Shown here: positions 1-64,000 of the stretch, piece after piece
Position numbering within the stretch: position 1 is the stretch's first letter
How the letters are laid out: every line of letters starts with the position of its first letter
Source of the DNA: Sphagnum compactum
Lineage: Eukaryota
DNA length: 64,000 nt
Direction: 5' to 3'
NCBI GenBank assembly: GCA_965153455.1
Contig: OZ234493.1
Location: 10,034,213-10,098,212, forward strand
Program-made: the position numbers and the translations under genes
The notes under the pieces: generated by a model
The model's database searches: none
Told to the model about the DNA's origin: nothing
Seen by the model: only the letters and a program-made list of their open reading frames with translations

Positions 1-194
1 AATTTAGGAGAAGAGCTTGAAGACTTACTTTGTCAATGGTTGATGTAGAGATGTTGTTATAGACCAAATTGTTGGAATCTCCATTGAAGCTATAGATGCT
101 TCAATTAGAAGAGTGCCTCAATGAATGCAATAACAATCAATAGCAACAATGTCATGAACACCAAAACTCTGAAGGAGCAAGAAGACCTCAAAGG

Positions 195-350
195 CCACAT
201 TTAGACAACTTAAACAACTCACACCTCAAACCTCCAACCTCACACATTCACATTCATAGTGCTTCACAAACCTTCATAAACCTTCATAAACCTTCACAGA
301 CCTTAGACCTAAGTAGACCTCAAACCTTAGATAAAAACGTTGAACGCTTA
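195..350. repeat. Degenerate short-period tandem repeat (AAACCTCA / AGACCTCA / AAACCTTCA units)
   Basis: Repeated motifs such as aaaccttcat x2, agacctta and agacctcaaacctta. The same motif family recurs at 1075-1445. Confidence 0.6.
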
Positions 351-1074
351 TGTAATGATATCAGCAGCTACAGCTTTGTAGCAATTTGACATGCCATAAG
401 GGATGAGCTACAACCAATACTGGGTGCATGCAGCAAATTTGGAAATACAAAACTCTCAAGTGGGAACTAATCGCCTATAGCGTACTCACAAGTTGCTAAT
501 GCAACAACAAGTGACAATAATAGGAGTTTCGCTATTAATGTTGCAACAACAAAGGTCCATGACACATTGTTGCCACATTTGCAGCAAGAGGACAAATTAC
601 TCGAGAGATTCTAGAGAATCATCATATTCTTCACATGACAGTCACCTTTGTTTCTACTAGAATGATACCCACAGGAACCAATCCACTTCACAATAGTGAT
701 AAATCAAAGGTCATTCCTTGACCAAAATCAACAGTTCAAATTTATTTTTTCTTACCACCATGCTCAAGTCCTCTTATCCAAATGAAACCAAAAAAATCGT
801 TCAAACGTTTTGATCCAAGTCAAAGTCCAAAATTTGGAGCTAAAAAGAGGAACTTGGTAACTATGTTGTAGATATAGTTAGAGAACAACAACAAATTTGA
901 TCCCTGGGGGGTGGGGGAATGAGTACTAGTTTTTTGACTGGGAGAATAAGAAGAAACAATTGAACTTCATTAGGAGATTACAATTTCTTCTTCCAAGAGA
1001 TTTAAAGAGCACCTCAAACGCAATGTGTTATGGTGAAAGGGTTTTGTGAACATTGACATGTGGGTGAAAGATCA

Positions 1075-1445
1075 GACCTCACAAAGAGCGCTAAACGTTT
1101 AGACCTCAGACTTCACAAAAAATGACGATTGCTAAAACCTTAAACTTCATAAAAAGTGATGAGTGCTTAGACCTCAAACTTCACAATGAACGCTTAGATG
1201 TTAAACCTTAGAGAAAACGTTCTGACTTTAAACTTCAGACTTCACAAAAAGAACATTTAGAGCACAAACCTCACAAAGAGAATGCTCAAAGCTCAAACCT
1301 CACAAAGAGAGGGCTCAAAGCTTAGACCTCAAACTTCATTAGACTTCTGACCTTTGATCTTGCATAGAGATACCTTGAACCGCAGACCTCTAACTTCAAA
1401 CAAAAAACTTCACACTTCAAACCGCTAACCTTAGACCTTCAAACT
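1075..1445. repeat. Degenerate tandem repeat (cttagacctcaaacttcacaaa-like units)
   Basis: Many copies of agacctca / aaacctcacaaagag / aaacttca. Probably the internal repeat of an unclassified decayed element. Confidence 0.65.
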
Positions 1446-1906
1446 TTGTTGCAAAAAATCACAAATCATAAGGAGCACAAAGTTGACAGAGGACATGCAT
1501 TTTGCACATTACACTCAGAGCTTTGCCAACAAAACTTTTGGACTTCGCAAAGTGTAAAACACTAAACCCTAAATGCCATGAGCTCCATCTCCATCCAACC
1601 CTAACTCTAATCTCCAAACCCTAACCAATTATACATCGAATGCACTACATATCCACACTATGCATATTTGGGCATATTCATGAGTGCCTAGATGTGCATA
1701 CTGGTATGGGCAATTCCTGCCTGGATATGCATGAGCGCTTTATGCCGGATATGTATAAGGACAAATATTTGAAAAAAACCAAATTCTGGATATGGCTACA
1801 TGCATATCCGGGAACTATCCAGGTTCATATCCACAATTTTTGATATATCCGGGCAACACAGGTTCTAACCTGCAAAACTGAGTGCCTGCCCAACACTGTT
1901 TGGGTG

Positions 1907-2394
1907 CAGTGTTGGGTGGGTACCACTTTGGCGGGTAAGAACCGGTGATCATGATTAGTAAGAACTGGATCAAGACCAAGACTGATTTTTCAGACCTGGA
2001 ACCACAATGTCCGGGTTTAAGGACTGGACCCGGAACCAAGTTCCCAGCTATGTATGTGCGTATGGAGCCCGAACTGTGAGACCCATCTAATTGTCAAAAA
2101 CCCATCTAATTGTCAAAACATGAAACGTGACTAGAACCGGAGATTGAGCAGTGGTTATCCACCAGTTCAAGTGCAGGTTAGTAAGAACCGGATCCAAAGC
2201 AGGACTGATTTTCAAAAACCCCAAATCAAAACCAGAAATGTTTTTGGAAGAACCGGGCCCAGAACTGGATTGCCAGGTCCGGCCCATCCACGTGTGGAAC
2301 CAGAACTGGAACTGAGAGACCCGTTCCAAGCTTTCAAAAGAAACGGAACCGGAGGTTCTTCATAAAAAGTAAAAGAACGGGGGGCCCAACACTG
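1907..2394. mobile_element. hAT-type MITE (CAGTGTTGGG TIR family)
   Basis: Perfect 10-bp TIRs CAGTGTTGGG (1907) / CCCAACACTG (2385-2394), GAACC(GG)-rich interior and an internal 19-bp tandem duplication at 2081-2118. The TSD is not clear for this copy, so the family assignment rests on other copies with 8-bp TSDs. Confidence 0.6.
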
Positions 2395-3310
2395 GTTGGA
2401 AGGTTACCAGATTCTCAAAGCAAAGGTTTATTTTTTCCTTCAACAAAAGCACGGTGGTGGTTGACATGGCTCTTTTAAGGATATGATTTTGGGAAGTGTG
2501 GGGGTGGGGGGACAAGCCTACCCCACACCCACCACAAACCTTGGGCCCACAACTCCTTACAAGGTGACTTTTAAGGTTTTAGAGCCCCAACTGCAGGGCT
2601 AATGTCGGCTTGGCACACTGAAATTCGGCACTAACCTAAAGCTACTTCTGAAAACCTGGAACACTTTCCCCAAAGCACATCATGATTCACCTATACCAGT
2701 ATCTATCCAATACCCACCAAAATACAACAACAAAACCAAAAGCAACCCCAGGGAATTTATTTTTTAAATTCAAATTTTTTAAAAATAAAAATATATAGCT
2801 ATATATATATATACATATAAAGAAAAATCAATGAATGGGAGAGAAAGAGAGAGGATGCTGGGGCACACCAAGTCAAGAATTGTTTTCTAAAAAAATTTAA
2901 ATACCTACCCAAAGTCTGCCAATCACACTAAAATATTGTATCCTATTTATTGCTATTGCTAATAGGTAATACTAATTATAAATATTTTAAATTTGACCAA
3001 TTACCTTTATGTGGAGAGATTTAGGAATCGTACCCTAAAAGTCCTAACTCCTAACCTAATCATGAAGAAGATAGTGAATTGGATTTGATGGCATGGAATA
3101 ATTTGCTAGAGGGCCATCCAGCTCTTTTTAGGGGGTGTATTTATTTGTTCAAAGTGTTTGTTTGTTGGGGGACCGGATAAAAATGGTTGAAGACATGAGA
3201 GTGAGTGTCAGGCAACAACAGCATGGGCCCATGTGGTCCCATCAAATTATGTCATCAGTTCACTTCCTAAACGAAGGTATCGTTGGGGGATGCAAAGGTA
3301 TTTTTGTGTT

Positions 3311-3390
3311 GGGGGGGGGGGGGGGGGGGGGGGTTAGTTGGTGGTGGCGTGTGGGACTCCAACCCCCCTCCCCCCCCCCCCCCCCCCCCC
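3311..3390. repeat. G23 run followed by a C6-T-C21 run (inverted homopolymer pair)
   Basis: G 3311-3333 and C 3363-3390, separated by 29 nt. Confidence 0.9.
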
Positions 3391-4956
3391 GCTCCCAAAG
3401 AATTTTTTTTGACAAAGGAGTACAAGAGCTTACCTAAGTTATCAATAGGTAATCGACTCATAGGTATTTGTAAGGTAAAGCACTTGAAGAAATTTTTTAG
3501 TGTATTTGGAGGGCACATATTTTCTCAAGAAGGGGATGGGCCACGGCTGCCCTTTCTCACTCAGAAAGTTTAGGCTTTTTAATAGCCAAAAGACCCCCCA
3601 AAAAGATCCCAAAGTGAGAGAGACACACACACACAATGTGATTTTGGTGAGTTTGCTTCCAAAATTTCCAATTTGTTCAAGTACAACAACTAATTAGTCA
3701 GTATTGAACCTGGCCCAAAATCATTCGGTTGGTCTATGTTTTTTAATTTGGATGACCTTTTTGAAAAGTCCTCCCATCAGTGCCATGGCCATGGACACCT
3801 TAATGGCCTCCTCTTTTAACCTTTTGTGTCATCATGTGGTTGTCAAAATGGTGGACAAACAAACATAAAAATGGGGCCTTCTAAAAGAATTAGTGCCCCC
3901 CATCCCCCATCCTTCCCCCCCAAACTTTAACTTTTTCGCAAGAAGAGCACCCAATGATCATAGCCTTACAAACAGAGATGTTTTGCATTTTAAACTGAAT
4001 TTGTAAGGGTGACACGCCAGGTAAAGCACAATGCCCGTGAGCTTCACTGAATGTGTGCCCAATTCCAGTAAAGATCACAACTGTGCTACAGTAAGATGAC
4101 CCAGAAGCGCGCTTTGCAAATTTTGTAAAGCCCATGGAGGGGGTAGGCAAGCTTTACGAAAACCATAGTCCTACACATGAATTGGATGAATTTTTTAATC
4201 CCATAACACAGTATCTGAATGCACTAACCAAAAAAAAAAGGCTCGGTCTGTACTGTCATGTGTCAAACACTAGAAGGACTTCTTTTCTTTTCTTTTCTTT
4301 TCCTTTTTTTTTCTTTCCTTTTTTCCCACTATGGTGCCAAAGTGAATTGTGTATAAACTTTTACAAGGCTGCTTAGAGAAGGTACTCAATGAAGAATTTT
4401 AAAAGAATGAACAAGGGTAGAATGGCTTTGAGAAGGGATCAAATTTTTTTGGGGGTCTCTTTTTCCTTTTCTTTTGCTTGGGGTGGCAACCACCATCCAC
4501 CATGTCCCAGTAGCAAATTAACCTCAAATTTTCACAACAATTTTTATTTTTTTCTTCCAATAATTTAAAGGTGAACACAGCTGTAGAATATGGTATCTTC
4601 TTACTATACGTCAGGTTTGGAAGGGCCACAAAACTGTCCGTCCGTCCAAGCGTAGACCTTTTGTTTTCAGATAATTGATTCACAGGGATTCCCAGAATTG
4701 TATATATGAATAACGGTTCCTTAGGGAAGAATTGGGAAATAATAAATATAGGAAGTGTTGTGAACTGTGCATGGTTTCTTGGGTCTTCAAACTATAGCTT
4801 CAATGTCTTTGGGGATGATTTATGGCAAATCTTTGGGAAAATAAATTGTGTGTGACATGTATTCTCTTTTCAATTTTGTGACAGAGAAAATTTCCCCAAA
4901 TAAATAGCAAAATTAGAGGAATTTACAAGAGAAAACACATTTTTCCACAATTTTTC

Positions 4957-4960
<4 letters not shown>

Positions 4961-4992
<32 letters not shown>
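4961..4992. repeat. (CT)16 microsatellite followed by short (CA)n
   Basis: Directly visible. Confidence 0.95.
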
Positions 4993-4998
<6 letters not shown>

Positions 4999-5368
4999 TA
5001 CACACAAATGAAACAAAATTGTCCAGAAAAAATCATTGATTGTGCATGTTTTTTGGGTTTGCAAACTATATCTTCAATGGCTCTTGGGACATTGTTTTTT
5101 TCCTAGTGAAGGTTTGTTTGCAAATAATTAAAGAAACACGAAAGTAATATGAAAAGTTGTGCATTTTTGGTAAATCTTTGATGTCTTTGGGGTTGGAGAC
5201 AAAATGTGGCAAGAATGTTTTGATCCCCTTTACTCTTAGCAAGCTGTCTCCAATCCTAGTCGTGTCTAGAAAACAAAATTCTAGTCGTTGAAGCACACAC
5301 CTTCCAAGGTCCCCACTCCCTTTGTTAATTTGGACAACGACATGGCAATGATTTGGAGTGGTCGGGAC

Positions 5369-5987
5369 CACTATTGGGCGGTTCTCACTTTTGAGATGGA
5401 ACCTCCTGTTCAGGTTCTTTGACAAGTAGAGAACCATTGATCATGGGTATTGCAAACTTTTGAAAATTATTAAACCTATGGTCATGGGTATGAAATGGGT
5501 CAAAGAACTACCATGATTTCGAACTTGAGTATGAAATTGCAAAAAATTGCACATATATTATATTTTGAGGATGAGCTATGACATTCAATCAACACATTCC
5601 TTCACTTACAGGCCTAAAATTCTCAAGTCCTATAACCAACAAATCCTACCATAACTTTATCCATAACACAACAAACAGAGGCTAGATGATGATCCAATTC
5701 ATCAAAAATGACCATAGAAGACCTGGCTGCCCTTTATACAACCCACCCTTCTCCACAGGTTTTACAATGGGTTTGGGTACCTTTACCTGCCTTAGTTGCC
5801 TCTCACAAATAGGTCAGGTTCTCCAAAAAACATTCAAAGTGAGAACCCCAGTTTGGTTCAATTGTCAGATCCCAACAAACCAGTTTGGTTCTTTGATTTT
5901 TTGAGAACCGCCAATGAAGAAGGTTCCATACATGCAACCCTTACCCACTAGTTGTTTTGGTAAAAAGGAGAGAACTGCCCAGCATTG
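5369..5987. mobile_element. hAT-type MITE (CAGTGTTGGG family, degenerate)
   Basis: Termini CACTATTGGG / CCCAGCATTG. Flanks GTCGGGAC (5361-5368) and GTCAGGAG, with GTCAGGAC overlapping it (5988-6002), form a degenerate 8-bp TSD. Confidence 0.55.
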
Positions 5988-8900
5988 GTCAGGAGTCAGG
6001 ACCCCCACACATTAGTTTCTCTATCTTAACTCTGATAAATCAAACAGTTTCACATCAACATGAAATTTGCATGGTGCTAAGCACAATGCATGTGTAACCT
6101 GGATCCCCTGAAAACAATTGTATGAATAGAGAAGGGTCGCGAAGGGGTAGATTCTCGCGGGAACTAGGGGATCATATGGGACCATATGGAACCATAGGGG
6201 ACCAACAAGTGAGCTTAGTGTTAGCATAATTTCAAGCGTTACAAGGAAGAACCAAAACCTTGGCAAAGGGAAGAGATGAACCAAGTGAGAGCTTTGGCTC
6301 TTGTCATCATAGCATTCCCCTCAATTCTCAATAGACATCTTCGTTACAAAATGGATGGTTCAAACTATTAAGGATATTTAATCCTAAAACTTCATTATAT
6401 AAAGTAGGTTCAATGAATGTAATTAATGATAGTACTTGGGAAAAAGTGAAATTATCAAATCAAAACTCCAATGTTTCGTCCTTTAACAAGATATTGGGAT
6501 AATTTTCACCACCAAAAACTAGTCTTCCTCTTTGTTGACTATGGAAGTAAAATATTGTCTATGTTAATTGGAGTTAAAATACAGATGGATCTTCAAAATG
6601 AAGCTTTATGAGCAACAAGTGTTTTTATTTGACAAGGTTCATTGACAACCACTTTTTCTTCCATACAACTTTGATGTATGGTGTACATTAAAGATCTAAA
6701 GTATTACTTTTGAAATTATTCTTTTCGTATCATGGCATATGACATATTTTTCATGCCATCTTATAAATTTGTATAAATAGATCACAAATAGATAAAAATT
6801 AAAATGATAAACATGCGGTGGACATCATGTGTGCAATTTCAAAGTTCATTTTTGTTTAGCATTGGTGAGAGGGAAAATCCCTTGTGATAGTGAAAATCCT
6901 TTGGTTATACATAGGTAGATAGAGCATGAAAACTAGGATTTGGGAAGTTGGATCAAGTTATTTAACTCATGTATATATATATAAGATCTTCCCTCAATAC
7001 GGATGCATACCTATGTACTTCATCTCTTCCATGACATTTTATTTTTTTAACGACTGTGTTATTTTTTCCAAATCATTTACAATTCAGAATTTTGATGATT
7101 TTAGCAATTGTTTTGAACGAACTCAAGGATTAACAAACAAACAATCTACTTCCTTGGTCAATAGAAGTGCATGAGGCTCTATTCCATAAATTTCACATTT
7201 CACAATTTTTTGGGATCATTCAAGAGAGATGAGGGTGGACTGTGGCTATGGTCATAATCTCCCTACCCTCTTCTCACGTAAGAGTTATTCCCTTCATATA
7301 AACATTATTTCAAATTGTTTTTTTATCTATTAACTATATCCTACTTTCATAATATGCCCACATTGGTCCCATACGCTTTATCAACATTAGATATCTCCAT
7401 TGGAATCTTGATGCAAGTTGAACAAATAACTCATCACACAATGCCCTTCACGATAAGTTCAAACTGAAATCTTCCTATGTCTTGGATCTAGAACTTCTCA
7501 TCTAGATGCATGCACTTTTATGAAACATGCCCATCCATCACATGCACAAATAATATTCCAAATGTCACTCACACATTGGGTCAACTTTGACCTAAGATTT
7601 TATGCACAAATCCTACACCCATGCATAGCCTCTTTCCTATGGCTAAAGCCAACAAAACAACTCATTTGAGAGTCTCCTTTACATTCTCCTACAAATTCTG
7701 CTCAAGTTATTAATTACATTGATCAAAGAAAATATGTTTGTAGCCCTCTACATACTATTTATTACATTTCAAGATTGAGAAGTTTTGGGAAAAACCTTTT
7801 TACTCTTGCCCATGGAATTGAAGGATTGATTGTTCATCATTGCTTTTCAATTTAAAGAACCAATTTATTTTTTCCCTGTGTTAGAAGAAAATTTAGACCC
7901 TTTTTGAAAAACAAAAAACTTTCAATTTGAAGCCCTTCTTCATACTTGGTTGGCAAACTTTACATGTACTTCTTTTAAATTGCATGAAAGCCAAACTAGT
8001 ACAATGTTGTGTTTTTAAAGCACTCCTTCACACCCTTATGTTGAAACCTATGTTTATGTTTGTTGTAAAAATTGTCATGTTATGCAATGGACAAGTTGGA
8101 GGCGATTTCATTTCTCACTTGCTAATTATGTATGTGCATTTCCTACATTTTTTCAATTCTAAGTTTTCTTTTGCCACATCATTTAGCCAACCACCTCCAT
8201 CATTAGTATTGTCAAGTGGTTGTTGTTATTTGAATATCCAAGAACGGGTTCTTAACCATGTCTATATACAACCAAAATAATTAATATTATTAGTACCATA
8301 CTATTTTTTAGGTCTAGAAAGAATTTAAATTTCATCATTTTAAACAAGTGTCTAATATTTTAGAAATTAATTGTTGAAATGCCAAAATTTAAAGATTACT
8401 TCCTTAAATTTCAGGAATTTTGGCTAAGTTTTAATGGTGTTTAAACTTTCTATTACATTACATCACATTCTTCTTCTCTTGAGTGGTGTTTTCTTTTGGC
8501 AAAATGTTTTTTTTCAATTAAAAGAAATGGATTTCAAAGCCCTTCCTTAAATCTAAGCCTTAAAAAATACAAAATTCACATAAATCTTAGGCCATTGATC
8601 TCTTGTGTAATCCACAAATGTTGATTAAGGTCAGCTGCTTTTAGCCCATGACTTGAAGCATCACAAGGGAGTGTAACCATTGTCATAATTAGAAGCTACC
8701 ATTGTAGCTAGCCATCACAGTGGTAGAAGAGGGTTTCACCAAAGATGAATACTATGTAAAGCAAGTTGTAGCCATCATTTTGTGATCCCCTTTCAAAACT
8801 TTTCATCACCTTCCATCACCTTTAGTAATGAAGGCAGCATGTAGAAGGAGGTGATTTTTGCCATCAATAAATTTTTAAAGGTTTTAAGATCTTTTCTTCT

Positions 8901-9789
8901 TTGAAGTTTATTGCTTAGTTCAAGAGTTGAATATCGATATGCACATTGCACTTTCCAAGCCATTCACTATTGTGAAGATAAAAGGTTTTACGTAACCTAA
9001 AGCTTGCAAAGGAACTTTAAAGCATGAAACTTGTTACATGTAACTTGCTAGATTTTAGAACTTTCAAGGCTCAAGCTTCAAAGCCTATCGCCATTTAGTC
9101 TAATAGATGACTATTGAATTTGAATGGCTTTTGCTTTTATTGATGGTTGATGATAAATAACACTAAAGTCTAACAAACTTGTTGAACAATTTGCAACAAT
9201 GAACTACAATAGGCATTTGACAAACTCCAAGCTCCATTGAATTCCTTCAAATAGTCAACCATCAAATCTCAAGTTGACAACTTGTAAATTCCATGGAATT
9301 AAGCAAAAGGTTTCATAAGTTACAAAATTTGAGCTTACTACTTCATGCACAATGCATATTAAGTTTGCAATTTTGCACATAGCTACTAGCAACACATGCT
9401 TGTGATTTTTATGCACAATTCTTTTTTATCAATCTTGTCATTTAAACAAGTTTTTTTTGGGTTTTTTGTGGTTTTTCATGGTCCTTTATCTTGAAGGTTT
9501 TCTAAGTTCTAACTATTTACAAACATTATTTCTTGTAGTAGTGGCACCCTTGAAACCACTAGTAAATTTTTGTTACAATTTTTTTATATTGATAAACTTC
9601 CACCTTTAAGGTCCAATATGTGCTTCAGCAAACAAATCCTTTGCATTGCTAGCTTGAGCAAATTTGCATCCTCAAAATTTACTATTCCAACCTTTAAAAA
9701 TCTCATGATTGAGCTATAAAGATTTTTTTTAAAAAGCAAACCAAATATGATTATCATCACAAATTCCAAGATATTTGTGTTGTTAAATA

Positions 9790-11985
9790 CATTGGGTAAA
9801 AAATGTTGTGGTTGAGGATGGATTCATTTCTATAATAAGGTGCAAAGTATGTACACAAATAAAACATAAGGAAAAACTTTTGGTCTTAAAGATGGAATTT
9901 CTCTTCAAACATGCAAGTAAGAGGAAGGCAAAATCATGGTGTGGTAATTGGAAAATGGTATTTTATGAAAGACTTAGCACATGTTAAAATGAAATCCTAT
10001 ATGCAAGCTTAGCTCATGATTATGTTTTGACTCAATTGAATACTATAGAAGCTTTTGTAATTTACTTGTATTTTGTAGCTTCTAAATGAAGGATGTGCTA
10101 TGATTGACTACAAGAGCACGAAGTCCTTGTTCAAGTAGTAGTGAGTCAAAAATTATTCACACAAGCATTAAAGTGATAGTTCAAGGTAGAGCATGGTTGA
10201 ACACATGCACAATATGATGTTGGATGCCACTTTATGAACTATGGCATAAGCTAAGTTTATGTCAATTTCTTATGAAGTTACAAGTATTGACGACCAAACA
10301 TTGGCAAGTGTCCATGTTTGTGTTTTGTGTAGGATTGATGTAGGATTCCTAGGGAAGTCAATACTTTTATATCTTAGGAAACAATTGAAGTAAAAAGGTA
10401 TTTTTTAATTTTCTATGAAAGAATGGCATATTTTGAATATATTTTAAGTATATCCTAAATATATTTTAAATTCATTTTCATAATGAATTATAAACACCTT
10501 ATTTACATTTAAATAAATTAATTTATACACTTTAAATTGTAATAGAAAAAATGCCACATGTCATTTAGTCATTTATGTATAGTTGCAAATATAGTTGCAA
10601 AAGCAACTTAGTTATCAACCATCAATGGATGCACCCATAATGGATGACATATGTTCACATTTCATCAATATTTTAATCTAAACTTATAGTTGTCACACAT
10701 TGTAGTTGCATGTATGATTAAAATTTGGATTTGTTAAAATTTAGTCGTATATGCAATTATAAACACTTGCAACCAAGGTGCCACATAAGATTGGTATAAA
10801 TGTAGTCACAAATTGAGTTGTTTTGGACATTGGTTGCATATTAATCATAAACATATGGTCTAAATGGACAAGATTACTTCTAGTGATTGCATATCGCACC
10901 AACATGGTTATGCAAACACTGAACAAGCTACCATTTGTACTAAATTACAAGGGCTCCTCCAAACCCTTCATTCTTATTTCAAGATGAATCCTAAGGAATC
11001 ATCTTGGATTCCAAAACTTGCTAAATTAATGAAGATTGAAGGAAATAAAACCTTGAAAAATGTGTGTATTCAATGGATTTCCATGTTGTCACCTACAAGG
11101 ATGGTCTTGGAACAATATTGCACCCTTTTGATGGAAGTGGCACTTGATTCCCCTATAAAAACCAAGGCAATAACCAACCTTCAAATAGTGGTTGATGTGG
11201 AGGTAAGATTAGGTTTGTCATATATTTTTCCCTTGTCTATTATTTTATCAAATTCAACAAACTATGGCATGTTTTTATGTGTGACTTTGTGGCTACAATG
11301 AAAAATTGTCAAGGGGAATTATATGCAATATATTTTGACCCTACTATTACTTTTAGGTCCCTTCTTTTCCATTAGTTCAATTCTTTAGTGGATGTTCAAC
11401 ATGAAGGCATCCTTATCCAATGGATCATGAACTCAATCACCTCAATTTAAATCACCTTGCTTTTGAATGTCAAACTCAACACATTTGGGCTAAACACCAA
11501 GATGTGAATATTAAGGTGATTTATTGGGTGACAAGGGTTGTTTGTGTAGGTGTGGTTGATATTATGAAACAAGAATTTTCACAAGCATCATTGTCCTTGG
11601 TTGTAGGATTATAGTCAAGGTTTCCCATAGAACAATTCATGAATGTATGAAGGATAGTTTATCCCCAATATTGGTTAAAAGAGGATGTTGATTTTAGCAA
11701 GCATATCAAGATTTTAAAAAGAATTAAATGACAAAGCAAAAATACATCAATGGCACAATGGTCGAACCACCCCTATTGAATGTTCATCATCTTCCTTGTT
11801 TAAATTATCAATGAAGAATAATGCCAAATATGTCTTAAACCTCCTTTGGATTTGAATATCATTGTCAAGTAGTGGCATAATTTCAAATCTTCCTAGGTTT
11901 TCCTCATGAAAATGCTTGAGTATTTTAAGATTGTAGAGATTGTTATTGCCCAATTGATAAGTTTAATCGAGGATAAAATGTGTGT
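9790..11985 (+). pseudogene. Decayed hAT transposase (ZNF862-like subgroup), with stops, frameshifts and an insertion
   Basis: N-terminal WVKNVVVEDG..IRCKVC..KEKLLVLK..LFKHA zinc-finger-like block; SIS(D>Y)EVTSIDDQ..SVHV block near 10261; IAYRTNMVMQTL at 10886; LQGLLQTLHSYF..LAKLMKIEGNKTLKNVCIQWISMLSP (ORF 10864-11301); C-terminal dimerisation-domain-like LEYFKIVEIVIAQLIS near 11915. Confidence 0.8.
10348..10885. mobile_element. Non-autonomous CACTA-like insertion inside the hAT transposase
   Basis: Right end ACTTCTAGTG resembles the CACTA TIR at 42371-42380. Left end CCTAGGGAAG is degenerate, and ATT lies on both sides. The interior has TAGTTGCA/TGCAACTA motifs like the 41069-42380 element. 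Confidence 0.55.
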
Positions 11986-12066
11986 TTGCTAAGAGAAAAA
12001 GATTGAAAAACTTTAGTAATATAATCAAACACAATAGACAATATGAAAACACATGTTATGAGAATT

Positions 12067-12863
12067 GGAAAACTTTTCCTTGGGTGGTACCACTAAGAAC
12101 CACCTTGCCAAAATCATAGGAAAGTTAGACTGAATTTAAGAAATAAAATTCCATTTCTTTATACATTGGTTTATTTGATGGACTAGGTGGGCTATGTGTT
12201 CCCCACCTATGCACACACTCATGAAAAATAATGAACACCCAAAAACCTATAATATGCATTAACATTTTGATTCTTGAACCATTCCTAACCCATTCTTGAC
12301 CCAGTTCCTAACTTTTTCCTTTTAAGTGTCCTTACACTTACACATTAGATATTTTTTCTTGTTTATTTAGTACATGCACAAGGGAATGATCCAAACTAAT
12401 CATTAAAATTACAAAATGTGAAAATAGTTATCATTTGTGTTCTTGACATCAATGGCTTTTCAAGGCTTCACAATTTTGATTTCAAAATTCATAATTAAAT
12501 CAAAATTGATTCTATCAATTATCTATAAAAGACATCAAGTAGGTTGGCATTTGAATTATTCTTGAAAAATAACATTTAAGAAAACTTCCCAAAAAATAGA
12601 TTCCTTTTGTGTTCTTGATAAACAAAATTCTTCGTGTGACATTCTTAAAACTTTTTGCTTATGCATTCATTTTCCACATCAAAACACATTTTTCTGTAAA
12701 TTTAATTAGAATTTTGAATTTTATATGACTTGGGTAACCTTTTGATAAATAATTGGAATGAAAAAAAAAAGTTATGCGAATTTTATGTTGTCCTGAAGTT
12801 GGATGGGTTACAAAAGCTTGGGGTGTGACATTCTTAGAGGTACTACCCAAGGATAAGTTTGCC
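12067..12863. mobile_element. Unclassified TIR element (MITE)
   Basis: ~33-bp imperfect inverted repeat GGAAAACTTTTCCTTGGGTGGTACCACTAAGAA (12067-12099) vs TTCTTAGAGGTACTACCCAAGGATAAGTTTGCC (12831-12863). TSD not resolved. Confidence 0.55.
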
Positions 12864-15800
12864 CTAGTAGAAGATCCAACCTCTCTCAACCACACTACAT
12901 AACATTGCAAAATGCTCTTCAAAATGGGTGCAAATATGATTAAAGGAGCCAAAAACCATGTCAGATAGTGGTGAATATTGTGAACTTTTTTACATATGTT
13001 TTTCTTGACATTTTAAAGTTATGTTAATCATTCCAAGTTGTGTTAAATGATTAATATGAATGCTGAGGAATTCAAATTAAAAATTTATTAAATTAAAATT
13101 TGGGTTTTGGTTTTAGTAAAGGACATTTGAATAGGTGTTATATCAAATTGTGGCTAATTTTACCAAGGTTAAATAAGGATTATTTTTTAAAATTAATTTT
13201 GATGATAAAAGTTTTTTGATGATAGTAACCTATTACCCACATTCAAAGAGCACTCACAATTTAAAAGATGTGGAATTTGAAATTTATAAAAATTCAAAGT
13301 ATTTTTCAAATTTTAAAATTTTTAAAAGTCCTTTACCACATGTAAATGGGGTGTAATGTGCTTGACATACAAAACAAAGTTGTAGTTTATAATACAAAAA
13401 AACAAAAACATAGAGTAGTTAGCATATTTTGGTATGATTCAAAATTATGATAAGTTTTCAAGATGAAATGCAAAATCTAGCAAAATTTACACACTTTGAA
13501 AAATTAATATTTATTCAACAATGATCAACACAAAACATGCAATATATTAGGGTCACTATATGTATTTTTAATAATAAGTTGTAGAAGACTTCATCAAAAA
13601 AATCTTTCATATGAAAAAATGAAAAATGACTAAAAAGGATTCACAATCCTTTTGTAAAGTAATCTCATTGGCTCGCTTAATCATATCCGCACCCAAATGC
13701 CTTGCAAAATTCAAGAAAATCAAGAACTTGCATATAGGCCTTAAACACAATGAAATAGGTATTTACGTCTAGATGTAGCCCCCATTTTTGATGTCATGTG
13801 TACATGTGCACACAATCTATTATCATTGCTGAATTCATCCAAGCATGATTGGGGTACCACATTTAAACCTTAAAGATTCACTCCAAGGATTCCCAAATTC
13901 ACTTTTTTCTTCACTTTTCCCATGACATGTCTTACACAACACCCTTTTTTCTCATGTCAAATGAAATAATTTTGTTCCAAATCTTATATAAACCTCTAGA
14001 ATATCTGTTGTTTTTCATTTATGAAAGTGAGAATAATAAAATTTATTCAATGTGGGCCATGTTCTATCAATGGCCCAAAATTCCTAGAAATTTGATTTTT
14101 TGAAACTTTTTACATTACAATAGGGCATTTGATTCTTGTCACATTCATACATTTTATACACATTAACACATAGGTGTTTGTGCTAAAGATCTTGGGCCAA
14201 AAAAAATTGTTTAGACATTCCTTATGGGTCCTTGAACTTTTTTTCCTCATGAAACAAACTCCTAAATTTTTTTTCATTGACTTGATAAGAATCCTTAAAC
14301 ATGTTCAAATTTGACATTCTATGCATAGAATAATACCTTTTTACTGTATCTATTTATGAATAAAATCAAACTTTTAATATAAATGTGTCATTAAGTTTCA
14401 ACAACATGTTTATATGAAGGGGTCTAGTGAATATAAAATGAGACAATCCTTTTGGGTACCCAAGCCATACTTTTTCCCAAATAGTTTTTTAGCAAAATAT
14501 CGAATAAAAAATTCTTTGAAGTTTTTCATCACAAAAGCGGATTTTGAAAAATAATGTAATTATTCAACACCTAAATGCCAAACATGAAAACGTACTATGG
14601 TATATATTCAAATATTTTCGAAAGGTTTGTGGAAAGGCTTGTGCTTAGATGTGAAAAAAAATCCTATGTGACCAATGATATTGGTAGAATGGGAGCCTTG
14701 ATATTGTCTTGATGAAACTTCTTTGATAAGCTTGGCATTTGAATGTTGTAATGGCCTTATAAGCTTGTGCCTAAGTATGGAGAAGGAAAAATGACCAATG
14801 AGATTGTTTGAATTGGTGACTTGAATTGTTTTAAAGAGTTGCCTTAATGAATTAGTGCCTAGATGTTGCATCTCTTTTCCACATGGTCTGGGCAAAAGAC
14901 ATGCAAATTGTTAGGAATTTTTAACAATAATTTGGAGCTTTCTACACATTTTATTCTAATTTGAATAAGGGATGCACAAACCCTTTCATCTATATATATA
15001 ATTTCAACCTTGCAACCTTTTTTTTACATTAACAAACAGGGTTTCGGCACATTACTTGAGTTGTTTGTTTTAAAAGAATAATATGTCCAGGCTTCTATAT
15101 TTAAGCTATTTTGATTGATTTTTATAAGTTGGTTTGTAAGTGGCAATTTGAGATGATATTCACTTTTGTTTCTCCTTTGCCCAATGTATATGACTAGCAA
15201 TTGGGTGTTAGCTTTGGTTGTGTGTAGTGACACATTGTGATTAAAGTTTATAAAATTTGACAAATATTTTGTAGCCAAAAAGAAAGGGGTCAATAGATTG
15301 ACTTGAAGACAACAACTATGTGTTACATTGTTGAAAAAGAAAGATTGTCCTAGTGTTTGCAAACTTAAAACTCATTCATTATTTGCTCCAACTTCTAAAT
15401 AAAATGATCGAATAAAATGCTAAAGACTTAGGTGGATTAGGACACTCTAGATTCACTCTCATTGAGTGACCACATGATTCTCAATGACAATCACTCATCC
15501 CACTATTGTTGCAAATCCCAACAGCTTTCACAAGACAAGAATTCCGGCCGAGTCCCATATTTATGTAATATTTCAAATTCACCAATACCCAGAATGGAAA
15601 CCATTTGAAATCCCCTCTCAAAAATGCCAACGAAGGTATCACTCTCTTGACTTTAGTGCCCAATTTACAACCCAAAATGATATATCTCAAGTTCTATTAC
15701 TCCTAGACAATGCCATCAAGGATCTCTCGACAAATCCCCTTTGGCTTTGCATCATCTCCACCACCAGCCCAAAACATTTCTAAACCTAGTCCTACAACAC

Positions 15801-17413
15801 AAAGGAAGACTTGAAAGACCAAGTACACCACATAAACATTCTTTTTATGAGTGCCTTCCAAAAACAAGAAACACCAAAAGAAAAAACTAGAAGAAACTGT
15901 ATGCCAAACTTATTTCTTGTCTCGTACACTACCATCTTTCTTAAGCCAAAGTCCATTCCTTTATAACCCAAGCTCCACTCATCAGCAAATCTCCATAGCC
16001 AATCAAAGGCACAACTCCATGAAAAACAATAAAACAATGATGATATGTCAATAAGTTCATCATAAACATCCTAGACCAAGTGCCACAACTTAGCTCCTCC
16101 CATGAATGCATGCATCAGAAACATAAAAACAATACAAATAAGAACAATCTAAAACAAGCAGCACACAATCTTGCATGATCACTCTAACCATCAATCGCTG
16201 GCTAAGTATTGTCACCTTTTGCCCTTTTCGCTTTAGGTCTTCCTTCTAAGTCACAATCCAACTTTGATTTGAAATCTTTGTACACTAGATATTTTGCATT
16301 ATGTACCTTATTATCAACTTTATTTGAAGAGATTTGCTGAATAGAACTTTATAAATCTTGCAAACCAAACAAGAACCATTCACCATCGATTCTTCTTTCT
16401 AATATATCAACAATCATGGTTAGATGTTGGTTTGATGACTACCCATGTCCCACAATTCATGCCCCTGCCACTAACTTAGTGAAGGCCAAAAATGATGTTG
16501 AACAAATTGAGAAAGAGAAATTCTCCTCAACCAACAATGTAAGCCAATATGAGTTCAAACAATTCAGATTTGGAAGGGGAGGGGTTCTTCCTCTTGAAAT
16601 ATATCCATGCAATGCGCCTACAACTCCTAACATGTGCACTTATACCACATGTTAGCAATCAACTTTATCCCATATGGTTTGCCCAAAGTTCTCCCTTTGT
16701 CACTCATATATCCAGGCCAAAGGGAAGTCACTACAGCTTCTCATAAAAAAGCTTATTTTGTGGAGGATTGAAAGTTTCAGGTTTTTTTTTGGTGATAGGC
16801 CAATCAAATTGACTCATTGCTTCGGAAAAGAAAAACTTGAGAGACCCCCATCTAATTAATAAAACTAACAAAGTTTAGGGTTTAAATCATACTTGTCACC
16901 CTAATTTCTTTACTTGGACACCAAAAACACATGTGACTTCAGGAAAAATATTTCTTACATATATCTAAGGTTATCAATAAAAAAAATTCAAAATATTATA
17001 CCCTTGGGTATGTGTTTTATTAATGTATATTGATTTTAGGAAAATAATATACCCTATTTGAACCAAACAGATATATCTGGGTAAAAGATATACCCACACA
17101 ACATTGATAAACAAATGGATGAATAGGGGAGTTGTTCCAAAATTATGGTTTTTGAAATGCTTATTACAAATAAAACAAATGTTTCCATGAATGTTTGTCA
17201 ATTACTTGTGGAAGTTTACAAATAAGTCTTCCTGCTGACATAAGTGGGTTATATGGACATGTTCTATTTTAGGGAGTTTGTGATGGGTGTTCTTTTTTTG
17301 GTGGGGTGGAGGACCATTCAAAGAGGGCCCATCACCAAAAGAAAAAAACACCTATTGGATATCCCCCAAACTAATTAATAACAATCACATTATACCATAT
17401 CACATAATTAACA

Positions 17414-18162
17414 CTAGTGTGGCCTGTGCTGTTGGGTCAAGTGTGAACTTGTTATAATGTAAGGTGGACACAACATATGACATTATTTTGAAAGGAAATC
17501 ATGCTTGAATTGAATGATAAGCCTTCAAATGTTACCATGTTCTCAACTAGTTTTTCCTTCCGAAACCTGATTTTTTATTAAAAATTGAATTTTCAGTGAC
17601 AAAAATCACTGAAATTTTCATATTTCCAACATCCTAAGTCCAAATCTCACAACATAAATACCATTAAATCTGAATCATCAAGATCTTTCCAACAACACCA
17701 AAGGCACATCACAATTCCTTATACTTGAATTGAATGGTAGACATTCAAGTGTTACCACATCCTCAACTGAATTTTCCTTTCAAAACCTGGTTTTTTGGAA
17801 TTTATTTGAATTTTCAGCAACAGAAATCACCTGAAAATCAATATCTCCCATATTCTGAATCCAAATCTTACCGAATAAATTCCATTAAATCCTGCTCATC
17901 AAGATCTTTCCAATAACACCAAACGCACATTCCAACTCCTCTGAATTTTCCGCTATGATTTAGTTTAATTGAATTTTCAGTGAAGAAGTCATTCAATATT
18001 CATGAACTTTTGCACTGCAAGTCCAAACATCATGGAACCAAGCCCATGCACCCCTCCTCTTCCAGAGCTTTCGAAAGACACCAATAACACAATCTGAAGC
18101 ATCCCGGTTTGGTGGATCTCCTCGAAACAAAACAACACAAACTACCTTCCTTCATAGATAGA
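17414..18162 (-). mobile_element. Non-autonomous Helitron, copy 1
   Basis: On the minus strand the element starts A|TCTATCTATG and ends in a degenerate GC-rich hairpin GACCCAACAGCACAGGCC followed by ACACTAG|T. It lies between A and T with no TSD and has internal ~220-bp tandem subunits (17504, 17724). Confidence 0.8.
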
Positions 18163-18494
18163 TCCTCATTGAAGGAGTTGTGAGATATGGGTAAATAACT
18201 AACTGGCTTCAGACCAGGGCCGGCTTCTGATCAAACTCTGTTTTATTTTCAGAATTCAACAAATAGTGTCATAGGGCAAGGGTGCCAGACATGAGGGAAA
18301 CATGCAAAACAAGTATGATGCATGCAAATCAAGATAATGAATCTCAAGTAATTTCAAAACCTTATCCCTTTGGATAGCTACAAATTCCAACTTTTCCATC
18401 ATCTCATTAGCAAACTTCCTCCTCCCCACCACCACCACCTCCTTTTCAGACTTTTGTGCACCTGTTGTCTCTTATCATGTGCTTTTTGTGTAGA

Positions 18495-18942
18495 GTAGTG
18501 CAGCCCATGATGTTGCCCCAAGTGTGAACTGGTTACCCAATTGGTTCCCTTCCAAAACCATTTCTATGATTTAATTGAATTTCCAATGATGAAAACTACC
18601 CAAAATTCAATATCTCCCACATTCTAGTTCTAAAAATTTCCAATCCACCATTTATTAAACCCAACTCATTGAGGACTTTCTAACAGTACCGATAGCACGC
18701 CCAAATTCCTTTATAATTTTTAGTTTTGATGTAAATGAATTTAGAGTGAAAAAAAGAATTGTTCAATATTCAGTAACTTCTCCACATAGGTTGAAACATG
18801 ATGAAATCAACTGAGTGCACCCCTACTCATTGAGGGTGTTCTAACAGCAAGACCACAAGGAGAGGCACCAATGTTGGGGAGATCTCAATGTGACAAACAA
18901 AACAAGGCATCATAAACACGCTGGCCCTGCCAATAGATAAGA
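18495..18942 (-). mobile_element. Non-autonomous Helitron, copy 2
   Basis: Shares the CAAGTGTGAACT landmark and internal subunits with copy 1. Minus-strand 5' end A|TCTTATCTAT, 3' end GGGCTGCACTAC|T (degenerate CTAG). Confidence 0.7.
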
Positions 18943-20116
18943 TGTTGCACATCTATCTACTGTGTCCACACTCTCAACACCAAAAAAATCTGTTCCAATC
19001 TAAATAGTCTAAACACTTTCATAAAAGAAACCGGTTCACCTAATGTGAAACCGGTTCTAATAAGGTAAAACTTTCAAAAGTTGGATCCCTGTGGGGGCAG
19101 GGCCCAACAAACAAACAACCAACCTTCCTTTGTAGATAAACATGAACCCTAATACACTAGAAAAAGGTAAAGAAACCACTCCCATTATTGAACTGATGTT
19201 GGTGCTTTCTCCAATCTTTTGCCATTGACTACAACCCAATTTGTCACAAAGGTTAAATATACATGTAATTGCACCATGGATTGTTGTATTTAATTTTTTT
19301 TGGTGGGGGTAAAGGTGAATCCTACTGGAGGTATCATAGACACTACCTTTTCTCAAAGCCCAAAATGGCCTCCATCAAACAAACCTCAGATGACGATGAC
19401 TTCTTGTATCTTTGGTTTCAAACTTGAATCTGAATTTATAAACCAGCCCATTAAGATCAATTGGTCTGGTTCTCGGGTTTGAATGAACTAAAGCAGCAAA
19501 GGATTTCTCAATGCTTTGAACATGCCATATTAGGATGTGTGTGGCAAATTGAAACTCTAAGCTCACTTTTAAAACTGCATACAAATCACTTAACCCCAAA
19601 TCTAAAAAGCCTTTAACAAAGAATTATTTGATGCAGAAAAGGTCAAATGAATATATGTTGTAATATGTAGTTATATTAACTTTCCTATTGATTAAAGGTC
19701 GAGCTACAAAACATATAAAAGAAAATTACTTACTTTTAGACAATTACTAACCATTTACAATGATAAACCAATTAGGAAACTTTCTTTTTCCATTGGATTT
19801 GAGCAATTACACCCCCACCAAAGTCTTCAACTTGAAGAATTATATATCGCGTACACTGTTAGATCTTCTCTCTAATATCCTTTAATAAAATTTTCCAATG
19901 TAACAATCCAGGTATCAACTCAAAAAATAAAATTGTCCTTTGCTGGGGTGATGGAGATTTCCTGGGCGGACCAGTGTAAAGAATGCAATGGGTTAATACG
20001 AAAGTGGAACCAAATGCAATGACCCAGCTGATTCTTCCAATTTACTTTGGACAAAGAGTTGTGGAAAAGGGGTTAAGTGCCAGAAACAGATGAACTCTCC
20101 TCTGACCCTCGTCAAC

Positions 20117-20337
20117 GGCCAGGGTGAACCAGCATCCAAGTTGGTACCTTCACCATTTTGAGCAAGGCCTCTTAGTGGCCATATTAAGCCCCAAAAATGA
20201 TAGATTTGAACTCAGAGACCCTGATTTAGTCGTAGTGTGGGCAAAGTGTGGCATATTTGTGACGATTTAGAAATAATTTAAACGGATTTTGGGATTTTTA
20301 CCCTGGTACCAACATGGGTGCTTGTCCACCCAAGGCC
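20117..20337. mobile_element. Mutator-like MITE (GGCCA.AGTGAACCAGCA TIR family)
   Basis: Imperfect ~33-bp TIRs GGCCAGGGTGAACCAGCATCCAAGTTGGTACC / GGTACCAACATGGGTGCTTGTCCACCCAAGGCC. 9-bp TSD CTCGTCAAC (20108-20116) / CTCCTCAAC (20338-20346). Confidence 0.8.
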
Positions 20338-20452
20338 CTCCTCAACATCCTGACCCCTAAGTTGCTGCCGGGCTCAGTCGTACCACAAGCTCTTGTTTCC
20401 ATGGACCGATTTCAGTAATCTTCAGTTTTTTCTTGGGCGCTTGTAGGAGATA

Positions 20453-23277
20453 ATGATGGAAATCTGCTCTGATTCAGATGATCAGCAGCAGATCTCTAAA
20501 CTAAGCGAAGATTATCAGCTAGCTAGCAGGATACGAAAAGCGGGAAAAAACGCCCGATTAGGGCTCGAAAAATCCAAACCGAGCTCCAAAGAAGGCAACG
20601 GCTCTTTTGTTTTCCCGCCCGAAAACGAGAAAGCTCCACTCTTCACGGATCGTCTCTCTGTTCCTCCCAAGCAATGGAGCAACGAAGCCCACGCCGCGCC
20701 GAGCTCCTCTCATCCGGAAAGCGACGAGAAGCAAGCTGCTGCAACGCCGGAGGGATCGGCGGCAACCAAAGAGAGGCGGAGGAGGCAATCCCCAGGCGGG
20801 AACGAGCAAGCTCGAACTGCCAGGAGCGATGGAGAGCTCGACGATGGAGGATCGCGGCGACCATCCCCGCCCGGAAGCCATCGCGAAGGTGCTCCGCAAC
20901 TCGTCAAGGAAGCTCCCGGAGCTTCGGACAGCACTCCTCGATCTCAGGTTCTTCCCCTTATCTCTGCTCCTCTCTCTCGCATTCCAGAGCTCTATTTTGC
21001 TGTGACGAGAAAAGGTCCGAGCTCGGAAGCCCGGGGAGCTGACGCCGAAAGGCGCTCAGCAAGAGGAGAGCTCCAAACCAAAAGACCGGTCCCAAGTGAG
21101 AGATCTCTTCCAGGAAGACAGTCGGAAACCTCTTCGGCCACTCCTCGAAACTCTGCTCTACCCACGCACCCGAGCAACGGACCAGGATCGATCATTCCCA
21201 CGGGAGCTGATCCCCAAGGTCCATCGCCAGTGGACCCGAACTTAGTTTTAGAAGCGGATTTCCCTTCCGAGTTGGTCTTAGAAATGCAGGGCGCGGCTGC
21301 TATGAAGGCGCGCAGAATTGTCATTGGACGGACTTTGGGTGGGAGAGCTTCATTCAAAGCTCTCCATGAATGCTTGAAACTCCATTTACCCTCCTCCTTT
21401 GTCTCTACCACGCTTCTGACGAAAGGGTATTTCTTAATCCTCTTCGACAAAGAAGAAGGCGCGATCGCCACCAGGAAGCTCACCACGGTTGATTAGAATG
21501 GACTCAATCTGTCCTTCTCCAAATTCTCCCCGGACTTTGATGCCAGCGCTCATGGATCCGAATCGCTCCTAACTCACTCAATTAAAGTCCAATTCCCGGA
21601 CTTGCACGAGCAGTTTAGGAATGCCAAAGCTCTCACAATCTTGGCCAACAAACTTGGGGAAGTGCTGGACATTGAGGCCGCCGACTCGTACATCAAAAGG
21701 CCGGCTGGCCCATGGTTATAGTGGAGGTGCAAGACATCACCAAACTAGCGGGTTACATCAGGATCCCGAGGATGGCAGAGGGAGCCGGCACCTCTAACGT
21801 CATTTTGCAAAAAATTCTCTACTCTGGTTTACCAAACCAGTGTAGAAAATGTCGTAAATTTGGGCATCACGCGCGTGCTTGCACCACCAACATGTTCAGG
21901 CCCCAAGAGGGGCAGGTGCAATCCAATCCCTCACGAAGAGAGAGCGCAGGAGGGGCCTCAGGTCCGAGCTCTGCTCCTCAGATCTCAGACAAGACAATCA
22001 AAACCAGGCAGCCCGAAAGCTTCTCTATTGATCCTCAGAGAAAAAATGGTGGATCCCAGAGAGATGGAGCATCTGAACCAGCAGGTCCCTCCCAGTTCCT
22101 TACACACACAGCCAGCCAGAACAACATCACTTTCGAGAGCCCGGTTCAGGCCTCTAGGCAAAGGAGCCCAGAAGGAAAGGAATCGAGGGATCAGGGGATG
22201 TCAGACATCCCTGACCACTTGACTGGCTCCAAGGTCAAGGCAGGCCTGGCAAAATAGCAACTCCCTTTCGGTCTCCCACAACAGGAAGATCGATAAAAAA
22301 AAACAAGAGAGGAAAACTCAAACCCCTTCGCCAGTCCAGGGGAGGGGAGAAGAGAGGTAGGAGGCATTAGCAGGTCCTCGGAGGATCCCTCGGAATGCTG
22401 GATCTTCAAGGCAAAAAAGGGGAACGCCCGAGCAACACCAAGACTGGTCGATCCACAGGCCCCCTCTCACACCCCACAAAGGGAGATCACTCCAGGGGGA
22501 AAGAGAGGCCCCCTGCACTCTGATGTGCACCAATCTTTCCTCTCCTCACTAGGAATCACTGTACCGCCAGGCAGAGAACCTTTCAGAGCCAGGCTCTGGC
22601 CGGTTATAACCAGGTACAAAAATGCACAGAAGGAGACGCTGATGCGCTTCAAAGAACACACCCCTCCAAGCCTGCCTCTGAACATCAGGCTCAAAGGGCC
22701 AGCAGAGGAGCTCGAGGAGGAATGGTCCACCGACGCTGCCTGGGGGGAACTCATTCACCAAGTGGAAGTTGAGCTGAAGGACCAAACTCTGAGATTCTAT
22801 CTCAGCATCAGCGAGAAACCACGGTTAGAATGGTCTTGGCAAGATGAGTCAAACAGGGGGGGGATGGAGTGCACCATCCTGGTATTCATCCACACTGGAT
22901 TAAAAGGTGTTAGTGTCCAAAAAAGGAAAAATCTACACTGGATCGCGCTGGACCACACTCCGGATCTGAACAATGAGGTAGCATTCACGGTCCCAGCACA
23001 CAACCTCCTCATGAGGAAGGGGGAAGTGGACTCGTCTCGTCAAGAACTAAGGAACAGATCGGCTAGCATCTAGGCATCGCCTCAGGCCGCAAAAAAGAAG
23101 CGCCTCACCAGACTCGACATGACGATTCTGATGAACCCTGAGGTTGACACCCTAATCTCAGCTCAAGAGGATCTTAAAGAGGGGAGTGAAGGTAGCAAAC
23201 TCCCGCTCACTTTTGTCACCAGCCCCCCGGGATCGATCAGCCAGCCGGCTGCCCGAAGCAGGCTGACTTATGTTTGA
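20453..23277 (+). pseudogene. LINE ORF1 (~940 codons): disordered N-terminus, DUF4283/RRM-like domain, CCHC zinc knuckle, extra C-terminal domain
   Basis: RRIVIGRTLG..KGYFLILFDKEE..IKVQFPDL..LANKLGEVLDIE (DUF4283-like); CRKCRKFGHHARAC = CX2CX4HX4C at 21841-21882. Lesions: TAG 21494, 1-nt deletion near 21710, TAG 22255, TAA 22294, TAG 23071. The frame stays open to TGA 23275-23277. Confidence 0.85.
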
Positions 23278-26200
23278 AAAGACACTTTCGCTGGTTTCCC
23301 TCAACGTAAGAGGGATGAGGGACAATAAGGCCAAACCCAAGCAGGTGAAGGCCTGGCTCACATCGCTGGAAACTCCTCCCCAGATCATTTTGCTTCAGGA
23401 GCACCACCTCGGGAAGGTGGAAGATAGGGACCCCGCCAGAGGGGTGGAATTCTGGCAGGGAGAGGCGTTCTGGAATGAAGGAATTCCCATGGGGCGCTCC
23501 CAGAGGACAAGGGCGGGCACAGCGATCCTGTTGGACAAAACTGTCGCCCCCTTCATCGTAGACCACGGCACCCTAGACGCGGGCCGCGCCCAGTTCATCA
23601 CACTGCAACCTCCAGGCGAGGGAGCGTTAACCATTATTAACGTTTATGTGCCTAACCTCTCCACAGATCGCGCCCAGCTCTGGCAAAAGGTGAGCCAGGC
23701 AAACCTCATCGCGGATCATTTCATTCTGGGAGGGGACCTCAACCATCAAGAGCCCTCGGAAGCCAGCAACTCTTCAGGCACGAGACAGCTAAGCAGGAGA
23801 GAGACTTCCGCTTGGCACCACATGACCCTCAAGTACAGGCTGTCCGATGCCTGGAAATTGGACAACTTTCACAAGCTCACAAAAAAAGCTTTCACATTCG
23901 ATAACGGCCAGCAGGGGTCTTCTTCTGCGCTGTCCCGCATTGACAAGTTCCTGGTCTCCCAATCGGTGGAGGAGAGAGGAGGGCGAATCGTGGCTTCCGC
24001 CTCGGTGAGGAAGCTCACGGATCACTCGCCACTCACCATCTCGATCTGGGGGACCCATCAGACTGAGCACGGCAACCGTCCGCGCTACTTCGACCTTTCA
24101 ATCCTAGGTGAGGAAAGGGGGAGAAAAGAACTGTGGGAGGCGTGGACTGGTGACCACCCCCCTCCCCTCACTCCCTCACAGAGCTTCGATTGGCCGGCCT
24201 GGCTAGAGGTAGCCACCGACAGAGTGATGTGATGCAATGCACGCCTCTCGAAAGAGAAAAAGCGTGCCCAGGGAGCTTACATTAGAGCTTGCTCCAAAAA
24301 GATACAACTGGCGGAAGTCTAGCTTCAAGCGGACCCAACCAACGCAGAGGTTCGGGACATCCTCTCTGACGCTCAGGAGAAGCTTGCAGACGTCTTCCAA
24401 AACTCCGTAGAGAGAAACCAGCATCTCTCTTCTTCCAGCTGGCTAAGGTATGGGGATACCTGCTCAAAAGCCTTCTTTGACTTCCATCGCATTGGGAAAA
24501 AGAAAACTCTCCTTCGGGAGCTTAAGACCGAGGAAGGAATAATCAGGGGTCAGAGCGATCTGGCTCTCTACGTTTCTGGTTTCTATGCCAAACTTTACAC
24601 CTCGGATGCCACGGCCCCTGGCATAAGGGAGGCCCAATAGGAATGTTGGAAAAGTGTCCCGGTCAAGGTCTCGCCAGCAATGAACGAGAGGCTTATCCAG
24701 GACCTCTCCCTCAAAGACATCACGGAAGCAATCAGAGCGCTCCCCAAAGGGAGGGCCCCAGGTCATGACGGCATTCCGATGGAATTCTTCCAGGAATTCG
24801 AAGCGGAGATCGCCCCAACGCTCCTTCACGCTTGCTCGGCAATGCTCAGAACGGGAGCTACTTCGCCCTTCATCAACAAAGGGATCATCACCCTTATTCC
24901 CAAATCCGGGGACAGGGCCAAGCTCAATAACTGGAGACCGATCACCCTCCTGGGAAGTCTCTATAAAATTCTGGCCAAGACCCTCGCTAGCAGGCTCCGT
25001 ATGGAGCTCACCGAGATTATCAGGTCTAACCAGACAGGCTTTGTGGAGGGCCGGAGCATATTGGATAATGTATTCATGGCCCAAGAGGGTCTCGGCTGGG
25101 CGGAAGAAAGCAACCAGGATCTGGTGCTTCTCCTCCTGGATTTTGAGAAAGCTTTTGATAGAATAGAATGGGGTTTCCTCTTTAGGGCCCTGGAGCAACT
25201 TGGTTTCAGTCAAACTTGGGTGCACTGGGTCACCTCCCTTTACCGAGAGGCCACCTCAACCATCAAAGTGAATGGGGTCCCTGGTCCTGTGTTCCAACTT
25301 GCGAGATCAGTGAGACAGGGATGCCCATTAGCTCCCTATCTCTTCATTCTCGCCACCGATGTCCTGGGGTACATGCTGGCCGACCCCAAGCATGGGGTCT
25401 TGCTTGGGGTCAAAGGCCTCACGCTCCCCAAAGGCGGTCTGACAATGGATCAGACTTTTGCCGATGACACGGCTCTTTACTTGCAGGGATCCCCGACAAA
25501 CCTAGATAGAGCTCAGGAGGTGCTCAGGATCTTCTGCCGCGCGTCAGGTGCCAAGGTCAATTGGAAGAAATCAGCGGCCATCTGGGCTAGCCAGAGAGAA
25601 AAAGCTTGGGTGTGGGGGGAAGAGGTGGGCCTAAAATGGATACCGAAAGGGAAAGGCACGAGGTACCTGGGGATCCAGGTGGGTTTCCACTTGCCCCCAG
25701 AGGCAAACTTTGACTCGATGATGCTTGCTCTCAAGAGCAAGCTCATCATCTGGAGCAACAACGCCCTCTCGTTGGCAGGAAGGATTCTGGTTGCGAACCA
25801 GGTCCTTTTCGCTTCGATATGGTACCTGGCCGCTTGCTGGAACCCGGATCCCAAGATGAGCAGCCAGGTCAGGGGGCTCATCAGAAACTTTATTTGGGGG
25901 GGTAAGGAGACGCCCACTCGCGCTAAGGTCAGGTGGGAAACGCTGGCGCTCCCAATAGCGCATGGAGGACTGGGGGTCACCGACCCCAAGTCCCAATCGG
26001 AGGCCTTGCTAGCGAAACTCCTGGTAAGAGGGTTGGCCCCCGGGGGGGAACCATGGAAGGAACTGGTCTGGCACAAAGCCGGCCAGACAAGACTCCCTCT
26101 CCACGGCAAGGGACCCTCCATCCCGAATCTGAACTGGCTCCTCGCGGCCCCTAAACTGAAACGCTTCAAGAGATCAATGTGGAAAAGCATCGTGGAAGCC

Positions 26201-27652
26201 TGGCTTAATGCGAGACCCGGACTGAGCAAATCAGATTCATCCTCTCCAGCCGAAATTCTTAGGCAGCCAATTTTTGGCAATCCGTCCATCCTCAATTCGA
26301 AAGGCATCCCGCTCGGGGTAGGGGGCCTGAAAGAAGGAAGCTCCTTCGCGAAGGCCGGATATACTCGAGTCAAGGATTTCTAGAATGAAAAGACCAGAGG
26401 GTGGAAAAGTCTCACAGGCCTTGGCATGAGCTATCACCTTTCCAACAGGGAATGCAGGGAGCTGATTACGAACAGTATTCCCTGGCGCCCGAATGAACAC
26501 GAAGACCACACTCGGATTGGCGACTGGATCGCCAACCCAACTCCCCCAACAGGCTGCCCGCTTGACTGGGTTTATCTGGTCCTCGCTAAGGATGGTGAAA
26601 CCGCCACGGTGCTCGAATTCCAAAGGACCACGCCCAGTGGGCGCATCCAGCTGACGACCAACCAGGCGCTCAGGATTTCCACTGCCAATTACCAGCCTAT
26701 CAGGGTGCTCTCTCAGGAAAACCCCAGGGCAATGTTCAAGGTTGCCAGGGTCCCTCCAGCACCGGGGAAAAAGGCTCTCATCTACTGGATCTACGACATC
26801 GGTTTCATTCAAAACCTACCCTGGGATCCGGGGGAATGGCACTGGTTACCTAACCCTCCCCTGGGCGACGCCCCCTTTTTTGGGTACTCGGCAAAAAGGG
26901 GCTACACCAACATACGCAAATCCATGCAAACATCGAGCATGGCTATCTTCCTCAATAACCTCAACCTAAGAAACACATCCACGGCCCAATTCACGGCCAG
27001 AATCTGGCATAACGCACGCCCACGAAAGGTGGGCACGCTCATCTGGCAGATTCTCAACAGAGGCCTCTCGGTCGGGACCTGGCTGCAAACGATGGGTCTT
27101 CCCTCGCTCTGCAAGGTGTGCGACGACAACAAGGAGGAATCTCTTCAGCACTGTCTCCTCGAGTGCCCCATGGCGCAACGCGCCTGGGAAGCCTACAAAC
27201 GTATCTGGTCGGAATGGCAAGCTCCTCACGATCTGGAAATCACGTGGCCTTTCGCGCTCCTGGGGGAACCGGTGATCGAACAAGAAGATGACCCCCCTGG
27301 GCTCCTCGCTTACCACACCGGCGGCTTCACCTATCCTAGACAACCTTTAGACATACTGCGTAGCTTCATTGTTTATCGCCTCTGGACTGAGAGATGCAGA
27401 AAACACTTTGATGATAAGTATTCCCTCAAAGTGACCTCCACCCAAGCCTGGGTGGCTACTGTTGAGGTCGGTATGGCTTCTTGGAAAGCTATTAGATCTC
27501 AGCGGCTCACCAAAGATCAGGACACTCAAACTAGCATCGAGTTTATCTTTAGAAAAGAATGGCTCCACAGGAGCATCATGGGGACGGACAACGCCACCAT
27601 CCGGTGGCATTTCCTCCCCCCCTTGTATTTCCTCCCCTTAATTAATGTTTGA
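23270..27652 (+). pseudogene. LINE ORF2 (~1460 codons): APE endonuclease, reverse transcriptase, zf-RVT; four in-frame stops
   Basis: APE motifs SLNVRG, LLQEHH, INVYVPN, GGDLN, SRIDKF, TDHSP. RT motifs APGHDG, NWRPITLL, LDFEKAFD, RQGCPLAP, FADD (25457-25468), YLG. zf-RVT CKVC..ESLQHCLLEC from 27110. ORFs 23270, 24680 and 26426 share one frame, interrupted by TGA 24230, TAG 24320, TAG 24638 and TAG 26381. Confidence 0.95.
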
Positions 27653-28399
27653 TGGGGCTGCTGCCTCCCTCCCCGCCTGGGGGTTCTTGCCCTAAGTTGT
27701 TGTCGGATTGAACCATGGAGGTGTGCATGATGGTACATGTACGCAGGAAACACTTTTTCAGTGTATTCCTGTCTCATAACTAACCACTGTGGTTAGATAC
27801 GTACCAACCAGCAACCCTTATCTACTTACCTAGTAGTCATCAAGTGTCTTACGTACTTACCTACATACATATTAGCCACATATAGGTCACTAATTATAAC
27901 CATGCATAGGCACCTATTTTACATACCTACTTATGTTTGATACTTACCCGCTTACATAGGGTGTTAGTCACGACTGAAGTGAACCAGCAGCCACCAGTTC
28001 AGGATGAGGCCGTTCAAACCGTTGAATCAAAAACACATCCTCTTCCCCTGCCCAAAGATTTTTCAGCCCTCTTCCCTGCCCCAAAATTTTCCCCTCCTAC
28101 CTACCTCAACCCCTCCCCACCTCCTACCTCCCTCCTACCTACCTCCGTCACCTCATTTCCTTCTCACTCCATCGTTAGAGCTCTCGAGCTTGAGTAGCTT
28201 AGAACTTTGAGGAGACGCGAGGCACAAGGCTTGAGGAAGGTGGAGAGCTCAATGTTGAAGGAACGCGAAGAGGAGAAGGCAAGAGGAGCTCTTTATCCCA
28301 AACGTAGAAGCAAGAGAAGAGAGGTAAACTCCCTCCCTTCTTTGCATTTTTTTTTCTTCTCTATGTTTTTTTTTCTCTATTTTTTTTTCCCTTCTGCTT

Positions 28400-28935
28400 G
28401 AGAAAAAGAAGACAATAGCAATGGCCATTGTCTTTTTTTTTCTTTTTTTTTGTTTCTGTTTGAAACAAAGATGATGGCATCAAGTTTACTGCTGTCACAT
28501 TTTTTTTTTCTTTTGCTATTGTTACTGCGAACAAGGCAATGATAGCAAGCTTGTTGTTGTCACCCATTTTTTTCTTATTTCTACTTGAAGCGAAAATGGG
28601 TGACAACAGTAAGCTTGTTGCTATTGCATCTTTTTTTTTTTTTTTTTTTTGTTGTTATGAGCACGGCAACGATAATAAGCTTGCTATCATTGCCCTTTTT
28701 TTGTTTTTCTGCTTGAAGGGAAAATGGGTGACGACAATAAGTTTGCTACCATCACATTTTGTTTTTCTTCTATTGTTGCTATTGTGAACGAGGCGATAAT
28801 AGCAAGTTTGCTACCATCACCCTTTTTTTTTTCTTTCTACTTGAAACAAAGAAGGTGATGGTAGTGATTGTCACCTTCTTCAAGTGTTTTGCTACAAAGA
28901 AGGCGATGACAACAAGCCGTCGCCTTTTTTCTTTT
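28400..28935. repeat. Degenerate ~60-65-bp tandem repeat in the first intron of the MULE cargo gene
   Basis: Units GACAA(T/C)AGCAAGCTTG(C/T)T..TCACC followed by a T-run, at about 28410, 28470, 28538, 28601, 28670, 28731, 28794 and 28905. Confidence 0.75.
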
Positions 28936-29035
28936 TTTCCTTCTCTAATCCTTTTGCTATGAAAAATTGTTAATTATTCATTAGAATTGACAATTAACAA
29001 TGATTTGGTGGTTTTTTTAAATGTTTAGGGTTATA

Positions 29036-30494
29036 ATGGTTAAAGGAAGGAAACCAAAGAAAATTGGTAGTGATTCGAAAGCTTAGAAGCAAAATGTTGC
29101 TTCATCATAATCGACAATTGGGGAGTAACATGTTGCTCCATCAAAACCAAGAGTTGATGAATCAAGCAATCCATGTGATTTAGAGTTGGCAATGGTGGTT
29201 GTTTGCAATTCAAATGATGAGATCCCGCCCAATATAGATTAGGAATTTCAATCGAAAAATGGTCAGTTAGATTGTTTTAAAATTCACATACATTAGATTA
29301 AATGCAGAAAAAAATTGTACAAAAAGATTTAAGTTTAATTATACCCACACCTTCCATCATTTGATGGAATGTGCAAGATTTTTTTTCAAAATCTTTTTAT
29401 TGTAATACTTAAAAGAGGTTAGAGTTTATAATAGTTGCATATGATTATGTGATATTATGTTTTGCAATACCTGCATTTTGTTGTGTGACCTTTTTATGTC
29501 TAAGGTTTTAAGGTTAGGGGTTTTTATTACAAAATAAAGACGTACTAATTTTTATAGTTTTTGGTTTAGGTCCAGAACTTGAAACCGACCAGACCTTTCA
29601 ACCATTGGCACCCCCTTGTCCACCTAATATGATTTGGAAGGATAAAAAATGGATGAAGGTTGGGTTGAAATGGAAGTGTAAAATTAACACTTACATTATC
29701 GCATATTATGCCAAATGGTTTTTGACCAATCATTTGAAAGAGGTGCATGGCTTAATGGTAAAAAAAGCAAAACTTAGGAAGCTTTCAAGTTCCAAAGGAG
29801 GTCCTCGACATCAAAATCATGCTAAAATGAACATTCACATCTTGGGAGATGCCATGGCCATGCGGAGGCAAAGTGATCAAAAGGTTGCTAGTTGCATTCG
29901 TGCCAAAACCTAACACGAGTGGGATAAATTGGTAATTGTTGCAGAACAATGTCCACCATTACCAAAACCAACTTTGGTCAAATTAACTTCAAAGCAATTG
30001 TTGCAAATGTTGGGTCTTAATGTTTAGGGCGTGGGAAACGTGCCTTGAATTATAACATCATGGATGGAGAAGGACGAAGATTTACAAAATATGATTCAAT
30101 CCACCCGTTCTACATACCTACAATGATTGAAAATGACATGGGATGTCAAAAATTGGGATCAAGAGTCCATTAAAGCAAATTGGACACAAGAGTTAACAGT
30201 TGTATTGGATTTCCATGAATCTAGAATGATTCATGGAAGGTAAGAAAAAATAATAATCAATGTTTGTTGTTTTTTTTATAATTTTGTTTCATCCAAGGTG
30301 TGTTAAGTTAGGGTTTAATTTGGTGGTTTTTGGGTGTTTACAGGGTTCAGGGCACAACAAAGGAGGAGTTTGTTACAAATGCAATTCATGTTGAAATGTA
30401 ACGCCGCCATCTATACATTGCTCATCATGCAACAAGGGCTACAAATGTGGCAATTGCTTACTAAACTAAACACAACATTGTAGATAGTGATATG
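29036..30494 (+). pseudogene. Spliced MULE-borne gene encoding a C2H2 zinc-finger protein of unknown function (decayed)
   Basis: Leader donor GAG|GTAAAC at 28324; exons 29029-29261 (ATG 29036), 29570-30239 and 30344-~30494 with GT-AG introns whose phases (1, then 2) join into one frame; branch-like TACTAAT at 29543. Motif C-x4-[Y, TAC from TGC?]-x3-Y-x5-L-x2-H-x4-H at 29677-29748. The in-frame stops are explicable by C>T/G>A. Confidence 0.7.
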
Positions 30495-30884
30495 GTTTAG
30501 GGTTTCCACTTTATATAGTTAGTTAAGTTTTTCAAACCTTCCATTTTTTGGACTACCCACTTTTTGAACTTTGGTCCTTTGATATTCTATAGAGAACCCT
30601 TTTTTCATTGGGTTCTTTAACATTTTTTGATCTATTCATTTTTGTACATCTTTTATCAATATAATTTTTTTTTCTAATCACACTTGTTTGATGGGTATAT
30701 GGTTAATCATATATGTCTTTTTTTTTAATCATCTTCTTAGTGCTTTAGACATAAGAATCAAAACTTAAATAATCCCATATGCACATTTTTAAATTAATTT
30801 GTTTAAGGTTTACAAAGGTCAAAATGAACATTATGTAATACCTACATCCTTTCTATTATAATTTCCATAAGGCCATTTCAAATA

Positions 30885-31110
30885 TGCAATAACCACATAT
30901 AGGTTTTGTAAATAGTTGTTGGTTTTTTTACATCCATTGTAATACCCGCATATAGGTTTCGTAAATAGTTGCAAGTTTTTTTACATCCATTGTAATACCC
31001 GCATATAAATCTAGTAGTTGATTTTTTTAACATGCATTATAGTATTTGCATATAGGTCCGTAAATAGTTGCTGATTTTTAATATCTTTTGCAATACTTGC
31101 ATATAGGTTT
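30885..31110 (+). repeat. ~50-bp tandem array containing AATACCCGCATATAGG
   Basis: Motif copies at 30888, 30941, 30994, 31041 and 31092. Confidence 0.85.
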
Positions 31111-31474
31111 TCATTGTAATATTTATTGGACTCATATGACATAATAATTTAATCTAAGTATCAACAAATAATGTCATAATTAAGGAATTATTAAAAGAAT
31201 ATTTCAGATAATGTAAATGATTGATTATCATATTTAAACAAACATTTATTGTTTAATATGAATTAATTGATTATTTGGTTGAACCTTCATTATTCAGATA
31301 ATTAAAATTTAGATCTAAAAATCAAATCAATAATTTGATATTTAACTTATTATCTTAATTATTTTTTTATGTTGATAAATTATTCAAATCATTATTTTAG
31401 ATAATTATTCATGATAATTAATTGTCATAAAATTAATTTAAGTATATAAAGAAACATATTTTGGGTACCCAAAC

Positions 31475-31760
31475 CACTTATTTTGAAATGACCTTACATG
31501 TGGGTATTGCATTTAAGGTTGATTCTTCACCTAAGGTTGTCTAAATCACCTATGGATTATTTCAAAATGAACTTGCATGCAAGTATTGCATATAGGCCTT
31601 AGTTTTCATTGAAAGGCCACCCAAACTACATATTGGTTATTTCGAAATGACCCTACATGTGGGTATTGCATTTAAGGTTGGGTCTAAAAATCAAGTTACC
31701 TAAATCACCTATTGGTTATATCAAAACAAACTTGAATATAGGTATTGCATTTAGGGCTAG
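31475..31760 (-). repeat. ~80-bp tandem array containing the same motif in the opposite orientation (CCTACATGTGGGTATTGCA)
   Basis: Copies at about 31493, 31573, 31652 and 31732. Confidence 0.8.
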
Positions 31761-33248
31761 GTATTCATATAATTTTGCAATACCCGCACACGTACTTAAT
31801 TTCTATTTACCAAATAGAAATTTTGCCTTAATTTTTTGAATAATTAAATAAAATTTGTAACAAAACACAAAAGAAGGTGTGTTTCTTACCACTTGATAAT
31901 ATTTCCAAGTTAAAGTTCTTTCGCTTTCTCTAAAAAAATATAAAATGACATTGCATTGTTTTACATGTGCTTAAGCCCTAAAAATTCTACCCAAAATGAA
32001 CTCAAGATTTATTTTAATTATTACAAACTTGTAAAAAAAATGTTAATTAATTTATATGTCCCAAACTCTAAATACTAACATTAAGTAGTAAAATTTACAT
32101 TAAACCCTAACCCCTTGTATCATCAATTTGACCAATTTTGCATTATATTCATTTTTATATATGTTAAATCATACTATAAGGTGAATAATTTTTTTTGAAA
32201 ACATTAATTTCATGACGTATTGGCAAGGAATCAAATATTTAGAAAATATTTTAATGTTTCATGGTTAATGAATTATCACAATATGATACGGGTATTGCAT
32301 TTAAACAAAAGTGGGTTAGGAAATATTGAACTTTAACAACTATGGAACATATGGAAACAAAGGAAATTCATAATTATGTTATAGACTTAAATAAGCGATA
32401 AGATCAAAAACCAATACAATGAGCAAAGTTTAAAGGATAAACCTTAAGCTTTGATATATATGAACCAAATTCCTAAACATTAAATCATAAGGCATAACCT
32501 TAAAAATCGAAATGATATTTTCCCATAAGCCCTATTACAACCTTAACTATACAAACCCTAACAAAAAAAGTCCTAGTGATATATGCCCTAAACCCAAAAA
32601 ACTATACAAAGTATACAAATTATATAATGAAAAACAAAAAAATTAAAAAAAACATAGGAAAAGATTTAGAAACCAAAATTTAAAGCTTTTAAACTACAAA
32701 GATTTTTTGACCGAAAAAAAACCTTAATCTTCAAAAACAATCAAATAAATTTTGTCAAAAACTAAAAGAAAAGATATGTCTGTTACCTTTGTGTGATCTC
32801 TCCGAACTAATTTTTCCACTCTCTTTGAAAAAGATATAGAATGAAATTGTATTACTTCACATGTGTTTAAACCCTAAAATTTCCCCCCCAAATTTAGCCT
32901 AGTTTAGTTTAATTACTATAGATTTGTGAAAAACTTGCTAACTAATTTATATGTCCCAACTTTAAACCTAAACCATAATCCAATAGTACATACATATAAT
33001 AATTACATGAAAAGATGTATTCTAATATCCATTCCATAAATAAGTTACATAAACAAAATTTAGTAAAATATGCATTAACTAAACTAAAATGGCTGTAATT
33101 ATGACATTATTTTTATTATAAATTGTTTGTAATACCTACATATGGGGACCTATTATAACCAAAAAGAAGGGTGAATAAAGAAAACCTTTTGGGCATAAGA
33201 AACTTTTAGTAGAAGCACAAATCCTAAGAATCAATTCCAACAACTTAC

Positions 33249-33937
33249 ATTCTTGAGATTGCAAACTTGGTGTTACTAGAACTTCCCTTGGTGTTACTAA
33301 TCTGTCATAACAAGATTCAACATTCTATGTGTGAATTGCCAACTGGCACATGCATGGTGATCTCTCATTAACTTGGTATAGTGGCATTAAACAATTTGCT
33401 GCCATGTACAAATCCATACGTTATAAATCAAAAATCTATTGAGGTATAGCTTGAGGTTAGAACCCTCAATGTTCAGTTAGTCCATATGAATTGTTAACCT
33501 TTCTCTTACAAATGCAACAATGCAGAAGAACAATTAAGTTCTTTATTTGATAAAACCTAATCTCAGAAACATCTTGATCTCCATGTATGGACCAAAGTAT
33601 GAGTGACATATACCAGGTTGATTTAAAACCACTCAAGAAAGACAGAGTTTTGTGTAGATATTGGCTATGGATAAATTTTTATTAACTTCCCACTTTTGTC
33701 CTATTTTCTCTCATTTTGCCCAACCCAAGGACACCCCACTGACGTTTCTGGCATTGACTCAGATACCTGCCATACTTTATGGATTAAAGAAAGATTCAAC
33801 AAAGGTCCCCATTCAAAATGCATACTCATCCCTCTACATGCCCCTTTTTCTACAGCTCGAACTTTTTTTTTCGTCATCAATCCTCAGCATCAACCCTTTA
33901 TAGAACCTATTCCTAACAAGTACATATTGCTTGCCAT
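33249..33937 (-). pseudogene. Possible second, convergent MULE-borne gene (heavily decayed, unknown function)
   Basis: Acceptor TATGCCAG at ~33948, ATG at 33937, then one ~230-codon frame ending at a GTAAGT donor (33248). About 15 stops, over half TGA (consistent with CGA decay). More GC-rich than the flanks. No domain recognised. Confidence 0.3.
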
Positions 33938-34399
33938 AATGTAGTCACTGGCATAACGGAAATCAGATACAAAATCTACTAATCTCAACAAGCCCAACCT
34001 ACCATCACCTGAAACTGATGAAGAAAGAAGAAAAAACTTGCCTACATTGTTTTCGAATTCTCCTTCTTATCTTGCCTTCCATCGTCCTATTATGCAAACC
34101 TCCATTCAATGCCGTAGCTTCCTTAGCCATACATAGCTTAGTGTCGATCTATTTTTCATAACACACAAACAAACTAGACTTCCTACCCATGCTCACAAGT
34201 TTTTTTGAAATAGTAATTGCTGCATCTAACAAATAGTGATGGAATAATTTTCGCCATTAACATGCGGATAGTTGACAGCCACTGAAAACAAAAACCCTAA
34301 ACCCTAAAAACTTGCCATGTTCACATGAGAACATTATCCGATTGCCTTCCTATCCGGTCACACTATGTTCATCATCCATGAACTAGGGTGAACCTCAAT

Positions 34400-35000
34400 A
34401 AATTGATAGGTAGGATTGGGGGGCTAGGGGGGTGGGAAAAGTGAGTAGGTAATTAGTTAGGTATTTGACTATGTAAAAAACATAGGTAGGTAGGTGAACA
34501 TAGTGGTAGGTAGGAAGGTGGGTGCATAGGTAGGTAGTTGGGTTAGTAGGCAAGTTAGTAAGTAGAAAGAAAGTTCAAGGAGCAAGGTAGATAGGTTACT
34601 AGGGTAGGTAGGCATGTAGGTAGGCAAATTAGTAGATAGAAAGAAAGTTACATTAGCAAGGTAGCTAGGTAGATAAGCAAGTTAGTACATAGGAAACAAG
34701 TTACCTTATCAAGGTGACTAGGTTTGTAGAGTACTTATGTCAATAGGGTGGTTGTGTATACAAGGTTGCTAAATAATAATGTAGCTAGGTCAATAGGGTA
34801 AGTAGTTAGTACAATGGTTAGGTCAGTAGGGTATGTAATTAACATGGTAGCTAGGTTAGTAGGGTAGGTAGTTAGTATAGTAGTTTGGTCAGTAAGATAA
34901 CTAGTTATTAGGATAGCTATGTGAGTAGGGGATAATTAGTAAGGTACCAAGGTTGGTACAATACTTATGAGGGTAGGAAGGTGAGTAGGGTAGATATGTG
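34400..35000. repeat. TAGG/GTAG-rich low-complexity subterminal region of the MULE
   Basis: Dense taggtagg/ggtagtag motifs, with a complementary CCTA-rich stretch near the other end (28090-28145). Confidence 0.8.
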
Positions 35001-38000
35001 TGAGGTCAGGTCCAGGGAGAAAACAAACAAGAACAAAGTTTTTAAAAAAAATACATTGGTTAGCAGCAAAAAGAAATGGACTATGATGAACCCCATCTGA
35101 TGCCGAATGAAAAAATGCAGCCCATCTAGTGGACAGAATGGCTAACTAGTGCATTGGTGGCTGCTGGTTCACTCTGGCCTTTTAGTCATTGCTTATGTAT
35201 TGTGAGGTGGAAGTAGAAGGCTTTACAGGATAGGTTACCAAGGTGAATAGTTGGTAATTCAGTTGCCGTTCATCCACAATTCAGTTGTGAAGAAACTGTA
35301 GAATGTTTTCTAATGTATGTACAGAGCACCTTATCTTTAGTAATTTTTTTGTCTCAATAGAGGATGGCACCTTACATGTAAGGCTCATCACTTTGAGAAC
35401 TTTACACATAAGGTGCCTTCTCTCCTCTCAAATGAGTCACATCCATTTGTTTATAAAAGTGAAATGCTATTGATTTTTTTTTGCTTGGTAAGCAAGTTGA
35501 AGGGAATTCTTCTGTGAATCCAGATGCCACACTAGGCTCCCACCTCACACGAGCCCTCATTCGCAGAGCAGCCCCCTTCTTTGTCCTTACCCTAAACAGA
35601 ACCAGTTTCCAACTGATGTTGCATGGGAGAGTGCTGGGTCACAGAATGCCCAAGTTATCTCCCCAGTTGTATAAGATGCATCTTCGAATTGACAGAAACA
35701 AGGGGTGTGTCACACTGTGGCCTTGCCATTTACATTTGTAAAAATGTATCTTAACGCAAAAAAAGAATTATTGAAACTCAAATATTTCACCATGCAAAAA
35801 TATAATCTTCAAAAAATCCTCTAAAAGAAACCAAAATCCTTCAAGATATTATAATAACTCTATAACTAATCTCAGGTTTCAAACAGAAGCCAAAATATCA
35901 TCTTTCAAAAATCCTCATATAAAAATAGACCTATTACCTAGGGATCAAATTCCCTTAAGCTACTATACTCTATAATGAGTTGAAACACGATATCCTTGCC
36001 TTGGTAAGAAAGGCCCCAAAAAAAAAGATGAAATAATATGTCCCATTGTCCTTCTCACCTATTTAAAGAGTCTTCCCTACCATCAAAAGTTCACGTTAAT
36101 ATTTTTGATACTGCAGTTGAGAGGTGTCCTTGAGCCTGGGACACATGAGAACAAAGCACTAAATATGCTGAGATGTACATATATCATCATGTCATGGAGA
36201 AAGTTGAAAGACTGTGGTGTACAGTCTCTGTATAAACATCATCATTTGCACCAAGACCCCATTTGTCAAATGCTTTCTAAAAACTTCTCCCCATCATCAC
36301 CTAGCTGGTCCCTCATAGGCTAGAGACTCTTGGTAGTTGGTTGGACAAGGCATATATCTCATAGGCTAGAAACTCTTGTTCTTTATTTCGACAAGGCATA
36401 TCTCTATTTTCCAAGTCCAATACATGAAGGTTCTTCAATCCCCTGAGGCCCCCTAACACTGCCTTTCTTGCTTGTCGTCTTGCGTTCTTCGCAGTTGGTC
36501 AAGCTTCTTTCGTGTTGACTCTTTTAGATCCTAGCTACTTGTGCACCTATGGCACACTTGGGTCTTCTATCCCTTGAGTCTCAAAGTCCTGATCACTTAG
36601 GACAGACTTAGACTTGCTACTTAGACTCGCTAGACTCTACTATTGAAGCTAAGTTTTAGTCTAACTCAAAGCCACCTCGGGCGCAACTCCCAAGGTTAGA
36701 CCACATGGCCATAAGCCAAATCAGCCCCAGGCTGATTCAGGGGCCTTTCGGGACCAACTCCCAGAGTTGGTTTAAAAGACTTAAGTTGGGACAACGAGGC
36801 CAACCCTCTCTCAGGATTTGGGCCTTGAAGCTTTGAAGGGACAGCTCCTAATCATCCCAAATATTTTAGTAGGCTCGCCCCCTTTGGGACAACCAAGGAC
36901 AATGCTTAATCATCCATTGAAGGTTTTAAGGGGATGGTGCCTTGCACCATAATCCCAAAGACAACCCTCAGTCATCTCCTTTGGCCGGCAAAGCTCATGT
37001 TTCGCCTTAGCCCATCCGAACCCCAAGGTCTAAACATCTCCCACTCCTAAAAAAGTTGAACCTCGCGAAGCCATTTCTAGCCTAACTCTCACACCGCCTT
37101 AGTGCCCCACTAAGGTGGTCTCGTATGAAGCTCGCATACACTTAAGACATCTTTTAAGCAAAAGGGCATGTCAACCCCACCCCCCCTCCCAACCTTTTTG
37201 ACCAATCTACAAGGTTTTGATTCCTTCATACCCTCCTCCAACACAACTATCACATTTCCCATTCATGCAGCTTTTGCCTTCATAAGTTTTGTCCAATAAG
37301 GTTTTCATAAAGGGAAAAAAAGGTGTTCAAAAGTTCATGTCTTACGTACCCCATTGTACTTGGGATATTGCTCTTTGTTCTTCAACAAAACTTTGACTAG
37401 AGGGGGGGGGGGAGAGGGAGAATCTTGATGCAAAATGATGGGAAGAAGTTGGGAGTGGGGACTTGGATTGGGGATGAATCCATTGTGATGGCTGAGAGAG
37501 TTAAGTATGTAAATGTGCTATCAAAGTTAGGTTTGATCAGCTCAAGTTTACAAAGCAAACTTTGCTTTGATTTTTTGCAACTTACACTGCACACTTAGAG
37601 CATCCCCACTAGTAGCTATATAATGACTAGTACACAATACTTTGGATGAAATATCGTCTTCAAATATGATGAAACTAAGTCTGAACCAATGTTCAACTGG
37701 TATTGACTGGTCCTGGTATCATGTGGGTTTTTTTTTTCTTCATCAATACCTGGGAACTGGTAGTGAGTAGTTTTCTTAAACTTTCATATCAGTCTCATTT
37801 TGGTAGTGTATTGTGACTCGTATTAATTAGTTGTGAGGACCCCCAAAGTTCAATTTTTTTCCTTTTGTGATGGGCCTATCACAAAAATATATTAATCAAG
37901 CTTTGTACAGTCCCAAAATAGATACCTCTATTGCGATCTCCTCCTTTGGGCAGCTCATATAGGTTACAAGAGTAGAACTCAGGGCAAAGGATATGGGATA

Positions 38001-41000
38001 AAATGAGGAGCTATTGGGAACTTGGTGTGAAAACAGTGGGAACTTCATGGTAACACATTGGGAAACAATCAAAAATCCAACACCCAAAAAAACCTAAGCC
38101 CCATGGGTGCATGCTGCCTCAGCTCATTGGCTGCAAGATTTTTTTTGTTTCCCTGGCCTGTGTCTTTTGCCATTTTTCACCTAGGCTAAATGGCAGGGGC
38201 TTGAACTATGGGTGTACATTGGGTTCAAGGCTGATATTTGCCTGGTATGGGGGCAGCCTGGAATTGGTACAAGGCAGGTATATGCTTGATTTTACCACAA
38301 GTCCCATAACAGGCTGGTACTTGTATAAGACTGGTATTGCCTTGGGTCATACCCAACTGGGCTGGTATGTTCTTCAATACCAATACATAGCAATATTGTA
38401 AACTCTGATTATAGTCTATATACCAGTCCAACACTGGTTTGGCGTCTGGACTTGTAAATCTGCACACAATATTGTGATGTCCAAAAGGGTCCATAATAAA
38501 TGAAAAATTAATTATTTTTTATTGGTCAGCCCATAGTGGTGGCATTTAAACCATCTAATTTTTCGTGTTTAGAAGTGGGGATGAGGAAATAATTATTAGC
38601 ACTCAATGTTGAAGTAGACATTAATAGAGACCCAAATAATAGGTGTGGATAGAGATGCTCTTATTAGTAGCATACTTACTGTGTGGGTTCAGAGAAGGCA
38701 CTCTTTGTCATGAATGTTGAAGTGCTCAAAATCTGGCATTGAGTCCAGTTGTGTTCTAGTTAAATGGAAGGAAAGTGCAAACCTGACATGCAAGAAACCC
38801 ACACTACATGTTGTTAAGTGACTTAATACTCTGACTTCCTTGCAGGCAAAGGACTAAACACATACTACCTAGTCAGCCCTATTACATGCATGTAGCCCTC
38901 TTTTTTAGGTAGGGTCAAAATGACTTCTCTTGAAATTTATTAGAAAATGGAGATCCAAGGCAAGCCAGCAATTGTTGTATAGGGTTTTAAAAGCCCTAGG
39001 GTGGGAGGCAATCCCAATATAAGGTTACCTAAGACAACATGGGAGCCAAGTCTGGCCCTGCATTTTGGGAATCTCTGCCACCCATGGGCTTTACCCATTA
39101 TAAAGCACAAGATGAAGGTTATGTACATGAACCTAAACATATATGTAGATCATGAGGTTTAGGAGGGGAGGGTTTTTGCACATACTTCTTGATCCATACA
39201 AAATACAACCCATCATTGTGTAAAATTGTCGATCTTAAAAAGCTCATCTCCAAATATTACCATACTATTTTGTTGAACTATTTTTTTTGCTAATGTTCTT
39301 GCAATTTGGAAAAGCAAGCATTTGTTACAAATGGTTTTGCAAAAACAGGCTACAATTTTTATGTTGTAGATTCATGTGAAAATGTTCCTAAGTAAGTAAC
39401 ATAATAGAGTTATCCATAGACTACTTTCAGCTACAAGGTTCCAGGTATGTCCTTGGTTGAAATACATCATGAGAGATAGGATGCACAACACAATAAAATA
39501 ACAATGGATCAAACTCCAGGAACTGATGAAATTTGAGTTTGATCCTTTATCTTTTTAGAGTCCCTCGTTGTGATTTTGTGTTTTTGTGCCTTGTTGCGTG
39601 CATGTAAAAATCTTTCATTTAAATTTTTTTTATGTGTGAGATTTGAAGGAAATGATGAAAAGTGACATGGGTTTTGTGAGAGAAAAGCAATTTGGAGAAA
39701 TTCAAGAGAGTAAAAGAATCCATGTTATTGCATCTAGAAATTGGAGACAAATTTTCATGAAACAAAAAGAGAAACCATATTTTGTAACACTAAGATATTG
39801 ATATGTTTTGGATATTATCGAGTGTCCTGACTTGTTCTATGCACATAATTTATGTGATGACAAACAAGATTCTTATTGTAGACTAACACTTCACATAATG
39901 GAAAATGCACATGATGATTTTTTTGGATTTCATATATATATTATGCTTATTAGGTGTAATACAAAAAGTAGTTCATATTTCCACTTTTTTTTCAAAGTTT
40001 TGAATTTCCATAAAGGGCATATTCAATTATTGGAATGGTAGCAATAATTTATTTTTTTCTCATGACATGAGTTGGTCATTTCCATTGCTAGTAATAGAAT
40101 TACAAAAATGGATTTCTTGGTGATAATTGTTCTTCACACATTGCATGTGAAGATATTTTAGTATGTTTTCCTTTTGTTGACATGATCGATCCCTTGGGAC
40201 AAGTTGGCCCATCTTAGTGAAAAAGAGCTTGATAGAAATCCACCATGGAAATAAACACACAATTCTTTATTTGTTAGGTTGGAAGAATTGCAAAACATGT
40301 CACCTTTTCATTTATTTGTTAAACTCTTTGCACAATTAGTTTTAAAATGGTTAAGTAACCTAAAGATATTGTATTAGATGGCAATTCTAATAATAGGCCT
40401 TCCACACCTAATGGTAAACAAGTGATAAGTGGGTTTTAAAACTTTGTGAACTTATAGGGCATGTACACCTATTGTTAGAAATAATATAAAGTTTAACATG
40501 CCATCTAACATGTCATCACAATGTTAACTTAAAAAATAAGATGAGAAAAATGTTAACGAAAAACCCTCAACCCACCAAAATACATTGTAAACTCAATGTT
40601 GACCTATGAGCCCCAAATTTGAGGAAGTAAATTAATGGCAACTTAAAAAATTTGTAAATTGGTAATGTGTGGCAATTTGGACCTTACAATGTACACCACC
40701 AAACATTGTTGTGCCTTTGTTGTCACTCTTTCCATTGTATGGCCACACACATTTATTCACGCATATTTCTTTGCTCATTGCATTGCATGACATACATATC
40801 ATTGCACGACATCACACATGCACACTATGATGGCTAACAACACAATTGAAAATGCAATGGCTAAAAGTGATGAGAGTTACATTGGAAAGTTCATTCATCT
40901 TGTAGAAAATATAATTTCAAGTTTTTGAAACCATTCATGATTTTTTTGGTTGTGAATTGCAAATTGATATAATAATTGAATAATGTTTTTTGAATTTTTG

Positions 41001-41068
41001 AGCATGGAGTGTGGGTACTGGTTGAAGTACTTGATGTAAGGGTCAAAGTGTCATGGGCACGAAAATTA

Positions 41069-42380
41069 CACTAGAAGAAATGTTGTCCATTCCAACCCTA
41101 TGGTTGCAACTACCCGTACGACTAGTGTCCAAATCAACTAGTTTTGCGACTAATGGTAGCTCAATCCTATGTGTCAGTGTAGTTGCCTACCTACCTACAT
41201 ATTTGCTTACCTACTTACCTACCTACCTACCTACCTACCTACCTACCTATTTGCCTACCTACTTACCTACCTTCTCCATTGACTATATCTATTAAAATAA
41301 TGTTAAGGTATTCTAATTAGGCTAGACTTACTTATGTATTAGTGTTGGTTGGTTCTTTGATCTTTATAAAAAAATGTATTCGAATTTAAATTAAATTGTC
41401 TTAAATTAGTTGCATATTTACTTATTTTAGGGTAATTAAATATTTTATTTTGATATTTTCCTAAACTAAATAGTTACTTAAAGTTTAAATTCTATCTATG
41501 CTACTTAGCAACTTACTTAGATTAATTCCCTTGGAAGACTTAGAGTTTGGTACAATGTTTTCTCCCATTGAAATTTATCCCATATTCTTCGTCCACAAGT
41601 CCAATGTGAGGAAGTATTTAAGATGTGCAAGCATAAGCATCAACTGTACTCCTCATGAATAAGAGTAGCCAATTAAAAAGGCTAGTCCCCATTACCATAA
41701 ATAACATGTCTTAATTACAACCCTTGACCCTATCAAGCCTAAATAAGTAATGGTAGGTTTAGTAAGTACCTTCCTACCTATTTACCTATTTCATAGGTAG
41801 GTAGGTAGGTAGGTAGTAGGTAAGTAGATACCTACTTACTTACCTACTTGTGAGGTAGGTACTAACCCACCTACCTACCTATTATTCATTTGCCATGTGT
41901 CAAACCTTGTAATCAATATATGTTAATTTTCGAGTAAATTTCATAAATCAAATAGTTCCATGTGTCAAAATATTATTGCATGAAAGTGTATAATAAAATT
42001 GAATTAATTCAAAAATTTATAAATTATCATGTGGCTACATCATAATTGTCCAAGTTGCAATAGGTGGCACCATATGAGTCAATCACAAATGAAGTCGCAT
42101 AATCTTGCAACTACTAATGCCACATCAACCTAGTTAGAATAATAGTCGCATAGTCTTATGATTATATGTGCCATGTCAATGGATGAAAAATCCATTATAA
42201 TCGCAAGTAATATGTGACTATAGCTGCAACTAGTGTCCACTTGGACATTTTTTGCAACTACATGTATTTTGCCACTTGTCTAAGGCAACTGCACGATGGG
42301 CAATCGCATGTGTTCGTTGTGATTAAATATTTGTCTTCACGATTAAAATTATATCATTTATTTCCAAATTTCTTCTAGTG
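41069..42380. mobile_element. Non-autonomous CACTA (En/Spm) element
   Basis: Perfect 13-bp TIRs CACTAGAAGAAAT / ATTTCTTCTAGTG, 3-bp TSD TTA/CTA (one transition), subterminal GCAACTA/TAGTCGCA repeats, internal (CCTA)n at 41186-41271 and a TAGG/CCTA block at 41750-41880. Confidence 0.85.
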
Positions 42381-43684
42381 CTACAAAAATAGATAATAAA
42401 AGGATAGTTCTAAGTTTAAATCCAAAACATAAATTAAAGGAATCAAAATAAGAACACAAAATGTGCAAGTCCAAAGTACAAACATATCTTTAATGCAATG
42501 GAATAAAAAATATGAACGTGAAAAGAACAAAACAAGGTTATAGAACAAGATTGTACCTCAAATTAGTGTTAAACAAACTAAAGGTAATGCGGGGTGGGCT
42601 TATTCATAGTTGGGGTTCCAAAAAAAGGAAAAAGGACTCCATGACTTTTGTGGGGTTATTTTTTGCAAATAGTATTTACTTAAAACAAATTTAAATGAAA
42701 AAAATTGAATAGTCCAATTTAAGATAATTCATGTAACAATGGTGAGTTTTCACATTCATACGTAATTGTGTATGAATGTTTTAGTTTATAGCCAGAAATA
42801 GATAAAATCCTAAAATGAGTTCCAATGGACAAGCAAACATATTTTTTAACAAAATTATTTCTTGTACATGTGACTTGCACCTAAAGCTAGACATTTTGAA
42901 TGCATTGAACATAATTTTTTGGTCAAATGGTTTAAAAAATGAATTATTTGCCTTGTATGCAATGAACATGTACTTCCATAAAAGGGGGCATGTTTTTGTT
43001 GTACAATTTTTCTGAAATTTATTGTATGACTTTATGCATTCCTTTTCATTCTTTAAAAAAAAAGGTGTAGTGACACTTGATAGTTAATTTATAAGATTCA
43101 AAATAACATTTACATAGTATCCAAATTATTTTTAAATATTTTTACTAATTTAACAAGACATCGATTTACCTATTGGCATATAACAATCCACTACAACTAT
43201 AATAATGTAAGATGAACAAAAATCCAAAGTTGTCCTTTCTAGTCCTTAAAAACTTAGACTCTTTTTTTTGTTACCCTAATCATGGAAGTACGTGGGTCCT
43301 ACTTCTATTTATACCCCTTTGGGAACCTAGTTCAAAGAAGCTCCATGAAGGTTTTCATGTGCCCATTGGCTATGGAAGTTTTTTAAGAAACTTCCTAACT
43401 ACAAATGAACTATGAATTAATTAAACTTAACTAGGAATTAACTAAAAGTCGATTAAAAATGAATTATGAATTAAGTAGAAGTGAATTAAAACTTAACTAA
43501 AAGTGAATTGGGAGTTAACTAGGAGTAAACTAAAAGTTAACTATGAATTATGAATGAACTCCATTTGTCATGTGAAAGTGGTGTTCGTGACTCAATGTAA
43601 TAAACTCAATTTTTTAAAAAAAATTATTGTTTTTACTATTGTTCCAACACCAACTTCATCCAATTTTTGTGAAATCACCATGTG

Positions 43685-44821
43685 TAGACTTTGCTTTAAT
43701 TGGGGTTACTAAAAACCATGTGTTAATCAATGCAAAAAAAAGGAAATTTTTACAAGTCTAGTTGTAGTCGATCTTGGAAATTAATTTGAATTTGAATTTG
43801 CAGTTTGCAAGTGGTGTAAGATAGCAAATGTAGTAAACATAAACAACCACACAATTCAACCCAAAACATTATGATATTCAAAGAAAAATGAGTGCAATTT
43901 ATAGGAACATCAAAAAAATCTTTGATTATATGTGAAGCACAACGAATAACACAAATGACTAAAACCTTATTCCATAGGACAAGAGAACTTTCAACCTTCC
44001 AAGGAGCTATCATAAACAAATCTACAAGATGATTGAAATGTTTATGGGAGTTCGACCAATGTTTCATATTACATTATTTGTAATATGATGTCTCCTAATG
44101 ACACAATATATGCCATAGTGGTGTAACCAATTTTTAAATTCACTCCCAATCAAGGTAATTTATATTCAATACCTTCACCATTCATTGTAGCTAGGACAAA
44201 TGCATAATCTGAAATGTGTACCCCATTAATTATAGTTTCAATATTAGTTTCTACAAGTGTTTAGGCAATGCAAACTCCTTCATTTGGTATCAAAGATCAA
44301 TTGTTATGCCTATAAACTCCTTCACTTGGTAAACAAACCATCCAATTCACTTTGGGGGTTCTAAAATTCGTTAAAAGATGATAGAACATCACCAAATAAG
44401 GACTTTAATCTTTAGTGAAATCATCAAACCTCCTATTGTCAATCTACAAAACTTAGAAAACATAGGAATAACGAAAAAGTCTTATGCAGTGAACAATGGA
44501 TTAGTGGAAGTCACAAAGTGTAGTAACAAATAATTAGTCACATCAATTGAGAAGATATATTCCACAAATCTTGAGATTGAAAATCATCAAGCAAATGTTT
44601 TGGAAAAATTACAAAAGGAACAATTTGAATATTTCAAAGAGAGGGATGTTAAGATTAACTTTATAAATAAAAGCATGGTTCAAGCAATTGTGGGGTTGAC
44701 TCACATGATGGGCATGGCATATGCTACCAAGGAGAAGAAAAATTCAAGCCTTAGTCCAACTACCTCAAATCCAACTACTTCTAATGATATGGATAATGTA
44801 GACCAAGGGGTTGCAATCTAA
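43685..44821 (+). pseudogene. PIF/Harbinger accessory gene, Myb/SANT (trihelix)-like DNA-binding protein, decayed
   Basis: Fragments VLINAKK, KWCKIANVVN, AIYRNIKKIFDYM and FNLPRSYHKQIYKMIEMFMGVRPMF, plus a coiled-coil-like C-terminus EKLQKEQFEYFKERDVKINFINKSMVQAIVGL. Convergent with the transposase. Confidence 0.7.
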
Positions 44822-44979
44822 GGGGTTGATTATAATCATTGAAACCAAGAATACAAATGTCTAAAAGCAAGACAAGAAATGCATTTTACTTTTAAAAATG
44901 AATAATTGAAATCAAAATAGCATAAATATAATTTCATTTTGCTACTAGTTCATAACTATGAAGATACAAATTTAGAGTT

Positions 44980-46110
44980 GGAGATTGCATTACCTATGTA
45001 GACAAATGATCTCATACCAAGTTTCTTTGTTTACTAAAATAAAGTTTGAATTGTGCATATGTTTTTCTCTATGCACCTCTTGTACTTCAATCAACTTTGC
45101 ATTTTCATTGAATTCTACATTTCATTTTTAAACAACATGTTCTTCTTGTGTATTTTTCTTTTCTTGCAACAAATGCAAAATGTGTTCCACATTGATTTCA
45201 TCACAACCGAATAGCATATTGTGTAAAATAACAAAACAAATGATCAAATTTGGTATTATAGAAATGAAAATATATATCCCACCATGAAAATCATGAAATG
45301 GTATCTTTTAATATCCCAAATCATTTTCCACCACTGACCTCCTTTTTCTATGCATCTTGTTATATAAAATTTTTAAACTTGTGTGATTTCCATCTCTATG
45401 TTGTGTCGACATTAGCCAAGACAACAAAGGATATCCATTATCAACTAGTAAATAAGGTGTGAATCCTTCTTGAAGGCCTACGACCTTACTAAAAAGGCCG
45501 TGGCATCATGTTTGATTATAAAGTGCCAATTTCCCGAAAACCCTAAAGTCATTCACACAACTTGGGAGACCAATAAAAATGTCCATGAATTTGCTTTATA
45601 TGGTCCACCACTGCTTGACAAATCACATAATAATCCTTAGACTTGTGATAAAACTAATCATGGCTAAATTGTCCAACATGTTTTGAAATTGAAAAATGAA
45701 CATCATCAATTACCCCATGTATGCTAGGGAGATCGCAAAAGGCTTTGAAAGTTTCCATGATTGCTTCCATCCAATCACTAGTTGTCCATGAAATCATAAG
45801 CTACACAAATTACAATGACAACTTCAAGGATTACCAAGGAGGCAATCAATCAACCCATAGCAAAAAGTTCATTACAAATTAAACAGTTGCATCCTTGGGC
45901 CAATTTATACAAAGTGCAAGTTATAAAAACTTTGATTGGAATTGTAAGTATGTATATAATATCTTGTTTATGAACTTAAAACCTTACCTAATTAAGAATT
46001 TCAAATAGAGTATGCTCCTACATATTGAAGTTTTAGAACCAATGCTCATCATAATACTTTGTGGTAAAAAAAATTGAAAACCATGTATCTTTATCCAAAA
46101 ACCAAATTCG
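44980..46110 (-). pseudogene. PIF/Harbinger DDE transposase (DDE_Tnp_4-like), decayed
   Basis: Minus-strand fragments IPIKVFITCTLYKLAQG..NELFAMG, LPSIHGVIDDVH (GAIDGTH-like), FYHKSKDYYVICQAVVD, FMDIFIGLPSCVND and LYNKMHRKRRSVVEN-FGILK. TIRs not resolved. Confidence 0.85.
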
Positions 46111-48185
46111 TTTGCAAGAACAAATTCTAGGTTGTAATCAATTTTTCACGAATGAAAAACACACAAAGGTTACATGCTGATCACATCCAAAGAATTGCAA
46201 TCCGAATTTGCTTTAAAAGAAAATTAAGATAGGAGAAAATCTCATGTAACATTGTGATGAAAAACACAAGAAAACTTGTAGTATCATCAACTTTTGCAAT
46301 GTTTGTCATCTACACACAAAAAGGTATCTATAATAAGGTAAAACCAAAAAAATGCAACAATTGAGCTCAAAGGATAAAATTCAATGTTCACATGAAAAAC
46401 TACAAGAGATGCACAATACTAACTAAGTGTGACAATTTTGTTTAAGCTTTTATTGGAGGACATTAGCAACATGTTTTGATGTAATGGCAACAATAAGGTT
46501 CCAATGACAAAACCTAATCTACACACAAAGCACAAAAAAAGATAGTTACGCAATGAAAAAATGTGTCATAATTTCATTCAAGTTTATATGGAGGAGATTG
46601 ACAACACAACAACAAAATAGAATGAAGGAAAAACTTGTGAACAACTGCTACAACAAAACAATCTTGAAGAAAAGAAATGATCAAGAGAGAACATGAGGAT
46701 TCTTGAAAATGGCAAGTCTAAATGATCAAAAGGATAAGTCAATCAATGACATGAAATGGCAAGCATCAATATAATGATGGTGGACAAACAACACAATCAC
46801 CAAGTTAACATCAATTTTAGGTGAGAATGAAAGGGGAGAAAATTTGTGATAAGATGCTATTCAAGAACCTAAAAATTAACCTGTCACTAGGTGTAGACAA
46901 ATGTTAGGTAGGTACCTAATGGTAATGAGAAGTTAGTAAATTGATGTTGGTGATTAGTTAGTAGTTCAGTGTTAGTGATGTTAAAGGCTAACATATTTGT
47001 TAACCTAAACACTATGTGTGGAAGGCCTATAAGATTGTTCAATCCAAAATTATCACATGTTACAATAATACTACTTTTGCAATTCTGACTTATCATATGT
47101 TATCATGTATGATTAAACTAGTGTTGGCTGGTTCCAGGTTCTCTATGGATTCTCAAACCCTGAATTGGTTTAATTAGATCACGATGATCAGCGTCTTATT
47201 TGAACCAAACTGTGAACCAGTCTGTGCTATTAGGATCCTCTTTGAAGCGGACTTAGTACAGGACCACCACCCAATTTGCCTTTGGTGAGAAGTTAGAACT
47301 AGAAATTGATCTAGATTATTGTTGCAATTTCTCTTCATGTGGGTCTGGTTCTCTAGGCTGTGAACAAATAATTCATTTGAAAATGTGATAAATATTATTT
47401 GTTAATGTATTTCTCAATCACCTGGATAATTTTAATACTAGTAAGGTTCAACAATACAAGTCAAAGAGTTCATTGCAGGAGAAAAGGGAAAACAGCTACA
47501 GGTTTTGTTATGTGAAGAAACTCACTTTAGCACTACACCAAAGGTTCCATCAAAATTTTAAAAATAACTGAAACCAAAATGAGAGGTGACTTTCAAGATT
47601 AAAAACAAACCAGGACTAGAACCCAGGGATCTGGACAGCACTAGTTGGTACCAAGCTGAAACCTTCATATGTAGACTGGTACTGGTCCTGATATAAAAGT
47701 ACCTACTAGACTGGTATGACCTGAAGCAATACCAATACATGCCTGGTAGGGACCTGAGGCAATACCAATACCTGCCTGTTCGGGACATAAGGTAATATGA
47801 GCCTCATATTGATACCTACCTGGTAGGGACCTGAGGTAATACCAACTTCATGTCGGGGACATACCGATCTCAATTTCAAGTATATACATACCTCATACCA
47901 GCCAAAAATCAGCCTTGGACACTGATAATGTACTAGGACAAGATTGCTTCGAAGGGTTTTACTAAAATCCAATACCCGTGTCAAGTCAAGGTGGTATGAA
48001 AAAAATTGAAATACCAGGACCAGCTGATATATTCAATAGTTGATACCCGGACCACACTCATTAGAACCCTAATTAGTCTTGGAGCATACACACCATCTAC
48101 AACAGAATCATGTGGGGCCAATCATGTGTAAACGGACAACCAGCTAAAGCTATGGCCAATATCTTGAAGGTAAAAACCATCCATC

Positions 48186-48254
48186 CATCCACAACTCAGT
48201 CATAATGGGTTTCCCATGGATGGTGCACTGGCGGCTGCTGGGTCGCATGGTCTC
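48186..48254 (-). mobile_element. Terminal fragment of a Mutator-like MITE
   Basis: Reverse complement of the first ~70 bp of the copies at 48271 and 57653. Confidence 0.65.
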
Positions 48255-48270
48255 AATTTGACATTAGTAT

Positions 48271-48603
48271 GGGCCACAGTGAACCAGCACCCACCAGAGC
48301 ACCATCCACTGGATGCCCATTATTACTCACTTGTGGATGAACCTCAACTGAGTTAATATTTGGTTTCACCTTGGTAACCAATTCTGTAGGAAATAGGTCT
48401 CATACATCGGTAGATAGGTAAGAAAATAGGTATTTACTAGGTAAGTAGATGGTTTATACATAGGTAAGGGCTGTTTTTACTACCTACCTAATAACAACCT
48501 GCTTGTGGGTTGTTGGTAGTAGGTAGAGAAAAATAAAAGGCAACTGAGATAACCACCATGGTTAGCTAACTGGAACCCAACAGAAAACTAACCATGGTGG
48601 TTA
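48271..48603 (+). mobile_element. Mutator-like MITE, right end missing
   Basis: Starts GGGCCACAGTGAACCAGCACCCACCAG and is colinear and closely similar to 57653-57965. No right TIR. Confidence 0.8.
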
Positions 48604-49038
48604 GACTTTGCAGCAGATTTTGGCTCTCAAAGATTTGGGCTGCGTGTTTTATGTACGTGAGAGCTGTCTGTCACTTGGTAGGTACCTAGTGCTTTCGTTC
48701 CACACTTTGTGCCTCATGCTGAAAAGTGGACAAGTGGTGTGTTTGTACATAATAACATGTCAAAGTTCAACGCCTTAGATTCTCAAATTTCCCTTGTTTT
48801 TCTGTGGCTAGACAAAGCCCAAAAATTGGGGATGAAACAGGGATTGCAGGGTCAAATTAGGGACGAAACAGGGATTTTTGGGTTCCACATGTCTCCTATT
48901 CCCTGTTTTGGCTGCCAACATTTGATGACAGTGAAACCAGTTTTCATAAGCAAACTTTGTATCATGGACCCACATCATTCACAAGAGTACTAATTGTTAT
49001 ACAAATTTAGTTCAAACAAAATCAACGCATTAGAGTTA

Positions 49039-49456
49039 TTAGTGTAGTTTATGCCATTGGCTCAAGTGTGAGCTGGTTACTCAAATAATTTTTCCTTTCA
49101 GAACTTTATTTCTAATATAATTGAACTTCCGATGACAAAAACTACTCAAAATTCAATATCTCCAGCACCTTTGGTCTAAAAATTTCCAAATAACCTTCAT
49201 TAAATCCTACTCACTTAGGGCTTTCCCAAAGTGCACCAATATTCCACTACAATTGTTTTTTGATTTACAGGAATTTTGAGTGCAAAAATAATTCAAATAT
49301 TCAATAACTTTTCCACTGGTCGAAAATTTATGAAACCAACTCAGTGCAGCCCTGCTCATGGAGGGCTTTCCAATGGTACCAAGTGTGCAGCAAGAGGCAC
49401 CCTGATTTGGGAGATCACAACATGACAAACAAACAACCTTCCTTCATAGGTCAATA
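49039..49456 (-). mobile_element. Non-autonomous Helitron, copy 3
   Basis: CAAGTGTGAGCTGGTTAC landmark and internal subunits as in copy 2. Minus-strand 3' end ..ACACTAA|T. The 5' end near CCTTCCTTCATAG is degenerate. Confidence 0.7.
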
Positions 49457-51979
49457 TGTAAAGTGTAGCAACCTGAATGTACGGGGCTCCAGTTTTGACC
49501 AAAGTGTGGATGGAACCCTAGGTTTTACAAAATTGAGGATGAAATCAAAAGTCAGGATAAAAACAAATAAAAATGTGGGAACAAAACTAGTTACTTTGCC
49601 AAAATTGGTCCTCACAGGAGTTTCACCCCCAGTTTTGGATTTGTCTTACTTGTGCCTTCCATGCTTCATGGAATGAAGTCTTGTCAAAACAAAATCATGC
49701 AAACCTTGAGAATTGATACCCAGTTTCATTAAAATGATATCCAGTTTCACTGGCCTTTTTTTTGGGGGGGGGGTGTATTTGGCAACATGTATTATTATTG
49801 ATGAGATATTGCTGGCAACATGCTAAGGATGATGATGAAATATTTTGGTGACCAAATTTTTTTGTTCTCAAAAAATTGGCCACACATGGAAAAATAAAGG
49901 TGAACATTTGGTTACAACTAATGTTACATGGATGTACATTGTGAGGGCATGAAACCTCAATCCTCAAAAACTCTACCCCTTATAATACAATGTTTGCATG
50001 TGGGAAAAATGTTAGTAGTATTCTTAATAACAACAAAAGGGAAAGGCCCAAAGTTTAAAACTTGCAAAAGAAGGTAGCATATAGTGGTCAATTGTCACCT
50101 CAAGTTGACAATTGAAGCTTCAAGCATTCAAAGCATGTCAATGTTTCTTAGTTTGTCAAATTTGTGCATTGTTTCATCATGAGGAAACTTGTCCATGTTA
50201 AAAAAGGATTGGCCAAACATGTGGACAAACAAATCCAAATGATTTGTAACTCGATTGTAGATCTTGGATTTTATGAAATTCAAGTTACTAAACATTCATT
50301 CATCCTCCATGCAAGCCAACACTTGGAACATGGTAATATTTATCAACTTAACATATTTCAAAATGTTGCAAAAAATGATTAAAATGATTTAGGTTTTATT
50401 ATTTAGACTCTAAAATTTGCAAAATGATTCCTTCACAAAAATTACTACCAATTGCTAGACTTTCAAGTGAAGTTTGAAGTTCTACAAACAATTCTTCCAC
50501 AGAAAAGAAAGAAAATCAATCACCTTACAAATAAACAAACATTCCAATTTTAAATATTCCTACAAGCTAATTCAATATAATTTTGTTTTTATCTTCAAAG
50601 TTTCTGCATTGCGTTCTTCATTTTCATCATGGAAAAAGAAATTTTGTAGTCCTAAGATGTAAGCCATGATTTAACAAAATGATGAATCACATTTATTCGA
50701 ATGTTAGGTTCATGTGTATCCCATTAGGTGTTAGGTTTAGGGAAACTCCATTCATAGAATGGAGCCAAGTTTTTATTTATTGCATTTGGGCAAAATTTTG
50801 CTAAAAATAATACTTTAACATGATGTAACTTGGCTATATTAACCTCATACCAATACTTTCTTGGTGGGGACAATGTAATCAATTTAATATTAGGGCCATA
50901 TTGGTTCCAATACGAAGTATATACTTGTCACATAGTAGCCAAAAATTAGCCTTGCACCCTAGTACTAAGACCAAGTTGGTATGATTTTTTTGGTAGAAAA
51001 TCAATAGCAATAGCAAGCTAGTATATTGAAAGATTTGATACCATTAGTAATTAATATGTTTTAAAGTTGGTATTGAACTAACATTAGTAAAAACCAATGT
51101 AGTTTAGTTCTTGATTTTGAGAGGAACCTTTGGTTTTGGGTTTTAGTTTTTAAAAAAATTATTGCAATTTTGAAAACAATTTTTGGGATTTATGAAAATT
51201 CCACTTCTCAATACTTTCCAAACAGATTAGAACTCGTGTTTGGTTCAAGACCAAGTTTAATTCCATTTACATTCCACCCAACTAAAATAATAAGTTGCCT
51301 CAACAAATACCCACACTATTGGAGTAGGGTATTATTGAAGGAGGAAACTGGGGATGGACAAAGCTAGGAAAATGAAATTTTAACAACCAATGAGACAAGG
51401 CAATAGGTAGTGAAGAGCTCATTTATTTTTTCCTTGTGGGGAGTGAGCAAGGTGCTCTTTTCAATTTGGGTTTTGGGAGAAGGGGAAGCAATGAATTGGC
51501 AAGTCAGGGTGAAAGTATGAGTTGGTAGTCACCATGGTTAGTGCATTGAACTAATGGTACTAGCTCACAAAATTAAAATTACAGGACAAGTCCAGTTTCA
51601 TCTTGGGATTAAAGCAAAAGGTTGCGACACAACTGCTTTCATTTTTTTGTTTGGCAATGCAACATGCACCCAACACCACCACAATTTACCATATAAGGTT
51701 TGCTCGAAGTTAAATTGTCACAACCTTAAAATTAGGACTTTGTTGTTGCATTTGAAAAAAAGCCTTGTCCTAATATTGCTAGAGAACTTGGATTTGTTTT
51801 ACAAAGGATAAAAACTGGGTCTAGGTTTTGGTTTCAGCAAGAGGCAAATTATCAATCAAGATCCAAATTCAATAGTAATAAAAACTTGAACCTCTGATTT
51901 TGGATACCCCAAAATCTAATTCTCATAACTTGGACCTCAACCTGCCCAATACTTTGAACTTGCCAACATTGGTTAGAAC

Positions 51980-52134
51980 CAGTGCTGGGAGGTTGTCACT
52001 TTTAAGAACATGGAACTAAGCAAGGGTAAGGAATACAAGGATTCATGAGAATTGCTGGTTATGAGATTCTAAATTTTTTTTCAAAGAACCAAAACTAGAG
52101 GTTCTTAAAAACATCAAAGAACTGACCAACTCTA
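51980..52134. mobile_element. hAT-type MITE
   Basis: Termini CAGTGCTGG / CCAACTCTA. 8-bp TSD GTTAGAAC (51972-51979) / GTTAAAAC (52135-52142). Confidence 0.65.
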
Positions 52135-52932
52135 GTTAAAACTACAAAATAAACCCATCACAAAGGTCAAACTCCCAAAAGTGGTATATCATAGTGCAGG
52201 GGCAGTTTCAATACATGTTTTGTCAAATAATTAGTAAATTTTGAAGATTCCATGTCAAATAATAGTTCTCTTGAAGATTGCAAAAGATTCTATTCTTTCC
52301 TTCACAAAATTTTGTTCTTTGAAATCAGTATTTTTTGAAAAATTTCAGCATTTCTACAAACAATATCCAAGGTTAGAAATTGTGTAAACATGGAATTTTA
52401 TAACAAATTAGAACTTGGATTTGTGAAGGTACCAAGTTTTATAGCAAATTAGATTGGTTTAGCTACCTACAAAAATCAGCCTATTATTTTGTTTTCAGAA
52501 AAAAATCAGCTTATTTAAAGGACCTGCCCTGTTTTGAAGAATTTTTTTGGACCTATGTTATCATAGATGATCTAGAATCTCAGCAGCCTTTTTCGTACTT
52601 GCAAAATTTAGCCTTAATTTTTCCTTTACAAATGAAAAAGTAAAAAAACAATGTTATTGTGAAGGGTTTCAATTGCTGTAAGTAAAAAATAAGGAAAAAA
52701 ATCTAATTTTTTTTACTTGCTTCCAGTAAATAGATAGAAATATGGAAGGACAATTAAAAAAATTGTTCTTCATGTGTGGTTTGTAGCCAAATTTAGCTAA
52801 TCTTCTTAGGGATGATTGTCATTTTTTTCTCCATCTTCCTATGGACGATCACCACTTAGGCTACATAAAGAAATTTGCTATAGAAACAGAGCCATACTGC
52901 ATGGAATGTGAAAGTTTAGGTTTACTTGTCAA

Positions 52933-52982
52933 TTGTGGGGTGGGCATATGACCAGAGGAAGGCACATATGTCCACCCCACAA
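52933..52982. repeat. 18-bp inverted repeat with a 14-nt loop
   Basis: TTGTGGGGTGGGCATATG ... CATATGTCCACCCCACAA (one G-T pair). Confidence 0.9.
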
Positions 52983-53084
52983 GTGAATGGTCATAAAATA
53001 TTTGGAAACAAGGAGTGACTTGCACAAGAAAAGAGTGAGTCACAATGACATTCATAAAAATTCACAGCATGCAAAGTCTGATGG

Positions 53085-53427
53085 CCAGGGTTTTTCTTTT
53101 GATTTTGTGATATCAAAAAGTTGCTAAAAGTTTCCAAAAAATTAGCCAAATTAGTGAAATTTCCACTAGAGAAACAAAATTACCCAAAACTTTCTTGATT
53201 TGTTTTGAGAATTTTTTTTTTGGGGGTCAAAAAAAACAATGCTGATGACCAGATTTTTCTTTTTCCATTTCGTGTTATCATAATTTTTGCAAAATTTTCC
53301 TAGAAAATAGAAAAATTAGTCAAATTTACACTCGACAACAAATTTCAAAAATTTCCCCAATTTCAAAAAATTTATAATTCTCTTAGAATTTCAAGAAATT
53401 TGGTAAAACACAATGAAAACACTAGTC
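53085..53427. repeat. Two adjacent degenerate copies of a ~165-bp AT-rich dispersed repeat (MITE-like)
   Basis: Both begin CCAG(G/A)..TTTTTCTTTT and share AAAAATTAG(C/T)CAAATT..CACT(A/C)GA..CAAA. Confidence 0.55.
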
Positions 53428-53821
53428 CCACCTCGGTATGATAAGACGATGTACTAGCCTTCAAGCCTTGCTTGATGCATAATGGAGCCATGCACAATTG
53501 GGCATACATAGTCCACAAGTTCCATATGATGCAAGTGAAAATAAGCCCAGTCCCATAGGACAAGCACATTTCCATTAGGGTGTCATAAAAATGCCAATGC
53601 CAAATGAGTGGCCATTGCCATGATATGGAATATTCCTATAACAGAGGGTATTTTTTATTATATGATCGTTGGTTCTGGGAATATTCCTATTCTTTGAGGC
53701 AAGCAATAAATAGGAGCAATGAATTGAATAGGGCACCAAGCTTAATGCATGATAATGCCAGCATTAAAACTATTTAGAAATTGATTACACTGTACTTGAA
53801 TTATAGTGAACACTTGAATTA

Positions 53822-54990
53822 TTTTTCTTGCACAATTATTGTAGGAAAAAAGTTGTGGTGTAGAGGTTAAAATCACTCATTCCAACACAAAGGTTGAAGG
53901 TTTGATTTTTTTGAAACTTCTCATTTTTTATCATAAACAATGAATGAAAAAAATAAAATAAATCCTTGAACAACTTCCTTTGGGAGAAAGGAACTTATCA
54001 AGTTTTTGCACCTTCCTTTTGGAGAAGTGAACTTGCAACTTCCCCAAGGCAAATGTGCCCAAGTTCCTTAGGAAAGGTGGTTGTTTAGGAAATATGGATC
54101 AAAATATCACTCCTTGCAACAAATGGGCTTAAGTTCTGAAAACTGGTTGCCCAAGCAATATGAGCTCAAAAAATGGTTCCCTGGGACAAATGGGCCCAAG
54201 TTCCCTAGGGACATGTGGTTGCTTGGGGAATATGGGCTCAAAAAATGTGGTTCTGCAAGGCAAGTTCCTTGGGCAATTATGTATTCCCTAGGAACTGGGC
54301 CCATTTGCCCCAAGGAATCATGTTTCTTGGGGAACTTGGTGTTGTGCGCTCTTATATTGATATCTATAATCATCATGGTTAACTCACATACAACACATAA
54401 TATATAAATATCATGAAAGGTACAACACATCCAAATGCAAAATATTATCCATTTGTAACGATACAAGAATCCAAGCTTAAAAAACATAATGCAAATCCCT
54501 GTAAAAGAATTGCATTAAACATTAAAAACTTATTTTAATATAACATTTGTGTTTTGAGATCTCAAATGATCCAAAGTGTTTTGAAATTACATAACTTGAG
54601 ATTATATTCACACACTAAATGTTTAGAATGGTGTTCAAACTCGAACTGACTCTAGACTAACTTACGCTAATTTAGTTATAGTAATTAAGATGTAAACATA
54701 TAACCAATAAATTTTTTTTAACATTGTGCCATTTGTTCCAAGAAAACTGCAAGTTCCCTTCTCCTTAAGAAAGTTGAGGAAACTTGGTTGGGTTCAGTTC
54801 TCCCCAAGGAAATTGCAAGTCCTTGTCTTTTAGGAGAATCTTGCTTGAGTAAGTTGTCTAGGGATTAGAATTTTTTTCATTCATCCATAAAGAAAACAAG
54901 AAGTTGACAAAAAAAAAAAAAAACCTTGGACCTTTGGGCTAGGGGGCAATTCTAACCATTACATCAATTCAAATAATTGGGCAAAAAAGG
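53822..54990. mobile_element. Foldback element with long (~150-200 bp) imperfect TIRs, probably Mutator-like; ends approximate
   Basis: Left arm ..CAATTATT..GGTTAAAAT..CAAAGGT..AACTTCT..ATGAATGAAAAAAAT..AATCCTTGAACAACTT pairs with 54850-54990. Interior has repeated CCAAGTTCCCTAGG-like motifs. Confidence 0.6.
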
Positions 54991-55465
54991 TATGTAAAGC
55001 ATTTCATCATAGTTGGAGTATAATAAAATAAAAAAATCAATTTTTTTTCTTGTTAGGAACTGTTCTACTTGTACATAAGCCCAGTACTGCATTTAATTTG
55101 TTGCACTAGATGTAATTCTTGCCCCAAATATAAAGGGGCCTAAGAATTTTGGAAATATTCCTGGTAACTAATGGACGTCTGGGTACTCTAAAAACTCTCA
55201 CTGCTCTACCCCTGGCCACAAGAATATTATTCTAAAAAACCAAAGCCTTTTAATTGGTAGTCATAAGAATATTGCAATTGTCACAAGTTAGGGACTAACC
55301 CAAAGGGTGTCTGGAAAATGTTATTACAGGGGCAATGTCAACAATGGTGATGGCCTTTTGGCTATTCCATATTCAATGTGCCCAAGATAACTGGAGGGCT
55401 GAGCAACCCTGAGGACAGGATGTGTTGTTCCACATTCCATTCCCAAGGTGGACTTATGTGCCCAC

Positions 55466-56084
55466 CAATGTTGGCCAGATATTGATTTTCAGCCTGGGTA
55501 GTCTGGGGAAGGGTATTGAAGACTTGCTTGCATACTATGTGTTTTGATGAGAACCGGCTAAATACCTTGCCTCCTTGGTATTAACTTTGTAAACATGCTT
55601 CAAAACCTTATTGGTCTAGTATCACTTGGAAGAACATTAGTACCCTACCATTATCCGGGTGTGAAGACCTGTGTTTTAGGCAGGTTGGTTATTTCTAAAG
55701 CCTAAACCACTTTTGTCACCAGTAATAAATCATAACCCTAATTTTTAAAAATCTAAACCCTAAAGCCTACCTTGACATCATACTAGATAGTTCTAGGTTA
55801 GGTATGTAAAAACAATCCACCCTTTTGCATAATGGGTGGGTATTAGGTGGTTCTTGGGTCGATTATTCTAAAATTCACCTTTTATGCATAATAAGCAAGT
55901 ATTGCAGAAATAATACCTAAAGAAATTGGTACCAAGGGGTATTGTTTAGAGACCCAAATCGATACCACGTGGGTCCATTTAGTTTTGAAGAGCCAGGTAT
56001 CTGATATCCTATGTGATAGTTCTAACAAATAGAAAAGCTGATTGGTTGGGTATTTATAAAAAAATTAAGAACCAGCTAACACTG
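55466..56084. mobile_element. hAT-type MITE
   Basis: TIRs CAATGTTGGC / GCTAACACTG. Perfect 8-bp TSD GTGCCCAC at 55458-55465 and 56085-56092. Confidence 0.85.
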
Positions 56085-56441
56085 GTGCCCACCCAATAGT
56101 AATTTTCTCCCAGTCATTTAGAACCACCATATTGGTGCATGCATTCCTGCAAATTTACCTCAAGTGCTTGGTGCTAGAATTTGCTCAGGTTGTTGAAGCA
56201 AAAATTTTAACCAAGTTTTGTCTGGCATTCCATGTGTGAGGTTTGTCACACCCATTTGCACATGCTTGAAAGTAATGCCATAGGAAACACCTTGCTGATG
56301 ATGAGTCAGTTTGCTCTACTCGTAGTGTGATAGCACCTAAAATTCACTGGCCAAACTAGATCAGGAAGTATGTAATTAGAGCAGCTTCAATAGCAACTGC
56401 ACAACGTTTCCACTTCAAATTGTATGAAACTGAGTTTGAAC

Positions 56442-57084
56442 TTGTGTTGAGCAGTTTTCCCTGTTTGTGACGAACCTCTCTGGTTTTGGTTCTTAAAAAC
56501 AAAAAACATGACTCCAATTTCACACATCAACAGAATCAAGATTTTGATTCTGGGTCTGTTCTTCAAATATAAACTCCAATACCCCTTCAATGTGCCCAGA
56601 CCATTGAGATTTTTTAACATTCTGCCACACTTGAGAGGCGTTCCTCATCTCTTTCACGTGGTACCTCATCTCTTCCACACATTGCAATCAGTGCATCTTT
56701 GTCATGAGCTGATTTGTTTGTGGCAGATGACTCCTTTTTAATTTACTGTCTTTTTTTTTGCAAGTGTATCAGAGCTCTTCTGATTGTTATGTTCTTTCGT
56801 GATGTGTTCTTGAGCTTTTATTTGCCTTGTACTTGTTGTGGATGGGTTCTCATCCCTGCTTTTTTTTTTAATAGACAGGGTTTTTCTTCTTGATTCCAGT
56901 TTTGAAACTCCGCCCAAACCCAACGCTGAGTAACCTGAATTAGAACTACAGTTAACTTCCAGTTGTTAACGTCCAGTCAGACCCCCCAGTTCTAAATTTT
57001 TTTTTCAAAAATCCCAATTCTGGTTTGGTTCTTACTAACCACAATTGAAACTGGCAGTTCTAAGTTGGCAACTAAGCAACACTG
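56442..57084. mobile_element. hAT-type MITE
   Basis: Termini TTGTGTTG / CAACACTG. 8-bp TSD GTTTGAAC (56434-56441) / GTTTGGAC (57085-57092). Confidence 0.75.
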
Positions 57085-57652
57085 GTTTGGACTTTTAAAC
57101 ATGCATAAGTATAGTTCTCTCCAAAAGACCTAGTAAAGATATAAGACGTTGATTGCCCATACAATTGTGCCATTTAACTGATGTGCATTGTAAGCTGTCC
57201 AATATTTCATGTTCATATTGGATGGGTCGAGGAAATAACTGGCTTATATTTGATGTGACAGACACTGGTAGTGGCACAAATACTATTTGCAGGTGGATGT
57301 GCTTTTCATTTTCAGCAACAATGATAAAATGGCATGTATGTCAAATTTTGGATGAGGTAAGCATCACAATGGTGTGAAAATGCGTTTGCTCTTGTAAAGA
57401 TGTGCTGCAATAGTGAAGGTTTTAAAACTGATTTTAGTTGGCTAACATTAACGAGGGGCCACACATTTACCTAGTATTGATTATTGAGTCACAATAATTG
57501 ATTCCAAGCGGCATGTAAATGCTGCCTCAATGTATATTGTTCAATATTTGTTATTTGTCAGTGGAAGAGGGACGCACATTAACAGTAATTAAATTGGGAT
57601 GTGAGAAATTTATACTAATACGGTCTCAAAATGCATTTACATCACTAAAGTT

Positions 57653-58027
57653 GAGCCACTGTGAACCAGCACCCACCAGTGCACCATCCACTGGATGCCT
57701 GTTATTACTCAGTTGTGGATGAACCTCAACTGAGTTAGTATATGGTTTCACCTTGGTAACCAATTATGTAAGAAATAGGTCTCATATATAGGTGGATAGG
57801 TAAGAAAATAGGTAACTATTAGATAAGTAAATGGTTTATACACAGGTAAGGGCTGTTTTTACTACCTACCTACTAACAACCTGCTTGTGGGTTGTTAGTA
57901 GTTAGGTTGGAAAAAAAAGCTAACCACCATGGTTAGCTAGGGAACTGGAACCCAACAGAAAACTGTTTCCTGGTCACTTATCATCCATCCTTCATGGTGC
58001 ACTGGTGGGTGCTAGTTCACAGTGGCC
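57653..58027 (+). mobile_element. Complete Mutator-like MITE
   Basis: ~33-bp TIRs GCCACTGTGAACCAGCACCCACCAGTGCACCAT / ATGGTGCACTGGTGGGTGCTAGTTCACAGTGGC, flanked by (C)ACTAAAGTT on both sides (9-10-bp TSD). Confidence 0.9.
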
Positions 58028-58873
58028 ACTAAAGTTCACTAAAGTTGCGCTTTATGCAGTTGTACTTCTCACCAATATACAAAATCCAAATCAAGAGTAA
58101 TTTAATATCAGGCTTCAGGTAGATGGATGATTGGGCACAATGTTCAAGCTGGACAACAATAAGCTGTTGCCTGTTATTCATTGCTCAGGAGTCAGTGTTG
58201 CAGAGTGGAAAATTTTGGAGAAGGGAGTCACTCCAAAGGAACAAGCTGAGCCTCAGCTTCTTCTACCTTCTTGTTTCTTCTCTAAAAGAAACCCTTTGAC
58301 TAGAGGGATGGAACACTTGCAACTTCATATGGACTGATTGACTGACTCCTAGCCTTTAGCATAATGGTACAATATTGGCAGCTTGAATTTCATTTCATGG
58401 TACTCAAAGGCGACATTAGATGCCCATCTTCTAAATATCCTGCAAAAAGCAAGCTGCAATTTGTCTTGAGAAACCACGCTAGGCCGGCAGGCTGCACCAG
58501 CTTTAGAGATGCCAGAACTGTACAATCGGCAGTGGGACACAACACTTAGATCCGATCTGACAGAAACTATAATGCTAATTTCGAATATGGTTGTTGCTGG
58601 TAAAATTTAAAATGTGGAATCCAGCAGACTTGCGGATTCAAAATCTTGGGCCTGAGTGTATACCAACATCGATCAGTACACCATGCGAGATGTGTGAACA
58701 GGGAAACACGTTTCCATTTAGTTCCAGGTTAACCTTGTCTAACCACAAGGTTAGCTCAGGAAACACTTCTCCATTTGGTTCCAGTTCCCTAACTAACTTT
58801 GTGCAGTTTTTTCTATCTCTCTGGTCTAGGAGCAGCTCCTTAGCCCTTACTGACCAGGGAGAACCAGCACCTA

Positions 58874-59411
58874 CAGTAAACTCTCTCTAAACTAATATTG
58901 TGTAAACTAATATTCTCTCTAAACTAATATGCGGGCACAGGCCTGTGGCGGGCCTCATACTTAATCTAATAATTCTCCATAAACTGATATTCAATATTTT
59001 TTTCCAGTCCCATAGCATTTTATAAACTAATACATCATACATATGGCACCAAAAAAACGATGAAATCAGAGGAAACACCTTCGAAAGTACAGAGCTAGAT
59101 GCGCTGGAAGAAGCTATCAAAGAGTACCCAGAGTGCAGCTTTCCACAACCTCACTTTCTGCCAAGATTTCTACCACTCATGTCATATGATCTTCTACGTG
59201 CTTCTTTGATCCTCCACCAAGCTCCACAAGGTTCCGTTACCTTCCCCAATGATCCATGACCTTCTACTAACCTCCATGACCTTCCATGCTGCTCTGGCAG
59301 GTTCCGGAATGATTTTTGTTACCCCCCATATAATTTGTGTAAACTAATATCCTCCATAAACTAATATCTTCCGGCCGGTCCCAAGGATATTAGTTTAGAG
59401 AGAGTTTACTG
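58874..59411. mobile_element. Tc1/mariner superfamily (pogo-like) MITE, young
   Basis: Perfect 25-bp TIRs CAGTAAACTCTCTCTAAACTAATAT, TA TSD on both sides, subterminal repeats of TAAACTAATAT, and CpGs retained. Confidence 0.92.
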
Positions 59412-62400
59412 TACACTGATACCAGCAGTAAAGAATAATCAAGTGCATGACTTCAAAAAGTCATCCACTCTCTCTCTGCCTTATGTGCCTTCCCACAGTA
59501 AGCTCCTAACCTTGATTTTCTTTTTGTTTGTAGCTAGCATAATCATACCTTCCATTGCTATTTTTATTCATCTATTTAAGTATATGAGGGAAAAAAAAAA
59601 ACCCATCAAGGAAAATGAGCCTGTTTGGGTTTGAAATTTGTTGTCACCAAAAAAAAATGTTAACATTTGACATGACTTCAAATTAAAGAAAATAACTTTA
59701 TTTTCCCACTAGTAATATGTTCCCACACTTTGAAAGAGACTTGTCTTGTTTTGACATGTGTATGAGAAGAACCATCTTTGAAGCTCACACCACTAGGTAT
59801 GAAGCTACTATTTTTCATGTAGTTTTTTCTACTCATGACATTTGTAACTTGAGATTGTTGCTTGTTACTAACATCATGTCTATTATATTGGAAGTTTAAT
59901 GTTGGTGATGTCTCATTGTGCATGTGTCAGATGGGAGTTTGCAACTCATAGTGTAGGCTTGCTTCCAACAAGGCTTTCATTGATGATTTATTTGTTATTC
60001 ATATGTTTTCAATTGAAGATTTGATTCAAAGTTTAGTTCAAATTTTATTACGTGAAAAATCAATGTACTTTAAATTATCAAGAGGTCATTGGGCACTTGG
60101 TTTGTTATTTCTCACCTTGTTGACTTCATTTTCTTGGATTTAAAATAATTCTGAAAACAAGTCCTTGCCTTTAGGTCTTAGCACACATTGATAGGTAGTG
60201 TTAGTTGAGAGCCAAAAAACTACAATGTGTGAAGTGCTAATGATTGTGAAATTTATCTTTTCATAGGAAGTGGTTCAAGGTTCCTACCAACCTCCTTGTA
60301 CATTGAAGCTTAAGAATATGAAAGCCATAAATATAACAATGTTGACCATTGTTTCAAGGTGCAAACTACAAGTTGTGAGAACACAACACCATAAGTTGGA
60401 ACAATTGAAGAGTCCAAGAGTCATGGTAGATTCTAGGGTCATTCTTAGAAATGTAGGTGAAGTATTGAACTTGTTTAATCTAGTGACAAGGTTGAAATCT
60501 TGGCATCTATTGTGTAAAATGATGTAAAAACCTCACATGTTTGCATCTCAGAATGGAATTTCTTTTACATGTAGTTCACAACCTTCCACCAAAGATCTTG
60601 GTAGCATTGGAGCAAATGTTATTTACCACAATTTCTACTTGGGGTGTCATCAAGGTTCAACTTCAAAATAGTGCATCTAATATTGGGATTGTAGTAATAA
60701 ATCTCAAAGCTTGGAATAGCAATGTTGTTGTCAGTGTTTGGTAGAATTGGCCAATGGTGGTGACCATGGATAGGGCAACATTCCACCAATGGTGGTAGAG
60801 GTTCGACACTTGGAGTAACAACATGGTCATTGTTTGACAAAGCTAAGCAATAATAATAACAATATAAACAAGGTAAGGACTTAAAGATGATGACACTTTA
60901 GTAAATAGGGTGACACAAATATGGTAATGGTGCACAAGGCAAAGGTGTCAACCAACTCTAGCAAATTTGGTGCGCATGAATTATAACAATTATGACTCCA
61001 TGAGTTCTAACAATGATGCCTACACAAAGCTTGGCTTCAATGATGGCGGCAACCAACTTTGGCAACAACACCCAGAAGTTATGACGATGATGCCTACAAA
61101 TGTTTGCAATAATGGTTGGGGAAAGCTTGGCTATGGTGATGGCAATGAAGACCCAATGGGCCAAGGGGGACATTAAATTTTAAACTTTTTTATTACATGT
61201 GTCAAACAAGGATGTTTTGTGGGGTTTAGGTGAGGGACTTTTGTTTTTTCCATCTTATTATTATCTTATGTCTAATTATAATTTTATGTTTGCATGCGAT
61301 TTCAATATTATATGTTCATTTTAATTTTAATAAAGGTCTTGGAATTAAAAAGGAACTTAGGATTGTTCTTTTAGATGTGGATCATTTGCATTGCATGGTC
61401 AGTGGGGACATGTAAGATTGTTACTTCAATGTCTTCCAACAATCCATTTTGATCCAAATAAGGTCAATAAATCTTGTGGCCAACACAATTTCCATTACAA
61501 TTTAAACATATGAAAATTTGAAATTAATCAACAATAAAAACCGATCCAACTTGTAATTGAAAATATTAATATTGGTCAATATTGGTCATTGTAAGTTCAA
61601 TCCTTAGCTAGTTTTTGGCACATGCATGAACAATAAAAACAAAACAAAAAACCTAACCTAATTAATAATTTCTATGATCTTACAATATAACATGTTTAAC
61701 ACCTCACAATGTGATCACAAAATATATATAATGGATTACTTCTAACCTATTGTATGTTATGGACTACCAAATTTATTATGGTGTTTTTAAATTTTCACAT
61801 CTTTTTGATGTTGGTGGTGATTCTTTGGGGACATTGAATTGCAAATTTTGTGAAATAGTTCATAAAGACATATGAGGTTGACAATTGATTACTCATTAAA
61901 TTTGTTTAATTGTGGCATTCTATTTGTGTGTATGCTTAGCATTACACAATTGAGCTCCATGTTTCATTGATTGAATCAAAAAAAAATTAATACGTTTGTG
62001 CATACTTGCCCTCAAGGATAAATCAAACATTTTGATTTTTGCATTTTGAAATGAGATTTGTGCATGATCCCATTGGGTTTGGCCCTTGTATATTGTCTAA
62101 ATACTTGCAGAATGTGGACATTTTTTTCATATTTAATTAATGCATATATGTTTCTTAAACCTTAAATAGGGGTATATATGATAGGACTCAAACTCTCCTC
62201 ATGTACTACATAATTTTTGCATACGTAAAACCTTTCTTGGTGGAAAGAAAATAATGTTAATATAACTTTATTTGATGGGTAAAACCCATTAAAAAAAAAA
62301 ACCCCTTATTCACAGGGATATATAAAAAACAACATACCCATAGAACCATGGTTCTAACCATTTAGGTGCACTTACTTACCCACTAAAGTGACCTAGTTTT

Positions 62401-64000
62401 GTTTTTACGAACCCACATGACCTATTTTTGCACAGTGAAGATCACTAAGATGAAATTCTATGACATAAAAACTTGGGCACACAATAATCAAAACAAGGAA
62501 CATGTATATTAAATGATAAAGCCACTTTCAGAATTACCCACTAGCTTTGAGCCTGTGGCCACCTAAATCAAAGCCAGTGGCCTCGTAAATTCTTGCCATC
62601 ACCAACAAAGAAAGGCTTGAGGTCTCTAAAGGGTTTGATCTCTCTCTTTTGAGCCCACTGGCCTTCCTTCTTTTTTCAAATTTTTTAGACCACATAAACC
62701 TAGAACAACATTAAACTTCCATAAGAACCCAAATCCCAGATTACATTTTGTAACATCGACCCTTGAGTCCAAATAGATTGCATAAACCAGTATTCATTAC
62801 ACCACCCTTCAAATTGACAACACATAAAAAAAAGAAAACAACACAATTCAACTCCCCATTGACTACTTCACAAGTTTTACAAATAATCATAACCCCTTTA
62901 TATGATCCACCTTGTAAAATTAACCTGACACACACACACATTGAGAAGATTCTAGATCGCTCTTGAGACCCCTAAGATTTTCATCATCCCCCTCGTCATC
63001 AACCTTCAAATCCACCTCCTAGTCTAAAATTTTATCTCTCAAAGTACATTGTGCAACGAATTTCTCAGTACTTCTGTTACAACCCAAAAATTTAGCCTAC
63101 CTCCCCAAAAACCTTTGGAAAACCAAAAAACATTCCCATCCCCCACTTATCTACCTTGTTGTTCTTTTTTCTTCAGCTCCACAGCGAGAGTTCCGTCGAC
63201 TCCCCCATCGCTTGGTAGCTCCCTTGCCTCACATTCAGCAAGTGTCCAATAATATCCACTCCATCTCACTCATCCCAAATAAAAGAAAACGACATAGAAA
63301 CATCAAAGCCATAAACACCACCGCATCTCCATCATTCCTTTTCCTTATCTCCATTGTTGTCGTGCGTAACCACCCCCAACCGAAAATAGGAGAAAACGTT
63401 TTTCCTTGAAACCCTAAAACTTTTTCCTATTCACATCCAAACCCTAAACTTAAAAATTTGTTACAACTCAACCTCAACTCAATTGGAGTTCATCAACAAT
63501 TAGGTAAGAACAGGCTTCAATAATTAATGGATGGTGTGGTGATGGCTGTTGCTTCCCTCTATGCCTATAGGTGCATAAGTTCTTGTTGAATCCACATGAT
63601 AGCCACCGACTCACCAATAAAGCACCCTATAATTTAGGGTTATTTAGAACATTTGCACAAAATTTCTCTAGTCAATAGAGTTATTAGTAAAGTCTTGCGA
63701 TTAGGGTGTGAGAATGACCAGTTTTGGCAGAATAGGGCATCAGGCGTGTAATTAGGAATGACAATTTTAAAAAGTGAAGTAACTGGGACCCAAACTAGTT
63801 TTTCCACCAATTTTGGTGGTAAACTGAGATTCATCCTGTCTTTCCTTACTTTGCAGATACCGCTGAAAGAGGGGATAGGGGGTGAAAGCATGCCCAAAGA
63901 CAGGGTGAAGACAGAGTGACTTTGCAGATAACTCTAATGTCAATCTTGTATTAGTTGAATATCTATAGCATATGCAATTCAGCTCAAGAACTCTAGATTT

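Follow-up and report, generated by a model that had tools for sequence, protein, structure and literature searches.

A decayed Mutator-like element in Sphagnum compactum with a C2H2 zinc-finger pseudogene and element-specific motif arrays

A 7.2-kb transposon occupies positions 27971-35179 of the window (the 64-kb stretch of Sphagnum compactum DNA that was analysed), where it carries the pseudogene of a single-finger C2H2 protein and arrays of a motif that occurs nowhere else in that stretch. It is probably an old, immobile, transposase-less Mutator-like member whose pseudogene belongs to its own transposon family, intact copies of which would encode a DNA-binding accessory factor. The features of the element and of its relatives in the window are collected in Table 1.

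Table 1. Features of the 7.2-kb element, its insertion site and its miniature relatives (window positions)
Feature	Position	Strand	Details
Host miniature element, left half	27708-27970	-	Older, same family; flank-joining alignment
Left target-site duplication	27962-27970		TGTTAGTCA; 8/9 identical to right copy
Left terminal inverted repeat	27971-28001	+	Inverted-repeat match; core enriched in window
Left subterminal short repeats	28093-28146	+	CCTACC type; complement of right-end GGTAGG repeats
Putative exon 1	28252-28323	+	24 codons, basic; ATG 28252; GT donor at 28324; may be 5' UTR
Upstream array	28495-28845		127-bp unit x2.7, inverted half-units; palindromic motif ARYAAGYTTGYT x5
Putative exon 2	29029-29261	+	ATG 29036; 4 in-frame stops
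Single copy of array motif	29464-29476	+	GCAATACCTGCAT; ~100 bp upstream of exon 3; kept in relatives
Exon 3	29570-30239	+	C2H2 finger and ~170 helical residues; 4 premature stops; backed by relatives
Putative short last exon (exon 4)	30344-30401	+	19 codons and stop; in phase with exon 3
Forward array	30835-31110	+	53-bp unit, core TGYAATACCCRCATRTAGG in each unit; 4.4 repeats at 30888-31110
Reverse array	31478-31768	-	159-bp unit x1.8, two ~80-bp half-units each; core on minus strand
AT-rich middle	31777-33141		Isolated motif copies at 31777 (+), 32286 (-), 33129 (+)
Unique right-hand region	33150-34400		GC 0.37; coding remnant detectable on neither strand
Right subterminal repeats	34400-35000	+	Units 33, 53, 66 bp; TAGGTA/GGTAGG-rich
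Right terminal inverted repeat	35150-35179	-	Inverted-repeat match
Right target-site duplication	35180-35188		TTTTAGTCA; flanks right terminal inverted repeat
Host miniature element, right half	35189-35285	-	35223-35285 77% identical to miniature-element positions 58-122
Second miniature-type copy	48270-48589	+	87% identity, without right end; directly after another copy's right end (48186-48256, -)
Miniature element, 378 bp	57650-58027	+	33-nt terminal inverted repeats (97%); perfect 9-bp duplication ACTAAAGTT

Borders, Nesting, and Superfamily of the Element

Terminal inverted repeats (TIRs), a target-site duplication and rejoining flanks together define a single transposed unit. The TIRs pair over 24 nt (27978-28001 with 35150-35173, 92% complementary) and reach 27971 and 35179 if one indel is allowed, which gives a length of about 30 bp (24-31 bp). 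Their 18-nt core, GTGAACCAGCAGCCACCA, is matched six times in the window when up to three mismatches are allowed, against 0.04 expected. The two copies of the duplication agree at 8 of 9 bases, an event with an estimated chance of about 1e-4 at fixed positions. Short repeats lie next to the TIRs, with 12 occurrences of TAGGTA between 34001 and 35000.

The element is nested in a miniature relative, 0.4 kb long and older, that belongs to the same family. Joined and reverse-complemented, its flanks align to miniature-element positions 57-352 with a score of 127, compared with a shuffle maximum of 58; since the rejoined flanks match the miniature element continuously, the 7.2 kb transposed as a single piece.

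TIRs of some 30 bp are short for plant Mutator-like elements (MULEs), and the GGCCAC... ends are not the usual ones. A duplication of 9 bp, the usual length for MULEs, present at the 7.2-kb element and in perfect form at the 378-bp miniature relative, falls within the 8-11 bp given for MULEs in passages of PMC6446971, while the TIRs of both elements are short against the hundreds of bp that the same passages call typical. As no autonomous partner was seen in the 64-kb window, the superfamily call is drawn from duplication length and TIRs; with the perfect duplication of the miniature copy, the Mutator-like assignment is a reasonable one.

No transposase was recognised in the element, where the translation of all six frames across 27701-35401, in which stops were rendered as X, matched 0 Pfam families at E<=1. 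Elsewhere in the window, the 73 tested ORFs of at least 75 aa likewise contained no MULE-type DDE transposase and gave two sub-threshold chance hits only. The initial annotation, which had described a TIR-bounded element of this size with a 9-bp duplication and no recognisable transposase, is thereby borne out. The observed/expected CpG ratio of 0.34 equals that of the whole window, a depletion like that of the surroundings that shows only long past methylation of the 7.2-kb copy. This copy is an old, broken, immobile and non-autonomous relic without functional weight.

The Zinc-Finger Gene and Its Relatives

The gene near the left end consists of one exon backed by relatives (exon 3) and three putative ones (exons 1, 2 and 4). 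A tblastn search with the relative P0004 covers 29560-30240 at 66% identity (E=4e-97). A multi-exon gene with phase-consistent introns had been proposed for this region, and the proposal stands for the junctions of exons 2 to 3 and 3 to 4, which are GT-AG and in phase, so that 954 nt are in frame from the ATG at 29036 through exons 2, 3 and 4; it fails for exon 1, whose frame is off by one base relative to exon 2. In all relatives, exon 3 ends at a GT donor, and the common stop of their ORFs is the TAA within GTAAG. The predicted C2H2-type finger was also confirmed. It reads C-KINT-Y-IIAY-YAKWF-L-TN-H-LKEV-H in the window, where a Tyr replaces the second Cys of the relatives. With this substitution and a total of eight premature stops, the gene of the window copy is a pseudogene.

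The encoded protein belongs to a large orphan family. Among 152 candidates, 124 are near-full-length relatives with 51-72% identity, all of them unnamed or "hypothetical" and none with a Pfam domain; a profile search recovered 392 representative clusters at E<=1e-3, the best 150 of which are unnamed short ORFs of 42-232 aa. Across the family, identity ranges from 30 to 90%. The consensus finger is C-x4-C-x12-H-x4-H (C-x4-C-x3-Y-x5-L-x2-H-x4-H), which fits the classical pattern C-x2-4-C-x12-H-x3-5-H and its conserved aromatic and Leu positions, and in the 49 rows below 50% identity its ligands are largely kept (C40 in 14/22, C45 in 21/23, H58 in 23/25 and H63 in 23/26), with a mean majority frequency of 0.52 over 167 columns. 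Such retention at 30-50% identity is as expected if the gene diversified along with the transposon. The young subfamily gives another picture: in 23 of 39 rows, the exon is 79.0% identical at the amino-acid level versus 76.6% for the adjacent non-coding stretch, and because it is no better kept than its neighbour, individual copies appear to decay neutrally. We infer selection on the gene family from the deeper comparison only. Taken together, the sequences are best explained if the gene is part of the transposon family and not a host gene.

The classical C2H2 type is further indicated by the divergent member P0159, which matches the TFIIIA fingers of 1tf3 (E=8e-6) as well as ZNF410, GLI and YY1. 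The gathering score of Pfam zf-C2H2 (PF00096) was not reached, the best value being 17.3 bits for P0159 against a cut-off of 25.2, and PF00096 found no match in P0004 or the window copy. An AlphaFold2 model (mean pLDDT 72.4) places a beta-hairpin and helix at residues 30-63 (strands 30-34 and 37-42, helix 47-63) and a further helix at 87-130, with a block of pLDDT 91-96 over residues 91-130. The protein is predicted to comprise a single finger of the classical C2H2 type, a linker of basic character, a helix some 45 residues long and a C-terminal part that is also helical; the roughly 170 helical residues after the finger matched no solved fold.

One relative, P0130, is an in-frame fusion of exon 3 with C-terminal strands from a 2OG-Fe(II) oxygenase. 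Oxygenase exons of the P0130 type are themselves repeated, in a family of small size whose Tet-like Pfam matches stay below threshold.

Arrays of Element-Specific Motifs

The non-coding middle of the element holds two arrays, in which a core of about 20 bp occurs once per unit, on the plus strand in the first and on the minus strand in the second. The tandem arrays announced by the initial annotation are real, but they are not the simple 16-bp tandem it described, since the units measure 53 and 159 bp. All nine matches of KYAATACYYRCAT lie inside the element, from 29464 to 33141, where 0.09 would be expected; exact core matches number six on the plus strand and three on the minus strand. All ten matches of GCAATACCCGCAT at up to two mismatches are likewise internal. 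Depending on the motif, of 13-20 bp, the count is 9 to 14, with none elsewhere in the window. The copy before exon 3 recurs in relatives, mostly as ..FCNTCI.. at the start of the ORF, among the 23 of 39 rows with an upstream stretch. The AT-rich middle also contains a direct repeat of 235 bp (31839-32072 and 32736-32966, 73% identity).

In the upstream array, copies of the palindrome ARYAAGYTTGYT are spaced 62-66 bp apart between 28544 and 28812; the window has seven matches against 0.31 expected, six of them in the 127-bp array, with one site counted on both strands.

The ancestral core contains a CG that is now TG or CA in most copies, and this decay implies that the core sites were once methylatable. 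Its 3' half, CATATAGGT, resembles the subterminal ATAGGT repeats of the family, so the arrays may represent sites for the transposase, or simply derive from such sites. They could also be plain internal satellites.

Alternative Explanations

The finger-plus-helix exon might be the N-terminal DNA-binding part of the family transposase, or a regulator derived from it as proposed for TnpA, its catalytic exons having been lost here by internal deletion. The GT donor that closes exon 3 in all relatives means that further exons may follow in autonomous copies, and the protein collections hold single ORFs, among which a spliced fusion would be invisible. Passages of PMC6446971 list certain MULE transposases with C2H2 fingers, and the abstract of the preprint 10.64898/2026.08.24.746577 derives TnpA from a transposase. 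Furthermore, region 33150-34400 is unexplained. However, the six frames of the element contained no transposase remnant, no longer family protein appeared at E<=0.001 among 726 candidates of 399-2000 aa, the best 150 of 392 representatives are all at most 232 aa, and in the window exon 3 is followed in phase by a putative last exon that is short and ends in a stop, all of which make a transposase fragment unlikely. Capture of a host-gene fragment with no role for the transposon (a Pack-MULE), the alternative named in the initial annotation, would suit a transposase-less element with a gene-like, intron-bearing insert, and also a young-subfamily exon that evolves no slower than flanking non-coding DNA. 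Within the content of the collections, however, neither the 124 relatives nor the best 150 of 392 representatives include a parental or named host gene or a long protein; the wide identity span and the survival of zinc ligands and of a number of sequence islands among the divergent members agree with a gene that has long resided in active transposon lineages, and one array motif lies within the gene's intron. This origin is disfavoured and appears very improbable.

A different possibility is an independent invention of the VANC function, in which the C2H2 protein would bind to motif arrays within its element family and thereby remove DNA methylation in a sequence-specific manner. The once methylatable core sites are in keeping with it, and the layout is alike, with an element-specific motif in tandem units and in the intron before exon 3. 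VANDALs are non-TIR MULEs, unlike the present element with its TIRs, whose CpG ratio is not above that of the window. According to passages of PMC5735166, VANC21 binds a 9-bp motif that is enriched in VANDAL21 outside the coding sequence, the intron of the VANC21 gene included, and multiplied in tandem, but there the arrayed motifs share one orientation, whereas those found here lie on both strands. Homology to VANC is absent: DUF1985 and DUF287, which a figure legend in PMC5735166 gives as the VANC domains, found no Pfam match in the window translation or in intact relatives, even at E<=10. The VANC-like reading is an analogy of layout alone, and such an activity seems decidedly unlikely.

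Proposed Role and Known Systems

An accessory factor encoded by the family remains our preferred reading. The element inserted as one unit into a miniature family member, with the 9-bp duplication as the result. What we infer for intact copies concerns DNA binding, target choice and an effect on transposition or methylation: their orphan C2H2 protein would act as a sequence-specific DNA-binding accessory factor, with predicted targets in the ~20-bp core copies of the central arrays and of the intron preceding exon 3, and perhaps the upstream palindromic array or the TAGGTA subterminal repeats as further candidates. Binding may regulate the element's own transcription or help to assemble a transposition complex, and anti-silencing of the VANC kind would be one possible outcome by analogy. 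One C2H2 finger, which reads about 3 bp, is not enough to specify a 20-bp core by itself. A more far-reaching version, which we consider very improbable, is a Mutator-like lineage with its own self-targeting regulator, in which the C2H2 protein would oligomerise via its long helix, read the ~20-bp core and serve anti-silencing or self-activation independently of VANC and TnpA.

Several known systems resemble parts of this arrangement. VANDAL21 (Hiun) of Arabidopsis, with VANC21, is likewise a Mutator-superfamily element with an accessory gene; here, in contrast, the C2H2 protein is without VANC domains, TIRs are present, the arrays run in both orientations and the copy is dead. The target motif of TnpA is short and repeated in both orientations inside En/Spm, which makes 3-bp target duplications. 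TnpA differs in its superfamily (CACTA) and its subterminal targets, whereas the main arrays here are central. Compared by description, the likeness is that of a transposon-encoded sequence-specific regulator, a role stated for TnpA in the abstract of 10.64898/2026.08.24.746577 and conjectural here. Passages of PMC6446971 describe MULEs with a second ORF bearing a C2H2 finger, namely Spectre and Mutyl (mutB), and mutB is said there to bind DNA; by analogy, the proposed accessory role may be likened to those of TnpA in En/Spm and mutB in Mutyl. Mutyl of Yarrowia, Spectre of aphids and MuDR with mudrB, again compared by description, are Mutator-like elements with an extra ORF, but they keep their transposase and live in fungi, insects and maize; the TIRs of Spectre measure 74 bp and its duplication 8 bp, versus 24-31 bp and 9 bp here. 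Pack-MULEs share the missing transposase and a gene-like sequence with introns, whereas here a parental host gene was not found in the collections and the gene belongs to a large and old family seen only among unnamed ORFs of repeat type.

Conclusions

DNA transposons have few accessory genes, but these are instructive, with TnpA, mudrB and VANC as examples of self-regulation and escape from silencing. Another candidate is the present large family of single-finger C2H2 proteins, hitherto without a name and tied to a Mutator-like element that in addition multiplies a motif specific to itself. A bolder extension of the very improbable self-targeting version would have the C2H2 gene of some copies adjoin or fuse with a TET/JBP-like dioxygenase exon; should the two be linked within one element, a plant transposon would carry a targeting protein as well as a demethylating enzyme, a combination described for fungi in passages of PMC12730594. 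Intact P0004-type ORFs and defined DNA motifs provide testable material, and annotation gains a family defined by its termini, 9-bp duplication, miniature derivatives and accessory gene.

Borders, Nesting, and Superfamily of the Element

The unit of about 7.2 kb is a real Mutator-like element that is non-autonomous, nested, and dead. The ends claimed by the initial annotation hold: they are formed by terminal inverted repeats (TIRs) whose match reaches 27971 and 35179 when one indel is allowed. Directly outside them lie TGTTAGTCA and TTTTAGTCA, a 9-bp duplication with one mismatch. Target duplications in the Mutator superfamily measure 8–11 bp, according to PMC6446971. The reported lack of a transposase was likewise borne out, with 0 Pfam families at E ≤ 1 in six frames of 27701–35401 with stops read as X; because no transposase is present, the Mutator assignment depends wholly on the 9-bp duplication and the TIRs.

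The 18-nt core of the TIRs has six matches in the window at ≤3 mismatches, against 0.04 expected, and the four that lie beyond the element's own ends represent family relatives. The family ends at 48256 and 48270, in the region 48186–48589, sit 13 bp apart by alignment coordinates. The element itself splits an older miniature copy (the host miniature element), whose remains flank it on both sides in opposite orientation. The segment 35223–35285 matches positions 58–122 of the intact miniature element, and both flanks, once joined and reverse-complemented, align to positions 57–352 with a score of 127, compared with a maximum of 58 in 50 shuffles. This alignment of the rejoined flanks indicates that the 7.2 kb inserted as a single unit, to which everything between the TIRs belongs. 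Target preference may be the cause of such self-nesting or of clustering within the family.

A search of bacterial and archaeal genomes for the TIR pattern yielded five loci in bacterial MAGs, judged to be chance matches, as about nine were expected (19-mer with one two-fold position, 596 Gb, both strands). A protein-pattern scan of bacterial and archaeal genomes found no relative.

Features located in the window (positions in window coordinates)
Feature	Position	Strand	Size	Description
LINE	20447–27652	+		GC 0.54; CCHC knuckle in ORF1, AP-endonuclease domain, RVT_1, zf-RVT; long open frames
Host miniature element, two flanks	27708–27970, 35189–35285			Split by the 7.2-kb element
Mutator-like element	27971–35179		~7.2 kb	
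TIR arms	27978–28001, 35150–35173		24 nt	92% complementary
Putative exon 1	28252–28323			
Array of 127-bp units	28495–28845		127 bp × 2.7	Between putative exons 1 and 2; inverted halves with T-runs
Putative exon 2	29029–29261			
Exon 3	29570–30239			
Putative exon 4	30344–30401			
First core array	30888–31110		53 bp × 4.4	
Second core array	31478–31768		159 bp × 1.8	
Direct repeat	31839–32072, 32736–32966		235 bp	73% identity; 895 bp apart
TACCTA/TAGGTA tract	41190–41292			Dense
Right end of another family copy	48186–48256			
Partial family copy	48270–48589			87% identical
Miniature element	57650–58027		378 bp	33-nt TIRs (97%); perfect 9-bp duplication ACTAAAGTT

A Dead Zinc-Finger Gene of an Orphan Family

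The pseudogene carried by the element belongs to a large orphan C2H2 family of the transposon lineage. The multi-exon, phase-consistent gene originally proposed stands in part: reading from an ATG at 29036 in exon 2 continues without a frame break into exons 3 and 4, but exon 1, with its ATG at 28252, is one base off relative to exon 2. The frame opened at 29036 spans 954 nt and contains eight premature stops, and exon 3 is the only proposed exon with outside support. Its translation comprises the finger and about 170 more residues, with four premature stops; a further X corresponds to a TAA inside a GTAAG donor, which also terminates the ORF in nearly every full-length relative, P0006 being one that reads on. 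The second zinc-binding Cys of the relatives is Tyr in the window copy, and this loss together with the premature stops renders the copy dead several times over.

No Pfam family reached threshold for the window protein, the six frames, or the intact relatives. A word-indexed search returned 152 candidates, 124 of them relatives with 51–72% identity to the window copy; all 124 lack Pfam domains, and "hypothetical protein" is the only name any of them bears. A profile built from 39 relatives and run over 1.84 billion representatives gave 392 matches at E ≤ 1e-3, 146 at E ≤ 1e-10, and 18 at E ≤ 1e-30, with lengths of 42–232 aa among the best 150 of the 392. The family proteins evidently represent raw ORFs of numerous decayed repeat copies. 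Identity to P0004, one of the relatives, runs from 30% to 90% across 271 proteins, 49 of which fall below 50%. The finger follows the consensus C-x4-C-x3-Y-x5-L-x2-H-x4-H, and its zinc ligands are kept even in these 49 most divergent rows (C40 in 14/22, C45 in 21/23, H58 in 23/25, and H63 in 23/26), along with the islands HQDH..MN..IL.N, WGVGS.P, and AWD.K.W (average majority frequency 0.52). Among divergent members, P0159 has matches to 1tf3 (TFIIIA fingers; E = 8e-6), ZNF410, GLI, and YY1, and scores 17.3 bits on Pfam zf-C2H2, below the 25.2 cut-off. Neither this family nor any plant transposon bearing a C2H2 gene of this type was described in the full-text literature searched, which covers subscription journals only in part and leaves Repbase outside its scope; a catalogue entry for the family in its host may therefore already exist.

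A structure model from a shallow alignment was too poor for use (pLDDT 52.4). With a deeper alignment of 74 sequences, including divergent fragments, the model (pLDDT 72.4, pTM 0.33) predicts a beta-hairpin plus helix at residues 30–63, corresponding to the finger, one long helix at 87–130 (block pLDDT 91–96 across residues 91–130), and more helices besides. None of the 47 Foldseek matches in the PDB at E ≤ 10 reached E ≤ 0.001, a sequence profile search of the PDB gave a single chance match (E = 2), and the ESM Atlas held no named look-alike at ≥0.9, its weak leads being C2H2 clusters at 0.83–0.85. A two-copy complex prediction for residues 25–135, run without controls and without the family alignment, scored 0.00, a value that speaks neither for nor against dimerisation.

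Among the relatives, P0130, a protein encoded outside the window, replaces the usual upstream stretch with 48 atypical residues that run in frame into exon 3. These residues look like the final strands of a 2OG-Fe(II) dioxygenase, with sub-threshold Pfam matches to 2OG-FeII_Oxy_5 (E = 0.0067) and the Tet-like PF20515 (E = 0.16). Five P0130 relatives without the finger part (P0272–P0276) form a small repeated ORF family with 78–83% identity, in which P0272 matches PF20515 (E = 0.031) and Tet_JBP (E = 0.08); an Atlas cluster with Tet_JBP in 11% of its members scored 0.88. When the 2OG-like piece was compared with the window by tblastn, nothing appeared under E = 1. P0130 could point to a TET/JBP-like exon associated with this transposon family, or could have arisen through a chance rearrangement.

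Repeats Specific to the Element

The motif arrays are specific to the element. The tandem arrays first described as built from a 16-bp motif are real, but their units measure 53 and 159 bp. The core, read as TGYAATACCCRCATRTAGG, occurs once per unit or half-unit, the first array having it on the + strand and the second on the − strand. KYAATACYYRCAT has nine matches, all within 29464–33141, versus 0.09 expected, and the ten matches of GCAATACCCGCAT at ≤2 mismatches all lie inside the element; once weaker copies are counted, the core is present about 14 times. A single decaying CG would seem to account for its variants (CCCG, CCTG, CTTG, CCCA, and CCTA). Relatives retain the copy that lies about 100 bp upstream of exon 3, at 29464; in their translation it appears as ..FCNTCI... 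In its 3′ half (CATATAGGT), the core is similar to the ATAGGT/TAGGTA repeats that are concentrated within the miniature elements and over the right subterminal 600 bp.

In the palindromic AGCAAGCTTGCT array of 127-bp units, absent from the initial annotation, the palindrome ARYAAGYTTGYT, an AAGCTT-type motif, recurs five times at intervals of 62–66 bp, at the centre of each half-unit.

The forward core array, here bounded at 30835–31110, faces the reverse core array at 31478–31768 (for example, 31089–31121 versus 31558–31590, 76% over 33 nt), so that a read-through transcript could form a long imperfect hairpin, a possible source of small RNAs. The direct repeat in the AT-rich middle could reflect a segmental duplication or both ends of a small nested insertion. 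Outside the element, TACCTA and TAGGTA occur 19 and 7 times within 41001–42000; the dense tract there shows about 72–77% identity over 61–88 nt to the element's right subterminal repeats and could be either a piece of another member of the family or simple-repeat sequence.

Setting of the Element

With a GC content of 0.37, the window is AT-rich, and its eukaryotic DNA has a plant-type character. It contains GT-AG introns bearing T-rich tracts and, at about 34285–34300, a short telomere-like stretch that is also of plant type; Rfam gave 0 matches over the whole length of the window. Observed/expected CpG is 0.63 in the LINE, 0.34 in the 7.2-kb element, and 0.21–0.23 in the remaining window. 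The LINE, so far above its surroundings, is thus much younger, while the value of the element indicates that the window copy was methylated over a long time, like its neighbours. At its 3′ end, the LINE adjoins the host miniature element where the latter is truncated, at about 27708.

The window contains 126 stop-to-stop ORFs of at least 75 aa, a size below which pseudogenes in shorter pieces would escape; 46 lie in the LINE and seven within the element (covered separately). The other 73, run against Pfam, gave merely two sub-threshold chance matches, and no such ORF in 1–20000 or 35400–64000 has a Pfam domain. Both regions are gene-poor, heavily decayed repeat DNA.

Possible Roles of the Family Protein

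If the gene were a Pack-MULE capture, it would be a passive fragment of a host gene. In the young subfamily, amino-acid identity is 79.0% in the exon versus 76.6% in an adjacent non-coding stretch read in frame by chance (23/39 rows). Since the exon is no better kept than this stretch, inserted copies are decaying neutrally, and it is the overall lineage that has retained the protein, a pattern that is usual for a transposon's own gene and argues against a captured fragment. Less probably, exon 3 supplies the DNA-binding head of a transposase belonging to the family, or of a transposase-derived regulator; the collections searched contain unspliced ORFs only, in which a spliced fusion would go unseen. 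Among 726 candidates of 399–2000 aa, no longer or fused form was found at E ≤ 0.001.

The VANC-like anti-silencing system suggested in the initial annotation is an analogy of layout. VANC is defined by binding and demethylation, whereas the likeness here comes solely from the arrangement of sequence. PMC5735166 assigns VANC other domains, DUF1985 and DUF287, in contrast to the C2H2 finger of this family, and describes VANC motifs arrayed in the same orientation, whereas the core arrays of the element occupy both strands.

We infer that the intact protein would bind DNA, that the element's own repeats would be its targets, and that such binding would have consequences. TnpA of En/Spm acts as a cofactor of transposition. 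It is presented as a regulator in 10.64898/2026.08.24.746577, and PMC6446971 attributes a self-regulatory or transposition-cofactor role to mutB in Mutyl. The same source places MULEs with a C2H2 second ORF, Spectre and Mutyl, already on record. Self-regulation or a cofactor role in transposition, the role of TnpA and mutB, is favoured for the protein of this family.
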